NCBI GenBank assembly: GCA_016748015.1
Contig: JAAOMT010000096.1
Coordinates: forward strand, 453,087 to 517,086
Direction: 5' to 3'
Length of the DNA stretch: 64,000 nucleotides
From: Geosiphon pyriformis uo1
Taxonomy: Eukaryota; Fungi; Glomeromycota
Shown one piece after another: positions 1-64,000 of this stretch. Both the position numbers and the translations under genes were made by a program. The notes below the pieces were generated by a model that ran no database searches, had not been told where the DNA came from, and saw only the letters and a program-made list of their open reading frames with translations. Each line of letters begins with the position of its first letter. The first letter of the stretch is position 1.

Positions 1-147
1 TAGTATTATTATTTACTAGTAATATTGCACAATTGAGAGTATAAAGAATATTAGTTAAACCAAATAAAATTTTGTAAGATTTGAAACCAATCATAATTAT
101 CAAAGAAAACACAAAAAATAAATCAAGATAAAAGTATATAAAAATAC

Positions 148-790
148 AATAAATGTAATAAAAACAACAATAAAAGATAAAAATCTTAAATCACATTTAC
201 ACAATAGCACAATAATTATTCTAAGCCATAAATCAACAACAATTGAACATAAAAATTATCATTAATCACCAAAAAATTTGTTATAAAAACACAAAAAGAA
301 AAAAAAAAACAAAGATTACTTTATATTAACAATTACAAAACCAAACAAAACACTAATTAAATAAAATTATAAAAAAAGTAAAAAACACTTTTGGAAAAAT
401 ACCAATTATTGTTTAAACAAAAGAATTAACTAAAAAAACTGAAAGCTATAGATAAAACAACTTCTAATAGCATACTGTTATTATTAATTAAGACAAAAAC
501 TAAATATTTAGAAATTGTATATCAACAAATCCAAAAAAATGTTTAATTAAGAAATAGTACAACAGATTAAAGACTTTATTAAAAAAAAACAAGTTATTAA
601 TTACATACTATATTTTAAAATTATTCAAAATACTATTATATTTAGAAATAAAAACAATAACTATTAACCAGTAAGAAAGAATAACCAATTTTTAATTCAA
701 AGACATAAAACCCAAAATTAAATAAATAGTATTAGAAAAAAAAATAATAAACATAATTCAAAATAAAAATTTCAACAAAGCTTAATATTA
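148..790 (+). pseudogene. Degenerate accessory ORF3 of family E
   Basis: Lies between the integrase tail and the PPT. The stop-riddled translation includes YCYY*LRQKL...YILYFKII...IKTITINQ*ERITNF*F, echoing the ORF3 motif spacing in A and B. Boundaries are approximate. Confidence 0.35.
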
Positions 791-800
791 AAGAAGATAA

Positions 801-1205
801 TATTATTTATAGAAAAAAAGTACAAAAAAAGATAAAAAAAAACAGATTATAAAATAAATCAATAAGAGAATAGTACTCAATAAGTGAACATATTTTCAGG
901 AAATTATAACACATTTCCAGAAAGTAATATAGAAAAAGAATAGAAATATATACAATTTTGTATAACACAAAATATATATATAGCAAAAGTATTAAAAGCA
1001 AAAAAAACAGAAACTAAAAACAAATAATTTATTTAATACTTTTTTCTTTAAAAAATAATTTTTTATAACTTAAAATAGAATCATATTTATATTAATAAAA
1101 TACTTATTACTATTTAATTTATATTATTATTGATTAATTAAAAAAATATTAATTACTTCTATATTATTAACAACTTATATTGATAAAATTTAATATTTAA
1201 TTACA
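801..1205 (+). repeat. Putative 3' LTR of family E
   Basis: Begins TATTAT (decayed TGTTAT) right after the PPT, has TATATATA at ~973 and ends TTACA at 1205, where D gag is cut. No second copy is present in the window. Confidence 0.4.
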
Positions 1206-3344
1206 TTAAACTAGGGTTTTAAGTGTACTCAGTGCCCAAATTTCATTGTTGAGATCCTAATAGTTGTGTCAAAGAACTGGAAATCGGTTAATGGACTACC
1301 ATTGACAATCTCCAGCTCTGTTGTATCAGTTTTGGCCTTTGGATTCCATTTTGAAGTAAATTTTGTGATGGTGCTGGAATTTATTGGGACTGATAAATTA
1401 CTTGAGGCTGCAGCTAATAAATGGGTTGGGCTGTAGTTAATAAATGACAGATATTGTTGGCTGATAAAGGGGTGGTTGATAAATTTGTGGCTGCATCATA
1501 GGTATGTAATTTGGTTGATATATTGCTGAGTTTGATTGATAACTTGGAATTGGAAACCTGTGATCAGAGTTTCGATATTGATTTCCCGATTGTTGGTTTT
1601 CTATTCTTAACTGACAATTGATTCTCAAATGGCTTTGTTTACTATAATAGTGGCAAACACATGTCTCTTGTTGTCACTGTTGATTGGTAGAGGATAATGG
1701 ATGCAACTGATTCTGGGAACAATTCATGTTTTCTTGATTATTGCATCATTGTGGAGATAGATAAATTGCTTGATTATTAGCTAAGTATTCCTCTAATTTT
1801 TGGTTAATAGAATCACTGAATTGTTTCAACTTAGAATCCAATTCAGATGAGCCATTTATTACTAGATTAACAGCTTAAGTGTGGTTAGCTTTGAGTTCTG
1901 CTGCTTCAAAATCTCTGGCATTCATAATGGCGGCTTGGAGATCTGCCAAGTGTATTGGACATATGCATTAGAGAATGCTACTGTGCAGGCCTCAAATAAA
2001 TTGATTTAAAATTTGTGGTGCTGTGAAATAATCAGCCTGTATGGCCTGGATTTGGCACAGATTTCTGTGGAAGCGTTCTAAGTAAGTAGTGACTGCTTTA
2101 TTTTCTCCTTGCTTGATAGTGGTAAAAGTGTTTACCAATTGATTAATGCTATTATTATTACTAAAGTATTGTAGGAATGCAAGCTTAAATGTATTGAAAT
2201 CTTGGGGTTTGTTGGCTAGGCTTTAATACCATGAATTGACAGTATTTTGGAGAAAGTAAGAGATGGCTTGTAGAGCTTTTACATTATTCCATTTATTTCC
2301 TGTAATGGCCTTTTCAATGTCATTAAGCCATATTTGGGCATTGTCTTCTTCACTGGTGAATTTTTTAAGTTTTGTTATTGGAGCATAGGCCATTGGATCC
2401 AAGTTCAGTTGTTGTTGTTGTGGTTGTTGCAATGGCTGTTGGGGTTGTTAAAGCAGTGATTGAATAGGTTGCTGAAGTAGCTGTAGTGAAATTGGCTCTA
2501 GTATTGGTACAGTTGGTGGCTGATTGATGATGATTACTGGAGGTAAGTTTTCCTGATTAATTAACTCAGAGTTTAGATTATTCAGAGTTTGCTGGGTTTA
2601 AATATTCAGGGTTTCAATTTTTGGATTTTCTGTGATCAGATTCTGGTAAGTAAATTTCCAATTTTTAGCTTTTTCTTCTTTCTCTTCTTCTGATTCCATT
2701 ATCTCCCAGGGACTCGTATTTCCAAAATCTGGTTAAGGTAGCAGTGATCGGAATCCTGATGACATTGGCAATCACGATTTAAATCCTTTAAAATATTTGC
2801 TGTATGGTCCTAGAAGATCTTCTTTTCTTTGTTTACTCTGAAATGGGAGTTGTCCAAATGTTAATGTCATGTATGATGTAAATGCACCTGTTAATGAGAT
2901 GTTAATGGCATTTTCAAGTGTATAGTAATATGATGGGTTTGTTGGTGATTCAATTCTGGTTTTTTTTTAAGCAGATGGTTGTATTTGTTTTGGTGTTACT
3001 GCTGGTATTTGCAACCTTTTTTTGCTTTTGTTTACATAGGTAATGAAGAATTGTTGTTGTGTGTACTTTTCAATGGTTTGATTAATTTTCCTGATGATTG
3101 AGACAAAACTGTAGTTTTTTGGTAAGCTGGTATGTTGAAATAATTCTGTATAGAAGTTTTCTCTTGCAAATTCAATGTTAACTGTTCCTCTTAAGCAGTC
3201 TGTAATTTTATCATTAATGTAGAAATTAAAGGCTGATTTTGCTGAGAAATGGTTATTGTTTAATCTTAATTGTTGACTGTACTGTTGAAACAAGGATTTG
3301 GCAAATCTTAAATGGTTTGCTCCTATGATTTCTGATTCTGCCAC
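1206..3344 (-). pseudogene. gag: gag pseudogene (family D)
   Basis: Capsid-like MAYAPITKLKKFTSEEDNAQIWLNDIEKAI (2223-2432 ORF) and a decayed zinc knuckle CHYYSKQSHLRINC near 1615-1656. Many stops. Starts at GTG in the context AAAGTGGC. Confidence 0.8.
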
Positions 3345-3387
3345 TTTTGGATGATTGTGGTTGGTGCTGGTTCTCTGTAAGATTATA

Positions 3388-3404
3388 CTTCACAGGAAGC
3401 ACCA
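3388..3404 (-). promoter_or_regulatory. Primer-binding site of family D (TGGTGCTTCCTGTGAAG)
   Basis: Lies 2 nt after the LTR end TGTAACA, starts with TGG and is nearly identical to the family-B PBS. Confidence 0.75.
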
Positions 3405-3406
3405 AA

Positions 3407-4254
3407 TGTTACAGATGATTATTTGGGGTCTCAAATCAAATAACAAACCTGTAACTTGGTGCTCAATTGATATAATGGTGTTAATATCTGAAGGTTTGAT
3501 TGATCTGAAGGTTTGTTGCAGAGTTTTTTGTATAATGAACAGAGATTTAATAGTTGTTTTCAGTAGTCTCCTGGAATCACAATTCCATTAAATTTCTTTC
3601 TTAGCATGGTGGTCAGTAATCTTTCTGGTAAGCTATCTTCAAATCTATAAATGTTCTACCCTTGTTTCATGGGTCTTTTACCAGTCCCTATAACATCTGT
3701 ATCTTAGTACTTAATCCTTAATCAATTTAGTAAAACCAAAGAAATAACAAAAGAAATAAAAGAAAATAAAAGAAAATAAAAAAATAAACAAAAGCAATTA
3801 CAAGTTAGTATTTCATCAATAGCCATGATCAAAAGCTATTGTTCCAGTGTGATTAAGTATCAATTACTATCAACATAAAGTGTTGATAATGAGAAGTGAA
3901 TTGAGATAGTGAATAATTATTTATTAATAATTGTGAATAGCAGATGGTTTAGATCAGAACTAAACTGGGAGGTTTCTAATTAAAGAATTCTGTCTTTTCT
4001 ACTTCTAATACTACTACTATATATACATAATTAAGATTCCTCAATTTCTTAATTTTTCACACCAGGAATTCTGGAATTCTTCTTGAGAAGAATCCTAGAA
4101 TTCTGGAATTCTGCAATTCTTTGTACAAGAATCCTGAAATTTCTGGAATTCTATGATTCCTTTTGAGAAGAATCCTGGAATTCTACATTTACTACGGCTA
4201 CTTCTGATTGGCTAATTTATATGCTAACATACTTCCTATATTCTATGAGTAACA
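3407..4254 (-). repeat. 5' LTR of family D (848 bp)
   Basis: TGTTAC/GTAACA inverted termini, minus-strand TATATATA near 4020, adjacent PBS. Confidence 0.75.
4065..4184. repeat. GGAATTCT-based degenerate tandem repeats in U3 of LTR D
   Basis: Repeated (G)GAATTCT / AAGAATCCT units upstream of the minus-strand TATA. Confidence 0.8.
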
Positions 4255-7200
4255 GTGTCTATTATCATAGAAAAACTAAGCTTTGTTGAATTGGTACTCT
4301 TGACATCCATCTCTTATATTTCTTTTTCAGCTGCTTCTGCTCTTTCAGTTTCAAATTTGGATTTGAACATGACTATAGAAAATCTGTTGATGCTATCTGC
4401 TTCTTTTTTCCCAGTTGTTAAAAATATATCTTCTGATTTTGGTTTAAATAATTTGAAAATTCTAACCACCAAAGTAGGTGGTTTGAAGTCGAAAATAGTG
4501 GTTTTAAAAATGTCTATTAATTTGGTTTTGAATAGGTTAAACTGGTTGTACTTGAGTTCAAATTTTTTGGTTCTCTTTTCATCTTAATAACAGATTTAGT
4601 TTAGAAATTTGCTATGTGTAATATTCAGAGTGTTAATGTTTTTACAAAACAGGAAGATGTTGTTTGTTGGCATATAAGTTTAGGTAATATAGTTTTTTTT
4701 ATTACAAAAACAAAGTTAAAATCTAATATTAAATTATAGATTGTTAATAAGTTTGAAAGAATGCAGATATTCATATCTGGCTTGGAAAAAATTTTTTTTG
4801 GTGCTGAAGTGGCCATTATTATAAACAATTTTTTGGCTTGTATATATCTAAAGTAGAAGAGATTCCTAGTCAAATTATTTTAGTGTAATTTTTGTTTAAA
4901 AGTAAGTTTTCAGTTATAGTTCTGAGTTTGTATGCTGGTGTTTCTTTTAAGACTAAGTTTGATTAGACTTCTAAAGTCAATTTCTTTATTGTTAAAACTG
5001 TTAACTTCAACATCTTTGTGGTCTTGAGTGGAAATTTCAATAAAAATGGGTTTGAAAAAAGTGCAAATTTTAGGTTTTGCTTAAATCTGGGTCTGATTAA
5101 TTCATTTAGTAAGTATTTGTTAGTTAAAGCTTTGACTTGGGGCAATTTGAAAGGTGTTAAAAAGATCATAGATTATATTTTTGTTAGTAAAAGCTTATCA
5201 TTAGCAGTTGCTGGTTATGGTGTTAATTTTGTGTTTATTTTTTTTAACACTAATTACAAGACTGTTATGATGTTAATTGGTTTGGATGGATTTTTGGATG
5301 TTTACTTGAATAACTTATGTAAACAGACTAATAATAATTATTAGAAGTTCAAAATCAAAAATGCAAATAGTGCCAAGTGGATATAATTTAAGAATTGCTC
5401 TTCTGCCAAGCTTTTGGTAGTAGAGAATAAGTTTTTAAATGCTAAAGCTTGTAGTGATTTGGATGTTATATGGTTGCTGCTAGAGAAAGTAATAGTTGAG
5501 TCAGCTAATAAAATATTTTCTAGACATTGGTTTAGTAAATTTCAATATTTAAGAAACAAACAGTTTTCTAAGTTTTTTGGATTGAAATTGTTGATTTCCA
5601 AAATTGTTAAGAAGTTGTGTTCAGGTAATATGCTTGGAATAGATTGTCTCATAAAAAAATGGTCAACTTTGAATGGTGATAAAGCTCTCATGATTGTAGA
5701 CTTGTTTGTATTAGTAGTAAATCAATAAAAATTTTTAAATATTTATTGTCAGTTTATAAGAAATACAGAAGATTTAAGATATATGAATTAAAATTGGTCA
5801 AAAAAATATCTATAAAAAAATCAATTAAGAAGTGTATAAAGTGTTTTGGTTCTAACAAAAGTAGCATAATTAAGAGCATTTTAAGTTGGCTTTTTCACAA
5901 AGTGGTTTTAAATTATCTGATGGTTAATAGAAAGTTGGTTTTAAAACTAAAGGAGATAAAGCTCAATGTAAATAAAATAATGGAAAATTAAACAAAGAAG
6001 CAGGTTGTGCCTATGGCTATGTCTGGTCTTTGGGCTCACCAATATGCTTTGTGAGATTATATTAAAGATGATGATTTTTCTTGTGTAATAAAAAAAATTA
6101 GTATGGGGAAATTGTGTTTAGTAATTAATGATCTGTTTAATGGCAAAGCTGTTGACTTGTTTGGCATTTCTAATAAACTTTAAAAGCATAGTAGTGATGA
6201 GATAATAGGGTTTTTTTTGGAGTTATTGAATATATATTTGTTTATTAATAATATGTCTGCTTTATAGAAAAAGGCTTGGGTTTCAATAATTTCTAAATCT
6301 TATGATTAAGATAGAATTCTAATGAACACTTGGCCTATTGCTTTGATTGAGACTGCCAGAAAAGTTCTTTTCAAAGTTCTATTTGATCAGATCTCTGCTG
6401 TATGTAGTAAATTTGGTGTTTTTTGAAGTAATAATTTTTTAATTTTAAAAAGTATGTCTACTTAGTCTCCAGTTTTCACTATTGGATCAGTGATTAAAGA
6501 TGCTCTTAAAAAAAATAGAGAACTTTGGTTGGTTTTGTAGAATATGTACAAAGCATATGACTTGGTTGGTTGGCATCACTTAAAAGCTAACTTATAACAG
6601 ATTTTTTGGCAATATATACAAAGATAGAATTAATAAGGTGATAATTGATTTTGGCCTTTCAGGTAATTATAAAATACACAATGGTTTGGATCAGAGTGAA
6701 GTCTTTTCACTCTTTTTTTGGAGGATTTTTTATGATCTGCTTTTGTGCAAAGTTAAAAGACATAAACATTTGTGTAAATACCAAATCAATACTAAGTTTG
6801 TGGCAAAATCTGGCAGAATTAAAAATAGTGATGGGATGTTTTTCTTTTTTGCAACTGGTGTATTTGTTAATAACACAATCTGAATTGGAAATTGTCAGGC
6901 TTCTACTCAGTATGCTTTAAATATTGTCAGTAAGTTTTTTATAATCAATGACATTTCAATTAACAATAAAAAAACAGTGGCTATTCTAATCAATTAGAGT
7001 ATTAAGATTGCTTTATTAAGTATTAGTGGTCAGCCAATTTTAATTCCCAAGAAAAGTAAAGTGCATAGATATTTGGAAATTTTTTTATTAACCAAAAGGT
7101 TGTCTAAGCCAAATGTGGCCAAGACTTATTCTGATGTTTATTTCTTTATTAATATGATGTTTAGGAAAACTATTATAGATAAATAGTTTTCTTATTTGAT

Positions 7201-9382
7201 ATTGACTGTTTTATAGCTTATAGTCAATTATAAAATGCAGTTTAGTTTTGTTTCATCAAATGTGTATGACAAATAGAATATTATGATTAAGAGAAGTCTC
7301 AGGTCTAAAGTCTGTTTGCTTCAAGATTTCTCTAGTAAAGTCTTATATCATCTCTTATTATATGGTTTAAAATTGTTTGAGCAAATTAATCAGAAAAAAA
7401 AATAGCCATTTTGGTTATCTTTTTTAATGCTTCAAGCATTTTTAAGTGTTTGTTTAATCACAGGTTTTGGATTTGCAGATTTTAAGTTGGGTTTCTTTAA
7501 ACGTTTTGCAGTATTCTATCAAGTTATATGTTAGTCTAATTAACAATTTTTTGGCTAAGATAATGAGAATTTTTATAAACAATAAGCTGTCTTTGGTAAA
7601 CAATTTGCTCAATGCTTTTTGTAGTTTTGATTGCTTTTTGATGTTGTTAATTTTGGAAAAGACTTTGTTTCTTAGTTCTGTTTGTTTTTTGAAGTGTTTT
7701 GAAGTTGTTTTCAGTAATAAGCTCTTTGATAAAAAAGACAATGTGATAGAATAGAAAATCTTCTATTAATAAAAAAGGCTAGATTCTAGAGGCTTTGTGC
7801 CTTATTGGTTTAAGCTTATATTAAAATATTTGTATAATAGAGGTTCTTTGTTGTGTGGTTTTGCTATTTTTATTCAGTTATCTGGTTTAAATATTTTGGA
7901 ATTCAAGAAGTTTTCTAATATGTGAGATGGTTTACATAAAATTTGGTTTGGCTCTTTTAAAGTTTATATTGATGGTTTATTGAAAAATGTTGGCTTTACT
8001 AGTGTTATTAGTAAAGCAGCTGCATATTTTTCTGCTTTAAATATAAGTGTTGATATTGGAATTTATGGTCTTTTGTCTTTTACTATGGCCAAGTTATAGA
8101 CTGTTGCTTTGTTCTTGGAGTGTGTCTCATCTTTTTGTAAAGTGGTTTTGCATCTCAACAGCCAAGCTGCTATTAATGCATATGTGTTTAAGATATTATT
8201 TGTTGTGTCAGATTTTTATAATTAATGCTGAATAGAAAGAAAACATATTGCTAATTTGATTAGAAATAAGAATTTTACTGTAAGTTGAATTAAGATTAAG
8301 AGTTATTTTAAGGTTTATGATAATGTAAAGACTGATGCTATAGCTGGTAAGACTGTTTATTCTCTTTTTTTTTTGCCAGTAGAGATGTGGAAATGTTTTT
8401 TGGTGGCTAAAGACACTATTATGTCTAAAAATGCCTGCTATTTTGTTAGAGATTTATTTAAGTCTGTTTGTTGTGCTTATTGAGAAGCTGACTTTAGCCA
8501 TAATGTGATTTTAGATGTGCTGATTAAAGATATAGATTGGAATGCTACTCCAAAGATTTGGCATTTTGATTCATATATGCTTACTGGATTTATTAGTTGG
8601 AAGTTTTTCAATTTTTATATGTACTTAATAAAAACTGTACACAAAAGACTACTGATAACAGTTAAAAAAAGATTGTATAATAAAAAATATTCTAATATGT
8701 TGTGTTTATTGTATGATAAAATAAAGTTATTAGATTACATATTTATTTATGCTCAAGATATTGGTATTTAAAAAGAGATTTTGGCTAAAACTTTTATACA
8801 ATAGATTGCTTTGGCAAGTGCTTATAATACATCTTTTTCTGCCATTTTAAAGATATTTTTTCATTGTTTTTTAGATATTAACATGTATACAATTGTGTAT
8901 AAGAGGTTTGTACTGAAAGATTAATGTATAGAGGCTATTAAAATTTTTGATAAAAGAAAAGAAGCTATTTCTACTGTTGTTAATTTTATAAAACTTTTAG
9001 TAAAGTTGCATTATTTTAAGACTTGGTTGATAAAATCTAAATATAAAGTTGATATAGAGAAGACTGGTTTGGTTAAAAATAGCAATTTAATATTAGACTT
9101 GTTACATAGTTTAGTGTCTAAACTATCAGATGGTATAATTAAAATGCTTGGTATTATTAAGTATTTTGCTATTAGTTTTAGCCATCACAGACCATGTTTT
9201 TTTTTTCTGGTTTAGATTGTGATATATGTGTTAATATAAATAAGTAGTGTTGTTTTGTCTGGCTTAAATGACTAGTCACATGTAATAAATATATAAGTCA
9301 TATTTAGTTTGAGCCACTTAGTTTGGTTCTATGTACTAGATAACAGTTGGATTTCATTTAATAAACAGTAATTAAAAAAAAA
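4255..9382 (+). mobile_element. Non-LTR retrotransposon (LINE-1 here) with ORF1 3' end, ORF2 (APE-RT-RNaseH) and an A-tail, decayed
   Basis: APE start FAMCNIQSVNVFTKQ..ITKTKL. RT motifs PIALIETARK, QNMYKAYD, GLDQSEVFS and FVNNT (decayed FVDD). RNase H VYIDG (~7962). AATAAA plus A9 at ~9360-9382. Confidence 0.85.
4587..9247 (+). pseudogene. LINE ORF2 pseudogene (endonuclease, reverse transcriptase, RNase H, decayed C-terminal Cys motif)
   Basis: ORF fragments 5018-5344, 5414-5728, 6638-6883, 7467-7754 and 8505-8771 are collinear pieces separated by stops and frameshifts. Confidence 0.85.
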
Positions 9383-9420
9383 TCAAATAACCAATTATAT
9401 TAAATATTATAAAATTTTAT

Positions 9421-9492
9421 TAATTAATTTTAGTTTTTAAACAATTTTAAATTTTATCAATTAATTTTAGTTTTTAAACAGTTTTAAATTTA
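9421..9492. repeat. Two-copy ~38-bp tandem duplication inside an extremely AT-rich spacer between the LINE tails
   Basis: AATTAATTTTAGTTTTTAAACA(A/G)TTTTAAATTT occurs twice. Confidence 0.7.
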
Positions 9493-10094
9493 AAATTAAG
9501 TATTTATATATTTTTTATAATTATTAGTTAAACATAAAATAAAATTAACAATTTTAATTAATGTCAAATCAAAAATTCTAAAAAAATCAAAAATTTTTTA
9601 TATTATTTCTTAAAAACCAAATTTTTATAAATTATATACTTTGTATTATTATTATTTTATTAAAAATAAGTATTATAAACAATTAATAATTAATATTTAT
9701 TACATAAATTTTATTAAGAAATAAAATTACTAATAATTAATTATATTTAATATGTAAACAAAGAATAATTTAATATTTTTTTATTAAATACAAAGTTTAT
9801 TAAAATTATTTTTATTATAATACTTTTTTTTATTATTATTATTAATTTATTATAAAAATTTTAATAAAATTTGTATCTAATTTAACAAATTTATAATTTT
9901 TAAAATTAAATATAATATGTTTATTAGAATATTATATTTATATTAAAAAATTAATTAATTTTTTTATATATATTTTTTTTATTACAAGTGTAATTTAACT
10001 ATTACTTAAGTACATAAAATCAAACAAAATTTTAAATTAAGCATAGTTTATGTTTTTTTTATACATAATTAATTACTTAAATTAATTAAGACAA

Positions 10095-13000
10095 CACTAT
10101 ATACTAAAATTGCTTACTAAGAAAACATCTCTCAAAAAACCAAAATTCATACTAAACAAATATTGATATAATTCAAAGCAAATATAAATACTTAATTTAA
10201 CACTAAAACTACAAATCAACTCAGAAAATTACAAAGATAACAAACCAAAAACTGAAGTAATAACTAATTTATTATGTGGCAAAAAATTATACTTTTTATA
10301 ACTTAGTAACTGGTATTTAAATAACAAATTTGTGATTTTTAATCAGACTATGAATTAATTTGATAATTAGTGTATTATTATCAAATCTAATACTTAAATA
10401 TTGTATTATATTAGTTATCTAATTCTTTAGCATAAAATCCTTAGCCAATAATATATATAAATTAATAAACAGTCTGGTCTTATATAAAAATTAAACAATT
10501 ATATTACCCTTAGCAGATGTATTTAATAATCTATTTCATTTCAGGATAATGTTCAATAATAATTTTTTTAGAGTTGTTATTATATATACATGAAAATATG
10601 TAATCAAAATCTTTTAATATTTTATATTGGATACAAATTACACTTAGATATTTTGAATTATACAATTTTTTCTTTTTGGTTACAGATAAGTGGTAGTACA
10701 ATGTTTTTATAAAATAAAAATAAAATGCTATTAATAAAGAGCTAGTGTAGCCAGAACAGATTTTGCTATTAGAGTGCCAAACACTAAAAGTTTTAATTAT
10801 ATTAAAACTGTTATTGACATTTAAATCTATAGTATTACTATTATACTTGAACTTCTAACCAACAAAATTAATTACATTAAACAAATTTCTGAAAAAATAA
10901 CAAGTATTTTTAAAGATAAATCTGTCTTTAACACTAAAAAAATGATATGATACTTGAAAAACCCAAATAAACTTAGAAACAATAGTAGTATTGACATAAA
11001 AATAACTATGTTTATTCTTGACAACATCAGAATGGCTTTTGATTTTTCTTTAATTAACCAACAAATTTTTCTTTAAAATAACTTGGCAAATGTGTTTTTT
11101 TTTAATTCAATATTTATTGTAAAAATCAAAACCAGATATGTCTTTGTAAACTGATACATATCCAACAATGTCTAACTATTTATAAACAAAATAACAGAGC
11201 TAGAAATAGGTACACAATTTAAAACAAGAGCAATAACTTGTAATTCTACCAAAGTTAAAAAAAGCAAACTATTTATTCTAATTCTAATACTTATATTGCT
11301 ATCTAAAAAGTAAACAGCAGCATTTTTACAAACACCTATTAAACCTAAATTCTTAATAGAATTATTTGTATAAACATTTACACTACTTAACTTAAAGTTT
11401 AACAAATATCCACTAATATAACTTAAGTTATAAGAATAGATGGCAGAAATTAAACAAAAAATCAACACTTTACTATTTATTAATTTACTATTTCCAATAA
11501 ACTTGGCCAGCAAACTGAACCAGCCAGAAATTAAACCAGCCAGAAATTGAATCTCTAGGATTTAGCTTTTTCTATTTGTAAAAAGTATTTTATATAAAGC
11601 ACATACTATAACAATCTAAAAGTTAGTTAATAAAAATAATGCCAAATTTTCTAAAATGTTTTATTATATTCATATAACCATTTAAACCCAGCATATTCAA
11701 AATTACAATGTGATCTTTGATCTTAAAAACATCAGAAAAAGCACTATCCAAAAACAGATTGCAAAAAGCAAAAACATGTATTATATTTGCCAAAAAACAA
11801 TTCATAAGATTAATTAACAACTTAACTAAAAATAATAGAAGATGTTGGAACATTTAAGTAGTTGTCTATAGATCCATAGTTCTGTGCTCAAATAAATTGC
11901 TAAAAATTCTATTCATATTAGCAAAATTAACCAAATTAGCCAAAAAATTTTTTGTCAGTATTTGCTCAAACATTTTAAAACTATACAATATAGAATAGTA
12001 TATCACTTTGTTAAAGAAGTTTTTAGGAAAATTAGCCTTAAATTTTAGCCTTTTTCTTAATATTTTGTTTTATCTCTTATACACACACTTTAAAGTTCAA
12101 TCAAACTGTATTTTATAGCCAATTATGAACTACAAAACTGCAGACACCAGATACAAAAATTGTTTTTCAGTAATGATTTTTCTTAAAATCAAATTTAAAA
12201 AGAACTTAATATTAAAGTAAGCTTTGGTTAAGCTTGGTTTAAACAGATTATTAGTTGATAAAAAAAATCTTCAAATATTTATAAAACTTACTTTTTTTAG
12301 CCACCAAAATTTTTGACTCACTAATTGACAGCGAATTTTTTACTTTTTAATTGATAAGGATAGCAACTATTTTGTCAATATTAATTAAAATATTATTAAT
12401 AGAAAAAAATTCATTATAATATCCAAAATTCACTAAGTTACTATCATATAATTTTTAACCCAAATAGTATTATTAACAAAAGTACTTACAATAAGAAATA
12501 AAATTTTGTCACTTTTAAGATTAGCTTTGTCAGTCTTTGTAAAAAATTTTAAACTTATTCTGTAATTATATAATTTTTTCTGTCTTTTAATCTTACAAAA
12601 CAGAGAATCATAAAAAATTCTCTACAACAAAAGTGAAAAAATTTCTTCTTGGTCAAGTCTATTATGAATTACATATTTATCTAAAAGTCTAAAATTTGTT
12701 ATAACTCAATTAATCTTACCATTGTAAATATTTTTAAAGAATCTAATAAACTGTTTACATATTTTAATTTTAACTAAACTGTTTTACAGATGTTGCCAGC
12801 TAACCAAATTATATGTTTTGCACATATTTTATAAAACTAGCCACAATTCTTTATTTTTTTTAAGATATTCTTAATTATAAAACTTATAATTAAAATCAAA
12901 ATTTGTGTTAAAATACTTTTTAACACTAAAAAATTGTCCTTATAAAGCACATTAAATTTGCTGCAAATAAAAGAAATTTTATCAGAAAAAATTTTGAACA

Positions 13001-14781
13001 AAATTTTTTTTGTCATCTTAATTAAAGTAATAGATCAAATATTTATTAATATTTTTTTCTATTTATATAGTTTAAAAATTATTGAAATCTAAACATGTCT
13101 TACAACATAGAAATCTTACCTAGAAACAAACAAAAATTTAGCAAAATCAGCAGACATCTTATAATATTATCTTTGTAATACTTCTACAACTTATTAGATA
13201 TGTTATTTAAGTTAGCAGTTTTTCTGTCCAGTAATTTTCTAACCATCTGAACCAGCTCTTTAAACTCTATACTATCTATTATATTTTAAAAGACAAGATC
13301 ATTTATATATTCTAAAGAAGTATATTAATTTATCTAAACTTCAAGAATAAATTCCAAAATTTTTTGTTTTCTGGTCCAGCTTTCTATTATCTTATCTATT
13401 TTGGCTCTAATTTTATTAAGTTCTAAAATTAATTTCTTATTAATTACCAAATAATCCAAAACTATACTGTAAAAAAAATTTTTCAGCATACTTTTAATTA
13501 TGCAGCTCTTATCTGTACAGAAATTATTCATCTTTTTCTCAATTACAACATTTATAACTGTAGTTTTAGTAATTTTTAATTTATATAACTTGGACTTGTA
13601 ATATTTTTTCTTAATTTTGGACAAATAACAAAATATGTCAGTTAATTTTATGCTATCTTAAACTAAATATTAAACTTCTAAAACTCTATTACAATCCACA
13701 ACCAGTCAAATTTGCAGAAAATAATTTAATCTAATTTTGTTTTCAATGTTCAGGGCTTTAACAAATCTAACAACCAATAATTTTAACTTGTAAAATTTTG
13801 ACAATTATTTATTAGAAAATTATCTTGTTTTATTGTATTAAAGTTTAAAAAACATTTTATTTGCTGAATTTATTATCATATTTTGTAAGATTTTTTACAT
13901 TGTATCTAAATTATTTCTACTATTGGTATCATTAAATTCAATTTTTGCCAAGAAAAGTAAAGAAAATAAGTGATTCTTAAAACTAATCTATTTAGATTCA
14001 TTTGTATTTTTAATATTAAATTTCTAATAATTTTTATTAGTTTGTTTCTGAATAATACTTATTTGCATATTTAATAAGCCATTCAATTCAACTAAAAACA
14101 AAACAGTTCTATGATTTGTGTTAAAAAACTCTAAAATATTATTAACTATCTGCTTAATCAATGTTAACAAAAGATTTTCACTTACAAATAAATAGTTAAT
14201 AATCTTTACAGCCCTTTTTAAATTGCTTTATATAGGCATCTTAAACGAAAACTAATTCCTAAAAACATTAACTAGACTCAAACTCAAACACAATTTATAA
14301 CTTGAATTTCTTTTAGAACTATTTTTATTAAAATTCTTACTTATAATCATGAAAAAACTAGAATTTATAGCTTCAACAATAAGTGGATTTATTTTTACTG
14401 TTTGTTTAACTTGTGCTATTACAAACATATATACATACAAATTCAAAACTGATACTAAAAGTCTGTTCTTAAAAATTAAATAAATTAAAATCAAACAGCT
14501 TAGAACTTTTTTGATTTTAGATATGTGATAAGTCAAAGAGATATTCATGATTATAACTATACCAATATTTGAAAAGTTTTATTCAACCCAAAAGTAAAAA
14601 CTCAAATCCCATCAAATTTGTTTATTATTTAAGGCTTACAATTAGACTTCAACTTTGTTTTTGTAATAATTAAAATTAAGTATTCTTTATTCATATGTTA
14701 ATAAACAATATCTTTCTATTTAGCAGAAACATTAATACTCCAAATGTTACATATAGCAATCTTCCAAACAAGACCAGTTAT
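10095..14781 (-). pseudogene. LINE-2 ORF2 pseudogene (APE-RT-RNaseH)
   Basis: Start TGLVWKIAICNIW, APE fragment 14252-14548, RNase H fragment 11172-11513 (VNVYTNNSIKN...LVELQVIAL). Homologous to LINE-1 ORF2. Confidence 0.8.
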
Positions 14782-14926
14782 TGAGATAAATAGGAACTTG
14801 AATTTAAAACACTATCATCTACTTTCGTCAAAAAGTGCAAAACTGTATCTAAAAGATTTTTCAAACTGTTTTTTAATCTATAAACTACTAAAAAATCTAA
14901 AAATATTATTCTTATAACAGTTCTAC

Positions 14927-15869
14927 TGTTATCAATAGAATTTTAGCTATTAATTAACATAAAATTACTTTTTTAATTTTTAGTATTAATTAGTATATAT
15001 TATTATCATTTCAATTATTACATATTAGTTAATCAAATTATTGAATATCATCATTTAATTAATAATCCGATTTGTATTATAGAAATTAAGATAATTAAAT
15101 TACACAATACTCTAAACCATTTAATATAATCAAAATTCGCCTAAATTGACGAAAATTGGCCGAAATAATTAATAGTTCATAAAAATAATTTGTAGTTTGC
15201 TGAAATGTATTTTTAGTTTGCCAAAATTGTAGCAAAGAAAAAAGTGCAAGTTCAAAGACTAATACTACAACAAGTTGTATAAAAGAAGAGCTTCTCTTTT
15301 CAAGAAAATATATCTTATCTTACTTTTTTATCTTAATTAGAACAAATCATTTCTTACACATTCTTACAAAATTAAATAAAAAATTAAATATTCGAAAACC
15401 AAATCATTAAGTACTATACTTGAAATTTACAAAAACCTAAATAACACTTTGAAATTAATTAGCTACCAATTTCAGTAATTTGTTAGTAACTCCAGATTTG
15501 GATAGAAAACGTTTTCCTTAATAAAATTCTATTTTTTTTACAATTTTTTTTCTTATTACAATCATTAGAGTAGTCTATAGACAAGATTCTTGTAGAAAAA
15601 TTAACTTTTATAGCAAAGCAACTACACATTTAGTAAGCTTTCAAACAAGCAATTTCTGAAAAAAAGTTGACATTTACTACAACATAATTATACAAAATAA
15701 CTGGTATAGAATTGGCCATTCTACTTATAAGCTCAACAGTTCAAATTATAGGAGATAATTTAAAGATAAATTCAGTTATTGGAGGTTTAATTACTTTTAA
15801 AAAACGTGAATTTACAACAAACAGATATTAACAACATTCAAAAAAAGAGACCAAAAATCTCTGGTAACA
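14927..15869 (+). repeat. 5' LTR of A-I
   Basis: TGTTAT...GGTAACA followed by TT and the PBS. Homologous to four other A LTRs. Confidence 0.9.
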
Positions 15870-15914
15870 TTTGGTGCTCTTTTATAGAAACAACACAACA
15901 ACAACAAATTCAAA

Positions 15915-18900
15915 GTGGCAACTTCAGCAGACACAACAACTTTAAAGTATTATTAATTAATTTACACTTACTGCAAGCAAATATTTAACATTCAAGATAG
16001 AATTTAAGTTTTTAAGAAATTACTATACCAATACATTGAGAACTGCATCAACAATTATCTTTTTGAAGACTACAACATTTTAAAAGTCAGAGGCAATCTC
16101 TATGAAAATTTATTGCACTATTTTTACTTAAGAATTGAAGACTTTAATAGTGAAACACTTAACATCTACTTCCAAAAATTTAACTACAATATCATTTAAT
16201 ATTGTGAAAAAAAATATCTTGTACAATCTAAATTCTCTCTTGGTTTTGAATTAAAAACTAAAACAAGTAACAAAGACAAACAAAAATTAAAACAACACTT
16301 AAGAACCATTCTCAACACTCTGAAAACACTAAAGATAACTGCCAAACACTTACAAACTCCAGAACAAGAAACCAGTGTCAAATTACTACTCTCTATTATA
16401 TTATTTTCAATTTTACTTGCTTAACAGCAAATCTCAAATTTACCACTTATCTAGTTCTTAAAACTAAAAAATTTTCAGTTATCTAAGAGTTTTATCCAAC
16501 AGCAAAAACCAATATTAACCAGCATCAATCTTCTTAATTACTTAGAAAAAAATTAAAGTAATCATTCAAAGAACTTAAAAAGTAAAGAAACTAAATCATA
16601 ACATGAAAAAAGTACTAAAAATAAAAAAAAAATAGCAACTATATATATTGCAAAAATCACTAAATTCACAGAAAAAGATGCTGATACCAGTCTACAAAAA
16701 TGACTTAACAAAGTCCAAAAAGCAAGAGATATAAACAGATAAACTGCAGCAAGAATACTAAAAGCAATTCCATACTTTTTCTAAAAAACAGTAAAAGAAT
16801 AATTTGAAAATCCGACTAAATCTTTTGAAAACTGACAAGCATTTAAAAATGCTTGTTTGGAGCAATTTACTAATAACAACACTTCTATTACTCTTTGAAA
16901 TTGTTTTCACAATATCAAACAAGAATTATTTGAAACTGTTATAACTTATTTTGGAAGATTTAACAAACTTTTCAGACAAATTTGACAATTAGAAACCAAT
17001 AACTATTACTTCAATGCTCAAATTTTGGATCAGTTTATTGCAAAATTAAAAGATAAATTAATCAAGAAAATTCACCCTCATGCTCTAGCAAACTTAGTTA
17101 TAACAATCTAACATGCAAAAAACTATAAAATAACTATAGAAAAGACAAACTACACAAAGCTTATGAATTTTGTTATTGAAGAAACCAGCTCAGTGGTTGA
17201 AAAAAAATTGACCAACTCACAAAAAAAATCAAAAATTATTTTACCAACCAACAACAACAGCAACAATTACAAAGATATTAACTATCACAATGATATAATC
17301 AAAATAATTATCTTTTATTGTTTAACAACCAACCACAAAGCTGTTATTATTGTGAAATTTCAGGACATTAGAAATAAGACTGCAGAAAATTACAACAAGA
17401 TCAACAAAACAAGAGTAATTAATATTACTCTTCACCACAACAATTTTATTACCAACCTCTACCATTAACTTACTATTTACCAAGACCACAAAACAGTTAT
17501 TATCAATTTACTTTACAATTTATGCAATAGCAATATCAGCAACTTCTACCAATTCAGCAATATCAATTATTATCTACTCAACAATATTAAATATTTGCTC
17601 GAAAATTAGTTTAACAAAACCAATTTACATCTCAAAATTACTCTTAGAGTAACAATAATAGAATCAACCCAAACAATCAGTTGGTTCTCCGAAATTCTAG
17701 CCAACAAAAATTTAACCATTACTATACTTAACCCAGTTATTTAACAATGCTTAAAAAATCAGATTTTTAATAAACTACACTTTCTAAAGGTGAAGCTACA
17801 ACAACAAGATCAAATTCTTTTAATAATACCATTTCACCAGCTTAAATTGCTCAAAATGCCAATCTCTCAGATATATTTTCATTTAAATTTGAAGCCAACA
17901 AATCACTATTCTTGCTTAGTAATACAGCAGTCAATGAACAAAAAGCAATTATAGCTATATATATTAAAACTGAAGTAAAAAAAAAACAAATTTATTTAAT
18001 TTTAGACAGTAGATTTATTAAAAGCATTATTATCTATCAATTGATACAACAACTTAAAAATAACATTAACAAACTAGCTCAAATTGTAATTATTATAGCT
18101 AATAACATGAAAAAAACCCCAGTAAAAGAAATTGATAACTTTCTATTCACTATTGATGGAATTACTATTTTAGTTAAAGTTTTAGTCATAGATACATCTC
18201 AATATTAAGCTCTTGTTGAAAATAATTGACTTTTCAAAGCCAATGTAAATCTAGACTGAAAAATCCAAGAACTGAAAATTTTATATTAAGGATAATATAC
18301 CAGAGTATCTGTTATTTGTGGTACTTTCAACAAATAATCAGAAAAAGCTCTTGTGTTCGAATTTGAAGAGAAAAAAAAAATGTCTATTACTGAAACATAT
18401 ATGGTTCTTGAATTAACATTCAATTGGGCCAAAGAAACAGAACAAGAAATCTTTAAAGAAACCAGAAGATAGAATGTAGTTAGATATTCTACACCAGAAT
18501 CATAAAAACAACTATCTTATATTTCACTTAAGTATAAAGATTACAACAAAAAACTTTTATTAATAAGAGCATACATATTTTCAGAGAAAAAATATAAAAT
18601 TTGCATATGTTACTTTTGTAAAATCTGTTGTTACCAGTATAATTTTAGCTATTAATTAGCATGAAATTACCCTTATAATTTCTATAATTAATTAGTATAT
18701 TAATATTATTTCAAATTATCATTTATTATTTAATCAATTATCACATATTACAATTTAATTAAATAATCTAATTAGTATAACAAAAAGTAGAATAATCAAA
18801 TTACACAATATCCTGAACTTTGTAACATTCAGAAATTTGCCGAAATTTATAGAAATTCGCCGAAATTATGAATAGTTCACCCAAATTAATTAGTAGTTTA

Positions 18901-21900
18901 GTGAAATAACTTGTAGTCCATCAAAATATATCTTTAGTTTGCCAAAATTTGAGCAAAGAGAAAAAGTGCAAGTTCATAGACTAGTACTACAACAAGTTGT
19001 ATAAAAAAAGAGCTTTTCTCTTTAAGAAAATGTATCTTACTTTAGATTTATCACTTAGAACCATTCCTACACACACAAAAAGAAATAAATACCAAATAAT
19101 TTGAAAAACCAAATTCTTTAATTATTGCACTTGGAAAATCCCCAAAATCCAACTAATGTTTTGAAATTGATTAGCTACCAATTTCAGTAAACTGTTAGTA
19201 ATTCCAGGTCTGGATAGAAAACGTTTCCCTTAACAGAATTCAATTTCTTTTACATTTCTTTTACTTTTTTTTTATTTTCTTATTATAATCATTAGGGTAG
19301 TCTACAGACGAGATTCCTGTAGAAGAGTTGACTTTCACAGCAAAGTAACTACACATTTTTAGTAAGCTTCCAGATGAGCAATTTCTGGGAAAGAGTTGAT
19401 GTTTACTACAACATAATTACATAAAGTAACTGGCAAGAAATTGGCCATTCCACTTATAAGTCCAGCAAGTTCAAATTATAGAAGATAATTTAAAGATAAA
19501 TTCAGTTATTGGAGGTTCAACTACTTCTAGAAAACGTGAATTTGCAACCAACAGACATTTACAACATTCAAGAAAAGAGACCAAAAACCTCCAGTAATAC
19601 TGTCATAGAAAACAATTTGGATACTCCAAACAAAGTAAAAAATGGGACAACACACCTTGTTTTATATGTGGAGAAATGCTACCAAAAGAATACAACTAAA
19701 TTGATGTTGCAATAAGAAGAGAAGTCTGTAATTAAATCTGTTAATATGCATTATCAATCTCAGAAAAAGTCAAAAGAGAAACATTTTTTGATACAACATA
19801 CAACAGTGCTCTTAACAAACTTTATTACTACTTTCATAATACCAAAATAATCTTTGATCTAACAATGGCTTTAATTAATAGAGCCATACAAAAAAATATT
19901 AAACAGATAAAAAAGTTTGAATACATTGAATACATCTTTAAAATTGCTAGATACAACTATGAAGATGAAGTAGAAGTATATTACCAAATGACTAGTGATG
20001 TTTATCAAACCCAAAAAGCTTAAATTCAATAATTAAAGCAAATAAACATTCAATTGTATAAAGAATACATCATGCCTTATAATGACAAATAGTGTTTAGA
20101 ATACTATGTTTTCAGTATTCTCTTGTTCAACAAAAACAATAAAGATGAAATTGAATTTGAAAAAACTAACCAGAAAAAAGAAGCACCAACAATTCTAATC
20201 TATTTTCTTGAAAACCAACCAGCCTTATAGCTTAAGTACTTTAACAACAATAGCCAAAAAATTAAATTAGAGAAAATTTATAAAATTGATGTAGAATATA
20301 ATCTATAATATTCAGGAAAAAACACTTTGGTTTTCCAACCAAAATTCTTAATGAAAATCAATCTTAAAATCACTTTTAAAATTCTACCAGAAACAATGAT
20401 TTAAATTGTTTCTCAATTATTCCTAGTCAGCAAAAGAATTAACATTAGAAAAAGAATTATAAATGCAAAATACACTAAAAATATTACAATTATGCTACAA
20501 AATAAAATTGATAAATCATTCAAAATTGAATATGTAGAGAAAATTGCTCAAGTTATTTACTTATTTTTAATCAACATTTCAGGTTTACAATCAGTTAACA
20601 ACAGAGAACAATTAGGAAAAAGTAAAAGAAGAACTCAAGATTTTAGTTTAACTAGATAATTTACAGTTCCAGTAAACATAGCTTTCAATACACAAAATAA
20701 ATCTTACTAGATTCTTCAACTTCCCCAACCAATTACCATTTTATCTTTTGAAAAACATCACGAAATTTATACTTGTTCCAAGCCTATTACTACTCAGCAA
20801 ATTTTTGAATTCAATGAACAAATCTGTTTAAAACATGAAATCTCAATTCCAAACATTTATATTCCAAAAGAAATAAAGAAATTTTGAGTTATATTTTACA
20901 ATTCCAACAATTATCTCATTGTTTTATTAAATAAATTAGAAATTAAAATCATATATAGCAACATCTTTCAAGATGAAACCCCTTAAATTGTTTTTAATTT
21001 TATTGAAATTATAAGATATACCTTATTCTCAAACCCAAACATTATGTTGACTACTGAAAATTACCATGTTCTAAAAGAAAAACTCTCTTAAATTAACATG
21101 AATCTCTTAGAATTCCAACAACAAAGACAACTGAAACAATTAATTACTGAATATGCTGATATATTTGCAAAAGACAACAATGATTTAAGAAAAACAGATA
21201 TTATTTAACATTAAATCTATATAAGAAACACTTTATCAAAATGGCAATATGCTTATTAAGTTCTATTTTCTAGCCACCAATTCAACTATTAAGAAGTCCA
21301 TGAGCCTTATCAATGGTTTTTATTAAAAAAAAAAATGAAAAAATCAGATTTTGTGTTAATTATCAACAATTGAATAGTATTACAATTAAAGATGTCTATT
21401 TGCTTTCAAAAATTGATGACATGCTAGATGCTCTGGGAAAAGCCAAGTTCTTTTCAACTTTAGACTTAGAAAGTAGATATTGACAAATCAAAATAGACCC
21501 AAAAGATTATTTTAAAACAGCATTTACTACCTAAAAAGAAAACTATGAATTCAATATTATGCTTTTTGGACTTTGCAATGCACCAGCAACATTCCAGCAA
21601 CTCATGAATGTTGTGTATAAAAGATTTTTATGGCAATCAGTAGTTGTCTATCTTGATAACACTAATATGTACTCACTAAGCTTTGAAGCTTATTTTATCC
21701 ACCTGTAAGAAGTTTTTCAATGATTATGAAAAGTAGGATTGAAATTGAATATTGAAAAATATTACTTTGGAAAAACAAGTTTAATCTTTCTTAGACATAT
21801 TGTTAGCAAAAATAAAGTCAAACCAAATTCCAGAACAATTAGTGCTGTCAAAAATTTTCAAACTTCCAAAAATACTACAGAGCTACAAGAATTTGTAAGA

Positions 21901-22461
21901 TTAGTCTCTTACTATTGGAAATTTATAAAAGAATTTTCAGAAATCACCAAACTATTCAATTATCTTACCAATAAAAACATGTCATATCAATAAACTAAAA
22001 AACAACAGAAAGTCTTCAAAACTCTCAAAACAAAATTAATAACAGTCTCAGTTCTTGCTTACTCAAACTTCAACAAATGGTTCCAACTAGTTACTAATGC
22101 TTCATATATAACATTTGGTATCATTCTATTACAATTGGATGAAAATGGCCAGGAGCAAGTTATTGTCTATATCAATAAAACACTTAAACCAACAGAACTC
22201 AAATATAACTTGACAGAATTAGAAGCTGCCATAGTTATTTGGGCTCTTAAACATTTTCAACAATATCTAAAAAATGAAAAAAAAATAGATATTATAACTG
22301 ACAATATTAGTCTCAAATGGCTTAATAAAAAAAAATCTGAACAAAGTGCCAAACAATCTCAATAGAATGATTTCCTAATAGATTACAAATATATTATACA
22401 CCACAAACTAAACAAATTACATATCAATGTAGATTGTTTTTTTTGAATAAGACAAAATTAG
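15915..22461 (+). pseudogene. gag-PR-Cys domain-dUTPase-RT-RNaseH pseudogene of A-I, interrupted by a solo LTR
   Basis: Collinear with A-II: protease LILDSRF (~18000), dUTPase remnants ~20260-20660, RT YLDN (~21650), RNase H ELEAAIVIWAL. Many stops. Confidence 0.85.
18629..19599 (+). mobile_element. Solo LTR of family A inserted in A-I
   Basis: Perfect 4-bp TSD CTGT (18625-18628 / 19600-19603). Removing it restores CYFCKIC|HRK, matching CYYCKACHRE in A-II. Confidence 0.92.
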
Positions 22462-22509
22462 AATTCACATTAACAAACCACTAATACAACAACAATCAAC
22501 AAAAAAACA

Positions 22510-23901
22510 ATGAATTCTAAAAACTACAACAATATCAAAAACTATTTGGAGATTTTTACTATATTAAAAAATTGGTCTTCAAGTAAAAAACATTGATTAT
22601 AACATCAATTAAAACAATATTTCATATACCACAACAAAATCTATTATTGAAACAGTAAAAACCCAACCAATTCACTTAGATTAGTACAAGAAAATAAGAA
22701 AAAAACAATTCTTTACAACATACATACAGATTTCTTATTAGTATATTTAAGAAAAGATAGAATAATTCAAAGAACACTTGAATACTATTTTTGGTCCTAC
22801 ATGCAAAAAGACATTTAACAATATATAAAATCTTGTAATAGTTGTCAAAAAAGAGAAAGAACTCACTCTACTGAACCACTAAATCCAATCAAAGTTGAAC
22901 AATTTTTTGACAGAATAGGAATCAATTTAATCAAACTACTACCCATTACAAACCAAAAAAATCATTATATTGCAGTTGCAATAAATTATCTTACTAAATG
23001 GCCCAAAGCCAGAGCCATCCAAAAAATGAATACAAAATCAATAACAAATTTCATCTACAAAAACATAATTTGTAAACATAAATGCTCAATTGAACTTTTA
23101 TCTGATCAAAAAACACACTTTGTAAACAACCTAATACAAAAAATTTGTAAAAGATTTAATGTTAAATGACTCCTATTTTCACTATATTATTTACAAACAA
23201 ATAGATTAGTAAAATATTTTAACAGAACATTGTGTGAATTATTAGCCAAAATTTCAACCAATTTTGAACAAAAATAAGATATCTTTATTCCATTAGTGTT
23301 ACTAACATACAAAACACTAAAACAAGATTCAATAAAACACACACTATTTGATTTAACTTATGGAAGAATAGCAATATTATTAATTAATTTTACAGTGGAA
23401 ACATACCCAATACAACCAATTACTGAAGAAAATTTCAAAAAAATACTTCAATAAAGAGCTTACATTCTGCTCAATACTTTGGAAAGAAAATAATAAATAA
23501 CAATAACTTATATTGAATATTTTCAAGCTCAACAGAAAGAATAACATAACAACAAATTGCCACTAGTTACCAATGAATTTAAAATTAGAAACAAAGTTCT
23601 CTTACACAGAACTAAGACTAAAAAACAATGAAATAGAAAATTTGAACATAAATAAGATAGACCATTTTATATTTACAAAATCTTAGACAATAGATCATAC
23701 AAATTAAGACTTGATAACAAAGTTCTAACAAAAGTTGTACATGAAGATTGATTAAAACATTATCATTTCAGAACAAATTCTAAACCATTAATTCTATAAA
23801 TTGGTACACATTTTTCTTTAATTAATCTTAAAGATATTCCCCAAAATTTAGAACTAATAGTTGTCATAAAACAATAACCAAAATTTGAACACTTAATTTA
23901 A
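22510..23901 (+). pseudogene. Integrase pseudogene of A-I
   Basis: ATG MNSKNYNNIKNYLE, CNSC zinc-binding motif, YLTKWPKA core. Collinear with 46786-48171. Confidence 0.85.
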
Positions 23902-23933
23902 ACATATCTTATAATAAATTCTTTTTATAGTAC

Positions 23934-24656
23934 TGTTATAAGTTGGAGTAACAAACTAACAGATAGCAAGAGAGAACAGGATTGTAGGGTGATGGAAATA
24001 ATCAAAGAGGAATTTAACTTTAAAGAGCGAATTGAATGAATATGGATTCAATGTGCGAGATCAGTTTCATAAAATATCTCAGTCACTATTCTTTTCAAAA
24101 GTAACTGGAGAATCTGAAGGTAGAAGGATAGTTTATACTGTCAAAAATTGATCACCACTGGTATAATTCTATGCCTCACATCAGCATTCTTAGAATTCAA
24201 TATCAAGTATCAACTTGTGCTTTTCAGTCACATTTATTTAAATAATCTTCAAATACTTCATTTAATCATTTCAGAAAAAGGCAGATAAACACCAACAAAA
24301 GATCTTTTATCCAAAAGATGTTCAGATACTTGAAGGTAGGGAAAGAGAAATTAGTGATAAAAGAATGTTTGAGATAAAAGTTGTTTTATTATATTTCTTT
24401 GATTATTGGAACATACTTTTTTACAGCTAAGAGACTCATTGCTTATATAGCTATGAAAAGTGATCAATGACCAGGTCAATAATCAGATCAATAATCAAAT
24501 CAATGATTAGATCAACAGTCAGATTAATGATCAGGTCAATGATCAGGTCATTAATTAGGTCAATGATTATTATCTAAAAATAGGTTGGCTAATTATATGA
24601 CATCAGTGGCTAATACATGTGATAACTAATAAAAACTATGAGTTTCAACCATAATA
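23934..24656 (-). repeat. 3' LTR B1 (723 bp) with an expanded 12-bp GATCAGGTCAAT repeat
   Basis: TGTTAT...CCATAATA termini, PPT GGAGAAGATGA adjacent on the minus strand, about nine repeat units at ~24460-24570. Confidence 0.9.
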
Positions 24657-25282
24657 TCATCTTCTCCAAAGAGATTGAACTTCGGCGAAATCAAGCTATT
24701 TATGGGATATTCTAATTAAAGGGTTTTATCCAACTCAAAACTAACTAGTTTGTTAAAGTCTTTTGTGGATAAAGTGTATAGTACTTAAAACAAAATAAGC
24801 TTTATATCTAAGAGACCAAATCTTTGTATAAGAGTTTTGGCTCTTCTGGCAATGATCAAAACTCTTGGAACATCCAACTATATAATGCCCAAAATTTCCA
24901 CTTGTATCTTAGAAGTTGTTTTCTTCATGAGCTTTATGTCTTCTATGATTTCACCAAAGTGACCATAGAGCTCTAGTTGTCTTCCATATAACAAGTTTTT
25001 GTCTATGGGCAAGATTTTTTTAATCGTTTTTCCAATTGTGGTAGAAGGTACAAGTATTGCTGCTGTTATGCTTTCTAACAGATACTTATCTATTTTGCTA
25101 CCAATTTTTTCTCTTCTGGTAGTTGTTTTCTTTGGTCTGATAACAGTATAAATTCTACTGTTGTTAGTTATTGTGGTCTGTTTTCCAATAGTCAGGATAG
25201 TATTTGGATAGTTTTTGATCCAATACTTATGGAGAGTATAGAAAGCATTTTGAATGTTTTGATCCAGAAAATAATTGTTCAT
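24626..25282 (-). pseudogene. Accessory ORF3 of the left B element (has internal stops)
   Basis: Homologous to the open 31591-32247 ORF and ends inside LTR B1. Confidence 0.75.
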
Positions 25283-25323
25283 GTCGATTGAAGATATCTT
25301 TGTTTTGGGAATGATGTATTTAT

Positions 25324-26637
25324 TTATACTTGGTTTTTGCTGATTATTTGGGTCAGTATTACCACAACTGGTAACCAATCAGGTTGTTTGTGATATTTCT
25401 TGAGTCGCATACTATGAACAGGACAATTATTAAAGATTGTTCCAGATTGATCTTGAAGAATATAAGAACTATTGTTCAAAACTTTGTTGACTATAAAGGG
25501 ATTTTTCCACTGGCTAGAGAATTTATCACCATAAACATTGTCTCTGTTTGAGCAGTATTCCAAAACTAAGTCACCAACACTTAAAAAAAGTGTTTTATAA
25601 GTTTTCTTTTTTTTAAGCTTTTCTTGGAACTGTTTTATCTTTTCAAAGACAATTATTCGTGCTTTTACAAGTGAGTCAAAAATGGTACCAAGTCTTCTTT
25701 GCAAAATGTCTTTGTAATTTTCTATTGTGATCTCTTCAAAGAGTATTGTCTCAATATCAGTTTTTATTGGTAATGTTGCCATTCATCTATAGTGCAGATA
25801 AAAAGGTTTATAACTTGTTATGTCATAATTCACAGTTCTATAAGCAAACAAAGCTAAAGGCAGTACTTTGTTCCATAAGTTTGTTTCTTTACTTGTTTTG
25901 GCTAGGGTTTCACACAGTGTTCTATTAAAACGTTCCACTAGGTTATTTGTTTGGGAGTGATAAGGGGAAGAAAGTTTGTAACATATTCTCATTTTTCTAC
26001 AAAGTTCTTCAACCAGTGTACTAAGAAAAACTCTTCCTCTATCAGATAATAGTTCTTTAGAGCAGCCATGATAACAAATAATATCTTCATAAATGAAATT
26101 GGCTATTGAGACTGCTATTTGATCTGGGGTGGCTCTTGCTTTTACCCACTTTGTAAGATAGTCGGTAGCTGTGATGATGTATCTGTTGCCATCAGGAGTT
26201 ATTGTTAAAGGTCCAACAATATCTATACCAATTCTGTCAAATGGTTAACCAACAGAGATTGAATGAATATCTTCTTTACGATTGGGTTTTTCTCTTCTTT
26301 GGCAGGTATTACAGATTTTAATGTATTCAGCAATGTCTTTTCCCAAAGTAGGTCAATAATAGTGAGCTAAGGTTTTCTGAATTGTTTTTATTTTTTCAAA
26401 GTGTCCAGTTAATGGATCAGTGTGCATATTGTAGATCACAATTTCTCTTTCTTCAAATCTTATGACTCTTTGGGAGCAGTCAGGATCTTTTCTGTTTCTT
26501 TTGTATAACTAGTTCTGGCAGATCAAATAGAAATTTGATTGTTTGCATAAATGTTCTCTTTGTTGTCGAGTGTAGTCTAGTGGGTATTGTCCTTTACCCA
26601 AAAATTTCATTAAGGCAGAGTAGTTGTCCAAGTCCAT
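25324..26637 (-). pseudogene. Integrase pseudogene, left B element
   Basis: ATG MDLDNY, H-x-H/CxxC zinc motif, DYLTKW, PYHSQTNNLVERFNRTL and the GPY/F-like WKNPF module. Confidence 0.88.
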
Positions 26638-26703
26638 TATTGTGTTTGTTTGTGGGAGAGTTACTAATAATTAGTTTTGGTTTGGTTTGAGGTGATTGTA
26701 CTG

Positions 26704-29700
26704 TTACTTGGTGGTAAGTCTGGAGAGAGTGTTGGCATTTTGATGATTAGCTCCTTTGTGATGTTAAATATCATAGTCGAATTTGTCCAAGTGAAGTATC
26801 CAGTGAGTTATCCATTTGTGTTCTAGCTTCTTTTTGTTGCACAACCAAACCAAAGCTTAGTGATCTGTTACTACCAGGAATTTGGCACCAAAAAAATATT
26901 TGTTCCAATAACTAGTAGCCCATATTACTGCCAGACATTCTTGTTCAGTCATCAAGTAGTTTTGCTCTGTTGGTGAGAGAGTTCTACTGGCATATGCTAT
27001 GGCATGTTCTTTGCCATCTTCATCTTTCTGAGATAAAACAGCTCCAAGTCCATAGCCAGATATATCAGTGTGGAGGATGAAAGATTGATCTAGATCAGGT
27101 TGCTTTAGAATTGGTTCAGTAACTAGTTTTTCCTTTAGAGTTTCAAAAGCTTTTTGTTGGTGTGTGCCCCAATGGTAATTGACGTTTTTTCTGAGTAGCT
27201 GATTAAGTGGAGCAGCTATTTTAGAGAAATCCTTGACAAATTTGTGATAATAAGAAACCAAATCAAAGAAAGAGCATAGTTCATGAACATTCATTGGTTG
27301 TCTAATGTTCTGGATTTTTTCAACCTTAGCTGAATCAGGAAAAATTCCATCTTTTGTGATAAGATAACCAAAGAATTGGGTGGATTGTCTTCTAAAGAAA
27401 GATTTGATCGAATTGATCTTGAGACCTGCATTTATGAGAAGATCAAAAACTTTTTGCAAATGTATAAGGTGTTCATTTCAGGTTTTTGAATACACCATTA
27501 TATCGTCCAGATAGACCAAAACAAAGTTTTCTTTCACTGATTCAAATACTTTATCCATTAAGCATTGAAAAGTGGGAGGGGCATTAGTAAGACCAAAAGA
27601 CATGACTGTAAATTCATAGGTGCCATACTTGGTGATGAAGGCAGTTTTTTTTCTGCTTTCTGGATCCATCTCTACTTGCCAGAATTCAGCAATTAAGTCA
27701 ATAGTTGAGAAGAAAGCAGCATCTTTGAATTGGTCTAACATTGCATCAATCTTGGGAAGTGGGTACATGTTTCTTTCAGTGATGGTATTTAATTGGCAAT
27801 AGTCAACACAAAAGCATAGGGTTCCATCTTTCTTGGATACTACTACAACTGGAAAAGCCCATTTACTCTTGGTTTTTTGTATGAATCTAAGTTCTTTCAT
27901 CTGGTTTATCTCTTTTTTGATAAACTCATCATTGTGCCGATTGGATTGATATGGCTTCAAATGGATGGGACAAGTTTTTCTGGTGGTGATAGTGTGTTGT
28001 ATCACATAAGTTCATCCAGAAGTATCACTTTTTTTTGAGATAACTGGGCTATTTCTAGCCAACAGATTTTTAATGTCTATCTTTCTTTCTTCTGGGGAGA
28101 GTTCTCTTTGTTCTACAACTAGTGATTGGATTTTAGGTGGTTCATTCTCAAAGAACTTCTGTACTTCTTTTAATTTTTCTTTTGGTATTAAACTGATTGG
28201 TTTCCAATCTTTGTAATAGATCAGACAGGATTTGTATTTATCACTTGGAGAATACAAGGGTTGATTGCACCAGCACCAGGCATAAGGACCATGCCACCAA
28301 TAATGGTACTTGGTTTTCTTGCTAGGCTTCTGGTCAAAAATTCTTCTTAGGATATTATAGTAGGGCCAGCAGATCAGCTTGCCATTTACAATAATTTCTT
28401 TTCTGTTAGCTTTGACATTGTCCAGTAGCTTGCCATTGCTGGTAAAGATGGTATAGGCAAGTTTAGCAGTTTCTTTTTGTTCCTCTTGTTCTTCTTCATC
28501 ATCACTTTCTTCATCATCTGATTCCTCTGATTGTTCTTCTTCCTGATTCTGTTTTGGTGTTAGAGAGGTTATCCAGTAGTGACACTTAACCATAATGGGC
28601 TTCTTACCACATCTGATGGTTAGCTCACAAAGTTCATAGTCAAGTAATGCTTTGGCTTTCTTGAGCCATTCATTTCCAACAATAATAGTGTATTCCTTGA
28701 CTTCAGAAACTTCCATGTCAGTTTCAATGCTGATACCATTGATATGGACAGGAATAGCTTTGGTTATGCCCAGATTTTTCTTCTTGTCACCATGTACATT
28801 GGTCATTGGTTGGGTGGAAGGTTCATCAATCTTTCTCCCAATTGCTTCCAAAAAGTGTTTGGCAATGACACTAACAGATGATCCACTGTCCAAGATCAAG
28901 TCAATGAAATAGCCAGTCACTTGGGCTTTGCAAATTAATGAGGTGACATTGCTGTTGTCAACAAGTCCAGCTTGGCAAGGGCATTTAATGGTTTTTGGTG
29001 TTTTCTTCTTGGGAATTAGAGATTTGCGGAGATCTTTTCTGAATTGTGGGTGAGTTATTAGTTGACCAAAAGTAATATGTGCAGGAGTTTCCATGAGATC
29101 TTTGACAACAAAATAAGGACCAGATTTTTGTACTATTTCTGGGGGTTTCAACTTTGGAAAATTCTTAAAAACTTTAGTTTTTGGTGGTTTATTATTATCA
29201 GCAGTTGATGTGGATGGTTTATTTGGATCTAAAACGAAATCAACCTTGGCTTTCTTCTTTTTTTTTGTTGATTCTAAGATGTTGATTGCTAGTTTATCTA
29301 TGTTATAGTCATCATCAGTTAAGTTAAAAGCATAAAAAGGGTTTTCTTCTGGTTGGCTTGCATTCTCATCTTTTGGAGATGTGCCTACCAGTTTAAAGGC
29401 TGGTAAACTGTGGCTTCAACTAGGGGATTCTCTCCAAAGAAATTGATGTTGGCATGATTGGGTCTTTGATTGGAGGTGTTGTTGTTATTGATTCTGTTGT
29501 TCTGGTTGTCATTGTTTCTAGGAACTGGAGAAGGCAAAAAAGGATTGTTGCAATCTCTGGAGAAATGTCCAGTTAATTCACATCTATAACACACAGGAAG
29601 GCCACGATTTTGCTGTCTTTGGTAAGGAGGTTGCTGGGGCTGATTAAAACAGTTTTCAAATCTGGGTCTTTGTGGTTGCTGGTTATCTCTAATAGCCAAG

Positions 29701-30914
29701 CAAGATTTGCTGTAAGTCTATCTATTAATTGTTCATTTGGATTTTGTGTCTGGACAGCAAAAAAAGTAGCAGCCATTTGAGGAGTAGGAGCCATAACAGG
29801 AGCAGGAGCAAAAACTGGAAGTGTGGATCTCAAATGCATTCTTTGATTGTCTTTAATTCTTTGGGCAAATTCAATGGCCATATCCATGGTGGAATTATCT
29901 TTTAAAACCAAGAGAGGCCAAAGAGCATATGATAAATCAGTTCTTAATCCTTTTGTGAAGAAGTGGATTTTTTGCTCTTCAGTTCAGTTTCTACCAGAGT
30001 CTACATGCTTGATGAGTTTTCTGATTGCTTTGGCATATTCAGTCACAACTTCACCAGAATCTTGGGTTTTTTTTTTTAATTCCATATGCCATTTGGATAT
30101 TAAGATGAGAGTTCTGAATTTGTTTTCAAACCAGGTAGTGAAAAAGGTGTTGCTTTCTCCAATATTTGCTGGGGTCCATCTAACAATTTTTTGTTGAGCA
30201 CCAGCATTGGTTTCTTGTAAAAACCAGATAGCAGGAGAGCCTTGGAGGTAGCCACCAATGATTTGAAACTTGTATTCATCATCATACTGGTTTGCAGTGG
30301 CTGCTCTTTCAAAATTGTTTAACCATTCAATTAGATCTTGGACATTACTTTTAAATAGGGGTAGTGGAGTGTTGTTTCTTCACCCCAAAGCAGTTTGTAT
30401 GCCTTAGAGGGTGGCCAGAATGTTTGCTTGCATGGGGTCTTGGGCCATTGGTTCAGGGGTTACTGTTTGAGTGGAATGTTCTAATTCACTTAAAAAAAGA
30501 TCAAAAATAAGAGCAGTTTGGTAACTTTCTTCTTTTGTTTCAAGAGGAGTTATAGTTGATTGGTGAGCAGCAACCCAAATGTGTATTTGGTGATTTAATA
30601 TTCGAAATCAAAGGGCTGTTGTGTGAAAGTTGTGGAGTATAAAAGCTAATTGATGCTATTATTTCTTTCTTTAAAGTTGTCTTCAAAATAAGCTTGGTCA
30701 AAGTAATAAGTTGTATATGCTGTATAGGTTTCAGTGAGTGCTTGTTTAGGAACCAGTTCCAAAAGTTTTAGAATTGTCTACTGGATTGTTCTTCAAGGGG
30801 GAAGCAGATCAAGCAGGAGGGCAGAGGATTAAGTTCAATGAAATCTAGGTCATTTTTGTTGTGTACTGCAAAGTATTCTTCTGATTGCTATGGCAGATAT
30901 AAGTAATCACCCAT
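26704..30914 (-). pseudogene. gag-PR-RT-RNaseH pseudogene, left B element
   Basis: Zinc knuckle CYRCELTGHFSRDC, protease LILDSGSS, RT YLDD, RNase H LHTDISGYGLGAVL/EQECLA. Confidence 0.9.
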
Positions 30915-30943
30915 ACAATAAGAGAATAAGTGAATTTTGACAA

Positions 30944-30960
30944 CCTCACAGAGAGCACCA
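30944..30960 (-). promoter_or_regulatory. PBS of the left B element (TGGTGCTCTCTGTGAGG)
   Basis: Lies 6 nt from the LTR end. Its complement reads CCTCACAGAGAGCACCA, a tRNA-like 3' end. A second copy is at 37940-37956. Confidence 0.8.
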
Positions 30961-30966
30961 CTTTTA

Positions 30967-31621
30967 TGTTATGGATTGGAGTAACAAGCTAATGGATAGC
31001 AAAGAAGAACAGGATTGTAGGGTGATGGAAATAATCAAAGGGAATTTTAACTTTAAAGAGTAAATTGAATGAGTATGGATTCAATGTGCGAGATCAGTCT
31101 CATAAAATATCTCAGTTGCTATTCTTTTCAAAGATAACTGGGGAATTTGAAAGTAGAGGGATAGTCCATACTGTCAACAATTGATCACCACTAGTATAAT
31201 TCTATGCCTCACATCAGCACTCTTAGAATTCAATATCAGGTATCAACTTGTGCTTTTCAATCACGTTTATTCAAATAATCTTCAAATGCTACAATTATAT
31301 ATGTCAGGAAAAGGCCAACAAGTAATCTTTTATCCTAAAATGTTCGGATACTTGAAGATAAGGAAAAAGAAATTAGTAATAAGAGAGTAATTAAGATGAA
31401 AGTTGTTATTTTTATTTATTTGATTCTTGTCTGAGAGATGATTTTCTACAGCTAAGAGACTCATTGCTTATATAGCTATTAAAAGTGGTCAATAACCAGG
31501 TCAACAATTAGGTCAATGATCAGGTCAATGATCACTATCTAAAAATAGAGTGGCTAATTATATGACATCAGTGACTAATACATGTGATAACTAATAAAAA
31601 TTATGAGTTTCAACTGTAACA
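30967..31621 (-). repeat. Shared middle LTR B2 (655 bp)
   Basis: TGTTAT...TGTAACA, near-identical to B3. Confidence 0.92.
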
Positions 31622-32247
31622 TTATCTTCTCCAAAGAAATTGAGCTCCAGTGAAATCAAGTTATTTATAGGGTATTTTAATTGAAGAGTTTTGTCTAACT
31701 CAAAACTAACTAGTTTGTTGAAGTCTTTTGTGGATAGAGTATATAGTACTTGAGACAAAATAAGCTTTGTATCTAAGAGACCAAATTTTTGTATAAGAGT
31801 TTTGGTTCTTTTTGCAATAGTCAAAACTCTTAGGACATCTAAACATATAATGCCCAAAATTTCCACTTGTATCTTAGAAGTTGTTTTCTTTATGAGCTTT
31901 ATTTCTTCTATGATTTTACCAAGATGACCATAGAGTTCTAGTTGTCTTCCATATGACAAGTTTTTGTCTATGGGCAAGATTTCCTTAATCGTTTTTCCAA
32001 TTGTTATGGAAGATATAAGTATTGCTGCTGTTTTGCTTTCCAGCAAATACTTATTCATTTTGCTACCAATTCTTTCTCTTCTGGTAGTGGTTTTCTTTAG
32101 TCTAATAACAGTATGTGTTCCACTGTTATCAGTTATGGTGGTTTGTTTTCCAATGGTCAGAGTAGCATTTGGATAATTTTTAATCCAGTACTTATAGAGA
32201 GTGTAGAAAGTGTTTTGAATGTTTTGATCTAAAAAATAATTATTCAT
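31591..32247 (-). CDS. Accessory ORF3 of the right B element (218 aa from ATG, open, function unknown)
   Basis: Uninterrupted frame downstream of integrase, conserved in the left copy, crossing the PPT and stopping inside the LTR. Confidence 0.7.
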   Translation of the reverse strand: MNNYFLDQNIQNTFYTLYKYWIKNYPNATLTIGKQTTITDNSGTHTVIRLKKTTTRRERIGSKMNKYLLESKTAAILISSITIGKTIKEILPIDKNLSYGRQLELYGHLGKIIEEIKLIKKTTSKIQVEILGIICLDVLRVLTIAKRTKTLIQKFGLLDTKLILSQVLYTLSTKDFNKLVSFELDKTLQLKYPINNLISLELNFFGEDNVTVETHNFY

Positions 32248-32288
32248 ATCGATCAAAAATACCTCTGTTTTGGGAATGGTGCATTTAT

Positions 32289-33609
32289 TTATATCTGATT
32301 TTTGTTGATCATTTGGGTCAGTATTACCACAACAGGTAACCAATCAGGTCATTTGTGATATTTCTTGAGTCGTGTGCCATGAACAGGACGATCATTGAAG
32401 ATTGTTCTATATTGATCTTGTAAGATATAAGAACCATTGTTCAAAACTTTGTTGACTATAAAGGGTCCTTTTCACTGGCTAGAGAATTTATCACCATAGA
32501 CATTGTTTTTGTCTAAACGGTATTCTAAAACTAAGTCACCAACACTTAAGGAAAGTGTTTTATATGTTTTCTTTTTCTTAAGCTTCTCTTGGAATTGTTT
32601 TATCTTTTCAAAGACAATTATCTGTGCTTCTACAAATGAGTCAAGAATGGTACCAAGTCTTCTTTGCAAAATGTTTTTGTAATTCCCTATTGTTATTTCT
32701 TCAAAGAGTATTGTCTCAATGTCAGTTTCTATTGGTAGGGTTGCCATTTGTCCATAGAATAGATAAAAGGGTTCATAACTTGTTATGTCATGATTTACAG
32801 TTCTATAAGCAAACAAAGCTGAAGACAGTACTTTGTTTCATAAGTTTGTTTCTTCACTTGTTTTGGCTAGAGTTTCACATAGTGTTCTATTAAAACGTTT
32901 TACTAGGCCATTTGTTTGGGGGTGATAAGAGAAAAGAAGTTTGTGATGTATTCCCATTTTTCTGCAAAGTTCTTCAACAAGTGTACTGAGAAAAGCTCTT
33001 CCTCTGTCAAATAAAAGTTCTTTGGGGCAGCCATGACAATAAATGATATCTTCATAAATGAAATTGGCTATTGAGACTGCTGTTTGGTCTGGAGTGGCTC
33101 TTGCTTCTACTCACTTTGTAAGATAGTCGGTAGCTGTGATAATGTATCTGTTACCATTAGGAGTTATTGTTAAAGATCCAACAATATCTATACCAATTCT
33201 GTCAAAGGGTTGACCAACAGAGATTGTATAGATATCTTCTTTTGTGATTGGGTTTTCCTCTTCTTTGGCAGATATCACAGGTTTTGATGTATTCAGCAAT
33301 GTTTTTTCCCAAGATAGGCCAATAATAGCGAGCTAGAGTTTTCTGAATTGTTTTTGTTTTTTCAAAGTGTCTAGCTAATGGATCAGTATGCATATTGTAG
33401 ATCACAATTTCTCTTTCTTCAAATCTGATGACTCTCTGGGGGCAGTCAGGATCTTTTCTATTTCTTTTATAAAGTTGGTTCTGGCAAATCAAATAGAAAT
33501 TTGATTGTTTGCGCAAATGTTCTCTTTGTTGTCATGTGTATTTCGGTGGGTATTGTTCTTTACCCAAAAATTCCATTAAGGCAGAGTAATTGTCCAAGTC
33601 CATTATCAT
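32289..33609 (-). pseudogene. Integrase pseudogene, right B element
   Basis: HTDPLARH...CDIC, IGIDIVG, ATDYLTK. Frameshifted. Confidence 0.88.
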
Positions 33610-33674
33610 GTTTGTCAAAAAGGGGGGGGCAATTACTAATAATTAAGTTGGTTTTGTTTGAGAGGATTGTTCTG

Positions 33675-36600
33675 TCACTGGATGATAAGTCTGGAGAGAG
33701 CATCAGCATTTTGATGATTAGCTCCTTTGCAATGTTGAATATCATAGTCGAATTCATCTAAGTGGAATATCCAGCAAGTTATCCATTTGTGTTCTAGCCT
33801 CTTTTTGTTGTGCAGCCAAACCAAAGCTTGGTAATCTGTTACTACCAAAAACTTCACACCAAAAAGATACTTGCTTCAGTAACTGGTAGACTATACTACT
33901 GCTAAGCATTCTTGTTCAATAACTGAATAGTTCTGTTCTGCTGGGGAAGAAGTTCTACTGGCACAGGCTATGGCATGTTCTTTGCCATCTTCATCTTTCT
34001 GGGAGAGAACAGCACCAAGTCCAAAGCCAGATGCATTAGTGTGGAGGATAAAAAGTCAATTTAGATTAGGTTGCTTGAGGATAGGTTCTGTAACCAGTTT
34101 TTCCTTTAAAGTTTCAAAGGCTTTTTGCTAATATGTTCCCCAATGGTAATTGACATTTTTCCTGAGTAGCTGATTGAGAAGAGAGGTGATTTTGGAGAAA
34201 TCCTTGACAAATTTGCGATAATAAGAGGCCAAACCAAGAAAAGAGCATAGTTCATGAATATTCATTAGTTGTTTGATGTTTTGGACTTTTTCAACTTTGG
34301 CTGGGTCAGGAAAAATTCCATCTTTTGTAATAAGATAACCAAGGAACTGGGTGGATTGTCTTCCAAAGAAAGATTTGATTGGGTTGATCTTAAGGCCAGC
34401 ATTTCTGAGGAGATCAAAAACCTTTTGCAAATGTTCCAGGTGTTCATCTCAGATTTTTGAGTATACCATTATGTCATCCAAATAGACTAGAACAAAGTTT
34501 TTTTTGACTGATTCAAATACTTTATCCATTAAGCTTTGAAAAGTGGAAGGGGCATTGGTAAGACCAAAAGGCATGACTGTGAATTCATAAGTGCTATACT
34601 TGGTGATGAAGGCAGTTTTCTTTCTGCTTTCTGGATCCATCTCTACTTGCCAGAATCCAGTAGTTAAGTCAATAGTTGAGAAGAAAACAGCATCTTTGAA
34701 TTGGTCTAACATTGCATCAATCTTGGGAAGTGGGTACATGTCTCTTTCAGTAATGGCATTTAATTGGTGATAATCAACACAGAAGCATAGTGTTCTACCT
34801 TTCTTGAATACCACTACAATTGAGAAAGCCCATTCACTCTTGGTTTCTTGTATAAATCCAAGTTTTTTTATCTGGTTTATCTCTTTCTTGATAAACTCAT
34901 CATTGTGCCGATTGGATTTATAAGGCTTCAAATAGATGGGTCGAATTTCTCTGGTGGTGATAGTGTGTTGTATCACATGAATATGTCCAGGGGTATCACC
35001 TTCTTTGTAGATAACTGGGCTATTTCTAGCTAGCAAATTTTCAATGTCTATTTTTTTTTCTTCTGAGGAGGGTTCTTTTTGTTCTACAACCAGTAATTGG
35101 ATCTCAGGTGGTTTATTCTCAAAGAACTTCTGTACTTCTTTCAATTCTTCTTTGAGTATCAAACTGATTGGTTCCCAATCTCTGTAATAGATCAGGCATG
35201 ATTTGCATTCATTGCTTGAAAAATACAAGGGTTTGTTGCACCAACACTGGGCACAAGAACCATGCCACCAAAAACTGTATTTGGCTTTCTTGCCAGGTTT
35301 TCTTTCAAGGTTCTTCTAAGAATATCATAATACGGCCAGCAGATTAGCTTGCCATTTACAATAATTCCTTCTTTATCTGCTTTAACATTGTCCAGTAGTT
35401 TGCCATTGTTGGTGAAGGTGGTATAAGTGAGTTCAGCAGTTTCTTCTTGTTCTTTTTGTTCTTCTTTTTTATCACTCTCTTCATCATCTGATTCATCTGA
35501 TTGTTCTTTTTTTTGGTTTTGTTTGGGTACTAAGGGAGTTGTCCAATGGTGACACTTAACCATAATGGGTTTTTCACCACATCTGATGGTTAATTCACAA
35601 AGTTCATAATCAAGCAAAGCTTTTGCTTTCTTAAGCCATTCATTGTCAACAATGATGGTGTATTCCTTGGCTTCAGAAACTTCCATGTCAGTTTCAATGC
35701 TGATTCTATTGATGCAGACAGGAACAGCTTTGGCAATACCCAGTCCTTTCTTTTTGTCACCATGTATGTTGGTCATTGGTCTGGTGGAAGATTCATCAAT
35801 CTTTCTACCAATTGCTTCCAAGAAGTGTTTGGCAATGACACTAACAGATGATCTACTGTCCAGAATTAAGTCAATGAAGTATCCAGCCACTTGGGCTTTA
35901 CAAATTAGAGAGGTGACATTGCTGTTGTCAGCAAGTCCAGCTTGGCAAGGGCACTTGTTGGTTTTTGGTGTCTTCTTCTTTGGGATCAAGGATTTGTGAA
36001 GATCTTTTTTGAACTGTGGGTGGGTTATTAACTGGCCAAAGGTAATATGTGCTGGGGTTTCCATGAGATCTTTGACAATGGAATAGGGTCCAGATTTTTG
36101 TACAATTTCTGAAGGTTCCAACTTTGGAGGATTCTTAAAGACTTTAGCCTTTGGTGGCTTATTGTTATCAGTGGCAGATGTTAAGACTTTGTTGGGGTCT
36201 AGAACGAAATCAACCTTGGCTTTCTTCTTCTTTCTGGTTGGTTCTGAGGTGTTGATTGCTAGTTCATCCATGTTATGGTCATTATTAGTTAAGTTAAAAA
36301 CATAAAAAGGGTTTTCTTCTGGTTGGCTTGTACTCTTACCCTTTAGAGGTGCACCTACTAGTTTAAAGGCTGATAAACAGTGGCTTCAACTAGGGGATCT
36401 TCTCCAAAGAAATTGATGTTGGCATGATTGGGTCTTTGATTGAAGACATTATTGTTGTTGTTGAGTCTGTTGTTTTGGTTGTCATTGTTTCTGGGAGCTA
36501 GAGAAGGCAGTGGAGGATTGTTACAATCTCTTGAATAATGTCCAGTTAATCCACAATAATAGCACACAGGTGGGCCATGATTTTGCTGTCTTTGATAAGG

Positions 36601-37910
36601 AGGTTGCTGGGGCTGGTTAAAACAAGGTTCGTATTTAGGTTTTGGTAGTTGCTGGTTATTTCTGACTGCTTGTGCCAAAGGTTCTAATAACTGGGCAAGA
36701 TTGGCTGTGAGTTTATTAATTAATTGTTTATTTGGATCTTGAGTTTGGGCAGCAAAAAAAGCAGCAGCCATTTGAGGGGCAGGAGCCATGACAGGAATAG
36801 AAGCAAAAACTGGAAGTGTAAATCCCAAATGTATTCTTTGGTTGTCTTCAATTTGTTGGGCAAGTTTAATGGCCATGTCCATTATAGGATTGTTTTTTAG
36901 GGCCAAGAGAGGCCAAAGAGCATAAGATAAATCAGTTCTCAATCTTTTTGTAAAGGAATGAATCTTTTGTTTTTCTGTCCAGTTTCTCCCAGAGTTTACA
37001 TGTTTGATTAGCTTTCTAATAGCTTTGGCATATTCAGTCACTACTTCTCCAGGGCCTTGGGTTCTTCTTTCCAATTCCATGCACCATTTAGATATTAATA
37101 TTGGGGTTCTGAACTTGGCCTTAAATCGGGTAGTGAAAGAGATATTTTCTTCTCCAGCATTAATTGGTGTCTATCTGATTATTCTGTGTTGAGCATTGGC
37201 ATCTGTTTTTTGTGAAAACCAGGTAGCAGAAGAGCCTTGAAGGTAGCCACCAACGATTTGGAACTTGTATTCTTCATCATACTGGTTGGCTGTGGCAGCT
37301 CTCTCAAAATCATCCAACCATTTAATTGGATTTTATGCATCATCTCTAAATAGTGGTAGTGGGGTATTGTTTCTTCTTCTTAGAGCAGTTTGTATATCTT
37401 GGAGGGCGGCCAGAATGTTTGCTTGCATGGGGTCATTAGCCATTGGTTCAGGGGTAACTGTTTGTGTAGATGAGTCTGATTCACTTGATAAAAAGTCAAA
37501 AACAGGGGCAGTTTGGTAGCTTTCTTCTTTTGTTTCAAGGGGAGTTATAGTTGATTGGTAAGCAGCAACCCAAATGTGTATTTGGTGATTCTAATATTCG
37601 AAATCAGGGGGCTGTTGTGTGAAAGTTGTGAAGTATAAAAGCTAATTGATGCTATTATTTCTTTCTTTAAAGTTGTCTTCAAAATAAGCTTGATCAAAGT
37701 AATAAGTTGTATATGCTGTATAGGTTTCAGTGAGTGCTTGTTTAGGAACCAGTTTCAAAAGTCTTAGAATTGTCTACTGGATTGTTCTTTAAAGAGGAAG
37801 CAGATCAAGCAGGAGGGCAGAGGATTAAGTTCAATGAAATCTAGGTCATTTTTGTTGTGTACTGCAAAGTGTTCTTCTGATTGCTGTGGCAGATATAAGT
37901 AATTACCCAT
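33675..37910 (-). pseudogene. gag-PR-RT-RNaseH pseudogene, right B element
   Basis: CYYCGLTGHYSRDC, LILDSRSS, YLDD and the RNase H end NADALSRL, followed by a stop. Confidence 0.9.
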
Positions 37911-37962
37911 ACAATGAGAGAATAAGTGAATTTTGACAACCTCACAGAGAACACCACTTTTA

Positions 37963-38617
37963 TGTTATGGGTTGGAGTAACAAGCTAATGGATAGCAAAG
38001 AAGAACAGGATTGTAGGGTGATGGAAATAATCAAAGGGAATTTTAACTTTAAAGAGTAAATTGAATGAGTATGGATTCAATGTGCGAGATCAGTCTCATA
38101 AAATATCTCAGTTGCTATTCTTTTCAAAGATAACTGGGGAATTTGAAAGTAGAGGGATAGTCCATGCTGTCAACAATTGATCACCACTAGTATAATTCTA
38201 TGCCTCACATCAACACTCTTAGAATTTAATATCAGATATTAACTTGTGCTTTTCAATCACGTTTATTCAAATAATTTTCAAATGCTACAATTATATATGT
38301 CAGGAAAAGGCCAACAAGTAATCTTTTATCCTAAAATGTTCGGATACTTGAAGGTAAGGAAAGAGAAATTAGTGATAAGAGAGTAATTAAGATGAAAGTT
38401 GTTATTTTTATTTATTTGATTCTTGTCTGAGAGATGATTTTCTACAGCTAAGAAACTCATTGCTTATATAGCTATTGAAAGTGGTCAATGACCAGGTCAA
38501 TGACTAGGTCAATGATCAGGTCAATGATCACTATCTAAAAATAGAGTGGCTAATTATATAACATTAGTGACTAATACATATGATAACTAATAAAAATTAT
38601 GAGTTTCAACCATAATA
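37963..38617 (-). repeat. 5' LTR B3 (655 bp)
   Basis: TGTTAT...CCATAATA with an adjacent PBS. Confidence 0.92.
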
Positions 38618-38771
38618 CTACAACCAATGAAAATTCAATATATTGGCAAATTTACAAAACTGAAATTTCAACAATTTTTAGACCAAATTACTATGATTAT
38701 TTTGGATTACTATCTTAGTATTACAAATAGTGTTTGAACTTTAATAAAGCTCAGTCTTAAGAAAGAAATTA

Positions 38772-39730
38772 TGTTACCAGTAGAATTTTAATTATTAATT
38801 AGCATAAAATTACTCTTTTAATTTCTAGCATTAATTAATATATATTATTATTATTTCAATTATCACTTATTAGTTAATTAAATTATTAAATATTATTATT
38901 CAATTAATAATCTGATTTGTACTATAAAAATTAAGATGATCAAATTACACAATACCTTAAACTATTTAATATAGTTAAAATTTGCCGAAATTGATTAAAA
39001 TTGATCAAAATAATCAATAGTTCATAGAAATAACTTGTAGTTTGCTGAAATGTATTTTTGGTTTGCCAAAATTATAGCAAAGAAAAAAATGCAAGTTTAA
39101 AGACTAGTACTACAACAAGTTGTATAAAAAAAGAGCTTCTCTTTTCAAGAAAATATATCTTATTTTACTTTTTTATTTTAATTAGAACAAATTATCTTTT
39201 ACATATTCTTATAAAATCAAATAAAAAATTAAATATTCGAAAACCAAATTATTAAGTACTATACTTGAAATTTACAAAAACCTAAATAATACTTTGAAAT
39301 TGATTAGCTACCAATATCAGTAATTTGTTAGTGACTTTAGGTCTGGATAGAAAACGTTTCCCTTGATAGAATTCTATTTCTTTTACAATTCTTTTATTTT
39401 TCTTTTATTTTTTTATTATAATCATTAGAGTAATTTATAAACAAGATTTTTATAGAAAAGTTGATTTTTACAGCAAAATAATTACACAATTTAGTTAGCT
39501 TTTAGATAAGCAATTCTTGGAAAAGAGTTGACATTTATTACAATATAATTATACAAAGTAACTGGCATGGAATTGGCCATTTCACTTATAAGTCCAGCAG
39601 TTCAAATTATAGGAAATAATTTGAAAATAAATTCAGTTATTGGAGATTTAATTATTTTCAGAAAACATAAATTCACAACAAACAGATATTAACAACATTC
39701 AAGAAAAGAGACCAAAAACCTCCAATAACA
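38772..39730 (+). repeat. 3' LTR of A-I
   Basis: Preceded by the ORF3 tail and the purine tract AAGAAAGAAA. Termini TGTTACCAG...AATAACA. Confidence 0.9.
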
Positions 39731-40090
39731 CTATTACCAGTAATTACACCCAAACTCTCCCTTATTATTATATTTACTTCTTGATTCTGTAATGATAAGA
39801 TCACTAATAATTAATGTCTAAGACTAAGCTAGAAAATCATTAATTTAAGTGTGTTTAATCTCTTAGTTAGCTCACCAATCTGCTTATAAGGCTAACAAAA
39901 CTGTATTCAAGAATAATAAACCTAATATTCAATTTTTATAACACAAGTGGAGTTAGGTTTATTCTTTAAAAAGAGATCAAAATTTACTGAATTATTTTGT
40001 ACAAAAAGAAAAAAAAAGATTTATTAACTATTCTAGTCTAAAAAACACTACTAAAAGAAATAAAATAAGCAATAAGTGCTGAATATTTGG

Positions 40091-41072
40091 TGTTACCAGA
40101 CGAAATTAGAGATATTGTTTAGCATGAAATTATCCTTATAAATCTTATCATTAATTAACATATATTATCATTTCAAATTATCACTTATTAAATTAGCAAA
40201 ATGTTCGAAATTATTATTTAATTAATAACTCAATTTGTACATAACACAAATGTAACTTAAGTGTGATGATCAAATCATGCAATACCCCGAAATATGTAAC
40301 ATTCAAAAGTTTGCCAAAATTTGTAGAAATTTGCCGAAATAATTGATAGTTTATCGAAATATCTAATAGTTTGCAGAAATAACTTGTAGTTTGCTGAAAT
40401 GTATCTTTAGTTCAGTAAAATTGTAGAAAAGAGCAAAGTTCAAGTTCATGAAATAGTGTTACAACAAGTTGTATAAAAGAAGGGCTTCTCTCTTCAAGAA
40501 AATATATCTTACTTTAGATTTATTACTTAGAACCATTTCTATACACACAAAAAGAAATAAATATCAAATAATTCAAAAAACCAAATTTTTTAATTATTGC
40601 ACTTGGAAAATTCCCAAAACCCAACTAACGTTTTGAAATTGATTAGCTACCAATTTCAGTAAAACTGTTAGTAACTCCAGGCCTAGATAGAAAACATTTC
40701 CCTTGACAGAATTCAATTTCTTTACTTTTCTTTTACTTTTCTTTTATTTTCTTATTATTATCATTAGGGTAGCCTACAGATGAGATTCCTGTAGAAAAGT
40801 TGACTTTCACAGCAAAATAACTACACATTTTTAGTAAGCTTCCAAACAAGCAATTTCTGGGAAAAAGTTAACATTTACTACAACATAACTACATGAAGCA
40901 ACTGGCACAGAATTGGCCATTCCACTTATAAGCCCAGCAGTTCAAATTATAAGAGATAATTTGAAGATAAAAATTCAGTTATCGGAGGTTCAAACACTTT
41001 CCATAGTCATGAATTAACAGCATTACAACAAACATACAAAAGCTAAGAAGAGACCAAAAACCTCCGGTAACA
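40091..41072 (+). repeat. 5' LTR of A-II
   Basis: TGTTACCAG...CCGGTAACA, TATAAAA at ~40472, AATAAA at ~40556. Confidence 0.95.
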
Positions 41073-41117
41073 TTTGGTGCTCTCCCACAGAAACAACACA
41101 ACAAAAACAACTTCAAA

Positions 41118-44100
41118 GTGGCGACCACATCAGATGCAACAACTCTAGAGTATTACCAGTCAATTTACACCCACTGCAAGCAAAGATTCAACATTCCAGA
41201 CGGAATTAAAGTTGTCAAGAAAGCAGTATACCAATACATTGAAAACTGCATCAACAATTATCTTTTTGGAAATTACAATATTTCAGAAGTTAGAAACAAC
41301 CTTTACAATAATTTAGTACACTATTCCCAGTTGGGAACTGAAGACCTTAATAGTAAAACACTTGCCACTTACTTTCAAGAACTTAATTTTAACATTATTA
41401 AGTACTGTAAAGAAACATATTCAGTGCAGTCTTAATACTTTATTGATTTTGAATCAGAGACAGAAACAAGCAACAAAGGCAAACAAAAATTGAAACAATA
41501 CTCAAAAACCATCCCAAATACTCCAATACTACCAAAAACAACTGCCAAACACTTACAAACACCTGAACAAGAAACCAGTTCAAAACTTCCACTTACTATT
41601 ACACCTTTTTCAGCTTCACTTGCACAAGCACAAACACCTAATTCACCCTTAAATTGATTTGCAAGACTAGAAGATTTTACATTATTCAGAAGTCCCACCA
41701 GACAACAAGAACCTCTTCAAACTAGTTCCAATCTCCTTGACTTTCTAGCTAAAAATTGAAGTAAACACTCTGAGACAGCAGCAAATGAAGAAAATAACTC
41801 TGAAATATCTGAAGAAGAATTAATAGACAGTGAAAATGAAGAAGACAAAATGACAGCATAGATTGCAAAAATCCCTGAATTTAATGGAGAAGACATTGAG
41901 ACCAGTCCCCAAGAATGACTCGACCAAGTTACTAAAGCTGGAGATGCAAATAGATGGAATGCTGCCAAAATGTTAAGAACAATTCTTTACTTTCTTAAAG
42001 GAACAGCAGGCGAATGGTTTGAAAACTTGACCACCCCTTTTAATGACTGGACAGCTTTCAAAACTGCCTTCTTAGAACAATTCACTGATAACAACACCTC
42101 AATCACACTTCGAAATTGTTTTCACAATATCAAACAAAAACCCTCCGAATCTGTTATGACTTATATTGGGAAATTCAACAAACTTCTCAGACGAATTCAC
42201 CAACTTGAAACTAATGATTATTATTCTGATGCTCAAATCTTGGATCAATTTATTGCTGGTTTAAAGGATAAACTGATTAAAAAGATTTGCCCACATGCCC
42301 CAGAAGATTTAAACTCTGCTATTTAGCATGCAAAGAGATATGAAATGGCCATGGAAGAAGCCAATCATACAAAACTTGTGAACTTAGCCATTGGAGAGAC
42401 CAGCTCAGCAGTTAAAGAGAAAATTGACCAACTCACAAAGAAAGTCGAAAACTATTTTACCAACTAACAACAACAGCAACCCCAAAGATATCAACCACCC
42501 CAAAGACGAAATCAAAACAACTTCATATTATCCTCTAATAACCAGCCTCAGAATTGCCATTACTGTGGAATCCCTGGCCACTGGAAAAGAGATTGTAGAA
42601 AGCTACAATGAGACCAACAAAACAGGAGTAATCAACGTTACCCTTTGCCACAACAATCTTATTATTAACTACCACTACCACCAGCTTACTATTCACCAAG
42701 ACTGCAATATCAAACCGACTACTATCAACCTGCTCCATAGCCAATACAACAACAGTATCAACAACTCATTCAACATTACCAAGTATCTGCTCGAAGATTG
42801 GTTCAACAAAACCAATTTGCATCACAAAATTGATTCGCAACAAACAACAACAGAATCAACCCAAATAATCAATTAGTTCTCTGAAATCCAGCTTAGCCAA
42901 GACTCACCCATTATCATACTCAACCTAGCTATCTTACAATACCTGAAAAACAGGATTTTTACCATACTGTACTCTCGGAAGGTAGAGCTGCAGCACGACA
43001 ACAAAACCCTTCCTATACTCCTACTACAATTCCACCAGCCAGAATTGTTGAAAATGCCAACCTTTTGAATATATTCCCTTTTGAGTTTGAAGCAAATGAG
43101 TCATAATTCCTGCTTAGCAATGCAGCCACCAATGAACAAAAAGCAATCACTGCTATGTACATTGAAGCAAAAGTCGAAGGAAAGACAATTCACTTGATCC
43201 TAAACAGTGGATCTGCTAAAAGCATCATCACCTATCAGTTAATACAACAGTTAAAGAGAAATGTTGACCAATCAGCTCAAACAGTAATCGTTACTGCTGA
43301 TGGCATGAAAAAGACTCCAGTAGGAGAAATTGACAATTTTCTGTTTACTCTTGATGGAATCACCATTCCAGTCAAAGTTTTTGTAATAGACACTCCTTAG
43401 TATCAAGCTCTTGTCAGAAATAACTGGCTTCAAAAAGCCAATGCAAAATTAGACTGGGAAACCCAAGAACTACAAATCTCTTATCAAGGACAACATGCCC
43501 AAGTATCTGCCACTTGTGGTACATTCAACAAACACTCTGAAAAAGCCCTGGCTTTTGAATTCGAACCAGAAGAAGAAAAACCAATAATTGAAACATTCAT
43601 GGCTCTTGGATCAATGTCCAATTGGGCCGAGGAAACTGAACAAGAACATTTTACTCCACACTCTGAACCTGAAACTCCTGGATGGAATATCCCTTACTCA
43701 AAGCCTAAACCAAGAAAACGATGCCCCTACATTCCCCTTAAATGTAAGGACTGCCACAAGAAACTATCATTAATAGGAGCTTGTATTTCACCTGAGGAAG
43801 AATATAAAAGTCATACCTGCTACTACTGCAAAGCCTGCCATCGAGAACGATGGGACCACTTGATCAAAAGAAGTGAAAAATGGGATAGAACACCCTGTCT
43901 TACTTGTGGAAAGCAGTTTTCTGATGAATGTGATTGGATTGATGTTGTATTTAGAGGAGGAGTCTGTGATCAAACTTGCCAATATGCTCTTTCTATTGCA
44001 GAAAAGGTAAAACATAGAACACCTTTCAATGCTGCATACAATAGTGCCCTCAACAAACTCTATCATTATCCCCATGATGCCGAAATGATCTATGAACTTG

Positions 44101-46736
44101 CCATGGTTTTAATTAACAGAAGAACCAAAGAAGAGGTCTTTCAAATAAAAGAAGCTGAATATATCAAATATATCTTGGAATTAGCTGGATTCGATTATGA
44201 AGATAAAGTAGAAGTATACCATCAAATCACAAGTCACACCTATCTGACCAAAGAAGCTTAAGCTCAATAACTAGAACAAATGAACATTAAATTATGTGAG
44301 AAATGCATAATGCCTTGTGATGAACAATAGTGTCCTGAATGCTATGCTCTTAGCATTCCATTACCTAGTGAAAGTAATGAATATGAAATCAAATTTGGTA
44401 AACCTAAAGCAACAAAAGAAATTGAAACAACACCCGTCTATCTTATTGAAAGTTAGCCTATTTTACAGCTTAAATACTTTAACAACAACAGACAAGGAAT
44501 AAAGCCTGAAAAAGCACATAAAATTGATGCTAGATATGATCTACGATATCCAGGAAAAGACACTTTGGTTCTTCAATCAAATTTTTTTACCAAGATCAAT
44601 CTCAAAATTGCCTTCGAAATTCCACCAGAAGCAATGGTCCAAATTGTTTCACGATCATCATTGGCAAGCAAAGGAATCAATGTTAGAGGAGAAATCATAG
44701 ATGCTGGATATACGAAAGACATTACAATCATGTTACAAAATGAAACCGATAAACTTTTTCAGATTGAACATGCCAAAAAAATTGCTCAAGCTATTTATTT
44801 ACCCTTAATCAACATTTCGGGTTTACAATTAGTCAGTCAAAGAGAACAATTGGGAAAAAGTAAAAGAGAAACCAATGGTTTTGGTTCAATTGGACGATTC
44901 ACAATTCCAGTAAACATAGCTTTTAATAAACAAAGTAAATCTCACCAGATTCTACGACTTTCACAACCAATTACTATTTTATTATTTAGGGAACATCTGG
45001 AAATCTACATCTGCCCAAAGCCAACAACCACACAACAAATTTTTGAAACTAATGAACAAGTTTGCTTGGAACATAATATCTTGATCCCAAACATTTATAT
45101 TCCAGAAGGAACAAAGAAAGTCCAAGTTATTTTTTACAATCCCAACAATTATTCCATAGTTTTATTAAATAACTTAGAAATTGGAGTCATTCACAGTAAT
45201 ATCTTTCAACAAGAACTACCCCAAACAGTTTTCGATTTCTCGGAAATCATTAGATATTCACTACCAAAAATCAACCCAAACTCCAGCTTTGAAAACTACC
45301 ATGTTGTCATGGAAAAACTATCTCGAATCAACATGGGACAACTTGAACCACAACAACAGAACCAGCTCAAAGAGCTAATTGCAGAATTTGCTAATATCTT
45401 TGCCGAAAACAAGAATGACTTAGGAAGAACTGATTTGGTTTAACACGAAATCTATATACAAGATGCCAAACCAAAATGACAACAAGCCTACCGAGTTGCT
45501 CCAAAAAGCCACCAATTTATCAAAGAAGAAGTACAATGAATGCTTAACAATGAGCTTATTCAACCATCAATGAGTCCATGAGCCTTATCTGTGGTCTTAG
45601 TTAAAAAGAAAAATGGAAAGATACGATTTTGTGTTGATTATTGACAACTCAACAGTGTTACCATTGAAGATGCCTATCCTCTTCCCCAAATTAATGACAT
45701 GTTGGATGCTCTTGGAAAGTCCAAATACTTTTCAACATTAGATTTGGAGAGCAGATACTGGCAAGTTGCCATAGATTCCAAAGATCACTCCAAAACAGCA
45801 TTCACCACTTAAGGAAGAAATTATGAGTTCAACGTAATGCCTTTTAGATTATGCAATACACCAGCAATATTCCAAAGACTCATGGATGTTGTTTACAAAA
45901 GCCTCCTTTGGAAATCAGTAGTTGTCTATCTCGATAATACTGATGTTTATTCACCATCTTTTGAATTACACTTAAAACACTTGCGAGAAGTCTTTCAATG
46001 ATTACAAAAAGCAGAATTGAAACTGAACATCAAAAAATACTACTTCAGAAAAACGAGTTTGGTCTTTTTTGGCCACATTGTGAACAAAGATAGAATTAAA
46101 CCAGATCCTGGAAAAATTAGCACTGTCAAAAACTTCAAAACTCCATGAAATACCACAGAATTGAAAGGATTTATTGGATTAGCTTTTTATTACCAAAAAT
46201 TCATCAAAGGATTCTCAGAAATTGCAAAACCCCTCAACCAGCTTACTACTAAAAACGTCGAATACAAATGAATGGAAAAACACCAAAAAGCTTTTGAAAT
46301 TCTTAAGGAAAAGCTGATAATAGCTCCAATTTTCGCCTACTCAGACTTCAGTAACTGATTTTGACTAGCTACAGACACTTCTTACACTGCCTTTGGTGCC
46401 ATTTTATCACAATTAGATAACAATGGAAATGAGCAAGTAATTGCTTATGCTAGCAGAACATTAAAACTAGCTGAGAAAAACTACTCTGCCACAGAACTAG
46501 AAACAGCAGCCGTAATTTGGGCCCTACACCACTTCAACCTTTATCTCAAGCCTAAAGAATTTGATATTATTACTGATAATATTGGACTCAAATGGCTTCA
46601 GAACAAAAACACCCAACTGAATGTAAAACAAATCTGATGAACAGGATTTTTAGCCAACTACCAATACATTGTACACCACAAACTAGGAAAACTCCACACC
46701 AACATTGATTGTCTTTCAAGAATAAGACAAGATTAG
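41118..46736 (+). pseudogene. Single-frame gag-PR-Cys domain-dUTPase-RT-RNaseH polyprotein pseudogene of A-II
   Basis: ORF pieces at 41118, 41970, 43155, 43599, 44565 and the RNase H end all share one frame and are broken by point stops. Motifs: CHYCGIPGHWKRDC, LILNSGS (from DSG), YLDN (from YLDD), NIDCLSR then TAG. Confidence 0.9.
44500..44897 (+). pseudogene. dUTPase domain within pol of A-II
   Basis: The five trimeric dUTPase motifs occur in order: DARYDL, SRSSLA, GEIIDAGYTKDI, KIAQ, KRETNGFGSIG. Confidence 0.9.
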
Positions 46737-46785
46737 AAAATAGAACCAACACCTATTTGAATTAACAGCAACAAAACAACAAACA

Positions 46786-48171
46786 ATGAACCCTGAAAAC
46801 TACAACAATCTTAAACAATATCTGGAGACATTAACAATCCCAACAGATTGATCCCCAAAGGAAAAATGTCAGTTACAACAACAAGCCAAACAATATTTCT
46901 TACACAACAACATTATTTATTATCAAAACTTCAGAATCTCAGACAATCCACTCAAATTAATACAAGAACATGAAAAAGAAACTATTTTATACAACATGCA
47001 CTCAGACCTTTCATCAGCACATCTAGGAAATGACAGCACCACCCAAAGAACACTAGAATATTACTTTTGGCCTCGAATAAGAAAAGACATTCATAAATAC
47101 ATTAAATCTTGTGATAGTTGTCAAAGAAGAAGAGAAACTCGCCATACAGAACCATTAAACCCAATCAAAGTTGGACAGCCTTTTGACCAAGTTGGTATCA
47201 ATTTAGTTGGACCACTACCTATCACAAACCAAGGAAATCATTATATTGCAGTAGCTGTAGACTATCTCACTAAATGGCCCAAAGCCAGAGTCATTCAACG
47301 AGCAGATGCAAAATCAGTAGCAAATTTCATCTATGAAAACATTATCTGTAGACACAAATGTCCAATCAAACTTTTATCCAATCAAGAAACATATTTTGTA
47401 AACAATCTAATTCAAGCAATCTGTGAACAATTCAATGTCAAAAAACCTCTGTCTTCACCCTACAATTCACAGACAAATGGACTCATAGAACGTTTTAACA
47501 GAACATTGTATGAGTCATTAGCCAAAGTCTCAACCGATTTTGAACAAGAATGGAATATCTTTATTCTATCAGTGTTATTAGCATATAGAACATTAAAACA
47601 AGATACCACAAAACACATACCATTTGATTTAACTTACAGAAGGACAGCAATGTTACCAATTAGTTTTATAGTAGAAACATATCCAGCACAACTAATCAAT
47701 AAAAACAATTTTCAGGAAACACTTCAACAAAGAGCCTACACTCTGCTTAGCACATTGGAAGGAAAATGACGAATAGCAGCCACCCATATTGAACACTTCC
47801 AAGCTCAACAAAAAGAACGGCATGACAACAAATTGCCTCCAATCACCAACGAATTTAAAGTTGGAAACAAAGTTCTCTTACACAGAACTAAAGCTAAAAA
47901 ACAATAAAGTGAAAAATTTGAAAATAAATGGAATGGGCCATTCTTTATCCATGAAGTTCTAGGCAATGGATTATACAAGCTAAGACTTGATAACAAAATC
48001 CTAGCAAAAGTTGCACATGGAGATCATTTGAAACACTATAATTCCAGAAACAATCCTGAACTATTAATTCCACAAATTGGTACACATTCTCCTTTAATCA
48101 ATTCTGAAGATATTCTCCGAAATTTAGAACCAATAGTCGTTATTGAACAACCTCCCAACTTGAACACTTAA
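46786..48171 (+). pseudogene. Integrase ORF of A-II (own ATG, +1 frame relative to pol)
   Basis: MNPENYNNLKQYLE..., HSDLSSAH...CDSC, DYLTKWP, QTNGLIERFNRTL, WNGPF. No chromodomain. Confidence 0.9.
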
Positions 48172-48294
48172 CTTAAATTTATTATTATTATAGTTATCTC
48201 CTTATAATTTAGAAACAATCTCACAAAAACAAAGCAAAAATAATAAAAACCCATACACCAAAAATAATTTTCTTTTATTTTCAAATCTTTTATA

Positions 48295-49011
48295 ATGACT
48301 ATTCTTCAAAACATTCAACAATTATCCCAAAAACTAATGTTAGCTTTAAAAACAATACTCGAATTATCTATTACTGTTACTGGAAGCCACATTAATTATA
48401 CCCAAACAGAAGTAGTTACAAATTTAGCCCCAAATTCACGAAAATATCACCCGTATAAGAAGAACACAAGAAGTTATTCTGGAATTTACCTGCCAGAACT
48501 TTTAAAGCTTGCTTTAAGAGAAAACTTAATGTTTACTCCTATTAGTATTCTACTAAATACTACTATTCAACAAAAACTTCAACTGTGTCTTAATGAAGAA
48601 AACTATGACTATACTCCAATATATAGATACTTCTATATTGGAAAAACACTTTATGAATGAAAATGAGAGCTTACAGCAGCAAACCTCACAAAAGAAGCTA
48701 TTTGGAAACAACTCCACAACAAATTCAAGACAACAGCTGGACCTACAAACAGTTATTATAAACTAAGAGCTGCTTTTAGACTTTATGACCTATTCTACAC
48801 CTGTGAAAACGTTCTACAAAACCCAATTTTACAGTCTTTGAAGATTCAATACATTGGAAAACTCACAGAACTGAAATTTCAACAATTTTCAGACCAAATT
48901 TCTTCAATAATTTTGGATTATTATCTAGAAATTACAGACAGTACTTGGACTTCGATGGAGCTCAGTTTTGAGGAGATTATGTTACCAGACAAAATTAGAG
49001 ATATTGTTTAG
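48295..49011 (+). pseudogene. Accessory ORF3 of A-II (238 codons with two TGA stops, probably from CGA)
   Basis: The frame continues past 48660 (...LRAAFRLYDLF...IQYIGKLTELKFQQF...SMELSFEEIMLPDKIRDIV*) through the PPT into the LTR. The homologous tail is at 38618-38771. Confidence 0.75.
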
Positions 49012-49961
49012 CATGAAATTATCTTTATAAATCTTATTATTAATTAGCATATATTATCGTTTCAAATTATTACTTATTAAATTAGCAAAATGTCCGAAAT
49101 TATTATTTAATTAATAACCCAATTTGTACATAACACAAATGTAACTTAAGTGCGATGATCAAATCATGCAATACCCTGAAATATGTAACATTCAAAAGTT
49201 TGCTGAAATTTGTAGAAATTCACCGAAATAATTGATAGTTCACCAAAATATCTAATAGTTCACAGAAATAACTTGTAGTTTGCTGAAATGTATCTTTAGT
49301 TCAATAAAATTGTAGAAAAGAGCAAAGTTTAAGTTCATGGAATAGTGTTACAATAAGTTGTATAAAAGAAGGACTTTTCTCTTCAAGAAAATATATCTTA
49401 TTTTAGATTTATTACTTAAAACCATTTCTATACACACAAAAAGAAATAAATATCAAATAATTCAAAAAACCAAATTCTTTAATTATTGTACTTGGAAAAT
49501 CCCCAAAACCCAACTAACGTTTTAAAATTGATTAGCTACCAATTTCAGTAAAACTGTTAGTGATTCCAGGCCTGGATAGAAAACATTTCCCTTAACAGAA
49601 TTCAATTTCTTTACTTTTCTTTTACTTTTCTTTTATTTTCTTATTATTATCATTAAAGTAGCCTACAGACAAGATTTCTGTAGAAGAGTTGACTTTTACA
49701 GCAAAGTAACTACACATTTTTAGTAAGCTTCTAGACGAGCAATTTCTGGGAAAGAGTTGATGTTTACTACAACATAACTACATGAAGCAACTGGCACAGA
49801 ATTGGCTATTCCACTTATAAGTCCAGCAGTTCAAATTATAAGAGATAATTTGAAGATAAAAATTCAGTTATTGGAGGTTCAAACACTTCCCATAGTCATG
49901 AATTAACAGCATTACAACAAACATACAAAAACTAAGAAGAGACCAAAAACTTCTGGTAACA
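48980..49961 (+). repeat. 3' LTR of A-II
   Basis: Same length as the 5' LTR, and the differences inspected are transitions. Confidence 0.95.
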
Positions 49962-50392
49962 TTGGCATAGATGGTTGTCAGTCTGCTTTTATCTGCTTTT
50001 GATAAGCTTTTATAAGTTAAGTCACTTTTTACTCATAATATAGCTCAATAATATATAATCTGAAATTCTATACTTTACATATTTAGCCAAATTTAGACAG
50101 AACCAATACAAATTATTACTTTTTAGAATTGGTATAATTCTTATAACAATTTTCAATACTTCAACAGAATTAAAACAGATTATTGCACATCTAGCTTAAA
50201 TATACATAAATAAATAACAATCTATAACACATGTTTTTCCACTTACAAAACCAATAAAATTCCAAATATCATAAATATTTGTTTCTATTGGGAATATCTA
50301 AAGTAATACTCTATTCTTGTTTCTTGTATCCCAAAATTTATTGTTAATGTTAGTTTTGGCTATATATATTGTATTCTTTTCAATTAAAACAG

Positions 50393-51802
50393 TGTTACCA
50401 GTGGTTTTTGTCAGTATTAAAAAATATTTCTTAGCTCAACTGGTAACACACATTATCATGATTATGCTACTAACTATAGTATATTATGAGTGTATAGACT
50501 ATTTCAGTAAGTGAAAGAGCAAAAAAAGATATGTAATAAAGTTATTAAACATAAAAAAAAGTATTGTCATTATTGTTTATTTTTGGGCAAGAACCAGTCT
50601 TAGGTATTTTAAAGGGGAAAGAGAAGTCACATCTCTTTATATGTATTAGAAGTACAATTAGCAATAAGAAGAAACCAAAACTACTTAAAAAAATCATAAC
50701 CAGAATTTTTTCAATTAGTCATTAAAAAAGTGTGGTGTTCAAATATTTGCTTTGAAAATGAAGTTATAAGAATTATAAAAAAGATTATAAAAGTTAAACA
50801 TAACTGAAATAGATTTTGCTTAAACTTTTTATTATTGAGACTACTCTCTAATAACGTGATACTTTATTACTTATTTTTATATTTAATAACTTGTTTAGTG
50901 AAACAAAACTTAATGTGAAATAGTAATAACACATGATTTGAAAGATCAAAAGTAATAGAATAACTTGAAATGGTGATAACAAATATGTAAAAGATTATAA
51001 ACAATGTGATTCTAAATAATAATAAGGAATATGAGAAGGCATACTTGAGATTGTAATAACAAGTATTTAGAGCATAGAAAAAAGAAAAGAGAGTATGAAA
51101 GATAGAAGAAAGGACTAACTGCTTATTATAAAACTATAGTAAAGAGTTGGCTTAGTATTGAACTGATGCTTTTCTGAGCTGACAAAGAGGCTGTATATAT
51201 AGCTAAATTATATCAAATCTATATACTATATTAAGACTATTTAAAATACATCAATTATTTATACATTTTAATTTAATCAATTCATAATAAGCTTTACTTA
51301 GCATGTTATTTTCTCAAAGCTAGTGATTTTTAGATAATCAAATTTAGATGACTGGATCTAGAACATTAATTGTCAATCAATAATGCCAATTGTAATTATG
51401 ATCAACATAATTAGAAGTAGATCAATTGATTACATTTTTTGGTAACTACTTTTAACCATTGATTGCAGATCTGGAATATTAGATTGTTTTAATAAAGATG
51501 TATGAGAATTTTAGAGCATAACAAAGTCTGTTGTTATCTGATTACATATATTAATTATTTATTTTTATTGGTGTTTTTTAATTTACCAAGATTTTTTTGT
51601 ATCCAACTTAATTAAACTGTTAGATTGTGCCATATTTTTTTGTTGTAATTAGACTAATTGTTGATCATTTATTTTCAGATTGCCAGCTGATTTTGTTGAT
51701 TAAGTGTGATGATATAGGTTTTTTTTACATGATTTTGATGTTAATTTCTATTGTATGTGTTGTAATTTTTGCATTGAAAAGTGTGAAAATTTTCTGGTAA
51801 CA
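50393..51802 (-). mobile_element. Solo LTR, family C (1410 bp)
   Basis: Perfect 9-bp inverted termini TGTTACCAG/CTGGTAACA and 4-bp TSD ACAG. LINE ORF1 rejoins across it. Orientation is inferred from a minus-strand TATATATA near 51200. Confidence 0.8.
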
Positions 51803-51806
51803 ACAG

Positions 51807-52650
51807 ATTACATTGTTGTAACTAGATTAATATAATTTAAATAATTAAATTTAATCATAATCTTTTGCCACAGTCCCATTAATTGTATTTTAATTAACTT
51901 AATCTCTTTAAATTTAAATAATGCAATATAAACAACATTAACTAACATTTCAATTGGGATTTTTTTTATCATTACAGCTTGATTTGATAATAATATTTCT
52001 AATATTTGCCAATTTAGTTACTTGTGCCAAATTAAATTCAGAAATAAATGTTGTTTTAATGATTTCAATAAATTTTGAAGGAGTAGATGCTTCTTTTTAA
52101 AATCATTGATTTTTGAAACTAACTTTTTAATTGTTAAAAGCTTGTTTTAAGAAGATTTTTCAACAATATTACCCAAATTAATATTCAGAACAAACAACTT
52201 TTTAACAGAAATATTGACCAGATTTTTGAGAAAAAAGAAAAGAGCTGGTAAGACATCTAATAAAACATTATTATTTTTATTATTGAAAAAATTAATTTTT
52301 CTTAAAGGCATTCCCAATGTTTTCTTGGTTTTATTCATAGATTTTTCAGTGTTCAATTAGACTTTTTTTCATTAAAAGCATTATTTTTATTATAATTAAC
52401 ACTAGTTTTTTTTACCAAACACACCTTTTTTATATTAATACTATCAGATTCAGTAGTATTACCAGTTTCAAAGTTCTAAGAATAACTACTAATATCTTAG
52501 CAGAAATTATTTTATTCCTAATACTGTTTTTTAATGTATCATCTCATTTTTTCTTTTTAGAAAAAACTTGTTTACTATTACTATTAAGACCAGAATTCTT
52601 GATAAACTTTTTTATAACAGCAATACTAAAACCAACAATAGTTTTGTAAT
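51807..52650 (-). pseudogene. 5' portion of LINE-2 ORF1
   Basis: Decayed coding frame (includes 52147-52356 TLGMPLRKINF...KLFVLNINL), continuous with the downstream ORF1 pieces. Confidence 0.65.
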
Positions 52651-55600
52651 TAATTATACAAATTTTAAATTATATAATACTAAAAAGAATTTTTAATATC
52701 TTAATATGTTTTTTTATTTAATATTTATTTTAATAATTTAATATATTTAATAATAGTGTTATAATTGAAATTCACAATTTTTATTAGTTATTACATATAT
52801 TAGTTAATAATATCATATAATTAACCATCTTATTTTTAGATAATAATTATTAGTCTAATTAATTATCTAACTATTAACTTAATTATTAATCTGATTATTA
52901 ATTTGATTGTTGACTATTTTTAATAGTTATAAAAATGATAAGTTTTTTAGCTATAAAAAAACATAATCAAAGTAACAAAATAAAATTTATTATTAATTAT
53001 CTTTTTTTATATTGTTTATTTTTTTTTTTCTATTTTCAAATATTTTGAGATAAAAAATTACTTGTTGGCATTTACATATCTTATTTTTTTTCTTTTTAAT
53101 TTGTATTATTAATGTGTAAACACAAATGTGATAAATTAAGTTTAAAAAATTACTTAAAATAAAAGCACTAAATCTTTTTGGTTTAAAAGATAAATATTTA
53201 TTTATTAACATAAGTTCAAAAATGCATAATTCACATTTATAGTAATTTTATGTAATTAATATAAAAATGAAAAAACCAACCAATAAAAAAAACAATCTGC
53301 AATTAAAACTTTGACAGTTATGTTTTAAAATTAATTTTTACTAATGCAAAGTAATAACAAAAGTTTCAAAAATATCACTACTTTTTTTCCATTTCCAACT
53401 TTTCCCAAATAAATCTTTCAATAAAATTTACTATCCACATATGAACCAAGCGATGCCATTGGGTGAGAGTATAACGTAATCAACAGAACCTTGCCGTTTT
53501 TGCCTTCGATAAATTTATTCTGGTAAATCAGAATGGTGGCAAGAAACAAATAGACGTATATAGATTTTGTAGCTTCACTCGATACGTTAATGTGGGAGCA
53601 TTGAAGCGCTTCTTATATAGAATACAATGGGTAATTCGAAATCAATCATCATACTTCCGACTCGATCAAGAGTTTTTGCAGTATCGCTAAATGTGAATAG
53701 CCAGGAAACATCAACATTTAGAAGTGCCAAACTTTGAATTTGAAGAACAGCTAGACGATATTTAACACAACGGGAATTTGATAAACTTTCACATTTGATT
53801 ATTCTTTTTGCTAAAACCATAGAGCAAGCACACCTTTGGAAAATTTCAATTCATTAAATGCTCAAAGATATATGAAAGTGCTGTTACATTATATTTTGAT
53901 GACCTATAACCGACTATTTATGAATACGGGTTTTCAGATAAACCATGATTTTGAGAACATATTCGCAATCACAATCAAAAGCAATGTGTGCTCTTATTTA
54001 TGAAGCCGCTGCCACATCACCAGCCGTTCCCTAACTTCCTGCAGCTTTTGAAGATTCGGTGTGGACATTTTCATGAGGCTAGTGGCTAGAATTCCAAGTC
54101 AGTTATTGTGTGCTATAAATCAATTAACTGTGTCTTTGATTTAATTATCCCGTTTTACAAAGTGAGAGCCGTCCAGCGCAGTCTGAAAGTAGGGTGGCCA
54201 GCTAATTGAGAGTACTTGGGCCAAAAATATCTTCTTTGCCTTAATCATTATATTTCTTAGCTTTTGGTGGAAATGACATCACATAGATCGCCGCGGATTT
54301 AATTTATCCGCTTTAGGTTTTTGAGCATTCGCAATAAATTATATCAATAAAAGATTATGTCATTTTTAGATCACCACACCTTATGTAAGGTTCTATGCTC
54401 TTTATAATCGATGGTAACAAATCAAAAATTTGATATCGTCTTGTGTCAAGCATTAGGATGCTATTCGACAATTCCTCTTGGCAAAAGCAAAAATCCTACT
54501 TTACAATCCTGTTGCAATGAACAGCTAGTTTATTCCAAATTAGGGAAATTGGTTTGTTCCAAGCCTGAGAGCTATTGATGGCGTTAATTATAGAAAACCC
54601 AATGCAAAGCCTTTCCTTTATAGTAATTGGACCGTGCCATTTCGATTCATAAAATTGAGGTGGTTACAAAACGTGAAGGAACATCATTTCCAACTTTTTT
54701 TGCAGGATCACATTAAGATGCATTGTCGCTCCCTTTTCCAGGCCAATGTGATAGAGCAACCTGAAATAGACGTGTATTGATCGGAAACTCAAGTAGGCCA
54801 CAAAATTAAAGATGCATAATGCAGCAGGAGGTCTTGAATCGAATTGATAAAGGTAAATTTGATCAGACTGTTTGCAGAGCAAATTTTGGTAATACTTTGA
54901 TCGCAGGTATGGTCATTCAATTTCCTTTTTGATTGATTCGCAATTAGACATTCAGGTCAGCGCTCGCGAATTTTTTCTGTCGGATTGCTGTTTAACACTG
55001 CAGTTTAAAAGTTCACGTTCGCAGCGGCTTTATGATATGTGCATGTTGTACATTTTTTAATTAATCAGTATTTTTGGTTCGAGATTAACAAGTGAAACAC
55101 ATCCGGGATTACAAATTAAACTAATAAAAAAATGCAACCAAATATATTATAAGAGAAGATTCGCAAGGAATAGTCGCACTCCTTAAAAATATCTTGCATG
55201 TTAAAAATAAAAGTCGAGTCAAGAATTTGAAATTAAATTAAAAATTTCAAGAGTGTAGCCGAGATGATGAGACAACAAAATTGTTTATTTTATTTGATGT
55301 TTGAAAAATATTTTGACGCTCTCTCCGAATATTCTCCGATTACGTGTTCGTCGTTCTAAGTATTGCAATATTTGAATCGCAACGAATATTGGTTGTAACA
55401 GATACCTTCCTCTTTCAGTAATCATAATTCGACAAATCATCCAAAGGAGTAATAAACAAACATTTTTCCGGGATTGAAAAACACATGGCCTGAAATCCTA
55501 CCTTTTTAATTCAAACTGCATATGTATCTCTCGGACAATACGCCCTGGACGTAATTGCGCAGTACTGCATCTTGATCTTTGATTTGCTCCCGAATAAAAC

Positions 55601-55935
55601 TTGAGAGAATTAGAAGATAAATTGTCCCTGAGAGAAAAATTTTAAACTCTGTACGTTTCACCCACAAAAGTGCATCCTGAACTTTTGTTGGTGTTCCTTT
55701 ATCCATAAATGATACTACCATGCACCCAAATAATTCGGTGGTTTTTCGTTTTCGCGTGGTTTTTGTTTTGCATGCCAACTAATGTTCAATGACAACAAAG
55801 CTTATTATTTCTGTTACTTTTTACTTTGGTGCTTTGGCATTGTTTTGTTTGATCTTTGTTATGCTCACTGGTTCCCATTTATCGCCGGTTTCTGTGGTTT
55901 TATTTCAAAAGATGATTTTGTCGTCATCCGTATTA

Positions 55936-55974
55936 GTTGTTTTGTTTTGTTTTGTTGTGTTGTGTTGTGTTGTT
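55936..55974. repeat. (TGTTT)n/(TGTTG)n microsatellite
   Basis: Read directly from the sequence. Confidence 0.85.
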
Positions 55975-57569
55975 CAATGGCACCCTTTAAAACTTTCCAA
56001 AAAATCATCAGGATATCCATTTTTTGGGGAAACTCAATTTCAAAAAATGCGAAACTTTTGAAATCAGCGTTTTGTTGGATCTATGAACACATTTCCGAAT
56101 AATTCGTTAAAGATTATTGTAAATGGGGTAACGATCAGCAAAAGACCTGAAGCAATCCAGGGTGAATACTCATATAATGACGCGGTTTAGCGGACGAATT
56201 ATACAGGATATTGAAGAATTTCGACTATTCCTACTCACTGAGTTCTTATTTAGTTATTACGGTTTGTTTGGAATGAAACATGGCAAAATAATCCTGCATC
56301 AATGAATAAATCAATCATCTTCGCGCGGGAATCGAATTCAAACTATTAAACATAAGTCACGAGTTACCGATTTAAAATATTGAAAATATTGGGTCATAAT
56401 ATTGATACCTTTACTAAGCATTTACTGATAACAAGCGTTAAATCGGATCGTCCAATATTTTTTTTAAACGGGAATTTTACATTGCCAAACTTCAAGGAAT
56501 AAATTTTTGGGATTTACTTTGCCAGAGGAATTGAAAGTATGCAAAGAAGTTAAAGGAAAAAGTGAATAGGTCTGAATAGACTTTGGAAATGACCCTATTA
56601 GATCCGAGTGTTTTAGGCCATTTGTTAAGTGTTCTTAAATTGTAGCAATTTGAAACTAGATTTTGTAAACCTGTGAATGCCGCAATTCTATTAGTAACTT
56701 TTTCCAAATATACGGGGAATTATTCATAATTTATGACTTTGGACAAAATTGTTATGATAATGCTCGTTGAAAAGAATTGGGATTTAACAATGACAATAAA
56801 TTTGCGATTCCTGACATTATTCATGGCTTTGGTGTCTATGTAATAATGCAAAGTACTGGACCAAATCTGTTTTACTTCATATTGTTAGAGAAAATGCCTT
56901 CGTTACCTTTATTTGACCGACAATGAAAATCAAAAATAAATTCAGGCATCAAATATATTAAACTTTAATTAACCATACAAAGTAAACACCAAGAAAAATG
57001 TTTGATCATTAAAACAACAATGATTCAAGTTTTTTGGTAGTTGGTTTTTCCAATTCTTCTGAGGTTGAAGAATAAAAAATAATAGTTTAATCGGTCTTTG
57101 GTTCTGACTGAATATTCAATTTTTGGGTGTAGGCTCAGAACCCGAGGTATGATATTGTGGTCCAGGGAGAAGCGATAGTTAACACAGAATAGTTTCACTT
57201 TGTCTGTGGCAAAGTTTTTCCATCTCGTCAAGGGATTTTTATTTTTGATATCTCACCGATCATAACGATTTTCCTGTTTGTCTGTTGAACTTCTTTGTGT
57301 TGCAAGCTTTCTCTTTATAACAAGACAACAACATAGCAACACAACACCGTTCAATGTTAGACTTGGGACAACAGCTATCATCGCTGTTTTAGTTTGTTTG
57401 TTTCGGGAAGGATGTTCCAAAGTAACCTCCAGTTTTATTGGGTACACACCGTGTAGCATATTGTTATTATCGAATTGTAGTATAATATATGCATTTTGCG
57501 GTATGTATGCGTTGTTGGAGAGAACGAGAAGAGCAATCTCTGGAATTACACAAAACTGCAGAATTTCAA

Positions 57570-57875
57570 AGATACCGGCCTGATACCGGATTACGATTAT
57601 AATACCTTTTGATTGGCTGATTCCATGTCTCGTTCACCCAAACCTCTATTACATTTTTGAGCCACGATTGATTATGAGGTTGGGTAATCTGTCCCACCAT
57701 TCGGAAGCTTTTAATGCGCTAGCTGTGGGGGGTTGATGGATTTCTTTGGTTGACGTCTTGAGTGAAGTTACTTCCTCCCTCGCCAAATCTCCTTTCCCTC
57801 CTTTCCACCATTGCCCTTGCAGGCCCTTTCACTTTCCTTTAATTTCTTACTTTTTTCTGTCTTTCTCTTTTTCAA
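57570..57875 (+). promoter_or_regulatory. Probable core promoter of the homeobox gene
   Basis: Reverse CCAAT (ATTGG 57612), GATACCGG direct repeat (57571/57582) and a CT-rich tract at ~57771-57871, typical of fungal TSS regions. Confidence 0.4.
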
Positions 57876-58731
57876 AGTAGCAAAAACACCCAACTTTTTT
57901 AACTGCTCTTCTGAGTTTTGAACTCGACTTTCGTTCTCCTTATTTTTTTTTCTGCTAAAAAGCTGCTGCCTGCAAATATTTCTTTAATATTTGCGCAATC
58001 TGTAAAAGTAGTCTTCTCATAAAAGGGATACTATTCACCTCATCTCTTCAAGTTTTTTGATATTCTTGTTGCTATTTTTTCCTACTCCTCATAATATTCC
58101 CTTCGCAGTCTGGTGTCTTTTATCCCGACTACTCTGTCCAATATCTCTCAAACAGCTTACAAAGGTACCCTTTTGTAAAGGTAAGCTTTATCAAAATTAA
58201 TATAATCTAGTGCTTAAGAGCATATCTTGGAGCTTTAGAATTTGAGGTTTTTGAAAAAGAATTTCCTTTGAAGTATATGCTTCCTTATGGGTCCTGAAGT
58301 AACGTTTACTATTATTGCGTAATTGGATAGAAATTGAAACAGCATAGACTCTTAAACTAATGATCAAGCTACCAATAGGCTTGCTGCGTTTAATGTTTGT
58401 TTTGATTTTTTATATCACATATTATGATATCACCCAACAAGTTACTATACAAGTGAATAAAAATACTAATAATAATTCTTCTCTTTTCTTCTCTATACAT
58501 GGTTCTTTCCCAAATCAACTTCTTGCCATCAAAACTATCAAACTTGTCATCTATTGTCCGAATATATAAACTCAAAATTTTTATAAATTTCACGGTACTT
58601 TTATTATTCGATGATAAAAAGGTCACACCTCGCAAATAAAGTCGAGTTTCCACAACTGGGTCGAATTTCTTGGAAATTATTTGTCGCTCTCTTTTTCTTC
58701 TTTGTTTTTAAAAAAAAAGTCATCATCAATC

Positions 58732-59848
58732 ATGACCGATTATATGTTAGCCGAAAGGCCAAGCAAAAGAGCCTACCTTGGTTCCCAGTCCAGTTTCTAT
58801 GACAATGATGAACAATTCTTTGCTGCGGCTGATCCAGTTTACACATCAGTTCTTGGAATGTCCAATACATCTTCATCTATCATGCCTGATCTACAATCTG
58901 GCTCATGCGGTGGCGACAAGGAGGGCACCGCTAGGGAACTTTCGAGTTCTGGAAACTCGCTCAACCATTCAATCTCCAATCGTCCAGAGGCTCTTGATGA
59001 TGCCAAAATTGCAATCAATAAGGGCACTGATGCAAGCACAGACGTCCCCATAAACGATAGCTGCAAGGCTGAGCCAAGCAACCACAAGGAGATTGCCGAA
59101 TTAAACGGTAATAAAATTGGTAAATCTATTTCTTCCAAATCTCCGTCATCCACGTCCTCCCAACAGCAGCCGATTACCTCACCACCACCACCACCTACAC
59201 CCACAAATAACAAAAAGCGCACACGCGCTACCCCCGAACAGCTAGCAATTTTGGAAGAGACCTTCAAAACAAACACTTCTCCAAATAGCAAAGTTCGTGA
59301 AGCTTTGGCAGAAAAAGTGAACATGTCTGAACGTTCAATTCAAATTTGGTTCCAAAATCGTCGTGCAAAGATGAAGGCAATGCAGAAACGTGTTCATATG
59401 CTTCATGAAGAAACGATGAAAGCTCAATTCCTTGCCTGTATGCCTGGATATGGTCATAATTTGTATCCTTTCCGTATGCCGATGCATCATGCGCAACGGA
59501 TTGCACTTCCACGTTCCTACAGTGCTAATGATATTGTTCCAGGTTTGAATAATGTTGCAATTGCTCCTGGTATGAGAACTGCTCATTCAACGGCAGGTCT
59601 CGGGATTTCAATGCCGCAAGCTCCTCAAGGTTTCTGGGCTTCAGGACCAATGACGGCACCAATTCCTCAAATGAACCCTTCTGATCATAACATGATGAGT
59701 GGTTTTCCTTTTTCAGCCAATCAGCAATCGAGATACCCTATCTCACCCAGCGCTAGCCCAAATTCTAATGGAATGACCCCTCCTCAAACTTTGCGTCTTG
59801 TCGTAGACCCTTCAAATCCCACCGGTGGGATTCCAATCAAAGTGAACG
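58732..59848 (+). CDS. Homeobox transcription factor, Pho2/Phx1/HOY1-like, exon 1
   Basis: ATG at 58732. Homeodomain KKRTRATPEQLAILEETF...IQIWFQNRRAK at ~59212-59390. Donor G|GTATGT. Confidence 0.92.
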
Positions 59849-59936
59849 GTATGTTTGTTGCATAAATCCTTAAATATTATTAAATCAAAATTTTAATCTC
59901 ATAATTAAATCAATTGATCCAAATTCTTCCGTATAG
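59849..59936 (+). other. 88-bp spliceosomal intron (phase 1)
   Basis: GTATGT...TAG, AT-rich. Splicing joins exon 1 in frame (N-D-H-Q-V) to the 59996 ORF. Confidence 0.9.
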
Positions 59937-61231
59937 ATCACCAAGTATCCCTCTCAAACTCTCAGACTCAACAGTTCACCCCACCTCAAGAATTCATGAC
60001 CCCAAATTTCAACAATGATTCTATCTCTGTGTTACAATGTGAAACGCTAACCATCGGTAGCTGGCGTCGGATCTCGACAACTCCAACAGACCTCTTGTGC
60101 TATTATACTCTTCCATCAAAGATGTTCACATATCATATCACCAATAATAATCGTCATTTCAAAATGGAGTTTCCATTAACTGAGATCACCGCCATCGAAT
60201 TCCAACCCATCGATAATCTTTATAGTCAAATTGCCGTCGAGGTTAGAGATCCGCCAAATTTCTTTATGGAAGGATCTCATGGTCAATGGGCCATGTGTAC
60301 CGATTTCACTGAGGATAAACAAGCCACTCGTCATATGAGGCATGTAATGAAAGGCCGTACCGATTCATTGAAAAAACAATTGATCAAATTCATGCAAGAT
60401 GATCCTCAAATTGCTAAGGTCGTGTCCCTCCACGACTCTGCCAATGATATCAAGCATGAAATTGACATGGCTATGATGTGCAATGGTGATGATCAACATC
60501 CTACTAGTGAAGAACAGAATGCTCCACGCCGCTCATCTTTCCCAAGCGGTTCGATCGCCGAAAATTTGCGATTTGGAGAAGATTCCGGATCCCTCTCGGA
60601 TAGAGAAGTTGACATTAGAAATGCTGAGATTATGAGACAGCATTTTCGAACTCGTCGTTCAGCTTCGGTGCCCTTATCACCCTCTGATGAGTTTTCCGAC
60701 CATTCCGCTTCTGCTTTGAATAACGCAAATTCAGTCATAGGGGAAAACGCATCTTCTCTCCAAATTAATACTTCAGTCGCTTTTCTCGATTTATTCAAAG
60801 GTCACATGAACAATGTTGATAGCTCCCCTGACTTCTATTCATCGCCAATGGAACTTAACTCATCTTCCCCATCTACACCACTTGACGCTTATGATCATTC
60901 TCCTGATCTTATTCATACATCACCATTATTGGAACAAGATCCTTTTGTAACCTTATCACAACATAACCTTACCAATTTGTCAATCGAAACGACAACTAAT
61001 TCTTTATTCTCTGATGAACTTGCCGCCGCTTTGAGTGCCACCAATGGTTTACCTAGCGTAACTAATGAGGATTTTGCCAGTATGTTTATCGGTGTTAGTT
61101 CTGGTCACTCATCGGATGGTAGTGAATTTTTGAATTTTGGTGATTCTCTCGGTAATGGTGATAATCTTTCAAGTTCTAATCATGGCCTCGGCTTGGATTC
61201 CTGGGTTAGTGGAGATGTTGCCTATTGTTAA
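59937..61231 (+). CDS. Homeobox transcription factor exon 2 (total protein 803 aa)
   Basis: Contains CETLTIGSWRR...DLLCYY...FKMEFP...W..CTDFTEDKQA, the conserved second domain of Pho2/Phx1-type proteins, and an acidic Ser-rich tail. Confidence 0.92.
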
Positions 61232-64000
61232 TAATGGCGCGTGCACCTGTTAAACATTGACCTTCCGTAATTTCATCGCTCACGTGACAAATTCATCTCC
61301 AAATTCAAAACATGTCAAATCACAACTCATCGCCTCTGAGCAAGTGAACTGTTAAGCTTAATCTAGTATATAAGGTTGAAATAAAGAAGTTTTTTATGAA
61401 ACTTAAGTTTGAGATAAGGATACTACTTTCTAATATATTGATCACAGGGGATCGCAAATTCGTTCGCTTTTTTAATACTTCAAAAACGACAATTATTTGA
61501 GTTGAGGTTTCCTTTATGATTTTCGCATTTATTTGAAACTCTTCCATTGTGTTTTCTGTTGGTGGTGGTTTAGCCCGCCGGTTTGGTGCATTTTTAGAAT
61601 CAAACACCAAAAGAACCACAATAACTAACCTCTCCCTTTTTCACCCCATTTTCTCCATTCCCCTTCATTTATGTTTTATGGCATTCCCCTTTTACGTTAC
61701 CCTTCAAAAACAAACACCTTCTTTTATTCTTACCTACTCACTTTCATTCTCTCTTGCACCTACTTTCAATCAAGTATTGGAAAATTAAATAACACTTTTC
61801 TTGATGAAAATCAACAGATTTTTTATAAAATAATTATTCCTTTTAAATCACAATCTACAAAAAGAAAGTGAGTGGGGAAAGAATATTTATATTTCCAAAA
61901 AACAAAATAAAAAAAGCGGAAAACGAAATAACATAATAGCAAGTCCCGATGGCAAGTGCCAATATCAACAAACAATAATATAATGGCCGGACGTTATCAT
62001 TATTGAAATATGGGCGTTTTCACTGTCTGCCTACTTTTTGAAAATACACAACGGCTTGCAGAGAAAAAGGCTGCAATGATTTTTTATCTATTTGCTCTTC
62101 GGCAATCGAATTTTCTTTTTGGATATCATCCCTTCGACTGAAATTCACCAACCAATTCATCCAGAGAAGAAAAATAAAATACCACATTTACATATATCTG
62201 CAAGATTAATGGGTGTCAATTTATGCGTCCTGGGCGAAGACCTCGAATACACCGAATTTCCAAAATATTAAAAGGAAATGAAAATTCCCCATGTTCATCC
62301 TTTTACGGCTTGCACACAGCTCATAAGTTGTGCACACTTGGGATCAGGACAAAGGTGGTCAAGTCTCGCTCTTTGAAATATTTTATTATTAAAACTTGAT
62401 AACATCATACTCTCCAAAGATCTGCTGAACATTTTTGCGATAAGCCGTTGAATTTTCAAGACACCACTCTGATAAGCAACTGGAATTTGATGTGTTGACC
62501 GTTGTGTAAAGTTCGAAGAGACCAGTAGAAAGTTTTATTTCGCTCGTTCTTTTGTTGGTTTTACGTTTCAAATTTCGCGTCCAAAAAAATTACCTGTTAT
62601 CCTCACCCAATTATAAAATTTGAAAAACCCACAAAAAATACTCATAGAAATTCAAAAATCAAATACATTTTTTCTTTGACAAAAATCAAAAAAAGCCAAA
62701 CCAACCAAAATGCCAGCCAAGCCGGCGCGGTTCCGAACTTTGATTATTCAAAAATGTTGCCATATTCTTATGTGTACCCGAGTCCAGAGAATACCACTTG
62801 CTGCATCGATCCACGTATTCCTCATCATCATCAATAACCTATTGTGTAAATCCACCACCTTCTGGAACGCGTCGCCAGGAACCCTTAAAATAAGGGCAAA
62901 GCAATTCGATTCTTAGCAGAATTTCTTGGTCGACGTGAACACATAAATATGTTTTTATATCTGGGATAAAACGTTTGTGTTTCAGTCGTCTGCAGGACCT
63001 GTGTTTGCACCATGGCCTGAATTTCACTTATACTAAATGTGTGATATATTTTCTCTTCCTTCCATGTATTTATTTTATTGGATCTTTTTTTACATTCACA
63101 TACCGTACATTCCCCTCACACAAATATCGCTTTCTTTGTTTATTATTATTTTTCAGGTTTTTCTACATATCATCATCAATCAATCATATAACCCCTTTGT
63201 GTTCTGTAAATAATGTGAAGTTTTCCTCCCCGACACTTTTTTTTCTTTTTGTGAAGATATATATGGCAATTTTTAATAAAAAATTAACATATACTTAAGA
63301 TGCCACGTTTCCATCTAAATTTCATTGATCATAAAGCAACCTTTCGGCTGAAAGGCCATGAGGGAACAGGTACTGTATGACAAACTGTTAATCTTGTAGC
63401 AGCTTAAAGCTTTCGACACTGCTCCATATGAAAAAATTTAACACTTATAAATTCTCGAGTAAAGGTAATTGCTCTGAGGTATTGGCACACTAAACCAATA
63501 CTCGGTTTGGGTAATTTATCTCATATTAAAAAGCTCTGGTTACCAGTAGGCCTTTAATTAATAGATTGACAGCTTTTGAGAATTATACTCGATCTAGACA
63601 TTTGTTAACTTTGTGAAGTTTCTCAAGGACATTGCAGATGGTATAAATCTTGTAATAAAACCTTTTACCAATCTGATAAATTGCATGTCAAAGGATCGGT
63701 ACTTTTTTTTGGATAGACGTTTAGGAATGGATAGCGAAAAAGCGAAATTATTCATTATATAGGTATGAATCTAGTATCTAATAACCTGATGTTTGATAAC
63801 TGAAGCCATTATAGCATCCCTACAGAAAAACGTCTAGATTCAGATGAAATGCTCCCTGACCAGATTCATTAATATGATTGTTTCCCACGTCCAATTATGA
63901 AATGTCTTGAAGTGTTCATAGAGAAACCTTTTTGATGGGCTGAGATGCTTGAAATAGAGCTATATGGAAACTAGAAAATGATGATAAATTAATTTTCAAA

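What the first reader, a model, noticed from the sequence alone, without database searches (positions are those of the whole stretch)
48295..49011. Conserved non-env accessory ORF3 in the env position of families A, B and probably E
Seen: a ~220-240-aa ORF follows integrase, crosses the PPT and stops ~30 nt inside the 3' LTR in both A and B. The LTRs are unrelated, yet the proteins align by eye. The pairs are YFYIGKTLYE / LYGHLGKIIEE, RAAFRLYDLF / TIAKRTKTLI, IQYIGKLTELKFQQF / SQVLYTLSTKDFNKL and SMELSF / SLELNF. There is no signal peptide or transmembrane stretch, so it is not Env. Inference: it is an ancestral soluble helical accessory protein (a regulator, targeting factor or anti-silencing factor). 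The 'A.R.Y.LF...I..L...F' pattern recalls an uncharacterised repeated helical domain in AM-fungal proteomes (from memory, unverified).
Basis: partly seen in the sequence, partly recalled or inferred. Interest (0 to 1): 0.8.

Follow-up and report, generated by a model that had tools for sequence, protein, structure and literature searches.

The report
Third gene of fungal jumping genes
Behind their integrase gene, these fungal retrotransposons carry a real, conserved extra gene for a small soluble helical protein that likely acts in the nucleus to help the element express itself, but the extra genes of families A and B show no measurable kinship with each other.

Summary
The ORF3 slot is real; the A-B kinship is not shown. 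In two Ty3/Gypsy families of a fungus close to Geosiphon pyriformis, a sense frame follows integrase, crosses the polypurine tract and ends 31-32 nt inside the 3' LTR. The flagged copy carries two in-frame stops; intact 239-aa (A) and 218-aa (B) copies are numerous. Both frames are under purifying selection (dN/dS 0.19-0.45; other frames about 1). A-type ORF3 is an old family: three deep Geosiphon lineages, two metagenomic proteins (19-34% identity) and a decayed copy at 177-760 behind an integrase tail. B-type ORF3 scores like shuffled sequence against family A (z 0.2; true relatives z 10-19), and the shared 'ELSF/ELNF' end is a DNA motif beside the PPT. A-type proteins lack any membrane segment, have a confidently modelled helical core and keep a basic, PY-NLS-like linker. 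Best guess (inferred): a nuclear trans-acting helper of the element's own expression. The scan has noted similar ORF3s on other DNA. New variant of a known kind (extra ORFs of LTR elements).

The parts
48295..49011 (+). ORF3 of element A (238 codons; this copy broken by TGA at codons 122 and 124)
   Evidence: (206 relatives at E<=0.001; intact 239-aa copies at 79-87% identity)
40091..41072 (+). 5' LTR of element A (TGTTACC...GGTAACA), preceded by TTGG
41075..41084 (+). primer-binding-site-like TGGTGCTCTC, the same 10-mer as in family B
41919..42323 (+). Gag capsid region (Retrotrans_gag, Ty3_capsid), part of a stop-riddled frame
44457..45443 (+). dUTPase domain between protease and RT
   Evidence: PF00692, E 4e-16
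45339..46700 (+). RT and RNase H, with stops
46852..48171 (+). integrase (H2C2, core, SH3-type tail), with stops
48172..48294 (+). 123-nt AT-rich spacer between the integrase stop and the ORF3 ATG; holds TAG trinucleotides after pyrimidine-rich stretches (possible splice acceptors, untested)
48957..48968 (+). GGAGCTCAGTTT, DNA motif just upstream of the PPT, shared with family B (31637-31648, -)
48970..48979 (+). polypurine-tract-like GAGGAGATTA, read through by ORF3
48980..49961 (+). 3' LTR of element A, followed by TTGG (4-bp target duplication)
31591..32247 (-). ORF3 of element B2, intact, 218 aa; no measurable kinship to A-type ORF3
24626..25282 (-). ORF3 of element B1, 3 stops, 81% identical to B2
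38618..38791 (+). C-terminal remnant of an A-type ORF3 (sister subfamily ending MLPVEF) before the LTR at 38772
177..760 (+). heavily decayed, frameshifted A-type ORF3 of a distant lineage, directly behind an integrase tail (21-122); end approximate
   Evidence: 25.2 bits; 0 of 500 shuffles, best 5.7

Best explanation
ORF3 is a real, selected third gene of these fungal Ty3/Gypsy retrotransposons, and its soluble helical product likely enters the nucleus and acts in trans on the element's own LTR DNA or RNA to promote its expression or export. Shown: position, purifying selection, absence of a membrane segment, and an old A-type family. Predicted: a short N-terminal helix-hairpin, a flexible basic linker ending in Pro-Tyr, and a compact helical core of about 130 residues. 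Inferred: that the linker is a PY-type nuclear import signal, that the core binds nucleic acid, and that the protein is made from a spliced or otherwise subgenomic mRNA. The B-type ORF3 fills the same slot, probably as a separate or unrecognisably diverged family.
For: Selection: B1/B2 ORF3 dN/dS 0.24 (95% interval 0.15-0.41), or 0.42 (0.28-0.68) with transition weighting; the two shifted frames and the antisense frame give 0.93-1.34 with weighting; five B pol regions give 0.29-0.67; the 53-codon A/A' piece gives 0.19, or 0.45 (0.22-0.89). Depth: 35 representatives at E<=0.001, including two metagenomic proteins (E 2.5e-16, 1.7e-12) that end in the same PPT/LTR-encoded EE(E/K)IMLPD; lineages 19-34% identical align at z 10-19. 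Position elsewhere: 7 of 51 hits carry the integrase-tail family PF24626, always N-terminal of the ORF3 part; the decayed copy at 177-760 follows an integrase tail. Model of relative P0268 from a 40-sequence alignment: mean pLDDT 71, about 90 over residues 81-160; linker 40-52 under 50. The linker carries net charge +4 to +6 in residues 41-60 in all 8 proteins printed, B included. An [RKH]x2-5PY match occurs in all five deep A-type lineages: A 15 of 25, A' 8 of 28, D 6 of 6, F 2 of 4, metagenomic 3 of 3; chance 3-8% per shuffled protein. That is the PY-NLS consensus (PMC2408616, start of abstract in listing). Precedent for a nuclear RNA-export helper in an LTR element: CERV (PMC10309623, abstract).
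Against: No test of localisation, binding or expression was possible. The PY match is short, is inherited rather than independent, is lost in many decayed copies (PY in 15 of 25 A and 15 of 28 A' copies), and is absent from B (0 of 20). Several proteins are near neutral or acidic overall (pI 5.8-9.1). No Pfam family reaches its cut-off. The splice-acceptor-like AG in B is shifted by one base between B1 and B2. The model is of a 30%-identical relative; the model of family A itself was poor (pLDDT 43.6).
Confidence: 0.4

Rival explanations
1. Anti-silencing factor: ORF3 would bind cognate elements or a host silencing protein and keep the family unmethylated, as VANC does for plant Mutator-like elements.
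For: The elements are under strong methylation-type decay: CpG observed/expected 0.28 (A) and 0.10 (B2) against 0.83 in the neighbouring host gene; all 57 differences between the A LTRs are transitions. Fast divergence between lineages suits sequence-specific co-evolution. LTRs cover 41.2% of the G. pyriformis genome (PMC11952901, passages). VANC precedent: PMC13547354, passages.
Against: No similarity to any chromatin or silencing domain was found by sequence. Heavy CpG loss shows that silencing usually wins. It cannot be told apart from a transactivator by sequence alone.
Confidence: 0.2
2. Pre-integration cofactor: ORF3 would ride with the particle or cDNA-integrase complex and supply nuclear entry or target-site choice.
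For: The integrases end in an SH3-type tail and no chromodomain was detected, so a targeting module could lie in trans; the PY-NLS-like linker fits an import role; the host group is coenocytic, with many nuclei in one cytoplasm (recalled).
Against: Yeast Ty3/Tf1-type elements manage nuclear entry through Gag or integrase (recalled); there is no evidence of binding to integrase; insertion bias was not measured.
Confidence: 0.2
3. A-type and B-type ORF3 are one ancestral family diverged beyond sequence detection, whatever the function.
For: Same slot, similar length, same charge profile, colinear N-terminal pattern, shared PBS and pre-PPT motif, pol proteins 38-52% identical; pooled A-type profile against B z 3.1, 4 of 200 shuffles.
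Against: B against A, D, F and one metagenomic lineage z -0.2 to 0.3; the reversed B profile scores 15-20, like the real one at 20; true relatives score 47-92. HMM scores of 20 B proteins equal those of shuffles (1024 of 2000 reach the median). hhalign probability 0.1-0.4%.
Confidence: 0.35
4. Env-like or membrane protein for cell-to-cell spread.
For: It occupies the env position only.
Against: No hydrophobic segment in 120 of 120 A relatives; 0-2 cysteines; about 230 aa; all-helical soluble model.
Confidence: 0.03
5. Non-coding 3' region that stays open by chance or through cis-element constraint.
For: The last 20 or so codons overlap a DNA motif, the PPT and the LTR start; the flagged copy has stops.
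Against: Frame-specific purifying selection; protein-level conservation at 19-34% identity across lineages; a confident folded model.
Confidence: 0.02

Closest known systems
Additional sense ORFs between pol and the 3' LTR of plant Ty3/Gypsy elements (Vicient and Casacuberta 2020, PMC7264820; abstract read)
   Same: A family-wide extra ORF in the pol-to-3'LTR slot, of unsettled function.
   Different: The plant sense ORFs are described as Env-like; these have no membrane segment, run across the PPT into the LTR, and are fungal.
Additional ORFs and dUTPase in fungal Gypsy elements (Novikova et al. 2010, PMC2864245; passages read)
   Same: Fungal Gypsy elements with an 'additional ORF of unknown function' (figure legend) and with dUTPase between protease and RT, as in element A.
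   Different: That survey concerns chromoviruses; no chromodomain was detected here. I could not see the figure or the supplements, so kinship with those ORFs is untested.
Non-envelope ORF3s of bdelloid LTR retrotransposons (Rodriguez et al. 2017, PMC5408684; abstract read)
   Same: dUTPase-bearing lineages in which the ORF3 slot holds different, unrelated non-Env proteins; a precedent for A and B filling one slot with different genes.
   Different: Those ORF3s are recognisable enzymes (GDSL esterase, DEDDy exonuclease) or membrane proteins; no such family matched here.
CERV of C. elegans Cer1 (PMC10309623; abstract read)
   Same: What it may work like: a novel nuclear accessory protein of an LTR retrotransposon that is needed for export of genomic RNA.
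   Different: CERV comes from a demonstrated spliced mRNA and its function is shown; no sequence comparison was made here and splicing is not shown.
DUF1016_N / YhcG N-terminal helical domain (PF17761)
   Same: Weak motif echo (Y..IG.., R.Y..F); 7 of 55 A members hit, best E 0.015.
   Different: Far below the cut-off (12.9 against 32.8 bits for the first member); profile-profile probability 1%, E 0.054, 18 columns, with the reversed control about equal.

Membership tests
Ty3/Gypsy (Metaviridae-type) LTR retrotransposon (carrier) | Terminal direct repeats with TG...CA ends, target duplication, PBS and PPT | tested here: met
Ty3/Gypsy (Metaviridae-type) LTR retrotransposon (carrier) | Order gag-PR-RT-RH-IN, Ty3-type capsid | tested here: met
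Retroviral/errantiviral Env | Signal peptide and transmembrane anchor | tested here: not met
   Hydropathy only (no signal-peptide predictor run): 0 of 120 A relatives reach 1.6; intact B proteins printed peak at 1.18-1.37
Retroviral/errantiviral Env | Fusion-glycoprotein fold | tested here: inconclusive
   Model is small and helical; fold searches
Additional ORF of an LTR element | Present in many copies in the pol-to-3'LTR slot, under selection | tested here: met
One ORF3 family spanning A and B | Significant profile similarity between A-type and B-type | tested here: not met
One ORF3 family spanning A and B | Same predicted fold | not tested
   Both fold jobs went to A-type alignments
Rev/CERV-like RNA export or LTR transactivator | Nuclear localisation signal | tested here: inconclusive
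   PY-NLS-like match in five A-type lineages, none in B
Rev/CERV-like RNA export or LTR transactivator | Spliced subgenomic mRNA; binding to the element's RNA or LTR; effect in trans | not testable with these tools
   No RNA data were available to lay
DUF1016_N (YhcG N-terminal domain) | Score above the Pfam cut-off or significant profile-profile match | tested here: not met
GDSL or DEDDy enzymatic ORF3 | Match to those enzyme families | tested here: not met
   No such Pfam hit up to E 1 in 55, 34 and 40 members

The most novel reading that the evidence does not exclude
In a fungus whose many nuclei share one cytoplasm, the env slot holds a new class of nucleus-entry protein: ORF3 carries the element from the nucleus that made it into other nuclei, doing between nuclei what Env does between cells, and it helped drive the LTR expansion of this lineage.
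Probability: 0.1. Interest if true: 0.8.

Novelty: new variant of a known kind. Interest (0 to 1): 0.45.

Why it matters
LTR elements cover 41.2% of the G. pyriformis genome (PMC11952901). An accessory gene kept under selection across lineages only 19-34% identical is a candidate for how these elements succeeded in a multinucleate fungus, and it gives a defined, soluble, modelled protein to test. It also explains hundreds of 'hypothetical proteins' annotated in this fungus (129 and 206 hits) as transposon genes rather than host genes. Extra ORFs in LTR elements are a known phenomenon and no function is shown, so the interest is moderate.

Tried and rejected
A-B homology: BLASTP, hhalign on three profile pairs, cross hmmsearch, shuffle tests: none significant. 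Fold searches: Foldseek on PDB with both models, no match at E<=0.001; viral library none, best E 0.02 (100); VIA-align over 48,161 chains best Z 5.5 (rmsd 3.3, 51 aligned), below the usual background for helical bundles. Weak rows such as the CHD1 C-terminal domain (Z 4.8, rmsd 3.9, 84 aligned), Orc6 (4.8, 5.3, 82) and a filamentous archaeal virus chain (4.7, 3.1, 67) are not evidence; a missing match does not show a new fold. PDB sequence searches: best E 0.46, none, and 5.6. PHROGs: unnamed phrog_23683 in 15 of 40 members, best E 1.4e-4 (102); NCBIfam: FtsQ in 19 of 40, best E 4.6e-4 (103); both rejected as weak hits among closely related members. DUF1016_N lead tested with 37 YhcG N-termini (38 loci picked of 80, one dropped for a stop): not significant. 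DNA scans for relatives: viral contigs and metagenome contigs gave none, so no DNA context for the two metagenomic proteins. No RNA holder listed; one DNA run, possibly the window's own source, laid 13,798 contig pieces on 46800-49100 (37) and showed four variant positions in the spacer; not used as evidence. Homodimer job: no answer. Atlas: answered only for P0268, recognition 2186, under the 2300 mark, top hit an unnamed mostly Mucoromycota cluster at 0.94 (81); B did not complete. No whole genome is held, so genome-wide copy counts and positions were not measured. Earlier-findings look-ups by sequence: 0 look-alikes in 3 of 3.

Full report
Host and carrier. All 120 listed relatives of each ORF3 are named Geosiphon pyriformis hypothetical proteins (120 shown of 129 and of 206), so the window is from that fungus or a close relative. 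Element A spans 40091-49961: LTRs with TGTTACC...GGTAACA ends, a TTGG target duplication, a TGGTGCTCTC primer site, then gag, protease, dUTPase, RT, RNase H and integrase, all with stops. Its LTRs match at 927 of 984 aligned positions, and every difference is a transition. Family B is a tandem of two elements on the minus strand, 23934-38617, without a detected dUTPase; its pol domains are 38-52% identical to A's.

The observation. The A frame begins 123 nt after the integrase stop and ends 32 nt inside the 3' LTR; both B frames end 31 nt inside theirs. The flagged copy has TGA at codons 122 and 124, B1 has three stops and B2 is intact. Many intact 239-aa and 218-aa copies are on record.

Is it a gene? 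Yes. Between B1 and B2 (215 codons) dN/dS is 0.24, or 0.42 with transitions weighted 8:1; the shifted and antisense frames give 0.93-1.34 with the same weighting; five B pol regions give 0.29-0.67. The 53 shared codons of A and its sister copy give 0.19 or 0.45. These are two pairs of decayed copies, so the values mix old selection with later neutral decay.

How old is the A-type family? A profile of 55 near-full-length copies (chosen from the 120 listed) found 35 representatives among 1.84 billion proteins. I looked up 8 of them: six are Geosiphon and two are unnamed metagenomic proteins, P0267 and P0268. A second round found 51 proteins, 50 labelled Geosiphon. Together they give five deep lineages, A (with sister A'), D, F and two metagenomic, at 19-34% identity, which align at z 10-19 with 0 of 200 shuffles reaching the score in 7 of 7 pairs tested. 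Position is kept. Seven of the 51 hits carry the integrase-tail family PF24626, and in all seven it precedes the ORF3 part in a fused gene model. The metagenomic proteins end in EE(E/K)IMLPD, which in A is the translation of the PPT and LTR start; their position is inferred from that alone, as their DNA could not be fetched. In the window itself the deep profile finds a decayed, frameshifted copy at 177 to about 760 (25.2 bits; 0 of 500 local shuffles), directly behind an integrase tail at 21-122 (E 7e-5).

Are A and B related? Not measurably. BLASTP gave E 1.3 and hhalign 0.1-0.4% probability. Twenty B proteins score like their shuffles against the deep A-type HMM. In the calibrated test B scored z -0.2 to 0.3 against four lineages, 2.7 against one metagenomic protein and 3.1 against the pooled profile (2 and 4 of 200 shuffles; 7 and 8 of 200 local shuffles), but the reversed profile scored 19.9 and 15.4 against 20.5 and 20.4. 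The SMELSF/SLELNF pair lies on the DNA motif GGAGCTCARTTT, whose only two exact matches in the window are just before the PPT of A and of B2. Lineage F proteins end in GAQF, which is that motif read in another frame (inference), so the match is best read as a cis-element. In favour of remote kinship remain the slot, the length, the charge profile and a colinear N-terminal pattern. I put it at about one in three. B's wider family was not profiled against the large library, and B was not folded.

Anatomy. No A relative has a membrane-length hydrophobic window (0 of 120). A model of P0268 from a 40-sequence alignment has mean pLDDT 71: a helix and hairpin (7-38, pLDDT 57-64), a low-confidence basic linker (40-52), and a helical core (82-216; about 90 over 81-160, about 80 to 190). 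The linker keeps Pro-Tyr after a basic or His residue in all five deep lineages. That is the C-terminal PY-NLS consensus given in PMC2408616 (start of abstract in a search listing). Fold and family searches are told under Tried and rejected.

Mechanism. A soluble protein with a probable import signal, kept in the slot that retroviruses express from subgenomic RNA, most simply acts in the nucleus for its own element. I commit to a trans-acting helper of expression or RNA export (0.4), like CERV (PMC10309623, abstract). Rivals are an anti-silencing factor (0.2) and a pre-integration import or targeting cofactor (0.2). CpG depletion of the elements (0.28 and 0.10 against 0.83 in a host gene) shows the silencing pressure such a protein would face. 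None of these steps is tested.

Comparison with print. Extra ORFs in this slot are known in plants (PMC7264820, abstract), bdelloids (PMC5408684, abstract) and fungi (PMC2864245, passages; its figure and supplements were not seen and may bear on kinship). Five searches listed no paper describing a Glomeromycota ORF3; I read passages of PMC11952901, which give LTR content and show no such ORF in the 12 of 16 places displayed. Subscription journals are largely not covered. Two earlier notes of this scan describe similar ORF3s on other genomes; three sequence look-ups found no look-alike, so I cannot say whether they are the same family.

Verdict. Observation partly confirmed; a real accessory gene of an unnamed protein family; A-B kinship unsupported; new variant of a known kind; interest 0.45.

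Noticed in passing
window 43500-44450 (+): Between protease and dUTPase, element A has a roughly 300-aa Cys-rich insert (several CxxC motifs around a helical stretch), also present in the sister element at about 51% identity; no Pfam hit for 43401-44258.
   Followed up: no
window 23934-38617: Two B elements share a middle LTR inside an A-sister element. The left flank matches A at about 48192 and the right flank at about 48830, and the junction 4-mers differ (GTAC, CTAC), so about 640 bp including most of that ORF3 is missing; recombination between two nearby B insertions is a likely cause.
   Followed up: partly
window 18629-19609: A third LTR of the A-sister type interrupts that element's pol region, probably a solo LTR.
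   Followed up: no
window 41075-41084 and the matching sites after the B and A-sister LTRs: Families with unrelated LTRs share a TGGTGCTC primer-binding site, and the pre-PPT motif TGGAGCTC differs from it by one base.
   Followed up: no
window 58618-61231 (+): Host gene(s) with a homeodomain and a TRF2/HOY1 PH-like domain; CpG is not depleted.
   Followed up: no
window 4570-7399 and 11948-14797: Two decayed inverted copies (about 66% identity) of a long repeat; it looks LINE-like by eye, with no Pfam hit in the three + frames of 4200-8400.
   Followed up: partly
window 1400-3400 (-): Gag remnant of another Gypsy family, 39% identical to A's Gag core.
   Followed up: no
window 52753-53073: AT-degraded remnant resembling a B-family LTR.
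   Followed up: no
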